Both the position numbers and the translations under genes were made by a program. DNA of 44,533 nucleotides from NCBI GenBank assembly GCA_016190815.1, contig JACPPT010000014.1, positions 1 through 44,533 on the forward strand, read 5' to 3'. Origin of the DNA: Chloroflexota bacterium (GTDB lineage Bacteria; Chloroflexota; Dehalococcoidia; JACPPT01). Of the stretch, positions 1 to 44,533 are shown piece after piece. The notes below the pieces were generated by a model that ran no database searches, had not been told where the DNA came from, and worked only from the letters and a program-made list of their open reading frames with translations. Position 1 is the stretch's first letter. Every line of letters begins with the position of its first letter.

Positions 1-134
1 GCTTGATGACGTACCAGGTGCTACTCTCCAACTGGGTGACCTCCTCTCGGGTAGGTGTGGTCTTTTACTAACCCCATCTTACCTGAGGGTGTCACCCATG
101 TTTCATAACATAAGAAACCTGGCAGTTAAAAGAC

Positions 135-168
135 TTGACAGTTCCTAGGATATTGATATACTTATAAT
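135..168 (+). promoter_or_regulatory. candidate sigma70-type promoter of the ribosomal-protein superoperon
   Basis: TTGACA at 135-140, a 16-nt spacer, then TATACT at 157-162. A perfect TATAAT abuts at 163-168. Lies about 50 nt upstream of the rpsL ATG. By-eye motif match only. Confidence 0.5.
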
Positions 169-214
169 TTGCGTCTAAGGACTTTATTGTTTTCATAGGA
201 TTGGTGAGGGAGAG

Positions 215-652
215 ATGCCGACAGTAAATCAACTGGTCAGGAAAGGGCGAAAGAAGATTGCCAGGAGGACCAAGGCCCCTGCCTTGATGGTCTCTTTCAA
301 TGCTCGAAAGAACAGGGTTGTGCGGGGCATCGCCTCTCCTCAAAAACGTGGAGTGTGCATCTCCGTGAAGACTGTAACTCCAAAGAAACCCAATTCGGCC
401 CTGAGGAAGGTGGCCAGGGTGCGGCTGACCAATGGGATGGAGGTAACGGCTTACATTCCTGGAGAGGGACACAATCTCCAGGAGCATTCAGTTGTGCTTA
501 TTAGAGGTGGCCGTGTGCCGGACCTGCCAGGGGTTCGCTATCACATAGTTCGTGGCACCCTGGACTCGGCGGGGGTCACAGACCGCAGGCAGGGCCGAAG
601 CAAATACGGTGCCAAGAGAGAAAAGGCGGCTGCCGAGGCTGCCACTCCTTAA
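215..652 (+). CDS. rpsL: 30S ribosomal protein S12 (uS12)
   Basis: 145-aa ORF starting [12 protein letters not shown], with the [11 protein letters not shown] and GHNLQEHS motifs. First gene in the rpsL-rpsG-fusA order. Purine-rich SD upstream. Confidence 0.97.
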
Positions 653-703
653 GCCCTCAGAGGTTTAGATTTTTAGCGGATGCTGAGTGTATAGGGGGAA
701 CTT

Positions 704-1174
704 ATGCCAAGGCGAAGACAGGCTGAGAAAAGAGAGGTGGCTCCAGATGCCAAGTATCAGAGCATTCTTGTTGCCAGGGTGATTAACAACGTATTGAGAA
801 ACGGCAAGAAGAGTGTTTCGGAGAGGATCGTTTACAAAGCCTTTGATGCTGTTGAGAGGGAGCTCAAGAAACCCTCCCTCGATGTTTTTGAGCAAGCCAT
901 AAAGAACATTACTCCCATTCTGGAGGTGAAGCCCCGCCGGGTTGGGGGTGCAACCTATCAAGTACCTGTCGAGGTCAGGAGCGACCGCGGAACAGCGCTG
1001 GCGGTGCGCTGGCTCATCAATGCAGCCAAGGCACGGGCAGGAAAGCCCATGGCGGATAGGCTTGCAGCGGAGCTTATAGATGCCTCTAAGGGTCAGGGGG
1101 CTGCTGCGAAACGCAGAGATGACCTTCACAAGATGGCCGAGGCCAACAGGGCCTTTGTTCACTACCGCTGGTGA
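704..1174 (+). CDS. rpsG: 30S ribosomal protein S7 (uS7)
   Basis: 156-aa ORF, MPRRR...HYRW, the typical uS7 length and termini. Sits in the str operon position. Confidence 0.97.
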
Positions 1175-1208
1175 GGCCTCTCGAATGAGATTGGTGTGGT
1201 GATAATAG

Positions 1209-3293
1209 ATGTCTAGACCGATACCGATGGAACGGGTGCGAAACATAGGGTTCATTGCTCACATAGACGCTGGCAAGACCACCGTCACGGAGAGGGTGCT
1301 TTTTTTCACCGGCCGCACCTACAAGCTGGGGGGGGTTGATGAGGGCACTGCAGTGATGGACTGGATGGAGCAGGAGAGGGAAAGAGGCATAACCATCACC
1401 GCTGCTGCAACCACATGTCAATGGCGCGAGCATCGGATAAACATCATTGATACCCCTGGGCATGTGGACTTCACCGCTGAGGTGGAGAGGAGCTTAAGGG
1501 TTCTGGACGGAGGCGTAGTGGTTTTCGATGCTGTGGCAGGCGTTCAGCCCCAGTCTGAGACGGTGTGGCGTCAGGCGAATAAATACGGAGTGCCCCGCAT
1601 TTGTTTTATTAATAAGATGGATAGGGTTGGAGCCAACTTCCAGCGCACACTGGGCATGATAGCGAATCGTCTCAAAGCTAAACCCGTGCCAATCTATCTG
1701 CCCCTGGGAAGCGAAGACGCCTTTCAGGGGGTCATCGACCTTATGGCGGGGAAGGCATTGATCTTTCGGGAGGGCAATCACGTTGATATAGAAGAGGCTC
1801 CGATACCCGAAGAATACGAGAAAGACTTTCAGCAGTACCGAGACTCTATGGTGGAGAGGATAGCCGAGACCGATGACTCCCTCATGATGAAGTATCTCGA
1901 GGGGGAGATGCCCTCTGTGGAGGAGCTCAAGGCAGGCCTCCGGAAGGCCACCATAGCCAACACTCTGGTACCTGTCCTCTGTGGTAGCGCCCTTCGAAAC
2001 AAGGGCATTCAGCCAATGCTTGATGCTGTTGTAGATTACCTTCCCTCTTCTGTGGATGTGCCTCCAGTAAAAGGTAAGGACGGCAGGGGCGAGCAGGCTG
2101 TCAGGGAGTCTAGAGATGATGCGCCTTTATCAGCCCTTGCTTTCAAAATAGTAACAGACCCATTTGTTGGAAGGCTGGTTTATCTCAGGGTGTACTCTGG
2201 CACGATGTCCACAGGCGATACGGTTCGCAACTCCACGAAGGGGCAAAAGGAGAGGGTGGGAAGATTGGTTAGAATGCATGCCAATCGCCGTGAGGAGATA
2301 ACGGAAGCCTTCGCCGGTGACATATCCGTTGCCGTTGGTCTTAAGAACACCTTCACTGGCGATACTCTGTGTGATCCCGAGTCGCCCATCATTTTGGAGT
2401 CCATCCGTTTTCCTGAGCCAGTGGTCTCCGTCTCCATCGAGCCCAAGACCAAGATTGATCAAGATAAGCTTTCTGAGGCCCTCTACAAGCTGGGAGAAGA
2501 GGACCCAACCTTTACAATGCGTTACGACGACGAAACCGGTCAGACCATCATCTGGGGAATGGGCGAGCTTCATCTTGAAGTATTACTTGAGCGAATGAGG
2601 CGGGAGTCCAAGGTGGAGGCGAGCATCGGGAAGCCGCAGGTGGCCTACAAAGAGACCATCACCGTGTCTGCGAGGGCCGAAGGAAGGTTCATCAGGCAGA
2701 CAGGTGGTCATGGGCAGTATGGCCATGTGTGGATTGAGCTGGAGCCCAAGGAACGCGGGGGCGGCTTTGAGTTTGTAAACAAGATTCAGGGAGGAGTGAT
2801 ACCCAGGGAGTTCATCCCCGCGGTGGAGGCAGGCATTAAAGAGGCGACGTCAGCGGGTGTGCTGGCGGGCTTTCCAGTCGTGGACGCGAGGGCAATTCTT
2901 GTTGATGGCAGTTACCACGAGGTGGACTCGTCCGAGCTTGCCTTCAAGATGGCTGGGTCCATTGCCTTCAAGGAGGGTGTCAGGAAGGCTGCCCCCATAC
3001 TTTTGGAGCCTGTCATGGATATAGAAGTGATAACCCCAGGTGAGTTTCTGGGGGATATATTGGGCGACCTCACAGCCCGCAGGGGAAAGATCCAGGGCAT
3101 TGAGGGCAGAGAGGAAATACAGGCTGTGAGGGTGTTTACGCCCTTGGCGGAGACATTTGGCTATGCCACCCGGCTGCGCTCTTTGAGCCAGGGGAGGGCA
3201 ACACATACCATGGAGTTTCATCATTATGAGGAAGTGTCCCAATCTCTGGCCCAGGAGATAGTGCTTAGAGGAAGACCAAAGGTAAGGGTCTAG
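1209..3293 (+). CDS. fusA: translation elongation factor G
   Basis: 694 aa with the GTPase motifs [17 protein letters not shown] and NKMD. Follows rpsG. Confidence 0.97.
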
Positions 3294-3303
3294 TAGAGGA
3301 AAG

Positions 3304-3612
3304 ATGACTAAGCAAAGAATACGAATAAAACTTAAGGCTTTTGACCACCGCATTCTTGACCAGTCTGCGGCGCTCATTGTGGAGACGGCAGAGCGAACAG
3401 GGGCTGCTGTTGTGGGCCCCGTGCCGCTGCCAACCCATATAAAGAGGTTTTGTGTTATTCGCTCACCCCATGTAGATAAAAATTCCCAGGAGCACTTCGA
3501 GATAAGGATGCATAAGCGGCTAATAGACGTGGTTGACCCCACGTCCAAGACCATCGACTCGCTTACTCGCCTTAACCTGCCGGCTGGGGTGGATATAGAG
3601 ATAAAGCTATGA
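3304..3612 (+). CDS. rpsJ: 30S ribosomal protein S10 (uS10)
   Basis: 102 aa, [17 protein letters not shown]... Starts 10 nt after the fusA stop and is first in S10-block order. Confidence 0.96.
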
Positions 3613-4232
3613 TAGAAGGCATTCTGGGCAGAAAAATAGGTATGACACAGGTGTTCACCAAAGAGGGGGCCATGGTGGGGGTCACCGCCATAGAGGTAGG
3701 GCCGTGCATTGTGACCCAGATAAAGACGCAGGCTAAGGATGGCTACGAGGCCGTTCAACTGGGCTTCATCGCGGCAAAGAAGCTCAATAAGCCCGAGGCC
3801 GGGCATCTCAAAAAGGCGCGGATGTTGAGGCATCTTAAGGAGTTTAGAGTCAGTGAACTGGCCGAGATGCAGGTGGGCCAGAATATAGATGTGGGTATTT
3901 TCAAAGCCGGCGATAAGATTGATGTGACGGGGTTTTCCAAGGGGAAAGGTTTTGCTGGTGGGGTGAAGCGCCATAATTTCAGAGGCGGCCCCAAAACCCA
4001 TGGCCAGTCCGATAGGCTCCGGGGCCCGGGTTCAATTGGCTCTACCACTCAGCCGGGGAGAGTTCTCAAGGGGAAGCATATGGCTGGCCACATGGGCAAT
4101 GAAAAGGTGACCACGCAAAACCTTACCGTTGTGGAGGCTGACCCATCCCGTAACATTCTTCTTGTAGAGGGTGCTGTGCCCGGGGGCAAGAACGGAATTC
4201 TGGTGATAATGAAAGTAAAGAGCCGGCAGTAG
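3609..4232 (+). CDS. rplC: 50S ribosomal protein L3 (uL3)
   Basis: 207 aa, [13 protein letters not shown]... ATGA overlap with rpsJ. Confidence 0.96.
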
Positions 4233-4245
4233 GCGGTATGAGGAA

Positions 4246-4899
4246 ATGCAAGTCCCTGTAAAAAATATTCTAGGAGAGGTTGTCAAGGAGATAGCGGTCA
4301 GAGATGACCTCTTTGGAGTGCCTATGAATGAGGCAGTAGTCCATCAGGCGCTGGTGAGGCAACTTGCCAATAGCCGCCAAGGCACTGCTGATACCAAGAT
4401 CAGGGCTGAGGTCTCTGGAGGCGGTAGGAAGCCTCGTCCGCAGAAAGGCTCAGGACACTCCCGTCAGGGCAGCATTCGCTCGCCCCTGTGGAAGGGGGGT
4501 GGTGTCACTTTTGGCCCTCATCCCAGGAGCTATGCCCAGCGTATGCCTAAGAAGATGCGCAGGCTTGCCCTGAGGTGTCTCCTCTCCTCCAAGGTATCAG
4601 AGGGGCAGCTTGTTGTGGTTGAAAACCTTAACCTTGACGGAATCAAGACCAAGGGAATACAGAAAGTGTTGGAGGCTCTGGGGGTTCATTCCTCTGTTCT
4701 TGTTGTGACCAAAGACACTGACCAGAATGTGGTCAGGTCTGCGCAGAATCTGGCATGGGTGAAGACTATTTTAGCGCGTCTTCTGAATGTCGCTGACCTG
4801 CTAAAATATAATAACCTTGTAGTGACTGAAGACGCCGTAAGACGGGTTGAGGAGATATGGGGGCAGACTCAGCAGCCCTCGCTGGAGCGGGGGGGTTAG
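4246..4899 (+). CDS. rplD: 50S ribosomal protein L4 (uL4)
   Basis: 217 aa with the GGGRKPRPQKGSG motif. S10-operon order. Confidence 0.95.
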   Translation: MQVPVKNILGEVVKEIAVRDDLFGVPMNEAVVHQALVRQLANSRQGTADTKIRAEVSGGGRKPRPQKGSGHSRQGSIRSPLWKGGGVTFGPHPRSYAQRMPKKMRRLALRCLLSSKVSEGQLVVVENLNLDGIKTKGIQKVLEALGVHSSVLVVTKDTDQNVVRSAQNLAWVKTILARLLNVADLLKYNNLVVTEDAVRRVEEIWGQTQQPSLERGG

Positions 4900-4901
4900 G
4901 T

Positions 4902-5189
4902 ATGCAGATTCTGGAAGTTATTCGAAGGCCAGTTGTAACGGAAAGGAGCACTGCCCTCCAGCAGGCTCAGAACAAATATGTATTTGAGGTGCTCAAGGAG
5001 GCGAATAAACGTCAAATCAAGGAAGCAGTGGAGAAGGGTTTCAATGTCAAAGTAACCAAAGTTAACGTAATCAACATACCAGGTGAGACTCGTCGCATGG
5101 GCAGAAGGCTCATCTCCACTTCTCCGATGAAGAAGGCTGTAGTTACTCTTAAGAAAGGGGACACTATTCCGCTCTTCGAGAGCGCCTAG
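4902..5189 (+). CDS. rplW: 50S ribosomal protein L23 (uL23)
   Basis: The ORF opens at 4857. The ATG at 4902 (MQILEVIRRPVVTEKS-like) lies 2 nt after the rplD stop and gives the normal length of about 95 aa. Confidence 0.93.
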   Translation: MQILEVIRRPVVTERSTALQQAQNKYVFEVLKEANKRQIKEAVEKGFNVKVTKVNVINIPGETRRMGRRLISTSPMKKAVVTLKKGDTIPLFESA

Positions 5190-5208
5190 TCTCTTGAGGT
5201 AAACTGAC

Positions 5209-6033
5209 ATGGCTTTGAAGACATATAACCCAACGACTCCCGGAAGAAGGGGGCTTACAACGGTAACCTTTGAGGAGATAACAAAGGTTAAGCCGGAGAA
5301 GTCACTCACAATGCCTTTAAGGAAAAAGGGAGGGAGAAACTTTCGTGGCAAGGTTACAGTCCGCCACCACGGCGGTGGTTCTAAGCAGGCGCTCCGAATC
5401 ATTGACTTCAAGCGGGACAAACTTGGCATAGTGGGGAAGTTAGCTGCCATTGAGTATGACCCCAACCGTTCAGCGCGAATAGCCTTGATCAACTACGTTG
5501 ATGGCGAGAAGCGCTATATTTTGGCCCCTGTGGGGCTTAAGGTAGGCGATACCGTTGAGTCGGGGCCCAACGCCGAAATAAAGGTGGGCAACGCCTTGCC
5601 ATTAAAACTGATACCCACAGGCACGCTGATTCACAACCTGGAGATAAGGCGTGGAAAAGGGGGGCAGCTCGTGAGAAGCGGCGGTTCCGCTGCCCAGCTT
5701 ATGGCAAAGGAGGCGGAGTACACGCTGGTGCGTTTGCCGTCAGGGGAGGTTAGACGGGTGGACAGCGAATGCATGGCAACTATAGGCCAGCTGGGAAACG
5801 TAGATCAGAAAAATGTCAAACTGGGCAAGGCAGGGAGGCGCAGGTGGCTTGGATGGCGCCCTGTGGTGAGGGGTTCAGCGATGTCGCCCAGAGACCACCC
5901 CCACGGAGGTGGCGAAGGGCGTACTCCAATTGGCAAGCCCGGTCCCAGAACGCCTTGGGGCAAGCCTACATTGGGCTACAGGACCCGAAGGAACAAGGCC
6001 ACTGACAAGCTGATAGCTAAGAGGAGAAAGTAA
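5209..6033 (+). CDS. rplB: 50S ribosomal protein L2 (uL2)
   Basis: 274 aa with the [13 protein letters not shown] motif. Confidence 0.97.
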
Positions 6034-6034
6034 A

Positions 6035-6328
6035 GTGTCTCGTTCTACTAAGAAGGGGCCGTTTATTGATCCCAAGTTGCTTAAAAAAATAGAGGCCATT
6101 AGCCGAAGCGGCCAGAAGAGTGTGATAAAGACCTGGTCCCGCGCCTCTGTCATCATGCCTGTCATGGTGGGACTTACCATTGCTGTACACGATGGCAGAA
6201 GACACGTGCCAGTTTTCGTCACGGAGAATATGGTGGGACACAAGCTGGGGGAGTTTGCCCCTACCAGGATCTTCAGGGGACATTCCTCTAAGGTTGAGAA
6301 AGCAGCCCCCCCACCTCCCCAAGCTTAG
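6035..6328 (+). CDS. rpsS: 30S ribosomal protein S19 (uS19)
   Basis: 97 aa, GTG start, [11 protein letters not shown]...GHKLGEF. Confidence 0.96.
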
Positions 6329-6344
6329 TTAGAGGTGAGAAATA

Positions 6345-6683
6345 GTGCAGGTTAGGGCTATAGCAAAAGACGTGGGCGTATCCCCGTTAAAAATGCGGCT
6401 CCTGGTGGATGCAGTTAGGGGGCGTAAGGTGGAAGATGCCCTGAACATACTCCGTTTCACACCATCGCCAGCGGCTCGGGTTCTGGCCAAGGCGATAAAT
6501 TCCGCGGCCGCCAATGCAGAAAACAATTATCAGATGTCCAAGTCTGACCTGAGGGTTGTGAGGGCTTTTGCTGACCAGGGTAGGATGCTGAAGAGGGGTC
6601 GCGCTCGCGCCAGGGGCAGGCCAAGCCCCATTCTTAGACATTCCTCTCACATAACTATCGTGGTAGAAGAGGAGACGAAGTAG
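6345..6683 (+). CDS. rplV: 50S ribosomal protein L22 (uL22)
   Basis: 112 aa, GTG start. Operon position between rpsS and rpsC, with a typical basic loop (RGRARARGR). Confidence 0.94.
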
Positions 6684-7426
6684 TGGGTCACAAGGTTCAT
6701 CCTCTAGGGTTTCGTCTGGGTGTAATCAAGGACTGGCAGGCAAAGTGGTTTGCCATGAAGGAGGTTAATTATCGTGATTTCCTCCTTCAGGACCTGAAGC
6801 TACGCAATTTTATTCATAGCAATTACGCTGAAGCTGGCATCTCCCGGGTAGATATCGAGAGAGGCGCCAACGAAATTGTGGCAACAATACACACGGCCAA
6901 GCCCGGGGTGGTCATAGGACGTGGTGGACAGAGAGTGGACGAATTGAGGGGTATGCTGGAAAGCATTACCGGTAAGAAGGTGCGCTTGAATATCCAAGAG
7001 ATACGTCAGCCAGAACTGGACGCTTACCTGGTAGCCAAGAATATTGCGGAGCAAATGGAAAAGCGCGTTTCCTACAGGAGGGCCATGAAACAGGCGGTGA
7101 CCAGGACCATGCAGGCTGGCGCCAAGGGAATCAAGATGCTTTGCAGTGGCAGACTGGCTGGAGCCGAAATCGCCCGCAGGGAGAAGGAAATGCAGGGGCG
7201 AGTCCCCTTAGGTACCCTGCGGGCTGACATAGACTACGGTTTCGCCGAAGCCCGTACTACTCTTGGCCGAATTGGCGTGAAAGTCTGGGTATATAGGGGA
7301 GATATCATGCCTGAGGCTAGAGTACCTGAGGTAGAGGTTACAACTACTGCTGCACCTATTGCAACAAGAAAGGTAACAGAGGAAGATGTTACAGCCCAAG
7401 CGAGTGAAGTATCGCAAAGCTCATAG
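6683..7426 (+). CDS. rpsC: 30S ribosomal protein S3 (uS3)
   Basis: 247 aa, [13 protein letters not shown]... with KH-domain GRGG. Its C-terminal tail overlaps rplP by 41 nt. Confidence 0.96.
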
Positions 7427-7814
7427 AGGGCGTAGAAAGGGAACAGCCCAAGCAGGCAATAGCATTAATTTTGGGGAGTTCGGCCTGATGGCACTGGAGT
7501 CGGCTTGGCTCACGAGCCGGCAGATAGAGGCTTCCCGTCGTGCGATGACTCACCATATGAAGAGGGGTGGTCAGCTCTGGATACGCATTTTTCCAGACAA
7601 GCCCGTAACAGCCAAGCCATTGGAGACCAGACAGGGGGGTGGGAAGGGGGCCGTGGACCACTGGGTGGCGGTGGTGAGGCGTGGCAGAATACTCTTGGAG
7701 GTTGGCGGAGTAACCCCTGAGGTGGCCAAGGAGGCTTTGCGACTGGCTTCTTTTAAGCTCCCCATTGCTACAAAGGTGGTTGCAAGGGAGAGCCAGACCT
7801 TGCTTAAAAGTTAG
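7386..7814 (+). CDS. rplP: 50S ribosomal protein L16 (uL16)
   Basis: 142 aa, [16 protein letters not shown]... Confidence 0.96.
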
Positions 7815-7825
7815 GAGCAGCCAAG

Positions 7826-8023
7826 GTGAAAATAAACGAGATCAGGGCTTTGGGGACTGTTGAGCTTGTCAAGGAGTTGGATAACACATATCGGGAGCTT
7901 TTCAATCTCAGGTTGAGGCTAGCCACAAAGCAGTTGGTCAATGTAAAGGAAATAGGCAGGGTTAGGAACAAGCTGGCTCGAATCAAAACGGTCATACGAG
8001 AGAGGGAGCTATCAGGGGCTTGA
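7826..8023 (+). CDS. rpmC: 50S ribosomal protein L29 (uL29)
   Basis: 65 aa, GTG start, helical [10 protein letters not shown] motif. Operon order. Confidence 0.93.
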
Positions 8024-8024
8024 T

Positions 8025-8381
8025 ATGAAAGATAGAAGAAAGATCCGTATAGGAAGGGTTGTGAGCAATAAAATGAAGAAGACGGTGGTGGTGGCTGTGG
8101 AGTGGCGAAAACCCCACCCCTTGTATAAGCGTTTAATGCGGCAAATTACTAAGTTCAAAGCTCACGACGAAGAGAATGCCTGTCAGATTGGAGACGTGGT
8201 GAGGATAGAGGAAACGAGGCCTCTCTCCAAAGATAAACGCTGGAGAGTAGTTGAAATTTTGGCCAAGGGCGAGCTCGTGGAGGCACTTATAGATGAGCCC
8301 TCTGTGGAGCCCGAGACCTCCACAGGTGCAAGTGAGAAGGATAATGATTCAACCGTACAGCAGACTGAAGGCAGCCGATAA
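8025..8381 (+). CDS. rpsQ: 30S ribosomal protein S17 (uS17) with an acidic C-terminal tail
   Basis: 118 aa. The S17 core ([14 protein letters not shown]...RWRVVEIL) ends near residue 82. The frame then stays open for 36 more codons, reaching into rplN. Confidence 0.93.
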
Positions 8382-8712
8382 CTCCGGTGCTAAAACAATA
8401 ATGTGCATCAACGTGCCGGGGGGCACTAGAAAACGCTATGCCTGGGTTGGGGATATTATTGTCGCCTCTGTCAAGGAGGCAACGCCTGGTGCCGCAGTGA
8501 AGAAAGGAGACGTGGTTAGAGCGGTAATAGTTCGCACCGCCAAAAAATATCAGAGGCCTGATGGCTCGTATATAAAGTTCGACGAAAACGCCGCTGTAGT
8601 ACTTGGTGAGAAGAATAACCCCAAGGGCACTCGTATTTTTGGCCCAGTGGCGAGGGAGCTGAGGGAGAAGAATTTCATAAAGATAATCTCCCTGGCCCCG
8701 GAGGTCTTATAG
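8344..8712 (+). CDS. rplN: 50S ribosomal protein L14 (uL14)
   Basis: The ORF opens at 8293, but the canonical [17 protein letters not shown] start is the ATG at 8344, giving 122 aa. Confidence 0.95.
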
Positions 8713-8714
8713 CA

Positions 8715-9026
8715 ATGAAAGTTCGCAAGGATGATACTGTGCTGGTCGTAAGGGGAAAGGACAGGGGCAAAAGGGGTAAGGTTCATCGCCTTCTTCTCAA
8801 GCATGAGAGGGTACTGGTGGAAGGGGTGAACATAACCAAGCGACATGTTCGCCCCAGGCCGGGTGTCCTGCAGGCGGGCATAGTGGAGAGGGAAACACCA
8901 CTGCCCTTAGCTAATGTTATACTTATCTGCCCCAAGTGCGATAAGCCCGTCAGAGTCGGCTTCAAATTTCTAGAGGATGGAAAGAAAGTCAGGGTTTGCA
9001 GGTCATGCCACGAGACGATAGATTAG
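8715..9026 (+). CDS. rplX: 50S ribosomal protein L24 (uL24), CxxC...CxxC form
   Basis: 103 aa with a KOW motif ([15 protein letters not shown]) and C-terminal CPKC...CRSC. Confidence 0.95.
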
Positions 9027-9667
9027 AGGTCGAATCAAAAGAAGAGGCAAAAGAGAAAAAGCCTCGCAGATCCCCCAGAAGGGAGAAAAAGGCCGCGAAG
9101 CCGGCAGAGAAGCCTGCGGAAAAGTATGTGCCCCGGCTCAAGCTTCAATACATGCAGGAGGTCGTGCCAACGTTGATGGCGGAGCTGGGCCTTAAGAATC
9201 CCATGCAGGTGCCGCGCTTGGAGAAGATTGTCCTGAATATAGGTCTGGGCGAGGCAACCGAAAACCCCAAATCCATTGAGTCGGCGACTAAGGACCTTGC
9301 TGCTATATCAGGGCTACATCCCGTTGTAACCAAGGCGAAGAAGTCTATAGCAACTTTTAAGCTTCGCAAGGGCGTGTCCATAGGTGCCATGGTGACCTTG
9401 AGAGGGCAGCGCATGTTTGAGTTTTTGGACAAGCTCATAAATGTTACCCTGCCCCGCATCAGGGACTTTCAGGGTGCCCCTGCTACCAGCTTCGATGGTA
9501 GGGGCAACTACACCATCGGCATCAAAGAGCAGATTATTTTCCCGGAGATCGACTACAGTCAGGTGGACAAGATTAGAGGTCTTCAGGTCTCTGTAGTGAC
9601 CTCAGCCCGGAGCAATGAGGGAGCCAAGAGACTTCTCCAGCTTCTGGGAGTACCCTTTGGCAAGTAG
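8996..9667 (+). CDS. rplE: 50S ribosomal protein L5 (uL5); start uncertain
   Basis: The conserved L5 core begins at [20 protein letters not shown]. From the ATG at 8996 the ORF has a 44-aa Lys/Glu/Pro-rich N-terminal extension. An in-frame GTG at 9128 would give a canonical protein of about 179 aa. Confidence 0.9.
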
Positions 9668-9712
9668 GTATTCTGCGGAGAAGCCAAGGCGTTTATAGTT
9701 AGAGGAGGCAAG

Positions 9713-9898
9713 TTGGCAAAAGTTTGCAAAATAGAAAAGTGGAAAAGGCCACCCAAGTATAAGGTTCAATATCATAACCGGTGCCACCTCTGCGGAAGGC
9801 CCAGGGCCTACATAAGGCATTTCGGCCTTTGTCGCATCTGCTTCCGAACGCTGGCCCTCAGAGGCGAGCTTCCAGGGGTACGCAAGGCTAGCTGGTAG
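9713..9898 (+). CDS. rpsN: 30S ribosomal protein S14 type Z (zinc-binding, 61 aa)
   Basis: TTG start 6 nt after AGGAGG. 61 aa with CHLCGRP...CRIC. Confidence 0.95.
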
Positions 9899-9955
9899 AG
9901 GAATTAATACTCGGATTGGTCTGGGAGTATTCAGGAATCGTTGGAGAGATATGGG

Positions 9956-10354
9956 ATGAGCGTAAACGATGCTATTGCGGATATGTTGACCAGAATCAGG
10001 AATGCTGTGGCTGCAGGGCAAGACACTGTTGTCATGCCTGCCTCTCGGATGAAGACTGCCATTGCTAAGATTATGAAAGATGAGGGCTTTATCAAAGACT
10101 ACGAACTGGTACGTGGCGGTGTCCGGAGGACGCTTAAGATTTATCTCCGCTACACAGATGGGAAGGAGCCTACAATCAAAGGGGTTCAAAGGGTGAGCAA
10201 ACCTGGCCTCAGAATATATGTGAGGGATTCGGAGATTCCAAGGGTTTATGGCGGGATAGGGATCGCTATTTTGTCTACGACCAAGGGATTGATGACAGGG
10301 CAGGAGGCTAGGCGCAACAGTCTGGGCGGAGAAGTCATTTGTTACGTATGGTGA
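9956..10354 (+). CDS. rpsH: 30S ribosomal protein S8 (uS8)
   Basis: The ATG at 9956 gives MSVNDAIADMLTRIRNA, the canonical S8 N-terminus. The ORF track begins 5 codons earlier at a TTG. Confidence 0.95.
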   Translation: MSVNDAIADMLTRIRNAVAAGQDTVVMPASRMKTAIAKIMKDEGFIKDYELVRGGVRRTLKIYLRYTDGKEPTIKGVQRVSKPGLRIYVRDSEIPRVYGGIGIAILSTTKGLMTGQEARRNSLGGEVICYVW

Positions 10355-10366
10355 GGTACATGATCT

Positions 10367-10912
10367 ATGTCTAGGATAGGAAACAAGCCCATAGCTATAC
10401 CCAAAGGGGTAGAGGTAAACATAAAGGACCACCAGGTGGTGGCAAAGGGCCCCAAGGGGGAGGTCTCTCAGCCCTTCCACAAAGATATGTCTGTGATTAT
10501 TGAGAGTGGCCAAGTAAAGGTAAGCCGCTCCACAAATGAGCGCCTCCACCGCGCCCTCCACGGCCTCACCCGGAGTCTTATTGCCAACACGATCGAGGGG
10601 GTGAGCAAGGGCTTCAGCAAGAGCCTTGAGATTGTGGGGGTTGGCTACAGGGCGCAGGTGCAGGATGGTAAGCTTGTCATTCAGATTGGATTTTCTCACC
10701 CTGTGGAGATTGTACCGCCGCCCACGATCTCCTTCTTGGTAGAAGGCGCTAACCGCATTACGGTTCAAGGAATGGACAAGCAACTGGTGGGGCAGATAGC
10801 GGCCCAGATTCGTAGAATCAGGCCTCCCGATTCTTATAAGGGCAAGGGCCTGCGTTACACCGGCGAGAGGGTGCGACTAAAGGCCGGCAAAGCGAGTGCA
10901 AGGAAGAAATAG
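10367..10912 (+). CDS. rplF: 50S ribosomal protein L6 (uL6)
   Basis: 181 aa, [17 protein letters not shown]... Confidence 0.96.
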
Positions 10913-10913
10913 C

Positions 10914-11282
10914 ATGGTATCTATGTTAGAAAAAAGAAAAGCAAGGCTCGGAAGGCACGCCCGTATTCGGACCAAGGTGGTGGGGACGGTGACGCGTCCG
11001 AGGCTTTGCGTTTTCAGAAGTCTGAACCATATATATGCCCAGGTTATCGATGACACGAAAGCTCATACCGCGGTATCGGCTTCAACCGTGGATAAGGAAA
11101 TCAGGGAAGTCCCTAAAGGCAAAAACAAAAAGGAGAGGGCAGGCTTGGTGGGTACCCTTGTGGCAAAGAGGACTTTGGAAAAGGGGATAAAACAGGTTGT
11201 CTTTGACCGAGGCGGGTATAAATACTGTGGTCGTGTGAAGGCATTGGCAGATGCAGCAAGAGAGGCAGGTCTGGTATTCTGA
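10914..11282 (+). CDS. rplR: 50S ribosomal protein L18 (uL18)
   Basis: The ATG at 10914 lies just after the rplF stop and follows AGGAAG. About 122 aa with [24 protein letters not shown]. Confidence 0.94.
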
Positions 11283-11812
11283 TGCAAACCAGAGAGAGAA
11301 TACAGGGCAGGGACACTGAGGAAGCAGGCCTCAGTGAGAAGGTAATCGAGATAAAACGCGTGTCCAAGGTGGTGAAAGGTGGGCGTCACTTCAGCTTCAG
11401 CGCTGCTGTGGTAGTGGGGGATGGTCAGGGGAAAGTGAGCCTTGGCTTGGGGAAGGCAGGCGGTGTGCCCGAGGCTGTTCGCAAGGCTGGCGCCAGCGCC
11501 AGGAAGAACATGATGCCAGTCGCTATGAATGGCGACACTATCCCTCATATGCAGTTGGCCAAGTTCGGCGCTGCAAAAGTGCTGCTCAAGCCCGCCTCGC
11601 CGGGAACGGGGATAATAGCTGGTGGCGCTATTCGAGCTGTGGTGGAGGTGGCAGGAATCAAGGACGTTCTGACCAAGTCCTTGGGTTGCTCTAACCCTGC
11701 CAACGTAGCGAGAGCCACCATTAAGGCCCTGAGTCTTCTTAGAGACCCTAAGGAAACTATAACGATAAGAAAGCAGGGATCAAAATCCCAGCAGGATAGT
11801 GGGACCAAATGA
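11282..11812 (+). CDS. rpsE: 30S ribosomal protein S5 (uS5)
   Basis: 176 aa with [19 protein letters not shown]. Confidence 0.96.
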
Positions 11813-11997
11813 GCAAGCTCAGAATCACTTGGAGGAAAAGCTCTATTGGCTATTCTAACGACCAGAAAAAAACACTGAGGGCTTTGGGATTCAAGCACCT
11901 TAAACAGACTTTAGTTCACGAAGACTCTCCATCCATACGTGGCATGGTAGAAAAGGTAAAGCACTTGGTTTTGGTAGAGGAAAGTAAAGAGGAATAG
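11809..11997 (+). CDS. rpmD: 50S ribosomal protein L30 (uL30)
   Basis: 62 aa, ATGA overlap with rps[25 protein letters not shown]. Confidence 0.93.
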
Positions 11998-12468
11998 ATG
12001 GTCAAACAGAACGAACTTGCCCCTCCACCTGGGGCTAAACACAAGAGAAAAAGGGTAGGCAGGGGCATAGGCAGCGGACATGGGGTCTTCTCTGGGCGGG
12101 GCGTGAAAGGCCAAAAGGCGCGCTCCGGAATGCGCATGCGCCCGGGCTTTGAGGGCGGTCAGTTGCCCATCATAAAACGAATGCCATCCAAGCGTGGCTT
12201 TACAAACTTGTTCAGGAAAGAGTATGCCGTTGTCAATCTTGGTAGACTGAATGTTTTCGACGATGGGGCTGAGATCACCCCCCAGCGCCTCCTCGAGGTT
12301 GGGCTGGTCAAGTCCCTCAGAAAGCCCATCAAGATCTTGGGCAATGGTGTAATAACTAAAGCCCTCACAGTAAAGGCGAATCACTTCTCCAAATCCGCTC
12401 AAGAGAAGATCAAGGCATCTGGTGGAAGGACGGAGGTCTTGGACGATGTCCCAGGCGCAACGCTCTAG
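11998..12468 (+). CDS. rplO: 50S ribosomal protein L15 (uL15)
   Basis: 156 aa with [27 protein letters not shown]. Confidence 0.95.
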
Positions 12469-13777
12469 TCCTCGCCTCCTCCAGGCTGCTATAGATGCCT
12501 TCCGGCAGCCAGACATACGGCAAAAGCTCTTATTTACCTTCGGGATACTGATCATCTTCCGATTTATAGCTCATGTACCCGTGCCAGGGGTAAATACTGC
12601 TGCTCTCTCCGATCTTTTTGAGAGGAACCAACTCCTGGGCATGTTAGACCTGTTCAGCGGTGGTGCTATGCGCAACCTCAGTGTGGCAGCCATGGGAGTC
12701 TATCCCTATATCACAGCTTCCATTGTCATGCAGCTTCTGGTGCCTGTCCTCCCGCAGCTCACAGCCCTTTCAAAGGAGGGTGAGATGGGGAGGCAGAAGC
12801 TAAACCAGTACACTCACTGGCTCACTGTTCCTATGGCAGCCTTCGGCGCGTATGGGCAGCTCGTATTGATGCAAAACCAGGGTGTAATTACAGGCATAGG
12901 CCTGAGCGGAGAGTCCTTGCTGCCCACACTGGCTATGGTCGTCTCCATGACTGCTGGCACTATCTTTCTTGTGTGGTTGGGGGAACTCATAACGGAGAAC
13001 GGCATAGGCAATGGCGTATCAGTAATAATCTTTGCGGGGATTGTGGCCGGGCTGCCAAGCATTGTGGGGCAGGCCTTTTTACAGAGGGGGAATATAGGGG
13101 GGTTGATGTTCTTCGTAATAATCGGGCTGCTTATCGTTGCGGCCATAGTAATCTTCACTGAGGCCCAGCGCCGCTTGCCAGTCCAGTATGGCAGGAGCGT
13201 CTTCCGAGGGGGGAAGATGTACAGACAGAGTGGGTCTACTCATATTCCCCTCAGGGTGAACTCGGCAGGGATGATCCCTCTCATTTTCGCCATGTCAATA
13301 ATGATAACCCCAGGTATCATTGCCAGCTACTTTGTTGGGGCCCCCGGAGCACCCAAGACATTCGTGAACACCGCAGCCGAATTCATCGCCCAGCTCTTCA
13401 ACACGACGGGGTTCTTCTATTGGGCATTTTACTTCGTCTTGGTGGTTGCCTTCGCTTTCTTCTACACCATGGTCATATTCCAGCAAACGAACATGGCTGA
13501 GAACCTGCAAAAAAGCGGAGGCTTCATTCCAGGCATAAGGCCAGGGAAGCCCACTGCCGATTACGTGAATCGAGTGCTCATCAGGATCACCTGGGGCGGA
13601 GCCCTTTTCCTGGGTATTGTAGCTATTATGCCTTACTTCGCCACCTTGATAACAGGTGTTAGAGGTTTGCAGCTCAGCAGCACAGGGCTACTCATTGTCG
13701 TAGGAGTCGTTCTGGATACCATGAGGCAACTGGAGGCACAGCTTCTGATGCGCCACTACGAGGGGTTCATAAGGTAA
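12446..13777 (+). CDS. secY: preprotein translocase subunit SecY
   Basis: About 443 aa and multi-TM, in the position after rplO. The ATG at 12446 is preceded by GGAGGT. The ORF track starts at a GTG at 12422. Confidence 0.95.
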
Positions 13778-13802
13778 AGCAAGGAGGAAAAAGGCAAAAA
13801 CA

Positions 13803-14465
13803 TTGAAGCTGATTCTTTTGGGCGCCCCCGGTGCTGGCAAAGGCACCCAGGCAGAGAGGTTGTCTAGGAGGCTCGGGCTGGCACATGTAGCATCGGGGGA
13901 TTTATTTCGGCAAGCTCAGGACAGGGGGACACAATTAGGCCTTCTTGCAAAGCGTTACATGGAGAAGGGTATGCTTGTCCCTGACGAGATAACTATTAAA
14001 ATGATAGAGGAGCGTATTTCTGCTCCCGATTGTAAGAGAGGATTCATATTGGATGGCTTTCCTCGCACCGTGAATCAGGCAAAGGCTTTGGATAGTGCTA
14101 TGGAGAAAAGGGGCGCAGATATAGACAAGGTGCTTTACATAGAGGTTTCCTCCGAGGAGCTGGTGCGCCGGCTATCTGGGCGCTGGATATGCAGGGCTTG
14201 CCAGACACCATATCATATCTTAAGCTCGCCTCCAAAGATGGCTGGGAAGTGCGATAGGTGTGGTGGGGAGCTTTACCAGCGCCCCGATGACTCTGAGGAA
14301 ACAGCAAGAAAGCGCCTTGACGTTTACTTCTCACAGACTACTCCTTTGATAGAGTACTACAGGACCCAGGGCAAGTTAGCGGAGGTTGACGGACAGGGGA
14401 ACATAGGAAGGGTTGAACGAGATCTGTTAGGAGTCATCGAGGGAGTGCAGACAGGTGGAAGATAG
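13803..14465 (+). CDS. adk: adenylate kinase (4-Cys zinc lid)
   Basis: 220 aa with P-loop GAPGAGKGTQ and lid CRAC...CDRC. Confidence 0.96.
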   Translation: MKLILLGAPGAGKGTQAERLSRRLGLAHVASGDLFRQAQDRGTQLGLLAKRYMEKGMLVPDEITIKMIEERISAPDCKRGFILDGFPRTVNQAKALDSAMEKRGADIDKVLYIEVSSEELVRRLSGRWICRACQTPYHILSSPPKMAGKCDRCGGELYQRPDDSEETARKRLDVYFSQTTPLIEYYRTQGKLAEVDGQGNIGRVERDLLGVIEGVQTGGR

Positions 14466-14468
14466 GCT

Positions 14469-15266
14469 ATGAACACTCTTGGAAAATCGTCAGGAGCATA
14501 CACCGCTCAAAAAAATAGCGGGATACTAATTAAGTCCCCGAGGGAAATAAAGATCATGCGCTCGGCTGGGCAGGTGGTGGCCCTTGCAATAGAGGCGTTG
14601 AAGGAGGCCGTAAGACCAGGGGTGAGAACCATTGAGCTGGACGCCGTTGCCTTCGAGGTGATAACAAAAAACGGGGCCATTCCCTCCTTCAAAGGCTACC
14701 GTGGTTACCCAGCAAGCATTTGCGCGTCCATAAACGAGGAGATAGTACACGGCATTCCAGGGGAGAGGCGGCTTAAAGAGGGGGATATTGTGTCGCTGGA
14801 TGTAGGGGCTATAGTTGATGGCTTCCACGGCGATGCGGCGGCAACCCTTGGTGTGGGGGAGATAAGTCCAGAGGCACAGAGACTCATAGATACTACAAGG
14901 GATGCCCTTTGGGCTGGGATAAAAGCTGCTAAAAAAGGAGGTCGCTTGGGGGATATTTCCGCGACCATCCAGAAATATGTTGAAGAGCGCAGCTTTTCAG
15001 TAGTCCGCGAGTACGTCGGGCATGGAATAGGGAGGAATCTCCATGAAGACCCATCGGTGCCAAACTATGGAGAGGCAGGCCAAGGCCCTCTTCTTAGAAC
15101 TGGGATGACCCTGGCTTTGGAGCCTATGGTGAATGCTGGGGGGTGGCAAACCAAGTTGCTTAGCGATAACTGGACGGTTGTTACCGCAGATGGGAGCCTT
15201 TCAGCCCACTTTGAGCACACCATAGTCATAGGTGATGGAGGGGCCGAGATATTGACACTCCCCTAG
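14469..15266 (+). CDS. map: type I methionine aminopeptidase
   Basis: 265 aa with metal ligands in DIVSLDVG, GHGIG and LEPM contexts. Position after adk. Confidence 0.95.
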   Translation: MNTLGKSSGAYTAQKNSGILIKSPREIKIMRSAGQVVALAIEALKEAVRPGVRTIELDAVAFEVITKNGAIPSFKGYRGYPASICASINEEIVHGIPGERRLKEGDIVSLDVGAIVDGFHGDAAATLGVGEISPEAQRLIDTTRDALWAGIKAAKKGGRLGDISATIQKYVEERSFSVVREYVGHGIGRNLHEDPSVPNYGEAGQGPLLRTGMTLALEPMVNAGGWQTKLLSDNWTVVTADGSLSAHFEHTIVIGDGGAEILTLP

Positions 15267-15324
15267 AAAAAAAGAATTAGATACGCTAAAATAAGGGCAA
15301 ATGTTATGAGGTAATATGGGAGGT

Positions 15325-15543
15325 ATGTCTAAGAAGGAAACCATAGAGGTGGAGGCTATAGTCGTTGAGCCACTCCCCAATGCGATGTTCAGGGTGGAGT
15401 TGGCAAACGGACATAAGGTTCTGGCTCATGTTTCCGGTAAGATCCGCCTAAATTACATAAGAATTCTCCGGGGTGATAAGGTTCTGGTGGAGCTTTCACC
15501 ATATGATTTATCGAGGGGCAGGATAACCTACAGGTTCAAGTAA
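15325..15543 (+). CDS. infA: translation initiation factor IF-1
   Basis: 72 aa from the ATG at 15325, which follows GGGAGG (the ORF track uses 15316). S1-like [32 protein letters not shown]. Confidence 0.95.
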
Positions 15544-15570
15544 GTTAGGGTTTTCTTAAGCGAGGAAGCG

Positions 15571-15684
15571 ATGAAGGTAAGGGCATCTGTTAAGAAGATT
15601 TGTGAAAGGTGCAAGATAGTGCGAAGAAGGGGCGTTGTCTATATTATCTGCCAGAACCCCAAGCACAAGCAACGCCAGGGCTAG
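15571..15684 (+). CDS. rpmJ: 50S ribosomal protein L36 (bL36), zinc form
   Basis: Too short for the ORF track. Hand translation gives [37 protein letters not shown], then TAG at 15682-15684. GAGGAAG SD upstream. Confidence 0.93.
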
Positions 15685-15702
15685 GATTATGGAGAGGAAA
15701 TA

Positions 15703-16086
15703 ATGACTAGAGTAGCAGGCATTGATATTCCAGATCGCAAGCGGGTTGAGATCGCCCTACGGTACGTACATGGTGTTGGGCCAACGTTGTCCAGAAGGAT
15801 CCTGGCCAAAGTTGGAGTTAGCCCTGAGGTAAAGGTCAAAGACCTCACTGAAGATGAGCTAAACAGAATAAGAGAGATGGTAGACAAGGAGCACGTTGTG
15901 GAGGGAGATCTGAGGCGAGAGGTGGGTCTCAATATAAGAAGGCTTGTGGAGATAGGTTGCTATCGAGGTGTAAGACATCGCCGGGGTCTTCCTGTCAGGG
16001 GGCAACGCACAAGAACCAACGCTCGCACAAAGCGAGGAGCGCGCAAGACGGTGGCCGGTCGGCGCCGCACCGTGGCAAAGAAGTAA
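15703..16086 (+). CDS. rpsM: 30S ribosomal protein S13 (uS13)
   Basis: 127 aa, [26 protein letters not shown]. Confidence 0.96.
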
Positions 16087-16098
16087 TAGGGGTAAGAA

Positions 16099-16488
16099 AT
16101 GGCTAGAAGAAGACCTGCAGGCAGGCGGAAGGAACGAAAACTTATACCTCAGGGAAAGGCGTATATTCAATCGTCCTTCAACAATACGCTTATCACTCTT
16201 ACAGACCTTAAGGGCAACGTCATAGCATGGGGTGGGGCTGGAACATCTGCCTTCAAGGGTTCGAGAAAAGGAACGGCCTATGCTGCTCAGATGGCTGCCG
16301 AAAGCACCGCCAGGAAAGGCATGGAGCACGGCATGCGCCAGATAGATGTATTTGTAAGAGGAGCCGGCAGCGGTCGAGAGGCGGCAATTCGCTCCCTCCA
16401 GGCGGCAGGCCTTACAATTACCAGCATCAGAGATGTTACGCCTATGCCCCATAATGGTTGTCGTGCCCCGAAGAGAAGGCGTGTCTAG
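16099..16488 (+). CDS. rpsK: 30S ribosomal protein S11 (uS11)
   Basis: 129 aa with [11 protein letters not shown]...[13 protein letters not shown]. Confidence 0.96.
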
Positions 16489-16579
16489 TTGAGCGCTCTC
16501 TCAAAGACAGGCTATTAAAAAGGGTTTCCAGAAAAAAGAACGGGTCTATTTGTTGATGGAGATAATTTAGGAGAAAGAT

Positions 16580-17206
16580 ATGGCACGCTATACTGAAGCG
16601 GTTTGCAGATTGTGCCGAAGAATGAGCGAAAAATTAATGCTCAAAGGTGAGAGATGTTTCACTCCCAAATGTGCTGTCGAAAGGCGCGGAGTGCCCCCTG
16701 GAGAGCATTCGGCTAGAAGACGGAGAATGTCAGAGCGGGGCGTTCAGCTCAGGGAGAAACAGAAGGTTAGATATATCTACGGCGTCTTGGAAAGACAGAT
16801 GAACAAGTATTTCGAGGCGGCAACTAGAAAGCGAGGAAAATCGGGCGAGATCCTCCTCCAGCTTTTGGAAAGGCGACTTGACAATGTAGTTTATCGGCTG
16901 GGTTTTGCCGACTCCCGGGGCCAGGCCCGGCAGCTTGTCATGCATGGACACCTTACCCTCAATGGCCGAAATGCGGACATCCCCTCTCTTTTGATTAAGG
17001 AGGGGGATACCATTGGGTGGAGGCCCAGCAGTATTAAGACTGAGTATTACAAGACCCTTATAAAGGAAATAAAGAACAAGTCCGTTCCCCCGTGGTTGAG
17101 TCTGGACATGCAGACCCTGACGGGAAAGGTTCTCTCCTTGCCACAACGAACAGATATCGAAAGCAAGATAGAAGACAGGTTGGTAGTAGAGTATTATGCT
17201 CGGTAG
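16580..17206 (+). CDS. rpsD: 30S ribosomal protein S4 (uS4), 4-Cys form
   Basis: 208 aa, MARYTEAVCRLCRR...CFTPKC, with an S4 RNA-binding domain. Confidence 0.96.
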   Translation: MARYTEAVCRLCRRMSEKLMLKGERCFTPKCAVERRGVPPGEHSARRRRMSERGVQLREKQKVRYIYGVLERQMNKYFEAATRKRGKSGEILLQLLERRLDNVVYRLGFADSRGQARQLVMHGHLTLNGRNADIPSLLIKEGDTIGWRPSSIKTEYYKTLIKEIKNKSVPPWLSLDMQTLTGKVLSLPQRTDIESKIEDRLVVEYYAR

Positions 17207-17238
17207 TCATTCCAGAATTGTCCCTAGGAGGGTTTTCT

Positions 17239-18222
17239 TTGGAAGCCATAGTTGCCCCTAAAATAGAGGTTATAGAAAGCACCGCAAGATACGGTCGCTT
17301 CGTTGCACAGGCCTTGGAGCAAGGAATGGGCACGACCATAGGCAATGCCCTTAGGCGGGTCCTTCTGAGTTCTCTGACAGGTGCAGCGGTGACGTGGGTC
17401 AGGATCGAGGGGGTGCAGCATGAGCACTCCAGTATACCCCACGTGAAAGAGGACGTCATAGACTTTCTTCTTAATGTGAAGGCGTTGCGCCTTCGGCCGC
17501 TCTCAGATAGGCCTACCAGGCTTCGGCTGGAAGTTTCAGGAGAGGGGCAGGTCTCTGCGGGGGATATAACACCCTCGGCTGATGTCGAGGTGGTAAACCC
17601 GGAGCTTCATCTGGCAACGTTAGATTCGCCAGAGGCCAAGCTCTCGGTTGAGTTCAACGTCGAACGTGGAAAAGGATATATGGGAGCTACTCACTCTGAT
17701 GGCCTACCCATCGGGGTGCTCCCTGTAGATGCCATATTCACACCAGTGCAGAAGGTCAACTATACTGTGGAGCGCATCAGGGTGGGTCAGGAATCCAACC
17801 TGGAACGTCTTGGCCTTGAGGTCTGGACCGATGGCACTATAACCCCGGAGGAGGCCATTAGAAAGAGCTCGCAGATCTTGATGGAGCACTTCTTTCACTT
17901 CAGCAACCTTGGCAAGGCAAAGGAGTTGGGTGCTGAGAGACACCTCTTGGGACTATCCCTTCCGGCAGAACAGTACAACACGCCTATTGAAGTGCTGAAG
18001 CTCTCTGCCCGGACCCTTAACTGCCTCAAGCGCAACAATATCAATAAGGTTGGCGAGGTTCTGGAGCGAAGCAAGAAAGAGTTTTTGTCTCTTAGGAATT
18101 TCGGGGAGAAGTCCCTGACGGAGCTTTACGCTCGTCTGGGAGAGGCAGGCTTTTTGCCACCAGAGTCAAACCCCCAGGAGGACGAGGAACCGACTGAAGT
18201 CGAACAGAAGGAACAGGAATAG
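17239..18222 (+). CDS. rpoA: DNA-directed RNA polymerase subunit alpha
   Basis: The ORF opens at 17092 inside rpsD. The in-frame TTG at 17239 lies 7 nt after AGGAGG and gives (M)[13 protein letters not shown]..., with [11 protein letters not shown] and a C-terminal domain. About 327 aa. Confidence 0.94.
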
Positions 18223-18224
18223 CT

Positions 18225-18575
18225 ATGAAACATGGCATTGCAGGTAGACATCTGGGAAGGGCGACAGACCATCGCATTGCCCTCTACAGAAACCTGGTAA
18301 CCGACCTTCTAAGGCATGAGAAAATCTCTACCACTGAGGCGAAGGCCAAGGAGATAAGAGGGATGGCGGAGAGAATGATAACCCTTGGGAAGGATGGCTC
18401 ACTCAGTGCCCGTCGTCAGGCGCTTTCTTGGCTAACGGACAAGAAGGTGGTAGAAAAGGTATTCAGCGAGTTGGGAAAAAGATATGCAGACAGGGCCGGG
18501 GGCTACACTCGCATAGTAAAGCTGGGCCAGCGACAGGGAGATAGCGCCCCAATAGTACAGTTAGAACTGGTGTAA
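18225..18575 (+). CDS. rplQ: 50S ribosomal protein L17 (bL17)
   Basis: 116 aa, [17 protein letters not shown]... Confidence 0.96.
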
Positions 18576-18580
18576 TAGAC

Positions 18581-19414
18581 TTGATGCTCACAGAGACCGT
18601 CAGTACAACGGAAAAAGCCAGAAAGCTGGAGAATCGGACAGCCGTTGCGCTCCTGTTGGAATACAAAGGCACGCACTACCACGGCTTTCAACTGCAGGCG
18701 AATGCCTGCACTATCCAAGAGGAGTTGGAGAGTGCACTGGAAAGGCTCACAGGTGAAAAAACGCGGGTGAAGGCAGCAAGCCGTACCGATGCAGGAGTGC
18801 ATGCTAGAAACCAGGTTGTCATGTTTAGGACATTTTCCCCGCTTCCGATGGAGACCTTTGTGAAGGGGCTTAACTTCTATCTGCCCAAGGACATAGCGGT
18901 CAAGGAGGCGGTGAAGCCTCGAGAAGGCTTCGACCCAAGGCGGCGTGCTCTGGGTAGGGAGTACCGATACACCATTCTCAACAGCCCCACGACCTCTCCC
19001 CTTCTGGCGGATTTCGCATACTGGGTGCCTCAGTATCTAGACGTAGAGGCCATGGTTGAGGCAAGCAGGTCTCTACCAGGTGTGAACGACTTCGCCCCGT
19101 TCAGCGGCCCTCTGGAGTTCTCTTCTTCCAGCACTGTGCGCAGGGTCGACAGGGTAGGAGTGGAGAGGAAAGGGCGACTGGTAGTCTTCACCATGGTGGC
19201 CAGTTCTTTTCTTCCCCAGCAGGTTCGAAGAACGGTGGGTGCCCTGATGGAGGTAGGGGTGGGTAGGATGTCGGTGGAGGGATTTCACATGCTGACCAGG
19301 TCAAAAACGCGGGGTTTGGCTGGGCCTGTTCTTCCGGCCCACGGGCTTTGCCTTATAAGAGTCAACTATCCAGAAACGATATTTGTAAACGGACATGATG
19401 ATGAAGACTTATAG
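18581..19414 (+). CDS. truA: tRNA pseudouridine(38-40) synthase TruA
   Basis: 277 aa with YHGFQLQ and the catalytic RTDAGVHA motif. The start is either the TTG at 18581 or the ATG at 18584. Confidence 0.92.
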   Translation: MMLTETVSTTEKARKLENRTAVALLLEYKGTHYHGFQLQANACTIQEELESALERLTGEKTRVKAASRTDAGVHARNQVVMFRTFSPLPMETFVKGLNFYLPKDIAVKEAVKPREGFDPRRRALGREYRYTILNSPTTSPLLADFAYWVPQYLDVEAMVEASRSLPGVNDFAPFSGPLEFSSSSTVRRVDRVGVERKGRLVVFTMVASSFLPQQVRRTVGALMEVGVGRMSVEGFHMLTRSKTRGLAGPVLPAHGLCLIRVNYPETIFVNGHDDEDL

Positions 19415-19895
19415 CACAAAACTTTCGGATGTAAAACGCACTTGGCATGTCATAGATGCCACAGGTAGGACCCTCGGCAGGCTGGCAACTGAAGTAGCGA
19501 GGCTTTTAAAAGGAAAGCACAAGACCATCTATGCTCCCCACTTCGACACAGGTGACTACGTCGTCGTCATAAATGCTAGGAAGGTGAGGGTTAGTGGCAA
19601 AAAGGCACTGGAGAAGCCCTACTACTATCACAGCGGTTACTCTGGTGGCCTTCGAACAGTTACCTACGCTGAGATGATGGAGAAATTCCCTGACCGAATA
19701 ATCAAACACGCGGTCAAGGGCATGTTGCCGCACAACAGACTTGGGAGAGATATAATGGCGCGTTTGAAGGTATACGCTGGGGACGAGCACCCTCACAAGG
19801 CGCAGGTGAATGCGGGGGCAAGGCCTGCGAAGGAAGAGGCCGAGTCAAGCGCTTCGCTAAGCGCTTCTGAGGACGTCCAGGCGAAGGGAGGATAG
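19401..19895 (+). CDS. rplM: 50S ribosomal protein L13 (uL13) with an Ala/Ser/Glu-rich C-terminal tail
   Basis: Three tandem ATGs at 19395-19403. MKTYSTK...RTWHVIDA is the canonical L13 start. Overlaps the truA stop. Confidence 0.94.
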   Translation: MKTYSTKLSDVKRTWHVIDATGRTLGRLATEVARLLKGKHKTIYAPHFDTGDYVVVINARKVRVSGKKALEKPYYYHSGYSGGLRTVTYAEMMEKFPDRIIKHAVKGMLPHNRLGRDIMARLKVYAGDEHPHKAQVNAGARPAKEEAESSASLSASEDVQAKGG

Positions 19896-19896
19896 G

Positions 19897-20292
19897 TTGA
19901 CCAACCAGCGCTATTTTTGTGGAACAGGGAGACGCAAAACTGCTATAGCTCAGGTTAGATTGGTGGAGGGCCAGGGTGCCATTATTGTAAACGGGAAGCC
20001 TCTGGAGGAGGTTTTCCCGGAGGAAAGTCTAAGAGGCACTATACTGAAGCCGTTTAAGGTAACTCAGGCCCTTGATAGGTTCAGCGCCACAATTAAGGTA
20101 TTAGGTGGGGGTATATCAGGGCAGTCGGGTGCCATCTGTCACGGCATTGCGAGGGCTCTTGTGGCGGCAGATGGAAATCTAAAGGCCGTTCTTCGCAAAA
20201 ACGGTCTTCTCACTCGAGACCCGAGGGTGAAGGAGCGCAAAAAGTACGGCCTCAAGCGAGCCCGCAAAGCACCTCAGTACACCAAGCGATAA
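19897..20292 (+). CDS. rpsI: 30S ribosomal protein S9 (uS9)
   Basis: 131 aa, TTG start after AGGGAGGA, ends ...KRARKAPQYTKR. Confidence 0.95.
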   Translation: MTNQRYFCGTGRRKTAIAQVRLVEGQGAIIVNGKPLEEVFPEESLRGTILKPFKVTQALDRFSATIKVLGGGISGQSGAICHGIARALVAADGNLKAVLRKNGLLTRDPRVKERKKYGLKRARKAPQYTKR

Positions 20293-20314
20293 GCTACACT
20301 GAAGGGTAAATAAG

Positions 20315-20346
20315 AAGGCCCCCGAAAGCATCAGGGGCCTTTTTAT
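20315..20346. terminator. bidirectional intrinsic terminator between convergent operons
   Basis: AAGGCCCC (20315-20322), an 11-nt loop, GGGGCCTT (20334-20341), then TTTTATTT. The mirror A-run serves the minus-strand unit that ends at 20343. Confidence 0.8.
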
Positions 20347-20720
20347 TTGCTCCTATAGAGGAGTTTGAGAACCCTCTGCCACCAGGATAGCCTGCGTCCG
20401 TTTTCCAGTTGCCGCCCTCGCCAGTTTTTTTCCTCCCGTAATGGCAGCTTGGCTAGAGCTGTTGTATAGCCTACGAGCAGGAGAAACACAGATAGGACTA
20501 TTAGAGGCCTCGCTATGATAGGTGCAACCTTAACAAGAAGTAGGGAGAATATGAAGAGGCCGAGACCCACAAGCATGAGTTGTGCTGGAGAAGACGGCCT
20601 CAGCCTATTGAAAAAGAGAGCAACATTTTTCCACGGGCTGGGCCTTTTCTTCCGGCGGGGTGGCGTTGGCCCCAGTTTCTGGAGGAGTTCCTCTATCTCC
20701 TTTTCATATTTGTGAGCCAT
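20343..20720 (-). CDS. hypothetical small membrane protein (2 predicted TM helices)
   Basis: 125-aa ORF starting 11 nt after the upstream gene's stop. It has a hydrophilic N-terminus, two hydrophobic stretches (LMLVGLGLFIFSLLLV, LIVLSVFLLLVGYTTAL) and a basic C-terminus. I recognise no family. Confidence 0.6.
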   Translation of the reverse strand: MAHKYEKEIEELLQKLGPTPPRRKKRPSPWKNVALFFNRLRPSSPAQLMLVGLGLFIFSLLLVKVAPIIARPLIVLSVFLLLVGYTTALAKLPLREEKNWRGRQLENGRRLSWWQRVLKLLYRSK

Positions 20721-20731
20721 TGTTTCTTCCT

Positions 20732-21802
20732 TTATCTTATTTTACCTGCATCCATCTGGCTTTTCAATTGATCTATTGCTGAAACCGGCGAGGGATCGAC
20801 TCCATTGAGAATTGCCAGGTAGTAGCTGACGTAGTCCCCCAAGTATATCAAACTCATCATCTGGCTCAAGGGACTTTGGCCTTTCCCCACAAGAATCTCT
20901 CCCCCAACCTTGGCATTGGACATGATCTTCTTCGTCAGGTCATATCTAAAGAGGGTGCGGGTGTGAAGGAGCGGCGAGCTAAGAAAAACTGCGTACACCC
21001 TGGTTGCAATGTCCGGTGGGAATTCACAGCCGACTATCGAGTTATGGTCGAGCTCTGGGAAAAGCTCGAAGAACGCCCATGCTTTACTGTTTTCGTTGAG
21101 CTGGGTTTTCCAGCGCCGAGCTACGGCAGAGAGGAAGCCGGCACCATATACAGTGATAAATCGACCGGAAAGACTCCGGGCAAGCCTCTTGGCCTGGTTT
21201 CGTCTTTTGTCGCAGCCCTCCCCCAGGCTTTGCGATAGTTCATCCAGGACTCTCACCGTTTCCTTCACGTCCCTTGACTTATCTGAGATAAGACCCAGTC
21301 CCTGCGCGATCCAGAGCATGGGCAAAAAGATGTGGCCCAGGGCGGAACGAGGTTCGCCTGCATACTCAATGGGGAAGACGGGTATGCCGTGCTCCCGGGC
21401 CAGGGAGCCAAGCTTTCCACCACCGGTGATGACGACCTTCTTTGCCTTAGTATTCACGGTATGCTGGAATGAGGCAAGGGTCTCTTCGGTCTGACCCGAG
21501 TAGCTCGACGCGATGACCAGGGTTTTGTCATCCACGAAGGGGGGCGCGGTGTAATCTCGCTGTGTCCATACTAAGGGGCCACTCTCCAATGTGACCAGGT
21601 CCCCAAGCAGGTCGCCTCCGATAGCTGAGCCTCCCATTCCAAGAACCACTACCCTCTCTACCCGTCTGTAGTCTTCGGGCAGTCTGAAGTTTTTCGCCCT
21701 TTCCCATGCCTCAGCGCACTGGCGGGGCAACCCCCCGATGCGGAGTCTCATCCTGGATGGGTCAAGCCTTTCATAAACTGACGGGTCGTCGAGGTTTAAC
21801 AT
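20732..21802 (-). CDS. bifunctional phosphoglucose/phosphomannose isomerase (SIS-domain PGI/PMI family)
   Basis: 356 aa with SIS motif VVLGMGGSAIGGDL. Length and N-terminal pattern match the archaeal/bacterial PGI/PMI family. Confidence 0.85.
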   Translation of the reverse strand: MLNLDDPSVYERLDPSRMRLRIGGLPRQCAEAWERAKNFRLPEDYRRVERVVVLGMGGSAIGGDLLGDLVTLESGPLVWTQRDYTAPPFVDDKTLVIASSYSGQTEETLASFQHTVNTKAKKVVITGGGKLGSLAREHGIPVFPIEYAGEPRSALGHIFLPMLWIAQGLGLISDKSRDVKETVRVLDELSQSLGEGCDKRRNQAKRLARSLSGRFITVYGAGFLSAVARRWKTQLNENSKAWAFFELFPELDHNSIVGCEFPPDIATRVYAVFLSSPLLHTRTLFRYDLTKKIMSNAKVGGEILVGKGQSPLSQMMSLIYLGDYVSYYLAILNGVDPSPVSAIDQLKSQMDAGKIR

Positions 21803-21805
21803 ATC

Positions 21806-23239
21806 CTATACCCCAGCCAGCCTCTTGCCCAGGTAGAGGAGCCTCTCTACCCTCTCTGGGCTATCGCTTTCAGCGTAGATGCGAAGAAGAGGCTCTGTTC
21901 CTGAGAAACGTATAAGGAGCCATGTGCCGTCCTTGAGAGTGTACCGAAAACCGTCGATGGTATCCACTCTGGATACGGGTGTTTCATCAAGAGCAGGAGG
22001 CCTCTCCTTGGAAAGCCTGGCTATTATCTCTCGTCTTTGAGTTTCGTGAAACCTGACATCAACCCTGCTGTAAAAATGCGGCCCGACCTTTTCGTATAGA
22101 TACCGCACAAGCTCCGAGGGAGTCTTTTTCAGCTTGACCATGAGGTCCAGGAAATAAAGCCCTGCTAGAAGGCCGTCTCTTTCCGGTATGTGCCCTCTGA
22201 AGCCAAAGCCTCCGCTTTCCTCTCCGCCTATTAAGGCATTTTCTCGGAGCATGAGCGGTCCAACGTATTTGAATCCCACGCCAGTCTCAAAGACGGGGAC
22301 GTTATAGAGTTCACCAAGCTTGTAGAGCATCTGCGTTGTTGTGATGGTCTTGACAATAGCGCCTCGCTCGTTTCTGACATCCAGGAGATAAAGGGCGAGG
22401 AGGGCGAAGGTTTGGAGAGGAGTAACGAAAGAGCCGTTTTCGTCCACGATGCCGATTCTGTCGGCATCGCCATCTGTCGCCAGGCCAATATCGGCCCTGG
22501 TCTGTTTGACAAGAGCAGAAAGCTGGGTGAGATTCTGAGCTATGGGCTCTGGCTGTTTCATCCCTGGAAAGAGGGGATTGCGCTCACCGTGAATCTCCTC
22601 TAGTTGAGTGGCTTCACCGGAGAGGAGCTTCACAAAGTAGCCGGCTCCTGCACCATACATGGAGTCCACAGCAACCTTCAGGCCAGCTTTTCTTATGCTT
22701 GGCAGGTCGAGCAGTCCCACTACGTGATCGAGGTACGGGGGCACTGGGTCCACGTATTCGATAACGCCCTGCTTCAAACCCTGCTCTATTGGAATGGAGA
22801 TGGTCTTTCCTCTGGTGAGGGTTTTGCTTATCCGGGATTCCAGGGCCTCTATTTCTTCTGTAGATGCACTTCCTGCATACTCGGACTTGTATTTGAACCC
22901 GTTCCAGATGGCTGGGTTGTGGCTTGCGGTGATTATGACTGCGCCAGCCGTTTTCCTCTCTACTATGCTGTAGCTTACTACAGGGGTTGGAGCCGGGCCA
23001 TCGCAAAGGTAGGTTTTTATGCCGTTCCCCGCTGTTACCTCGGCTACCGTCTGGGCGAAGTTCTCGGAGGCGAATCGAGTGTCGTATCCAACAACTAACC
23101 CACGCTGCTCTGCTCCACTTTCCAACAGGTAATCGGACAAGCCTTGTGCGCATGCCTTGACATTCTCGAAGGTAAAGTCCTGAGCTATTATGCCTCGCCA
23201 GCCGTCGGTGCCAAATCTTATGGGCATTTCACCTGTCAC
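21806..23239 (-). CDS. phosphomannomutase/phosphoglucomutase
   Basis: 477 aa with phosphoserine loop TASHNPAIWNGFK and Mg site DGDADR. Confidence 0.92.
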   Translation of the reverse strand: MTGEMPIRFGTDGWRGIIAQDFTFENVKACAQGLSDYLLESGAEQRGLVVGYDTRFASENFAQTVAEVTAGNGIKTYLCDGPAPTPVVSYSIVERKTAGAVIITASHNPAIWNGFKYKSEYAGSASTEEIEALESRISKTLTRGKTISIPIEQGLKQGVIEYVDPVPPYLDHVVGLLDLPSIRKAGLKVAVDSMYGAGAGYFVKLLSGEATQLEEIHGERNPLFPGMKQPEPIAQNLTQLSALVKQTRADIGLATDGDADRIGIVDENGSFVTPLQTFALLALYLLDVRNERGAIVKTITTTQMLYKLGELYNVPVFETGVGFKYVGPLMLRENALIGGEESGGFGFRGHIPERDGLLAGLYFLDLMVKLKKTPSELVRYLYEKVGPHFYSRVDVRFHETQRREIIARLSKERPPALDETPVSRVDTIDGFRYTLKDGTWLLIRFSGTEPLLRIYAESDSPERVERLLYLGKRLAGV

Positions 23240-24352
23240 CTAAAAGGATATGGAGTCGGGCTTCAGAGTCTTTCCGGGCCAGAGTATAAAGTCATTCTTG
23301 AGCTTGTTGCCGCTGCCCACAGACGCGTTATCGCCTATAACAGGCCCTTCAATAATCCACGCTGAGTCCCCTATGGAGGCATTCTCCCCGACAACACATT
23401 TTCGAATATTGACGCCTTTCCCTATTCTGACCCCCCTCCATAAGACGGCCTCCTCCACAGAAGAGCTCTCACCCATGATGCAGCCAGGCCCCAGGACAGC
23501 GGGGCCTTTTATGCGGCTTCTAGGGCCCAAAACGCATCCCTCTCCCAGCAGTACTGGTCCACTCACTTCTGCCGTGGAGTGAATTTGACAACCCTCGCCC
23601 AGCCATACTGTCTTATGGGTTGGCTCTCCCAATATCTTAGCTATAGCTTTGCTGAGCAGCAAGTCCTTATGCACCTGAAGGTATTTCTGGGGCGTCCCTA
23701 TGTCTATCCAGTAGCCCCTTGAAGGGTATGCATAGAGCGGGGTGCCCAGCTTGAGTAAGGCGGGGAAAAGCCCGTATTCGAACATGAAATAGGTCCTGGG
23801 GGGTATGTGCTGCAATAGCTCCGGCTCCAGTAAATAGCATCCGGCGTTCACCATATTGGTGGTTACGGCCTCCCAACTGGGTTTCTCCACAAAACGGTGC
23901 ACTTCTCCTTGACTGTTGGTCTCCACTACTCCATATACGGTCGGGTTCTCGACCGGCGTCACGGCTATTGTGGCCCTGGCCTTCCTTTGTTTATGGAAGG
24001 CAAGCATAGCCGAGAGGTCCAGGTCGGTGAAAGTGTCACCATTCAGGACAAAAAAGGTATCGTTCAGATGCTCCTCCAGATTCTTAACTGCGCCGGCCGT
24101 CCCCAGGGGGGACTCCTCCATGGCATAGGTTATACTAATCCCGAAACCTCTGCCATCGCCGAAGTGCTTCTGGATTTTATCGGGCATGTAGCAGAGTGCC
24201 AAAAACAACTCCCGAACTCCATGTCCCCTGAGGTATTCGACCACATGTTCCAGGAAGGGCCTGTTCAGTATGGGCACCATAGGCTTTGGGATATTGCAGG
24301 TGAGAGGGCGCAGGCGAGTGCCCTCGCCCCCCACAAGGATGACTGCCTTCAA
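23240..24352 (-). CDS. NDP-sugar pyrophosphorylase, mannose-1-phosphate guanylyltransferase-like (N-terminal NTP-transferase plus C-terminal left-handed beta-helix)
   Basis: 370 aa, MKAVILVGGEGTRLRPLT..., with hexapeptide repeats in the C-terminal third. Flanked by PMM and PMI genes. Confidence 0.88.
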   Translation of the reverse strand: MKAVILVGGEGTRLRPLTCNIPKPMVPILNRPFLEHVVEYLRGHGVRELFLALCYMPDKIQKHFGDGRGFGISITYAMEESPLGTAGAVKNLEEHLNDTFFVLNGDTFTDLDLSAMLAFHKQRKARATIAVTPVENPTVYGVVETNSQGEVHRFVEKPSWEAVTTNMVNAGCYLLEPELLQHIPPRTYFMFEYGLFPALLKLGTPLYAYPSRGYWIDIGTPQKYLQVHKDLLLSKAIAKILGEPTHKTVWLGEGCQIHSTAEVSGPVLLGEGCVLGPRSRIKGPAVLGPGCIMGESSSVEEAVLWRGVRIGKGVNIRKCVVGENASIGDSAWIIEGPVIGDNASVGSGNKLKNDFILWPGKTLKPDSISF

Positions 24353-24378
24353 ATCGCACCCCCAGAAAGTCAGGATGC

Positions 24379-25629
24379 CTAAGACGCAGCCTCTCTTCCT
24401 CCGATGACCTTCAGGCCGGCCTCAGCTCTGAGAGCGGCTACCTTGTCGGTCTTCTCCCAGGGGAGGCTCAGGTCTTCCCGTCCAAAGTGGCCGTAGCATG
24501 CTGTTGGTTTGTATATTGGCCTCCGGAGTTGCAGGTGTTCTATTATAGCGGCTGGGCGGAGGTCAAAGTGCTTTTTTGCGAGTTCCAATATGACCTCGTC
24601 GTCAACTTTGGCGGTGCCAAAGGTTTCGATGGAGAGGGATACCGGGTGAGCGACTCCGATGGCATAAGATACCTGGATCTCCAGTCTTTCTGCGAGGCCT
24701 GCCGCCACCAGGTTCTTGGCTATGTACCTGGCTGCGTAGGCACCAGAACGGTCTACCTTCGTGGGGTCTTTGCCGGAGAAGCAACCGCCCCCGTGTCTTG
24801 CCATGCCTCCATAGGTATCCACCAGGATTTTTCGGCCTGTGAGCCCCGTGTCTGCAACAGGCCCTCCGACGACAAAACGCCCGGTGGGATTGATGTAGTA
24901 TTTTGTTCTTTTGTCCCGCAAGGCCTTTGGGACAACAGGAAGAATTATGTTCTCCATCAGATCGTTCTTAATGACCTCGTGGCTTATGCCTGGGTCGTGC
25001 TGGGCGCTGACAACCACAGTGTCCACACGCTGGGGAATGCCCCGGCAGTATTCGATGGTGACCTGCGACTTCCCGTCGGGGCGCAGATAGGGTAGGGTCC
25101 CCTCCTTCCTCACCTCGGCCATGCGCCGGCAGAGTTTGTGAGCCAGGGATATGGGAAGAGGCATCAGTTCGGGTGTTTCGTTGCATGCAAAGCCCACCAT
25201 CATGCCCTGGTCGCCAGCCCCGATCTTGTCGAAGTTGGCGTTGTTGTTGTAGGTCATCCCTTTTTCTTTTGCCTCTATAGAGTGGTCTACGCCTATGGCT
25301 ATGTCCTTGGACTGCTCCTTTAAGGAGACGGCAACCCCGCAGCTTTCGAAGTCAAACCCGTATTCGGATCGGGTGTAGCCGGCGTCGCGAATTGTGTCTC
25401 GAATAATCTTGGGTATGTCCACGTAGCAGTCGCAGGTTATCTCGCCCATTACCACAATTAGGCCCGTTGTTGTGCATGTTTCGCACGCCACCCTGGCCGC
25501 GGCATCCCTGCCTATTATGGCGTCGAGGACAGCATCGGAAATCTGGTCGCACAGCTTGTCAGGGTGTCCCTCGGTGACTGACTCCGATGTGAATAGATAG
25601 GACGGCGATGTCATAAAAGTGTGGCCCAT
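24379..25629 (-). CDS. metK: S-adenosylmethionine synthetase
   Basis: 416 aa with [17 protein letters not shown] and the [16 protein letters not shown] motif. Confidence 0.97.
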
Positions 25630-25729
25630 TGTTCCCCCTTTCCTCCTTATTCAAAAATTATTAAGGGCATTTCCCCTTCGGAAGATAAATTCGTCTCTAA
25701 TAAGTGCTTCTACTTCAGGGAAGGGGTGC

Positions 25730-26998
25730 TCATGTCCCGCTTTCCCAGCTTGATAGATATCGTTTCTGCTCCTCTGTGTGGGTGTCTATGGCTACCCCCA
25801 TGGACTTCAGCTTTAGGTGCCCGACCTCTTCGTCGATCTCTCTGGGGACAGGATAGACGCCGCGCGAGAGAGGCTTGCCTCTTTTTGCCAGGTACTCCAC
25901 GCAGAGGGCCTGGTTGGCGAAGCTCATGTCCATGACACTGGCTGGATGGCCTTCGGCGGCTGCCAGGTTTATCAGCCTTCCCTCACCCAGGAGGTTAAGC
26001 CGTTTTCCCTTGGGAAGAGTATACTCTTCTACATACGGTCGCACCTGGCGCTTGTTTACTGCCATTTCCTCCAGGGCCTTGATGTTTATCTCGACATTGA
26101 AATGCCCGCTGTTGGCAAGGATGGCGCCATCCTTCATAAGTGTGAAATGCTCTTTATCGATGCCGTTAATGCCGCCTGTAACGGTTACAAAGATATCGCC
26201 TATTTGGGAGGCATCTCTCATTGGCATGACCCTGTACCCGTCCATAACCGCTTCCAACGCCCGGACGGGGTTCACCTCTGTAACTGTGACCTGGGCGCCC
26301 ATTCCCCGGGCTCTCATTGCCACCCCGCGCCCGCACCAGCCATATCCGCAGACAACCACGTTTTTGCCGGCCCAAAGAAAGTTGGTGGCCCTGGTTATCC
26401 CGTCTATGGTGCTCTGGCCTGTCCCATACCGATTATCGAAGAGGTGCTTGGTTTCCGCCTCGTTCACTGCTATTATGGAGTAGCGAAGCTTGTTTTCCCT
26501 TGCCATGCTCTTGAGCCTGATCACGCCTGTGGTTGTCTCCTCTGTTCCACCTAAGATGTTGCCGAGCAGCTCTGTTCGCTCCTTGTGGATGCATGCGACA
26601 AGATCAGCCCCGTCGTCCAGTGTTATGTGCGGTTTTATCTCCAGCGCTGACTTTATGTGGCTGTAGTAGGTGCTGTCATCCTCGCCTTTGATGGCGTAGG
26701 TAGGGATGCTGTATTCCGAAACCAGGGCAGCAGCAACATCGTCCTGGGTGCTGAGGGGGTTGCTGGCGCAAAAGGTCAGTTGTGCCCCGCCATCTTTGAG
26801 GACAAGGGCGAGATTGGCAGTCTCGGTGGTGATATGAAGGCAGCCAGCTATTCTAATGCCCTTCAGGGGTTTCTCCTGGGTAAATCTGTCTCTAATGAGG
26901 CGCAACACTGGCATCTCCCTGGCAGCCCACTCTATGCGCAGTACGCCCTCTGCCGCCAGCGAGGGGTCTTTTACGCCTCCTCTTATTCTTTCAGACAT
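25730..26998 (-). CDS. ahcY: adenosylhomocysteinase (SAH hydrolase)
   Basis: 422 aa, full-length by-eye similarity to AhcY ([17 protein letters not shown] fold GYGWCGRG). The start overlaps the upstream stop (ATGTCTGA). Confidence 0.96.
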
Positions 26999-28586
26999 TC
27001 AACTTCCTTTTTTGGGTGATATCTTTTTTGCCGAGCTGCTCCAGGGCCCTCAGCAGAACCTCTTCCTTTGCGCCGGAGGTATCCAGAACGATGTGCGCAT
27101 CGTCGGGAACCTCTGTCAGGGGTTCGAATACTTTCTTCTGTTCTAGGTAGATTTCCCAGCGGCCGTCAGAGGGGGAGTATCCTTCTTCCAGCCTGCGCCC
27201 CAGGCGTTCCTTCACATAGTAATCGGTGGAGACGCACTCAATGATCTTCAAATCAGCGCCGGTCTCGTTTGCTAGCACTATCGTGGCCTTTCTGTCTTCC
27301 TGTCGCTGAAAGGATGCGTCCAAAATCACCGACTCCCCTTTTTCCAGAAGGCCCCTGGCTCTTCGAAACATTTCATTGTATGTATAGCGAGAGAACTCTT
27401 TTGAGTATATGCCCTCCTCAAAGCCCTCGGACCTGTGCTCCTGCGGGGTCCTTTGGGCCAGCTCCTTGCGCACGACGTCTGAGGAGATCAATTCAAGCCC
27501 CATTCTCCTTGCCAGTCCCTCTCCCAGGGTTGTCTTGCCCGTGCCGATAAGGCCCGCGGTTATGAAAAGGGTTTTCACTTCAGGGAAAGTATAAGAATAC
27601 GCCAGGTCAAAGTATTTTCTTGCCCTTTGCAGGGAGGCCTGTCTCTCGCCCTCAGGCAGGTGCGGGTCATCCAGGCTCAGGCTACCCACCTTCCCACGAA
27701 CATATGCTCGGTAGCACTTATAAAAGGGAAGGAGCTTGGGGAGGTCGAGGTCAGCACTTTTTTCTAGATAGACCTCGACAAGGTAGTTGGAGAGGTCTTT
27801 TCTCCCGTGAAACTCCAGATCCATGGCAAGGAAAGCCAGATCCGAGGCTACATCACAATACCTGAATCTCTCGTTGAACTCAATGCAGTCGAAAATATAG
27901 ATTCTGTTGGCAACACATATACTGGCGGTGTGCAGGTCTCCGTGGCAGTCCTTGATCTTTTTATCCCTTATGCGCTTGGCAAAGAGGGAGGCCTCTTCAT
28001 CCATGAAGTCCAGGGCGTATTTCCTGATGACCTCGTATTTTTCCTTCGGAATGGTTACACCTGTATACCTCTTCACCTGGTTGAAGTTCTCCTCGATGTT
28101 CAGGCCGACGGTCTTGGTCTGACCAAAGGTGGCTATTCTGTCGTTGGTCTCAGCCCTGCTGTGGAATTCGGCGATCTTCTCTGCGATTCTCCTCATCGTC
28201 TCAAAGGAGACCTCATCACGACTGAGAAGCCCATCCAGCATTTGCTCTTGGGGCAGCCTGCGCATCTTAACAGCGTATTCCACCACCTCGCCTCTGCCTT
28301 CGATGGAGAAAGCCCCTTTCTCCAGGGTTATTCTGGCAATCCCCAGGTACATATCTGGGCTGAGGCGCTGGTTCAAACGCACCTCTTCCTGACAATAGAA
28401 TCTGCGCTTCTCCAGAGTGCCAAAGTCTAGAAACCCAAAGTTCACCGGCTTCTTGACCTTGTAAACGTAGTCACCGGCAAGAAACACATAGGAAATATGC
28501 GTCTGGAGGAGGTCTACTTTATGTACCTCCTCTGGATACGCTTGTGGTTGAAGGAGCGCCTCAACTAGTGGGGGTAGCTTTGGCAT
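26991..28586 (-). CDS. two-domain protein of unknown substrate: N-terminal APH/choline-kinase-like phosphotransferase fused to a C-terminal P-loop (AAA_33/zeta-toxin-like) kinase
   Basis: 531 aa. Residues about 1-335 carry the catalytic-loop-like [10 protein letters not shown] (215-) and IFDCIEF. Residues about 340-531 carry Walker [10 protein letters not shown] (345-353) and Walker-B-like VILDASF. Confidence 0.8.
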
Positions 28587-28782
28587 CGCTTGCCTTTGCT
28601 TTTGAAGTTCTGCTTGAAGAAGAGGGCCGCGGCTTTGCGACGCGGGTTTTCTGGACTACGCGGGTTTTCTGGACGACGCGGGTTTTCTGGGGTTGGACTT
28701 GGGCCTGGGCCTTTCTCCTAGCCTCCAGCTTTTGCCTCCTGTGCCTGTGTTTCAGTGAAGCCACTCTTTTTCTTTTGTTCAT
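28561..28782 (-). CDS. hypothetical highly basic 73-aa protein with a KTRVVQ x3 repeat
   Basis: The ATG lies 6 nt after GAGGT and 8 nt after the upstream stop, and the 3' end overlaps the next gene by 26 nt. Without it there would be a 200-nt gap in an otherwise gap-free operon. No recognisable family. An antisense ORF also exists. Confidence 0.5.
   Translation of the reverse strand: MNKRKRVASLKHRHRRQKLEARRKAQAQVQPQKTRVVQKTRVVQKTRVAKPRPSSSSRTSKAKASDAKATPTS
28638..28692. repeat. 3 x 18-bp direct tandem repeat
   Basis: CGCGGGTTTTCTGGAC(T/G)A at 28641, 28659 and 28677, with the third copy diverging at its end. The in-frame 6-codon period gives KTRVVQ on the minus strand. Confidence 0.9.
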
Positions 28783-28790
28783 CTATTACC

Positions 28791-29426
28791 TCACTCGTGA
28801 GCTGGGGTTTCACGTGAAAGCTCTAGCCACCTGTGGAGCTTTCCTTTGACCTCCTCAGAGTTTGCCCTTGTGAGGAGTACCACCTCTACATCCGGGCGGC
28901 CCTTTATAGCGTCGGCGAAAGGATGAGATGCCAGCATTATGGTTCCCATCACGTTTTTCCCGCTCTCCAAAGCATCAAGGAGGGCGGAGCGAAAAGCCAC
29001 AGATGCAAGCTCCATTTTACCCACCTCGTCAACAACGACGATGTCCTTTTCATCTGTTGCGCTCCTAATAGCAGCAACGCCAACTCTGTCCAGTGACTCC
29101 ACGTCCACTCCGTATTTTCCTACACGATGTGACGAGGGGAGGCCCACGTGGGCCAACGTCCCCTTATTGCCATCGAGGGACACTATTCTGAATCCCTCCC
29201 TTACCCCGTGGCTTCGCATCTCCTCGGTAAAGAAGCCATCGCAACGTTTTCCCAAGAACTTCACGGCCTCCATAATTAGGGTGGTCTTGCCAACTCCCGG
29301 GCCTCCTGTTGTGAAGAAGGCTCGTTTGGCTATTTCTCGATGGGATAGTCCCGGGATATCCACTCCTTCATGCCCTTTTCCATGTTGTGAAGCTTCGTTC
29401 GGCCCACCACGGCGGCTATTTCGCAA
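28791..29426 (-). CDS. THEP1/NTPCR-type nucleoside-triphosphatase (NTPase_1 family)
   Basis: Walker A TTGGPGVGKTT, Walker B IVVVDEVGKME, and a core length of about 180 aa. The longest ORF starts at 29426. An in-frame GTG at 29363 would shorten the overlap with the upstream rhodanese gene from 97 nt to 34 nt. Confidence 0.82.
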   Translation of the reverse strand: MRNSRRGGPNEASQHGKGHEGVDIPGLSHREIAKRAFFTTGGPGVGKTTLIMEAVKFLGKRCDGFFTEEMRSHGVREGFRIVSLDGNKGTLAHVGLPSSHRVGKYGVDVESLDRVGVAAIRSATDEKDIVVVDEVGKMELASVAFRSALLDALESGKNVMGTIMLASHPFADAIKGRPDVEVVLLTRANSEEVKGKLHRWLELSRETPAHE

Positions 29427-29707
29427 GCGAGGGCGCTTCTTACCCCCATTTCACACACGAAGATGAGGTCATCGGTTTCGCTCAGCTCCCCGACTCTGGT
29501 GAAGAGGTCGTCCACCGGGATGAGTGTGGAACCCTCTATATGGCCGGTCACATATTCATCGGGTCTGCGGACATCCACCACCTGGACTCCTCCCCGCTCA
29601 ATCATCTTCTTGGCAACATCAACCTCTATCCTCTTGAAAGGCTCACCTGGCTCCTGCCTTACGCCCTTTTCTTGAGTCATATCCTTTTCGAACCTCTTGG
29701 TCGTCAT
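29330..29707 (-). CDS. single-domain rhodanese-like sulfurtransferase
   Basis: 125 aa with VQVVDVRRPDEYVTGHIEGS and active-site loop CEMGVRS. Confidence 0.88.
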   Translation of the reverse strand: MTTKRFEKDMTQEKGVRQEPGEPFKRIEVDVAKKMIERGGVQVVDVRRPDEYVTGHIEGSTLIPVDDLFTRVGELSETDDLIFVCEMGVRSALACEIAAVVGRTKLHNMEKGMKEWISRDYPIEK

Positions 29708-29724
29708 CTTACACTTCCCCTTAT

Positions 29725-30588
29725 TTATTTTACATATTTACCGATAAGTATGGATAAATCCTTCTTTGCCTTGGGTGGTATACGATCTCTTGCTGTGATT
29801 ATGGCGTTCTCCAGTGCCCTGGGGCACTGACAGCCCCTTTTTTCTGGCAGAGCAGCCACAACGCTCCTGATTATCTTCTTGGAGTTTGCTACGTTTTTCT
29901 GAAGGTTGGCGATAACCATCTCCACCGTTACCGATTCATGCCCTTCGTGCCAGCAGTCGTAGTCTGTAACGCAGGCCAGGGTAGCGTAGCATATCTCGGC
30001 CTCTCGGGCTAGCTTGGCCTCGGGCAGGGCGGTCATTCCAATCACGTTTGCTCCCCAGGAGCGGTAGAGGTGGGATTCGGCTTTAGTTGAGAAAAGGGGG
30101 CCTTCCATAACCACATAGGTCCCACCCTTGTGGACTCTTGGAGCTACAGCCTTTGCCTCATTATACAAGATGTCACTTAAGTCGGGGCAGAAAGGCTCCG
30201 CGAAAGCAGCATGAACGACAAGCCCATCACCAAAGAAGGTGTTCACCCTACTCTTGGTGCGATCTATGAGCTGGTTGGGGATGAGAAGGTCAAGGGGGCG
30301 CATTTCCTCTTTAAGGCTTCCGACAGCGCTCACGGATATTATCCTTTCAACCCCCAGGGACTTCAGGGCGAATATATTGGCTCTTGCTGGTATTTCAGTA
30401 GGGCTTGTCCGATGGCCCCTGCCGTGCCTGGGGAGGAAAGCAACCCTTTGCCCCTCCAGTGTGCCCAGAACGATGGAATCGCTGGGCTCCCCGAAAGGGG
30501 TTTTTATGTTGACCTCCTCTACGTTGGTCATTCCATCTATATCGTAAAGGCCGCTTCCCCCAATGATGCCTATCTTGGCCTCAGCCAC
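29725..30588 (-). CDS. mtnP: S-methyl-5'-thioadenosine phosphorylase
   Basis: PNP/MTAP family: IGIIGGSGLY, FLPRHGRGH, ISVSAVGSL. The in-frame GTG at 30588 lies 6 nt after AGGAGG and overlaps the mtnA stop (GTGGCTGA). The ORF track extends to 30627. Confidence 0.93.
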   Translation of the reverse strand: MAEAKIGIIGGSGLYDIDGMTNVEEVNIKTPFGEPSDSIVLGTLEGQRVAFLPRHGRGHRTSPTEIPARANIFALKSLGVERIISVSAVGSLKEEMRPLDLLIPNQLIDRTKSRVNTFFGDGLVVHAAFAEPFCPDLSDILYNEAKAVAPRVHKGGTYVVMEGPLFSTKAESHLYRSWGANVIGMTALPEAKLAREAEICYATLACVTDYDCWHEGHESVTVEMVIANLQKNVANSKKIIRSVVAALPEKRGCQCPRALENAIITARDRIPPKAKKDLSILIGKYVK

Positions 30589-31651
30589 CTTTACCCTCCT
30601 TGAAGATCTTGCTGAGCCCTTTCCCAAGGGGTGCTCTTATTACCCCTTTTTCAGTTACTATTGCGGACACGTACTTGTTGGGCGTTATATCGAAGGCGGG
30701 GTTCCTCACCTCTACCCCCTCCGGAGCAAGAAGGACCCTTCCAATATGGGTGACCTCCTCTGGCGGTCGCTCCTCAATGGGGATGCCTTCCCCTGAGGGT
30801 ATGGATAGGTCGATGGTGCTGGTGGGTGCTGCCACGTAGAATGGAACCCTGTTCTCCCTGGCCAGCACAGCCAGTGTATAGGTGCCAATCTTGTTGGCCA
30901 CGTCTCCGTTGGCCGCAATCCTGTCGGCTCCCACTATGACGCAGTTGATGCACCCTCTGGAGAGGAAATGCCCCGCCATGGAGTCAGTGATTAGCGTTAC
31001 AGGTATGCCCTCCTTTAGAAGCTCCCAGGCTGTCAGGCGAGCGCCTTGAAGAAAAGGCCTCGTCTCCGTGGCGAAAACCTTGAGTTTCTTGCCGCTTTCC
31101 CATGCTGCCCGGACTATGCCCAAGGCGGTGCCGTAGCCGGCTGTGGCCAGAGCGCCTGTGTTGCAGTGGGTGAGGACCGTTCCGCCATCCTGAACAAGTT
31201 GGGCACCAAGGCGTGCCAAGCTCCTGTTGGCCTCCTCGTCCTCTGCCTCTATTTTCTTAGCCTCGGCAACAAGGGCCAACCTGATCTTTGATACGTCTTT
31301 TGTGTCCTCCACCACCTTTCGCATCCTCTCTACAGCCCACTTTATGTTGACAGCCGTTGGGCGAGCATAGACGATGGTTTGGTACACCTTCTTCATCTCC
31401 ATCAGGAGTCCCTCACGGCTACCATTTTCAATGGCTTTTGCCCCGAGAGCGACTGCATAGGCGGCAGCGACCCCTAATACAGGAGCACCTCGAATGCGCA
31501 TCTCCTTAATGGCTGAGACAAGCTCCCGGTAGTCGGAGAGTTCCAGGTAGACCAACTCCCCAGGCAGCTTCGTCTGGTCAATGAGTCTCACCCTGTCGTT
31601 TACCCACTCTATAGCTTTCAAGTTGTGTATTCTCTCGATAGGTTTCAACAT
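30581..31651 (-). CDS. mtnA: methylthioribose-1-phosphate isomerase (eIF-2B alpha/beta/delta-like family)
   Basis: 356 aa with RLIDQTKLP, IRGAPVLGVAAAY and VIVGADRIAANGDVANKIGTY. Confidence 0.93.
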   Translation of the reverse strand: MLKPIERIHNLKAIEWVNDRVRLIDQTKLPGELVYLELSDYRELVSAIKEMRIRGAPVLGVAAAYAVALGAKAIENGSREGLLMEMKKVYQTIVYARPTAVNIKWAVERMRKVVEDTKDVSKIRLALVAEAKKIEAEDEEANRSLARLGAQLVQDGGTVLTHCNTGALATAGYGTALGIVRAAWESGKKLKVFATETRPFLQGARLTAWELLKEGIPVTLITDSMAGHFLSRGCINCVIVGADRIAANGDVANKIGTYTLAVLARENRVPFYVAAPTSTIDLSIPSGEGIPIEERPPEEVTHIGRVLLAPEGVEVRNPAFDITPNKYVSAIVTEKGVIRAPLGKGLSKIFKEGKGG

Positions 31652-31679
31652 ATTCCTTGACTATAAGTGTCTAGAGAAC

Positions 31680-31703
31680 AAAAAACTTCTCTTTCAAGAG
31701 AAG
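31680..31703 (-). terminator. intrinsic terminator forming the riboswitch expression platform
   Basis: Minus strand reads CTTCTCTT-GAA-AGAGAAG followed by TTTTTT. It lies between the aptamer and the mtnA start. Confidence 0.8.
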
Positions 31704-31714
31704 TCCGGCACAAA

Positions 31715-31845
31715 GCTTTTCTCTCATCTGCCCCCAAAATTTGGGGTCGGACTTGGCACCGTGTCCCGTAAGACCTAAGTCATCTGGGACCGGTTGCTGG
31801 GCTTCACTGGGCCAGTCCCTCCACCACTCTTGATAAGAGCGCTGA
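31715..31845 (-). promoter_or_regulatory. SAM-I (S-box) riboswitch aptamer
   Basis: Minus strand reads CTCTTATCAAGAGTGGTGGAGGGACTGGCCCAGTGAAGCCCAGCAACC...GGTGCCAAGTCCGAC...AGATGAGAG. P1 halves are CUCUUAUC/GAUGAGAG. By eye this matches the conserved S-box core almost position for position. Confidence 0.9.
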
Positions 31846-31865
31846 CTTTATTAAATTTGTATTAA

Positions 31866-31894
31866 ATACTACCCCAGCTTTGAGACATTGTCAA
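31866..31894 (-). promoter_or_regulatory. candidate sigma70-type promoter driving the riboswitch and mtnA operon
   Basis: Minus strand reads TTGACA (31894-31889), a 17-nt spacer, then TAGTAT (31871-31866). It lies about 20 nt upstream of riboswitch P1. Confidence 0.6.
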
Positions 31895-32025
31895 GATTCA
31901 GAGAGAAACCCGAAATCAGCGATTCAGCTTTACCCAGCTTCACCCGTATGATGCTGGTTGGGTTCATGCTCAGCGGGTTTCCCCTATGATTCACCCCTGG
32001 AGTGAACTGATACCTCATCCCCTGC

Positions 32026-32049
32026 CCCCTTCTCCTGCTGGAGAAGGGG
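32026..32049 (-). terminator. GC-rich stem-loop about 50 nt downstream of ade (possible terminator, no U-tract)
   Basis: CCCCTTCTCC / GGAGAAGGGG, a perfect 10-bp stem with a 4-nt loop. No T-run follows on either strand. Confidence 0.35.
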
Positions 32050-32099
32050 AAATGTGAATCTGGGGGTGTTCAGTAGTCTGTGTCACGGCCACTTACAGG

Positions 32100-33809
32100 T
32101 CAATCGCTAGTTTTAGGGAGAAATGCGCCTTTAACTACATCCACAAGCCCCTTATCTGTAAGCCTGAGCTCTGGAATGACAGGCAAGGCCAGAAAGGACA
32201 GGATTGTGAATGGAGAAGGGACTCGTACCCCCAGCTCTACCGCCGCTCTCTCCAGATCGCGTAAGTTTGCAGCTACGTTCTCCAGAGGTTCCTGAGACAG
32301 AAGGCCTGCCATAGGCAGGGCAAGGGCTTTCAGAGTCTTGCCGTTTGCTACCACCAATCCCCCGCCAAGCCGTTCCACCTCTTTGATGGCTATGTATGTA
32401 TCTCTGTCATTGGTTCCCACCGCCACAATATTATGGGAATCGTGGGCTACAGAGGAGGCGAGTGCCCCTTTCTTGAGTCCAAAGCCTTTCACAAGGCCCA
32501 GGCCTATGTTGCCTGTGGCCTTGTGCCTTTCCACTACCACAAGCTTTAGGATGTCTCTCTCGGGGTCTGGCAAAACAAGGCTGTTGTCCCTTTTGGGTCT
32601 CTCTTGTCTGAACTTGGTTATTATCTGATGGGGGACAAGTTCAATGACCGGGAGCGTAGTGTTGGAAGACGCTAGTGCCAGAGCCTCGATGCCGAAGGGC
32701 TTTACCCTCATGGTGCGGGTCATCTCCCCGCTGGCGGGAGAGGAAGGGGGAAACAGGGGTTTCCCTTCTCTAGCCACAAGGCGGCCTCGGTAGAAAACCA
32801 TCTCCGTTTGGAATCTGGAGATGTCACCCAGCACTATGAGGTTCGCAAAATAGCCCGGCGCCACCGCTCCCAGGTACGGTAGGCGGAAATATTCAGCAGG
32901 ATTTATGGTGGCCATCTGGATGGCTCTTAGGGGAGGCAACCCCAGTTTTATGGCCTTTCTGACCACGGCGTCGATGTCTCCATCGGAGAGGAGGTCAACA
33001 CAGCTTCGGTCGTCCACCACCAGGATGCAGCGTCTGTAGGTGTTATCGTTCACCAGGGGGAGGAGGGTCTCCAGGTTTTTCTCAGAGGAGCCCTCTCGTA
33101 TCATCAGGTGCATACCGCGTCGGAGCTTTTCCCTTCCCTCTTCGAGAGCGGTGGTTTCGTGGCAGGAGCCGATTCCTGCGGAAAGGTAGGCATTTAAGCT
33201 CTTCCCGCCAAGGCCTGGGGCATGGCCATCTCTGAGTCTTCCTCCGGCCATGGTGATCTTCTGGAGGACTCCCTTGTCCCCGGCGAGGAGCCCTGGAAAG
33301 TTCATCATCTCCCCCAGTCCTATAGTGTTCTTCCAGCGCAGAGCCTTGCGTATGTCTTCTGGAGTAACCTCAGCGCCGGCAGTCTCCAGGGAAGTGGCTG
33401 GAACACAGGGTGGCACCATCAGGAAGAAGTCAATGGGAAGCCTTCTGGCCCAGTCTAGCATTTGCTTCAGTCCTCTAAGCCCGCACACATTGGCTATCTC
33501 ATGAAAGTCCGTGACCACCGAGGTAGTGCCTCTGGGAACAAGAGCAAGGGCGTACTGGTCTATGTTGAGCATAGAGCTTTCCGGGTGTGTGTGTCCGTTT
33601 ATCAGGCCCGGTGCCAGGTATTTTTCCCCAAGGTCGATGGTCTCTTTCCCATCACGATAGTCTCCAATTCCTGCGATGCGGCCGCGGTATATGGCGACAT
33701 TCCCTTTCTCTATCTCCGCTGTAAAGGTGTTTATTATTTGGGCGTTGGCGAGAATGAGATCAGCGGGCATCTCGCCCGTGGCAACTTTTATCAGGTTCTG
33801 AAGGTTCAC
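32100..33809 (-). CDS. ade: adenine deaminase
   Basis: 569 aa, amidohydrolase metal motif GLINGHTHPESSM, and the length and layout of the Ade family. The GTG start overlaps the hpt stop (GTGA). Confidence 0.9.
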   Translation of the reverse strand: MNLQNLIKVATGEMPADLILANAQIINTFTAEIEKGNVAIYRGRIAGIGDYRDGKETIDLGEKYLAPGLINGHTHPESSMLNIDQYALALVPRGTTSVVTDFHEIANVCGLRGLKQMLDWARRLPIDFFLMVPPCVPATSLETAGAEVTPEDIRKALRWKNTIGLGEMMNFPGLLAGDKGVLQKITMAGGRLRDGHAPGLGGKSLNAYLSAGIGSCHETTALEEGREKLRRGMHLMIREGSSEKNLETLLPLVNDNTYRRCILVVDDRSCVDLLSDGDIDAVVRKAIKLGLPPLRAIQMATINPAEYFRLPYLGAVAPGYFANLIVLGDISRFQTEMVFYRGRLVAREGKPLFPPSSPASGEMTRTMRVKPFGIEALALASSNTTLPVIELVPHQIITKFRQERPKRDNSLVLPDPERDILKLVVVERHKATGNIGLGLVKGFGLKKGALASSVAHDSHNIVAVGTNDRDTYIAIKEVERLGGGLVVANGKTLKALALPMAGLLSQEPLENVAANLRDLERAAVELGVRVPSPFTILSFLALPVIPELRLTDKGLVDVVKGAFLPKTSD

Positions 33810-34345
33810 AATTTCACCCCTTCAACGATGCGTATGTCAGGTAAATGGCGGTATTTCTCATCCCAGTCTGTACCATACCCCACGATGAACTTATCAGGTA
33901 CAGTGAATCCCAGGTAGTCAATGTGAACCTCTACCCTTCGACGGGAGGGCTTGTCTAGAAGGGTGCATAGCTTGAGAGAGGATGGCCTTTTGCGAGCCAG
34001 ATGGCTCAGCAGAAAGGACGTGGTGAGGCCAGTATCCACGATATCTTCCACCACTAGAACGTCCCTGCCTCGGATTGGCGTATGTAGCCTGTGGGTTATC
34101 TTTATCCTTCCCGAGGTTTGGGTGCCTGCTCCATAGCTTGAAAGGCCAACGAAATCTATCTCAACCGGCATATCCAAGGCTCTTGCTAGGTCAGCGAGGA
34201 AGATGAAGGACCCTTTGAGAACACCTAAGAGAATTAGATTATGCCCCCCGTAGTCTCGCCTTATCTCCCGGGCGAGGCTTTCCACAGTCCTCTTTATCAG
34301 CTCGCGGGTGTATAAGATCCTTAGCTTCTCCAAGAGGTACTCCAT
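33806..34345 (-). CDS. hpt: hypoxanthine(-guanine) phosphoribosyltransferase
   Basis: 179 aa with PRPP loop VLVVEDIVDTGLT and typical 6-oxopurine PRTase layout. Confidence 0.93.
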   Translation of the reverse strand: MEYLLEKLRILYTRELIKRTVESLAREIRRDYGGHNLILLGVLKGSFIFLADLARALDMPVEIDFVGLSSYGAGTQTSGRIKITHRLHTPIRGRDVLVVEDIVDTGLTTSFLLSHLARKRPSSLKLCTLLDKPSRRRVEVHIDYLGFTVPDKFIVGYGTDWDEKYRHLPDIRIVEGVKL

Positions 34346-34367
34346 AACATAAAGAGTTTTATCATAT

Positions 34368-34396
34368 CATTCTAATAATAATTTTGCTTTCTATCA
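34368..34396 (-). promoter_or_regulatory. candidate sigma70-type promoter of hpt-ade
   Basis: Minus strand reads TTGATA (34396-34391), a 17-nt spacer, then TAGAAT (34373-34368). It lies about 22 nt upstream of the hpt ATG. Confidence 0.6.
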
Positions 34397-34467
34397 ACCA
34401 AGGCTACCCTGACTCAAAAATAGCGATTGAATCTGTAGGTTGGGTTTCCTAACTCAACCGTCGCGGG

Positions 34468-34489
34468 CGGGCAGGTTGAGAAACCTGCC
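34468..34489 (-). terminator. stem-loop downstream of the HAD gene (possible terminator, no U-tract)
   Basis: GGGCAGGTT / AACCTGCCC, a 9-bp stem with a 4-nt loop, about 55 nt after the HAD stop. Confidence 0.3.
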
Positions 34490-34543
34490 CTACGGGGGTC
34501 AATTGCTGTTTTCGGCCCTGAGATGCCTAATAGCATCCTCTGG

Positions 34544-35290
34544 CTAAATGGGTAAACTATTCAGCACCTCCAGCAGTTCGGAAAGGTTTTTTATCCTGGC
34601 GTCAGGCTCCACAGGGATCTCCCGCTCAGTGGGGGTCTCTAAGAGTATAGCCTTCATGCCAGCCCTCTTAGCACCTGCTACATCGATTGTGGGGTGGTCT
34701 CCTACGTGCACAGACTCCTCTGGGGTGGCCCCCAGTTGCCTCAGGGTCTCTAGGAATATCCCCAAAGCTGGCTTGCAGAGCCCGACCTCGTTGGAGAAGG
34801 TCATAACGCTGAGATAGCGGGCTGTGCCTTGCTGCTCGAGGAGCCTTCGGGCCGCAGAGCCGGGAGTAGCCCCTGTGTTGCAGATAAGCCCCAGCTTGTA
34901 TCCCCGTTCTTTAAGGAGGCTGAGAGTTTCGGGCGCCCCATCTGTTACATAGGGAGGCAGTGCAAATATAACATTGATGTAAGCAGACGTTATCTTCTCC
35001 AAGGTCTGCGGGCTGAGCCTGGGCAAAAGGCCGTCGTCGATGAGATTGAGGAGGTTTTCCAACTGCTCCCTGATGGTTATGTCGTATTCTTTCGACTGGA
35101 TCTCCCACAGGATTTGGTAGGCCTCGGCATAGCCTCTCTGCACCCTTTCAATGGGAATGCCAAAGCCCTCCTCCTTGAGGGCCTTCCATACGCCATCAAT
35201 GCGTAGAGCGACCCTTTGCTCTGCGCGCTCCCTGGGGTCCGTTACCAGGGTCTGCCATAGATCGAAGGTCACTGTGGTTATCCTGTCCAT
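34544..35290 (-). CDS. HAD-superfamily hydrolase (subfamily IA-like)
   Basis: 248 aa with motif I TFDLWQTLV, motif II ICNTGA-like, and motif IV VHVGDHPTIDVAGAKRAGM. Confidence 0.8.
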   Translation of the reverse strand: MDRITTVTFDLWQTLVTDPRERAEQRVALRIDGVWKALKEEGFGIPIERVQRGYAEAYQILWEIQSKEYDITIREQLENLLNLIDDGLLPRLSPQTLEKITSAYINVIFALPPYVTDGAPETLSLLKERGYKLGLICNTGATPGSAARRLLEQQGTARYLSVMTFSNEVGLCKPALGIFLETLRQLGATPEESVHVGDHPTIDVAGAKRAGMKAILLETPTEREIPVEPDARIKNLSELLEVLNSLPI

Positions 35291-35451
35291 ACATCCCTCG
35301 CAGGTATACGCCTAAGGCATCCTAAGAATACAATGTACTCATTGTCAACTGCAAGCCCATTCCCTCTGTCATCCTGTTCAGATACAGGTATCCTGGCTCA
35401 GCCGCAAAAGTAAAGGAGTATACTAAAAGATATGAAGCACAGGATGTCCAT

Positions 35452-36519
35452 ATGCAAGCTCTAGCTGTAACACCTAAAAAGAGGAATAGCTTCAGGATTG
35501 CGGATGTGAAGACGCCCTCCCCCGAGGCCGACGAGGTTCTGGTGAAAACTGTGAGGGTGGGTATCTGTGGCACCGATTTGGAGATTGTGCAGGGATACTA
35601 CGGTGAGTCACCGGAGGGTGCGGACTATCTTATTTTAGGGCATGAGTCTTTGGGGCACATCGAGGCTGTGGGACGGGATGCAAGAGGGTTCACTCCAGGC
35701 GATTATGTGGTTGCCACAGTGAGGCGTCCCGACTCCTGTATCAATTGTCAAAGGGGAGAACCAGACATGTGCCTGACAGGTGAGTACAAGGAACGGGGCA
35801 TAAAAGGCCTTCATGGTTTTATGTCTGAATACTTTGTGGAGAAGCCTCAATATCTGGTGAAGGTGACTGCTGACATCCAGGGCGTGGCTGTTTTGATGGA
35901 ACCTTTGAGCATTGTGGAGAAGGTCCTCCGTCAGGCCTTCAAGATTCAGGAGCGATTGGTCTGGGAGCCAAAGAATGCCCTGGTGCTGGGAGCAGGGCCT
36001 ATTGGGCTTCTCGCCACAGCCCTCCTGTGCCTCAAGGGTCTGCGAACCTTCACCCTGGCTACAGGTCCTAGGGGGAACTATAAGGCACAACTTGCCGAGG
36101 TCATGGGCGCGACCTATGTAGACGTTAATGAGAACCCCATCCAGCAGATACCCCGAAAGATTGGCAATATCGATATAATATTCGAGGCCACGGGGAGCAG
36201 CTTCGTTGCTTTTCAGGCTATGGGCATTCTCGGCAACAATGGTATCATATGCCTTACAAGCGTATCGTCTGGAGAAAAACATTTGGAGGTACCATCAGAT
36301 GCTCTCAACCTTTCGATGGTTCTGGGCAACAAGGTAAGCTTTGGGAGCGTCAACGCCAGCAAGATAGACTGGGAGCGTGGAATAGAACACATGAAGGAAA
36401 TGGAGAAAAGGTGGCCTGGTCTCCTTGCAAAGATGATAACTCGCAGGTTCCCCCTGGGGGATTTTGCCCAGGCACTGGGGCGAAGGCGCGATGATATAAA
36501 GGTGGTCATTGAGCTTTAA
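35452..36519 (+). CDS. zinc-dependent MDR dehydrogenase, archaeal-type glucose/aldose 1-dehydrogenase-like
   Basis: 355 aa with GICGTDLEIV, LGHESLG, RRPDSCINC, GLHGF, EPLS and LGAGPIG. From memory, this pattern matches Thermoplasma/Sulfolobus-type GDH. Confidence 0.8.
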   Translation: MQALAVTPKKRNSFRIADVKTPSPEADEVLVKTVRVGICGTDLEIVQGYYGESPEGADYLILGHESLGHIEAVGRDARGFTPGDYVVATVRRPDSCINCQRGEPDMCLTGEYKERGIKGLHGFMSEYFVEKPQYLVKVTADIQGVAVLMEPLSIVEKVLRQAFKIQERLVWEPKNALVLGAGPIGLLATALLCLKGLRTFTLATGPRGNYKAQLAEVMGATYVDVNENPIQQIPRKIGNIDIIFEATGSSFVAFQAMGILGNNGIICLTSVSSGEKHLEVPSDALNLSMVLGNKVSFGSVNASKIDWERGIEHMKEMEKRWPGLLAKMITRRFPLGDFAQALGRRRDDIKVVIEL

Positions 36520-36560
36520 GCTGGTATCTTATATCGGTCAATTTATGAAAGGAGGGTCTA

Positions 36561-37514
36561 ATGGCAATTTTTCTCAGGGAGCAGGATGTTGAGAAGGTTC
36601 TGACAATGGAGGAGTGCTTGAAAGCTGTTGAGGAGGCTCTAAAACAGCAGGCCGAGGGCACCGCTGTCAACGTCCCCAGATGTCGTGCCCGCTTTCCCCT
36701 GGGTGCCTTGAACATGATGATAGCTGCGGTTCCTCAAATGGGAGCCATGGGCTATAAATCCGTCGCTGTGAGCGATACCCGGAGAAGGTTTCTGGTGGTG
36801 GTTCACAGCACGCAAACCGGGGAGATTCTCGCAATTATGGAGGCTGACCGCCTGACCCAGCTCAGAACGGGAGCGGCAACAGGCGTCGGAGCCAAATACA
36901 TGGCCCGGCAAAATGCTCGAACCGTGGGCATTATAGGTTCCGGCTATCAGGCCAAAACCCAGCTAGAGGCTGTCTGTGCTGTAAGGGGGATCAAGGCTGT
37001 CAAGGCCTATGACACAGTCCCTGAAAAAAGAAAGGCTTATTCCCGCGAAATGAGCAAGGCTTTGGGTATTGAGGTGCTTCCCGTTGATAGCGCGGAAGAG
37101 GCGGTCAAGGGCTCCGACATTGTGGTTACCTCCACCACCTCACGGGAGCCTGTGCTGAAAGGTGAATGGCTGGAGGAGGGCACCCACGTTACAGGGATGG
37201 GCACCGCGGACCTGGCCCGTCGGGAGATAGACGAGGCGACTGTTCGGCGCAGCAGCATAGTTGTGGTGGAGCACAAGGACCAGGCCAAGATAGAGAGCGG
37301 GGATCTTCTACATCCCATCGAGCGCGGCATAATACACTGGGGGCAGGTCTATGAGCTGGCCGATGTGGTTTCAGGGAGGGTGAAGGCTCGCCAGAAGGCG
37401 AGCGACATAACGCTGTTTAAGTGTCATGGTATGGCTACATGGGACGTTGCTGTTGGCATTAGGACATACGAGCTTGCCAAGGCCAAGGGGCTGGGTGCTC
37501 AACTTCCATTCTGA
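36561..37514 (+). CDS. ornithine cyclodeaminase/mu-crystallin family protein
   Basis: 317 aa with Rossmann motif IIGSGYQAKTQLEAV and typical family length and N-terminus. Confidence 0.85.
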   Translation: MAIFLREQDVEKVLTMEECLKAVEEALKQQAEGTAVNVPRCRARFPLGALNMMIAAVPQMGAMGYKSVAVSDTRRRFLVVVHSTQTGEILAIMEADRLTQLRTGAATGVGAKYMARQNARTVGIIGSGYQAKTQLEAVCAVRGIKAVKAYDTVPEKRKAYSREMSKALGIEVLPVDSAEEAVKGSDIVVTSTTSREPVLKGEWLEEGTHVTGMGTADLARREIDEATVRRSSIVVVEHKDQAKIESGDLLHPIERGIIHWGQVYELADVVSGRVKARQKASDITLFKCHGMATWDVAVGIRTYELAKAKGLGAQLPF

Positions 37515-37566
37515 GATTCAGTCGAAGAAGCGCCTTTTAGTTTCCACCCGCCTATATAAGAAGGCC

Positions 37567-37589
37567 TCAGGGGGGCTTCGCCCCCCTGA
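37567..37589. terminator. GC-rich hairpin between convergent genes
   Basis: TCAGGGGGG-CTTCG-CCCCCCTGA, located between the OCD stop (37514) and the aldolase stop (37597). The flanking T/A runs are weak. Confidence 0.6.
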
Positions 37590-37596
37590 ACTCTCT

Positions 37597-38370
37597 TTAC
37601 TTGAAGATTTCCCTTGCCTCTTGCAGGTTGGCTCTTCCGCCCCGGATCAGTAGTTGCATCGCCCCCTGGGTTATGTACTGGAACCCCCATTCCTTGCACC
37701 TTTTCAGGTCATCTATATTTCTGGCGACGGTTCCGGCTGCTTTTCCTGCGGCTCGAATTTCCTTGGCCAATTTCTGGATTAGCTCCAGAACTTCTGGATG
37801 GGTTGTCTGACCCGGATAGCCCATAGAGGTGGACAGGTCTGTGGGGCCAATAAAGAACACGTCGATCCCTGGGACGGTGAGTATCTCCGAGATGTTCTTT
37901 GATGCCTGCACAGTCTCAATCTGAACTACTACAAGCGTTTCTTCATTGGCCATTTTCACGTACTCGCCAGGAGTCCCCTTTAGCCCGTAGCCAGAGGCTC
38001 GAATACCCCCTGCAAACCCCCGGTCCCCCACAGGAGTGTATTTTACGGAATCTACCACCAGGCGGGCATCCGCCTTGGTATTGACGTGGGGTATTTGCAC
38101 TCCTAAGGAGCCTATGTCAAGGTGGCGTAGAATGACCTGGCGCTCTTTCTGTGCTACCCTGATTAGAGCAGGAATGCCTGCCACGTCTGCTGCCTGTACC
38201 ATTCTCTCGCAGGTCTCTATCCCCATGGAGGTGTGCTCTGCGTCAATGATGAGAAAGTCGTATCCTAGGTAACCTATCACCTCCACCACGGCAGCAGAGG
38301 GGATATTGGACATAATACCTAAAATAGTGCCCCCGGCCTTTAGTTTCTCCTTGGCTGTGTTCTTTCTCAT
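37597..38370 (-). CDS. HpcH/HpaI-family 2-keto-3-deoxy-acid aldolase
   Basis: 257 aa with FLIIDAEHT, VVQIETVQA and FFIGPTDLS, the signature segments of the family. Confidence 0.88.
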   Translation of the reverse strand: MRKNTAKEKLKAGGTILGIMSNIPSAAVVEVIGYLGYDFLIIDAEHTSMGIETCERMVQAADVAGIPALIRVAQKERQVILRHLDIGSLGVQIPHVNTKADARLVVDSVKYTPVGDRGFAGGIRASGYGLKGTPGEYVKMANEETLVVVQIETVQASKNISEILTVPGIDVFFIGPTDLSTSMGYPGQTTHPEVLELIQKLAKEIRAAGKAAGTVARNIDDLKRCKEWGFQYITQGAMQLLIRGGRANLQEAREIFK

Positions 38371-38408
38371 TGGGTGCTCCTTTTCACGGTATTTTTGAGG
38401 CCGATTGG

Positions 38409-38437
38409 AGTTTATCCTTTATACTGAGGCGAGTCAA
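38409..38437 (-). promoter_or_regulatory. candidate promoter of the aldolase gene
   Basis: Minus strand reads TTGACT (38437-38432), a 17-nt spacer, then TAAACT (38414-38409). GAAAAGGAG SD before the ATG. Confidence 0.4.
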
Positions 38438-38485
38438 GCTCAGAGCAAGGCCCATTCAAAAGTTCTGTCGTCTTTGGGAATGAAT

Positions 38486-39475
38486 CTAGAGTTCTTTCTC
38501 CCGAAGCCTGGCTTTGTACCAGGAGACTGTTCTGGACAGAGCCTCCTCTAACGGAGTATAGACAAGTCCCAGTTCCCGGGAGGCCCTTGTGCCATCAAAG
38601 CGAGCGCCGCGGCCCCCACCCCTAACCCATTCCGATGAAAGTGGAGGGCGTATGCCTAAAACAGGCAGGAGAAGCTCGGCTGAGCGGAGTCCTGTATAGG
38701 CCAGCCACTGGGGTATGACGAGCTTGGGTGTTGCTATCCCAGAGGCCCTGCTGAGGAGGCTGAAGAAGTCCCTTGTTGTAACGTTGGCTGAGGAAAGGAT
38801 GTACCTCTGGCCAACTTCCCCCTTCTCCATTGCCAGAATATGCCCTGTAGCGACATCGTCCACAAACACCAGCGCCCTGTAGCCTTGGGGGGAAAGGAGG
38901 GCAGGAATTCGCCTCTTGAGAAAGGCGTCTATCAGCCTGCCGAAGTTGCGATCTGCTGGGCCGAATACTGTGGAAGGGTTAACCACCACCACGGGCAAGC
39001 CGTTCTTGTAAAACTCCCACGCTACCTGCTCGCCCATATACTTGGAGTGCTCATAGGTTGTGAAAAAGTAACCCCTGTGCTGAGTTTCCTCCGTGCCTAT
39101 CTCCCCTACCCTTTGTCCTATAGCGGCTACACTGGAGGTATGAACTACCTTGCTAATATTCAAGTCCAGGGCTAGCTTGAGGACGTTCCTTGTGCCATCT
39201 GCGTTGACCTTATAGAAGAGCCTTTTATCTGGTAACCAGGGCGCTACAAGGCCAGCACAGTGGTAAAGAACCTCACAGGATGAGAGGACCTTCCGGAAGG
39301 AGTCCGGCTCCAGAATATCCCCCAGGACTATTTGGAGCCCTAGCTTGGAGAGGCGCTGGAAGTTGCTTGTGGGCCTGACCAGAGTTTTTACCTCTTCTCC
39401 CCTCTCAACGAGAAGTTCTGCCAGCCGTCCCCCTATAAAACCTGTTGCCCCGGTGATGAAAATCTTTTTTGCCAT
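38486..39475 (-). CDS. NAD-dependent epimerase/dehydratase (extended SDR)
   Basis: 329 aa with FITGATGFIGGRL, a YxxxK-type motif (YEHSKYMGE), and extended-SDR length. Confidence 0.85.
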   Translation of the reverse strand: MAKKIFITGATGFIGGRLAELLVERGEEVKTLVRPTSNFQRLSKLGLQIVLGDILEPDSFRKVLSSCEVLYHCAGLVAPWLPDKRLFYKVNADGTRNVLKLALDLNISKVVHTSSVAAIGQRVGEIGTEETQHRGYFFTTYEHSKYMGEQVAWEFYKNGLPVVVVNPSTVFGPADRNFGRLIDAFLKRRIPALLSPQGYRALVFVDDVATGHILAMEKGEVGQRYILSSANVTTRDFFSLLSRASGIATPKLVIPQWLAYTGLRSAELLLPVLGIRPPLSSEWVRGGGRGARFDGTRASRELGLVYTPLEEALSRTVSWYKARLREKEL

Positions 39476-39641
39476 CCCTCAAAACCTGCTAAGGATATAA
39501 GACATTCTAATACCTGAGAACTTATCTCCAACCTACTTATTATATCGCTTAGAGGATATACACTGCTGCTGAGCTTATTTGTGTTGTTTCCCATGCCTGA
39601 GTCCGAAGATGCTTGATTCCATCTCTCTTAAGCTTCAGTTG

Positions 39642-39650
39642 TGTTATAAT
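39642..39650 (+). promoter_or_regulatory. candidate extended -10 element for glgC
   Basis: TGTTATAAT (TGnTATAAT) about 48 nt upstream of the glgC ATG. No good -35 element. Confidence 0.4.
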
Positions 39651-39698
39651 AATTTTTGATTCCTCGAGTGCCAACCGAAGGTGTTTTGAAGGTGTTAT

Positions 39699-40982
39699 AT
39701 GAATAAAGTAGTCGCTATGATTCTGGCTGGTGGCGAGGGACACAGGCTTAGCATACTTTCTGCGGAGAGGGCAAAGCCTGCGGTTATCTTTGGCGGCAAG
39801 TATCGGATAATAGATTTCACCCTGAGCAACTGCGTGAACTCGGGTATATTTAAGGTTGGCGTTCTTACTCAATATCGGCCTCGCTCCCTCAACGATCACA
39901 TAGGAATAGGCAGGCCGTGGGACCTGGACAGGGCCAGAGGGGGAGTAACGCTTCTTCAGCCCTTTACGGGCAGAAGGAACTCAGACTGGTACAAAGGGAC
40001 CGCAGACGCAGTCTACCAGAATTCGTATTTTCTTGAAGAGGGTCAGGTGGAAGAAGCCCTCATCCTGGCGGGCGACCACGTTTACAAGATGCAATATAAC
40101 ACCATGGTGGCATTTCACAGGTTGAAGGACGCCGATGTAACAGTGGGAATTGTGGGGGTTCCACCAAAGGACGCATCACGCTTTGGCATCATAGCTCTTG
40201 ATGACGAGGATAAGGTGGTGGACTTTCAGGAGAAGCCCTCCCATCCCAAGAGCAATTTGGCTTCTATGGGCATATACGTTTTCAAAAAGCAAAGCCTTAT
40301 TGAAGCCCTTGCTGGGGATGCTAAGAGAAAGTCCGGCCATGATTTTGGGGGAGATATCGTGCCCAGCATGCTGGGTAGCAAGAAGATATATGGATACAGG
40401 TTCCGGGGCTACTGGCGGGATGTTGGCACTATTGACTCCTACTGGGAAGCCAATATGGAACTCCTTGCTCCCGACTCCCCCCTAGATTTGGCGGATGCGG
40501 AGAATGCTGTTAAGACCCAGTCTCAGGATAGGCCGCCAGCCAAGCTGGGTCCCAAGGCGAAGGTGAGCAACAGTCTTGTTTGCAGCGGTTGTGTCATCAA
40601 CGGAGAGGTTCGACATTCTGTGCTCTCTCCAGGAGTCAGGGTGGAGGAGGGGGTTCTGGTGGAGGACTCTATACTTTTTGACGACGTCAGAGTAATGAAA
40701 AAATCTGTTGTCCGGCGCTCCATAATAGATAAAGAGGTGTTGGTGGGAGAGGATACCCGCATAGGTTATAGCGAAGACTACACCCCCAACGAGGACGAAC
40801 CTAGGAGTCTGCACTCCGGCATAACCATCGTGGGCAAGAAGGTCAGAATTCCTGGTGGAATACGAATAGGGCGGAATTGCAAGATAAACGCAGGAGTGAG
40901 GGAGAGCGATTTCACCACCGATTTTGTTGCCAGCGGGAAGACCGTTGGCAGGCTTGAGGAGGTCATAGTATCCCCAACGTAG
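39699..40982 (+). CDS. glgC: glucose-1-phosphate adenylyltransferase
   Basis: 427 aa with [38 protein letters not shown] and a C-terminal beta-helix. Confidence 0.93.
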
Positions 40983-41005
40983 TTCACAAAGGGGACAAGG
41001 GGGGT

Positions 41006-42628
41006 GTGAAACCGGGCGCTTTCACCTTCGTCCTGCACAGCCATATCCCATATTGTCGTGGCGCTGGCCGCTGGCCTCACGGTGAAGAATGGCTTCACGA
41101 GGCTGTTTCTGGAACATACATTCCTCTCCTTGATGCCCTTTATGCATTGAGAAGAGAGGGGTGTCCCTTTAAGCTCACCATCAGCATCACTCCTGTCCTT
41201 TTGGAACAGCTTGACGACTCCATGGTGCTGGGGAATATCGGGGCCTTCGTGGAGGATAGGGCACAGAGGGCTGAGCAAGATGAAAAGCGCTTTGCGGCGA
41301 GGGGTGAGTCCGGCCTGGCATTTCTCGCCAGTCAACACGGGGAACGATACGAAGGCGTACTGCGGAGCCTGGAGGCCTACCAATGGAATTTGGTGGGAGC
41401 ATTCAAGCGCCTCCAGGACGAGGGCTTCGTTGAAATAGCGGGCAGTGCTGCCACCCACGGCTACCTACCCCTCCTTTCCCGTGACTCCTCTATCTACGGT
41501 CAGATAAAAATGGGGGTGGAAACATATCGCCGCCACTTTGGCAGGGCACCAAGAGCCTTCTGGCTTCCCGAATGTGGATACAGGGCAGGCCTTGAGACCT
41601 TCCTTGCGGAGCAGGGTCTCTCCCTATTTTTCAGCGAGACCCATGCTGTTGAAGGGGGTGAGCCTGTTGTTCCATATGAGCACCATTGCCAGATTGCGGT
41701 CAGCCCTGGGACTGTTTTAGTTGATACTCAGAGGAGCACCTACCAGCCCTACCGTGTGGGATCTTCACCCGTGGCTGTGATAGGCCGAAACAGTAGAACA
41801 GGAATGCAGGTGTGGTCGGCTCAGTGGGGCTACCCGGGGGACCCGTATTATCGAGAGTTCCACAAGAAGGATGGCACATCAGGCCTTCAATACTGGCGGG
41901 TAACTGGGAGCCACCTGGATTTGGGGCAGAAGGACTACTACATGCCGGAAAAGGCAACGGAGCGTGTCAATGAGCACATAGCTCATTTCTCCTCCCTTGC
42001 AGAGGAAAGCCTCGCTGAGTATCATCAAGGGACAGGCAGGTCCGGCATCATCGTTGCGGCCTATGACACCGAGCTTTTTGGACACTGGTGGTTCGAAGGA
42101 GTAGAGTGGATTAAGGGAGTGCTCAGGCGCTTGAGCCAGAGCGACGTTGTGGAATTAACTACAGCCAGCGAGTTTATTGCCAGCCATCCCATTGATCCAG
42201 GTGAACCTGGGTTGCGCCTTCCAGAAAGCTCCTGGGGGCAGAAGGGGGACCATTCCACTTGGCGAAATCGGGAAACGGAATGGATGTGGCTTATTATCCA
42301 CTCCGCAGAGGAAATGATGGAAAGGCTGGCAGATAAATATCCTGACGCAACGGGAGCGCTTCGAGATGTCCTGAACCAGGGGGCAAGAGAGCTCCTGCTA
42401 TTGGAATCCAGCGACTGGCCTTTCCTCATCACTACAGGCCAGGCCAAAGAGTATGCAGTCCGCCGTTTCAACGAGCACGCAGACCGCTTTGAGAAAATGG
42501 CAGGCATAGCTCAAAAGGGCACACCAGATGAACGGGATAAAGAACTCTGCCAACGGCTTTATGGGCAGGATAAACTCTTCCAAGATATAGACTACAGGTT
42601 CTTTCAAAGCAGAAGGAAAAGCCTCTAG
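41006..42628 (+). CDS. GH57-family 1,4-alpha-glucan branching enzyme
   Basis: 540 aa, GTG start, FTFVLHSHIPY...GEEWLHEA, ELFGHWWFEG, and a DUF1957-like C-terminus. Resembles the Thermus/Thermococcus GH57 branching enzymes. Confidence 0.85.
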   Translation: MKPGAFTFVLHSHIPYCRGAGRWPHGEEWLHEAVSGTYIPLLDALYALRREGCPFKLTISITPVLLEQLDDSMVLGNIGAFVEDRAQRAEQDEKRFAARGESGLAFLASQHGERYEGVLRSLEAYQWNLVGAFKRLQDEGFVEIAGSAATHGYLPLLSRDSSIYGQIKMGVETYRRHFGRAPRAFWLPECGYRAGLETFLAEQGLSLFFSETHAVEGGEPVVPYEHHCQIAVSPGTVLVDTQRSTYQPYRVGSSPVAVIGRNSRTGMQVWSAQWGYPGDPYYREFHKKDGTSGLQYWRVTGSHLDLGQKDYYMPEKATERVNEHIAHFSSLAEESLAEYHQGTGRSGIIVAAYDTELFGHWWFEGVEWIKGVLRRLSQSDVVELTTASEFIASHPIDPGEPGLRLPESSWGQKGDHSTWRNRETEWMWLIIHSAEEMMERLADKYPDATGALRDVLNQGARELLLLESSDWPFLITTGQAKEYAVRRFNEHADRFEKMAGIAQKGTPDERDKELCQRLYGQDKLFQDIDYRFFQSRRKSL

Positions 42629-42650
42629 AGAGGTAGGTACATAGATTCAG

Positions 42651-44105
42651 TTGAGCGCTCCCCTTAAGGTCCTGTTTATTGCAGCGGAGGCTAACCCTCT
42701 TGCGAAAGTGGGGGGGTTGGCCGATGTGGTGGGGTCTCTCCCTGCGGCCCTGGCAAAGCTGGGGCACGATGTGAGGATTGCGTTGCCTTACCATGCCAGC
42801 ATAGACCCCGGAGCATTCAGAATGGGTGCTGTATATAAGGGTCTGGAGGTAGCTCTTTTTGGACGCAAGGAGCAGGCGGATGTGCACAGGACGCACCTTA
42901 ACGGTGGCGTGCCCGTCTACCTCGTGGACAGCCTCAGGTACTTCCGAAGGGCAGTCTATGGCGAGCCGGATGACCTGGAGCGCTTTCTTTTCTTCTCTCT
43001 TTCCGCTCTAAAGGTTCCCAGGATGCTCTCCTGGAGACCAGATGTCTTTCATGCCCACGACTGGCATGCCGCCGCTGCTGTAAAATCCCTGGATTCTCTC
43101 CGCAGGCGGGATGCATTTTATGCGCCCTGCGCCTCCCTTTTCACCATTCATAACTTGCAGTACCAGGGCAACTTTGAAAAGGAATGGCTGAGGAGAGCTT
43201 TACAAGAGGACAGCAATGGTGATGAAGCAAACTGCATGATAGCCCTGGGCATACTTTATGCGGACGCCGTGAGCACGGTTAGCGAGAGCTATGCCAGAGA
43301 GATCACTACTCCGGAGTATGGCTTCGGCATGGAGAACCTTTTGCAGAGACGGCAAGACGGTCTATTCGGTATCGTGAACGGCATCGACTATGAAGAGCTC
43401 GACCCTGCCAAAGACCGACGAATCCCCTTCAACTATAGTGCTTCAAACCTGGAACCCAGGGCCCTCAACAAGAAGGCTCTGCAACAAAGGACAAACCTGC
43501 CGGAGAGGCCTGATGTTCCCGTGCTGGGGATGGTCTCAAGGCTGGCAGATCAGAAGGGAATAGACATTCTCATTCATGCTCTCAATACTCTTCTGGGAAA
43601 GGCAGATATTCAGTTCATCATTCAGGGCCTGGGAGAGAAGAAATACTATGACCTGCTGGGGGAGATTGTTTCTCGATACCCCCAGAAGGCCTGTGCCATA
43701 CATACTTTTGATCCCTCTCTTGCTCAGCTCATCTACGCCGGATGTGACATCTTCCTTATGCCGTCCCGTTTCGAACCCTGCGGGCTTGGGCAGCTCATCG
43801 CTATGCGATACGGGTCAATACCCCTGGTCCGAAGCACGGGAGGCCTCGCTGATACGGTGCAGGACTGTAGCCCTGACCTGAAGCGGGGCAACGGATTCGT
43901 CTTTAGAGGCTATAGTGCAGGAGAGCTTTGCGAGGTGGTGGAACGGGCGCTAAGGGCTTTCGCCAAGAAGAAGCAATGGCAAAAGCTTATGGTGAGAGCT
44001 ATGTCCGAGGACCACTCGTGGGAAGACTCAGCCAAGAAATACGAATCGCTCTACCGAAAGGCCATCGAACTCAAAAAGGCAAGAGAGGGTGGGAGAAGGC
44101 GATGA
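42651..44105 (+). CDS. glgA: glycogen synthase (GT5)
   Basis: 484 aa, TTG start, VLFIAAEANPLAKVGGLADVV, and a C-terminal PSRFEPCGL motif. Confidence 0.93.
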   Translation: MSAPLKVLFIAAEANPLAKVGGLADVVGSLPAALAKLGHDVRIALPYHASIDPGAFRMGAVYKGLEVALFGRKEQADVHRTHLNGGVPVYLVDSLRYFRRAVYGEPDDLERFLFFSLSALKVPRMLSWRPDVFHAHDWHAAAAVKSLDSLRRRDAFYAPCASLFTIHNLQYQGNFEKEWLRRALQEDSNGDEANCMIALGILYADAVSTVSESYAREITTPEYGFGMENLLQRRQDGLFGIVNGIDYEELDPAKDRRIPFNYSASNLEPRALNKKALQQRTNLPERPDVPVLGMVSRLADQKGIDILIHALNTLLGKADIQFIIQGLGEKKYYDLLGEIVSRYPQKACAIHTFDPSLAQLIYAGCDIFLMPSRFEPCGLGQLIAMRYGSIPLVRSTGGLADTVQDCSPDLKRGNGFVFRGYSAGELCEVVERALRAFAKKKQWQKLMVRAMSEDHSWEDSAKKYESLYRKAIELKKAREGGRRR

Positions 44106-44533
44106 TCTACTGGGCTCCCCTTTTCCATTTCTACCAGCCCCCTATCCAGATTCACCAGGTTCTTAGGAAAGTGTGCGAAGAGTCGTACAGGCCTCTTTTG
44201 GAGGTCTTTAAGCAGTATCCTCATGCTAAGGCTACGGTGAATATATGTGGTGTGCTCACCGAAATGCTATGGGAGAATGGCTTTGGGGACGTAATTCAAA
44301 GCCTGAAGGAGCTGGCAGAGAAGGGGCAGTTGGAGTTCACAGGCTCGGCTAAGTACCATCCAGTTCTGCCTCTGATCCCCAGGGACGAGATGAAGAGGCA
44401 GATAAGGCGCAACTATTTGACCAACAGGCATTTCTTTGGGGATGTCTACAGCCCCAGGGGCTTTTTCCCACCCGAGATGTGCTATAGCGATTCCATCATT
44501 GAACCTCTTTTGGAGGCACGTCACGAGTGGATA
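44102..44533 (+). CDS. second GH57-family glycoside hydrolase, 3'-truncated by the window edge
   Basis: Not in the ORF track because no stop lies in the window. ATGA overlap with glgA. Hand translation gives MIYWAPLFHFYQPPIQ...GQLEFTGSAKYHPVLPLIP...FFPPEMCYS, GH57 regions I/II-like. Open to position 44533. Confidence 0.8.
   Translation, partial: MIYWAPLFHFYQPPIQIHQVLRKVCEESYRPLLEVFKQYPHAKATVNICGVLTEMLWENGFGDVIQSLKELAEKGQLEFTGSAKYHPVLPLIPRDEMKRQIRRNYLTNRHFFGDVYSPRGFFPPEMCYSDSIIEPLLEARHEWI

Follow-up and report, generated by a model that had tools for sequence, protein, structure and literature searches.

Behind a single riboswitch in the genome of a Chloroflexota bacterium, four genes encoding a rhodanese, a THEP1-type NTPase, a 73-aa basic protein and a double kinase lie between mtnP and ahcY, which raises the question of whether they jointly process methylthioribulose-1-phosphate (MTRu-1-P) or serve separate steps around S-adenosylmethionine (SAM). 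We examined the window, which is the whole contig of 44,533 nucleotides, against about 165 related loci (L-numbers below). The host locus is a Dehalococcoidia-type operon of the Chloroflexota, and we give about an even chance to its being repressed by SAM and devoted to the SAM cycle and by-product clearance, with three separate add-ons. Judging from sequence comparison, these are probably a nucleoside (adenosine) or pentose kinase, a sulfurtransferase and an NTPase/basic-protein pair, and the patterns in which the four genes recur link them with the handling of SAH/adenosine and with sulfur transfer, not with a new MTRu-1-P branch.

Riboswitch leader and SAM-cycle genes

The minus-strand order is S-box, mtnA, mtnP, rhodanese, NTPase, basic protein, double kinase and ahcY. 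The leader carries a SAM-I (S-box) aptamer (31721..31839, minus strand) matching Rfam RF00162 over its full length (model positions 1-108; Rfam search, 80.5 bits versus a gathering score of 44.4, E 1.6e-17), and the riboswitch-led operon described in an earlier note on this DNA is therefore borne out as a genuine S-box ahead of real, closely linked genes. A consensus scan places a candidate sigma-70-like promoter, TTGACA-17-TAGTAT (31866..31894, minus strand; a pattern match only, with 10/12 consensus matches), 27 nt 5′ of the aptamer. On the other side, a terminator scan identifies an intrinsic terminator in the expression platform (31677..31706, minus strand), with a 10-bp stem (GGACUUCUCU/AGAGAAGUUU) and a U-tract, whose hairpin (31706..31683) falls after the aptamer and before the start of mtnA and is seen in both the MFE and centroid folds. 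At high SAM the bound aptamer would let this terminator form, halting transcription ahead of mtnA, and at low SAM read-through would allow the operon to be expressed. The same note had allowed that internal promoters or terminators might free the four genes from SAM control; convincing ones were not found in the operon interior. Among rhodanese-type loci an S-box is detected in the window, L028, L031, L098 and L101, and in at least seven loci an S-box stands ahead of SAM-cycle genes and add-ons, predicting SAM control of both. In core-MetE-type loci no S-box can be detected, and the kinase is thus not under SAM control everywhere.

The span 25730-31651 holds seven ORFs, not the eight first counted, the eighth being metK (24379..25629, minus strand; TIGR01034, 583.6 vs 309.4) beyond a 100-nt spacer, around which an Rfam search of 25560-25800 gives no match at E<=1. 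Genes called separately on contig L086, which is 99.98% identical, are the same seven, the 73-aa ORF included. The junctions, read from the sequence, are all as first described. At that of mtnA and mtnP (GTGGCTGA), the mtnP GTG start overlaps the mtnA stop by 8 nt and AGGAGG lies upstream of it; 17 nt separate mtnP from the rhodanese gene, which overlaps the NTPase gene by 34 nt (GTG start at 29363) or 97 nt (TTG start at 29426); the NTPase gene is 8 nt from the 73-aa ORF, which overlaps the kinase gene by 26 nt; and ahcY overlaps the kinase stop by 8 nt (ATGTCTGA).

The enzymes flanking the four genes score above their family cut-offs: mtnA (30581..31651, minus strand) encodes S-methyl-5-thioribose-1-phosphate isomerase (TIGR00512 equivalog, 449.8 bits vs a cut-off of 279), mtnP (29725..30588, minus strand; 287 aa as called on L086) encodes 5′-methylthioadenosine (MTA) phosphorylase (TIGR01694, 333.1 vs 274.85) and ahcY (25730..26998, minus strand) encodes S-adenosylhomocysteine (SAH) hydrolase (TIGR00936, 632.1 vs 497.6). 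Ribose-1,5-bisphosphate (R15P) isomerase was rejected as an identity for MtnA (TIGR00511, 239.8, below the cut-off of 314). Just upstream of the operon on the same strand (32100..34345) are genes for adenine deaminase (33809..32100; TIGR01178 ade, 576.8 vs 472.5) and hypoxanthine phosphoribosyltransferase (Hpt; 34345..33806; PF00156). As supported by sequence and family membership, MtnP would convert MTA, and probably also 5′-deoxyadenosine, to adenine and a pentose-1-phosphate that MtnA would isomerize to the ketose-1-phosphate; AhcY would split SAH into adenosine and homocysteine, and MetK would make SAM from methionine and ATP. In this setting adenine deaminase and Hpt may convert adenine from the MtnP reaction to IMP. 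Coupled to a promiscuous MtnP, the deaminase/Hpt route could also remove adenosine without a kinase.

The double kinase and the slot before ahcY

The double kinase (26991..28586, minus strand) joins an APH/choline-kinase-like region (residues ~1-335) to an AAA_33 P-loop small-molecule kinase domain (~340-490). Its earlier description as an APH-like/P-loop protein stands for the C-terminal domain (AAA_33, E 4e-23) and agrees with the fold and with Pfam APH matches in 23/25 homologues, whereas the window protein itself is not matched by Pfam APH at E<=0.01. In Foldseek comparisons of the AF2 model (pLDDT 86.7, pTM 0.83), the predicted N-terminal domain resembles choline kinase, maltokinase and LicA, and the predicted C-terminal domain 2RHM, sugar kinase, gluconokinase and adenylate kinase. 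The catalytic motifs HGD and DxIEFN show no variation, and neither domain is matched by curated kinase families.

AhcY is the commonest operonic neighbour of this kinase, in 21 of the 80 GTDB species loci of a kinase-centred sample (each scan taking the best 80 by similarity, which are phylogenetically non-independent), on the same strand and at a median of 21 nt downstream; MetK (18), the NTPase (15), PGM (15), core-MetE (13) and MtnA (10) follow. Within Chloroflexota the kinase gene is most often directly upstream of ahcY-metK, with or without mtnA/mtnP, such that kinase-ahcY-metK is constant and the upstream neighbour variable (mtnA/mtnP are missing from L007, L019, L023, L045 and L051). 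In a reciprocal ahcY-centred sample of 40 loci in which metK is not first, a kinase of some type lies one or two genes upstream of ahcY in 28, belonging to the PfkB family in 13/40 and to the AAA_33 type in 15/40 (4 fused, 11 split or stand-alone). One relative, L101 (S-box-mtnP-rhodanese-PfkB-ahcY-metK), has the architecture of the window with PfkB replacing NTPase-basic-kinase; another, L121, reads S-box-mtnA-PfkB-GNAT-ahcY. The slot PfkB proteins are most similar in NCBIfam to nucleoside kinases (6/10) or other sugar kinases (4/10), all below cut-offs, and the nucleoside kinase, ribose-1-phosphate kinase and ribokinase models likewise all score below cut-off. A slot common to the two families suggests analogous function. 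SAH hydrolase needs adenosine to be removed to drive its reaction. From its comparative context and fold, the double kinase most likely phosphorylates a nucleoside or pentose from AhcY or MtnP, and adenosine would be the leading candidate because its removal would pull unfavourable SAH hydrolysis forward and return adenylate for MetK.

A rather unlikely reading, though one to be taken seriously, is that the four genes are unrelated to SAM metabolism and are held in place by a compact co-directional array and synteny by descent. Close co-directional packing continues past metK through three GDP-mannose-type genes (NTP-transferase, PMM/PGM and PGI/PMI) and a 125-aa ORF, and the array, with short spacers throughout and unrelated modules included, spans 35290 to 20343; because it takes in unrelated GDP-mannose genes, the packing is not specific to SAM genes and says little for a common pathway. 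The order metK-PMM/PGM-PGI is kept in 10-15 loci with no evident SAM link, so part of the adjacency is simply inherited. Also consistent with such passive linkage are the archaemetzincin and thiolase/DUF35 genes inserted between NTPase and kinase in L008, L010 and L088, the different setting of the NTPase in L089 (Macro-domain protein, PRTase), and the unrelated housekeeping neighbours of the kinase outside Chloroflexota (Hpt-kinase-QueC in 4 loci; RlmN, isocitrate dehydrogenase and TPR lipoproteins), from which its role may be general. Descent alone, however, hardly explains why 13 further loci have another kinase family at this position, and the kinase-ahcY adjacency outlasts many rearrangements on both flanks while rhodanese, core-MetE and PfkB are swapped inside an otherwise constant frame. 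The stop/start overlap at ATGTCTGA, which suggests translational coupling of kinase and ahcY, and the recurrent S-box control also argue for functional linkage.

The rhodanese and the fate of MTRu-1-P

The single-domain rhodanese (29330..29707, minus strand; PF00581, E 4.5e-17) has a sulfurtransferase-type CX4R active loop (CEMGVRS), the Cys of which is retained in the orthologues of L028, L044 and L101. Its closest solved relatives are YgaP and the rhodanese domains of persulfide dioxygenase and CoA-disulfide reductase fusions, and in NCBIfam it is most similar, always far below cut-off, to the rhodanese domains found in MoeB/MoeZ sulfur-carrier activators. Wherever it occurs the rhodanese gene comes after mtnP, and the two adjoin in 8 loci (the window, L028, L031, L044, L098, L100, L101 and L127), of which L098, L100 and L127 have the pair without any kinase or NTPase. 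The slot held here by the rhodanese is filled in other Dehalococcoidia by the core-MetE methionine synthase, whose role and operon with ahcY and metK have been published (PMC7005905). Guessing from position and active-site type, we propose a persulfide-type sulfurtransferase that probably supplies sulfur for homocysteine/methionine and would not act on the thioether.

The earlier note had instead placed the four genes where enzymes for MTRu-1-P would be expected, as an undescribed branch handling this compound, its sulfur or 5-deoxyribose derivatives after MtnP and MtnA, a proposal that we now regard as improbable. Its premise stands: among the large ORFs scanned in the window there is no MtnB/C/D, RuBisCO-like protein or PF00596 class II aldolase, and MtnP and MtnA are the sole salvage-route enzymes. 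An HpcH/HpaI-type pyruvate aldolase is present (38370..37597), as is a HAD hydrolase (35290..34544) that matches generic HAD families only, below their specific cut-offs, with no enolase-phosphatase (MtnC) family among its matches at E<=1e-5. No further step for MTRu-1-P is encoded at this locus; since the O2-dependent canonical pathway is closed to strict anaerobes, an unknown route must exist somewhere. In favour of its lying here are the single S-box ahead of all four genes and their place between mtnP and ahcY, the strict mtnP-rhodanese adjacency, the loci L001, L005 and L068, where the kinase stands beside an mtnP/core-MetE/NTPase block and ahcY is lacking, and L018, where it directly adjoins mtnP, and the membership of the methylthioribose (MTR) kinase MtnK in the same APH superfamily. 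The neighbourhood does recur in Chloroflexota, as had been asked of it, but its genes assort independently: rhodanese occurs alone or with PfkB and tracks mtnP, the NTPase can be absent, and the kinase tracks ahcY, its most frequent and closest neighbour, also where mtnA/mtnP are not nearby. A rhodanese, a RecA-like NTPase, a disordered basic protein and two small-molecule kinase domains are moreover unsuited to the task, none having a fold known for ketose-1-phosphate dehydration, enolisation or C-C cleavage; rhodanese moves sulfane sulfur, and opening a methyl thioether is beyond its chemistry, MtnP makes an MTR kinase needless (the MtnK equivalog is unmatched), and the close packing reaches the GDP-mannose genes noted above.

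It is very improbable that the rhodanese and kinase serve de novo homocysteine synthesis as classical S-box regulon members, the former giving persulfide sulfur and the latter activating homoserine or another precursor. The core-MetE slot and the MoeB/MoeZ similarities would fit, a MoeZ/MetO thiocarboxylate route is known to lead from O-phosphohomoserine to homocysteine, and homoserine kinases are known in several unrelated folds (bioRxiv 10.1101/2024.10.14.618325). Against this, MetM, MetO and MetY are absent from the window and flanks, the confirmed homoserine phosphotransferase of D. mccartyi is from another family, the kinase tracks ahcY rather than rhodanese, and those similarities lie far below cut-off. 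Most improbable is a pentose-bisphosphate-like route (MtnP as a general phosphorylase, the kinase forming ribose-1,5-bisphosphate from ribose-1-phosphate and 'MtnA' as its isomerase), which the homology of MtnA to R15P isomerase, the weak similarity of slot PfkB proteins to ribose-1-phosphate kinases and the resemblance of the kinase N-terminal domain to anomeric-sugar kinases such as maltokinase would favour, but against which stand an isomerase above the MtnA equivalog cut-off and below the R15P isomerase one (239.8 vs 314), PfkB matches far below cut-offs and the absence of RuBisCO from the window and all flanks examined.

The NTPase and the basic protein

The remaining add-on of the SAM-cycle operon comprises the THEP1/NTPCR-family NTPase (28791..29363, minus strand; PF03266, E 2.3e-44; NF010248, 164.3 vs 156), related to human NTPCR (2I3B, E 1.8e-25) and Aquifex THEP1 (1YE8, E 1.6e-24) and, with its start uncertain between the two codons given above, called as 190 aa on L086, and the 73-aa basic protein (28561..28782, minus strand), which has a conserved N-terminus (MNKRKRVASLKHRHRRQKLEARRK), a low-complexity tail and no match in Pfam or NCBIfam. 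The MNKRKRVASLKHRHRRQKLEARRK motif heads same-cluster ORFs in L088/L010, L008 and L021, L044 and L028 have variants of it, and the basic protein is conserved beside the NTPase in relatives. Across the related loci the two are found only alongside the APH/AAA_33 kinase. We accordingly read the NTPase and the basic protein, with its AT-hook/H1-like tail, as a putative accessory pair of this kinase type, possibly with a nucleotide- or nucleic-acid-related role. The 73-aa ORF contains an in-frame tandem repeat (18-nt x 2.9) at 28638-28690.

S-box-led SAM-cycle operon

We found seven reading frames on the minus strand between 31894 and 25730, preceded by a promoter, a riboswitch aptamer and a terminator. 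The earlier note had placed eight frames in 25730-31651, where seven lie; the six gene junctions that it gave all prove correct when read from the sequence. At the 5′ end of the array, starting from 31894, is a sigma-70-like promoter recognized by consensus pattern (TTGACA-17-TAGTAT), followed by a SAM-I aptamer (31839-31721, minus strand) that scores 80.5 bits with the Rfam model RF00162 (gathering score 44.4, E 1.6e-17) and spans positions 1-108 of the 108 in this covariance model, i.e., the full four-helix aptamer. The aptamer is followed by an intrinsic terminator with a 10-bp hairpin and a U-tract (31706-31677, minus strand), which lies 26 nt ahead of the start codon (ATG) of mtnA. These elements reveal a genuine S-box (SAM-I riboswitch), predicted to work as an OFF switch, at the head of an operon that unites the phosphorolysis and isomerization of MTA with SAH hydrolysis and SAM synthesis. 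Internal promoter candidates are limited to weak 9-of-12 matches and internal terminator candidates to 5-bp hairpins without U-tracts, neither being more frequent than in shuffled sequence, and the 100-nt spacer between ahcY and metK contains no second riboswitch or SAH element, nor any RNA family at E <= 1. Upstream, a 10-bp GC-rich hairpin without a U-tract (CCCCTTCTCC AGCA GGAGAAGGGG, 32025-32048, minus strand) is situated just past the adenine deaminase stop and may mark the end of the upstream transcription unit, ahead of the S-box promoter.

The first two genes are mtnA (TIGR00512, 449.8 against a cut-off of 279), whose product falls below the ribose-1,5-bisphosphate isomerase model TIGR00511 (239.8 against a cut-off of 314.1), and mtnP, which is assigned by the MTAP equivalog TIGR01694 (333.1 against 274.85). 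At the far end are ahcY (TIGR00936, 632 against 498) and, just outside 25730-31651 and 100 nt after ahcY, metK (TIGR01034, 584 against 309), all on the minus strand. Between mtnP and ahcY are four genes, which code for a rhodanese, a THEP1/NTPCR NTPase, a 73-aa basic ORF and a 531-aa kinase. On L086, a contig from a separate sequencing run with 99.98% identity, the gene caller finds the same seven genes, with GTG as the start of both mtnP and the NTPase (29363). Over 5.1 and 2.0 kb, this contig and a second short one (L087), assembled from SRR12113390 and SRR12113401, share 99.95-99.98% identity with the window, indicating that the same population was sampled more than once.

The operon itself is not new, since both the S-box control of methionine and SAM genes and the Dehalococcoides cluster of metK, ahcY and core-MetE (the homocysteine-methylating methionine synthase) are well known. 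The Firmicute S-box regulon includes, e.g., the mtnKA (ykrTS), metK and metE leaders of B. subtilis, an organism that uses MtnN/LuxS and has no ahcY. The window resembles this regulon in the placement of a SAM-I aptamer and terminator, forming an OFF switch, before genes of methionine, SAM or MTA salvage, with mtnA under such regulation in both. Unlike in B. subtilis, mtnA/mtnP and ahcY/metK are combined in one long operon behind a single S-box, MtnP replaces MtnN plus MtnK, and no mtnB/C/D/W/X follows. Neither the rhodanese nor the THEP1 NTPase nor the double kinase is a known member of the S-box regulon, and our literature searches found nothing that combines a rhodanese with a SAM riboswitch or that treats MtnA in Dehalococcoidia.

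The MTRu-1-P step and the mtnP-linked rhodanese

Many strict anaerobes, these included, have MtnP and MtnA alone. Among the scanned ORFs of the window, i.e., the whole contig, there is no dehydratase, enolase-phosphatase or dioxygenase of canonical salvage (MtnB, MtnC or MtnW/X, MtnD, MtnE types). The DHAP and MTA-isoprenoid shunts, which are compatible with anaerobes and also accept 5′-deoxyadenosine (review PMC13474568), share the same first two steps (MtnP or MtnN/K, then MtnA), but neither the window nor any flank examined has the third enzyme that defines each of them, Ald2 or the RuBisCO-like protein (RLP). Specifically, no class II Ald2 aldolase (PF00596) occurs in the window or any flank examined, no scanned window ORF matches the RuBisCO large-subunit family, and the flanks examined contain no RLP; cupins are likewise missing from the window and these flanks. 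The family scans thus bear out the observation of the earlier note that MtnB/C/D, a RuBisCO-like protein and a class II aldolase of this kind are lacking in the window. The sole aldolase of the window is of the HpcH/HpaI pyruvate type (PF03328) and lies 6 kb from the cluster; together with a Zn-dependent alcohol dehydrogenase it was considered as a DHAP-shunt analog and rejected, as it belongs to a pyruvate-specific family and this pairing is not seen again near the cluster in relatives. A HAD hydrolase was similarly rejected as MtnC or MtnX, for it matches generic HAD families alone, below specific cut-offs, and no enolase-phosphatase family. The answer to the step at methylthioribulose-1-phosphate (MTRu-1-P) is probably not encoded beside mtnP/mtnA in this locus, which narrows the area in which its enzyme is to be sought.

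The rhodanese (PF00581, 62.8 bits against 22.2) carries its catalytic Cys in a six-residue CX4R loop, which reads CEMGVRS in the window and CAAGARS, CQAGQRS or CAAGVRS in orthologs. It falls under none of the GlpE, PspE and MoeZ equivalogs; among NCBIfam models it comes closest to the rhodanese domains of MoeB/MoeZ, without reaching any cut-off, and its nearest solved relatives are YgaP and the rhodanese domains fused to persulfide dioxygenase or CoA-disulfide reductase. The gene directly follows mtnP in the window and in the related loci L028, L031, L044, L098, L100, L101 and L127, and in three of these (L098, L100, L127) ahcY comes directly after it, with neither kinase nor NTPase. We describe it as a putative mtnP-linked sulfurtransferase occupying the slot of a homocysteine-using enzyme, for which a role in sulfur supply is plausible, if only as a guess from gene position and the type of active site. 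Participation of this enzyme in a sulfur-recovery step of anaerobic MTA salvage would be a less likely variant of the kinase-replacement reading given below.

Gene order in Dehalococcoidia

A kinase-profile scan of one genome per GTDB species provided the best 80 loci, whose flanks were searched by tblastn with the window proteins and by unbiased ORF clustering; as the 80 most similar loci of each scan are related by descent, all counts are descriptive and do not represent independent events. Members of the PNP family are found in 31 loci. In Chloroflexota these are true MtnP; in Syntrophales the member is a PNP-like gene at some distance downstream of the kinase, which was rejected as part of the operon, with two opposite-strand genes intervening. 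AhcY is present in 21 loci, on the same strand as the kinase and a median of 21 nt downstream of it, followed in frequency by MetK (18 loci), the NTPase and PMM/PGM (15 each), a ~340-aa protein without a Pfam domain (13), and MtnA and PGI (10 each). We identify the ~340-aa protein as the Dehalococcoides methionine synthase core-MetE from its HxC...C zinc motif, its weak similarity to the model for archaeal methionine synthase and the operon placement reported by Deobald et al. In D. mccartyi, core-MetE (cbdbA481) shares an operon with ahcY (cbdbA477) and metK (cbdbA476) (Deobald et al. 2020, PMC7005905); that study does not discuss the kinase and NTPase, and we infer cbdbA478-480 to be the kinase/NTPase-type genes of D. 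mccartyi.

The cbdbA476-481 operon of D. mccartyi CBDB1 and the window share a lineage frame, in which mtnP is followed by a slot gene, in some cases the NTPase, the APH/AAA_33 kinase, ahcY and metK. Loci of the CBDB1-like type (L003-L006, L016, L068) encode core-MetE (HxC...C), DUF6485, NTPase and kinase in that order, whereas the window is devoid of core-MetE and DUF6485 by tblastn and has the rhodanese and the basic protein instead. The two types also differ in their leaders: S-boxes were detected in the window and other rhodanese-type loci (L028, L031, L098, L101), as well as in L018 and L121, but in none of the core-MetE-type loci searched. Variants of the frame include mtnP-coreMetE-DUF6485-NTPase-kinase, continued by ahcY-metK or dcd/HAD (L001-L006, L068); the mtnP-coreMetE frame with a basic protein replacing DUF6485 and with archaemetzincin and thiolase/DUF35 inserted (L008, L010, L088); and kinase-ahcY-metK-PGM with unrelated genes upstream (L007, L019, L023, L024, L045, L051). 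The inserted genes, which are also present in L012 and L013 and mark one group of Chloroflexota loci, are situated between NTPase and kinase (e.g., L088 7501-9676) and code for a Peptidase_M54 archaemetzincin-like protein, an archaeal-type thiolase and a DUF35/OB-fold protein.

The kinase-ahcY-metK order recurs in 21 of the 80 loci. One of these (L044) is identical to the window in its order mtnP-rhodanese-NTPase-basic-kinase-ahcY-metK-NTP-transferase-PGM, and two complete Dehalococcoidia chromosomes (L028, L031) have the near-identical S-box-mtnA-mtnP-rhodanese-basic-kinase-ahcY-metK, without the NTPase. The frame that joins mtnP/mtnA, ahcY and metK behind an S-box is characteristic of Dehalococcoidia. 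The neighborhood thus does recur in relatives, as the earlier note had asked of it, though across the 80 kinase-centered loci it does not do so as a four-gene block. That note had also proposed that the rhodanese, NTPase, basic protein and kinase form a new branch for MTRu-1-P; this finds no support, given that the genes assort independently, that none of their folds suits MTRu-1-P chemistry and that tight packing in this region spans unrelated genes. Its more general point, that conserved, SAM-linked genes with no assigned role are present here, stands.

The double kinase beside ahcY and its neighbors

The C-terminal domain of the kinase is an AAA_33 P-loop domain (PF13671, 82.7 bits against 27) with the Walker A motif GLIGTGKTT. 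An AlphaFold model built from an alignment of 25 homologs (52-56% identity; pLDDT 86.7, pTM 0.83) predicts that this domain superposes on 2RHM, sugar kinase, gluconokinase, adenylate kinase and the PFK-2 kinase domain (Foldseek matches 2RHM, 4EUN, 3T61 and 3CM0, target-normalized TM 0.66-0.75). In the same model, the N-terminal domain superposes by Foldseek on choline/ethanolamine kinase, maltokinase and LicA; a PDB search by sequence alone retrieves P-loop matches and none for this domain. Pfam APH (PF01636) is matched by 23 of the 25 homologs (best E 4.2e-8) and missed by the window protein at E <= 0.01, and H215-G216-D217 and D233-x-I-E-F-N238 are invariant across the alignment. Neither domain matches any curated NCBIfam equivalog, and no MtnK model is among the NCBIfam matches at E <= 0.01. 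Identification of the P-loop domain as an APS kinase, which was prompted by a PHP neighbor resembling nucleoside-bisphosphate phosphatases, is rejected, with APS_kinase matching none of the 25 homologs. A database search with it gives at least 8,000 matches for the family, all at E <= 1e-5. This widespread kinase is annotated only as 'aminoglycoside phosphotransferase/AAA ATPase', and we found no literature on this protein type and its function.

A reciprocal metagenome scan with the window AhcY yielded the best 80 further loci (63-74% identity), 59 of which extend 900 nt or more upstream of ahcY. Setting aside the 19 with a metK-first order, 28 of the remaining 40 display a kinase one to two genes upstream of ahcY, belonging to the PfkB family in 13 loci, to the fused APH/AAA_33 type in four and to a split or stand-alone AAA_33 type in 11. 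Ten of the PfkB proteins were scanned: six have a nucleoside kinase as their nearest model and ribose-1-phosphate kinase or ribokinase among the next matches, the other four are nearest to other sugar kinases, and all ten stay below curated cut-offs. An S-box heads two of the 13 PfkB-type loci: L101 (S-box-mtnP-rhodanese-PfkB-ahcY-metK), which has the architecture of the window with one PfkB gene replacing the NTPase, basic protein and double kinase, and L121 (S-box-mtnA-PfkB-GNAT-ahcY). The PfkB gene adjoins ahcY in L101 (6738-7697), L121 (6240-7169), L102, L111, L148 and L167, and further such loci are L110, L112, L117, L123, L143 and L168; no PfkB-type locus of this ahcY-centered sample has the NTPase. 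In the split arrangement, a separate APH-like protein accompanies a stand-alone P-loop kinase of divergent sequence, whose Walker A motif reads GLPGTWKT (e.g., L091 952-2417 and L097 5299-7970; also L090, L093, L095, L096, L103, L106, L135 and L068). A PHP phosphoesterase, whose best, sub-threshold similarity is to 3′,5′-nucleoside bisphosphate phosphatase, stands between kinase and ahcY, directly upstream of the latter, in 8 of the 11 split or stand-alone cases; its position is taken in L097 by a SAM-dependent methyltransferase.

For SAH hydrolase to run forward, its products have to be removed, as is established biochemistry, and coupling of this enzyme to a PfkB adenosine kinase offers a close parallel, with a kinase gene directly upstream of ahcY in both and PfkB in 13 related loci; the window kinase, in contrast to PfkB, is an unrelated two-domain protein of a type with no characterized member. 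The double kinase would fill the slot beside ahcY that PfkB nucleoside/sugar kinases otherwise hold, and given this slot and the need for product removal, the candidate substrate that calls for the fewest assumptions is adenosine or a pentose product. Its two fused domains could permit two successive phosphorylations, e.g., adenosine to AMP to ADP. The occurrence of a widespread two-domain kinase in a slot held by PfkB in relatives leads to the specific hypothesis of an adenosine or pentose kinase, and we posit, very tentatively, that in the Dehalococcoidia SAM cycle the double kinase, possibly with the NTPase and basic partner, is a non-orthologous replacement for an adenosine/nucleoside kinase of the PfkB type. 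If true, this would be the first physiological context for both the double-kinase and the THEP1/NTPCR families.

A serious rival is that the kinase and the other extra genes are hitch-hikers kept by inherited synteny. In its favor, this lineage also conserves metK-PMM-PGI, and the kinase has unrelated neighbors in other phyla: outside Chloroflexota, it is found with Hpt and QueC in four loci, Hpt being directly upstream in four deltaproteobacterial loci, and elsewhere with RlmN, isocitrate dehydrogenase or TPR lipoproteins. In the window, metK is followed by a GDP-mannose-type module (20343-24352, minus strand) of a mannose-1-P guanylyltransferase-like protein, PMM/PGM, a bifunctional PGI/PMI and a 125-aa ORF without a family, with spacers of 0-26 nt, i.e., packed as tightly as the SAM genes. 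In 10-15 related loci, too, metK is followed by PGM and PGI, which indicates that unrelated modules are held in synteny in this lineage.

Proteins of the THEP1/NTPCR family include a human member that is overexpressed in tumors. The window NTPase belongs here (PF03266, 151.7 against 23.9; NF010248, 164.3 against 156), displays the motifs GPGVGKTT (Walker A) and DEVGKME and is a clear homolog of Aquifex THEP1 (aq_1292) and human NTPCR, matching the solved structures 2I3B and 1YE8 at E about 1e-25. In vitro, THEP1 has slow NTPase activity and no kinase activity; its RecA-like fold and positively charged surface have suggested a nucleic-acid-related role (PMC1079890), in light of which the pair of NTPase and basic protein may not be metabolic at all. 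We found no published description of THEP1 linked to a SAM-cycle operon or to a small basic partner; here the family gains a conserved bacterial context. A 60% identical NTPase_1 homolog in L089 (6455-7546) shows the family in another setting, outside any SAM cluster, directly after a Macro-domain protein and near a phosphoribosyltransferase.

The 73-aa ORF (28561-28782, minus strand) is a real gene, with an 18-nt repeat in frame and an N-terminus common to ORFs of related clusters, followed by a low-complexity tail. The N-terminus MNKRKR[VM]AxLKHRxRxKKLxExRK heads 122-164-aa ORFs with Ala/Lys/Pro-rich tails in L088 (6636-7004), L010 (6839-), L008 (3975-) and L021 (801-), which abut the NTPase start and in some cases have AT-hook-like RGRP motifs in their tails; variants are present in L044 (1995-2456) and L028 (about 9300-9989). 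These constitute an unannotated family of small, very basic proteins that is always inside the SAM-cycle cluster, usually abutting the NTPase gene. Neither Pfam nor NCBIfam has a model that matches its members, and searching whole databases with the 73-aa ORF retrieves nothing usable, the family being visible solely through synteny-restricted tblastn.

Just upstream of the riboswitch, adenine deaminase (assigned at equivalog level), Hpt and a generic HAD hydrolase (32100-35290, minus strand) would turn the adenine that MtnP releases into IMP, and a homologous HAD hydrolase (32% identity) adjoins the cluster in L001 and L005. Beyond these, a Zn-dependent dehydrogenase, an ornithine cyclodeaminase/mu-crystallin, the HpcH/HpaI class II pyruvate aldolase and an NAD-dependent epimerase (35452-39475) form a group that does not recur beside the cluster in relatives. 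The remaining gene blocks, both on the plus strand, are ordinary: the ribosomal-protein supercluster (1209-20292; EF-G, L3, L2, S3, SecY, adenylate kinase, Map, RpoA, TruA, S9) takes up the first 20 kb and glycogen genes (39699-44105; GlgC-like, GH57 branching enzyme, glycogen synthase) the last 5 kb. G+C is flat across the window, at 0.52-0.56.
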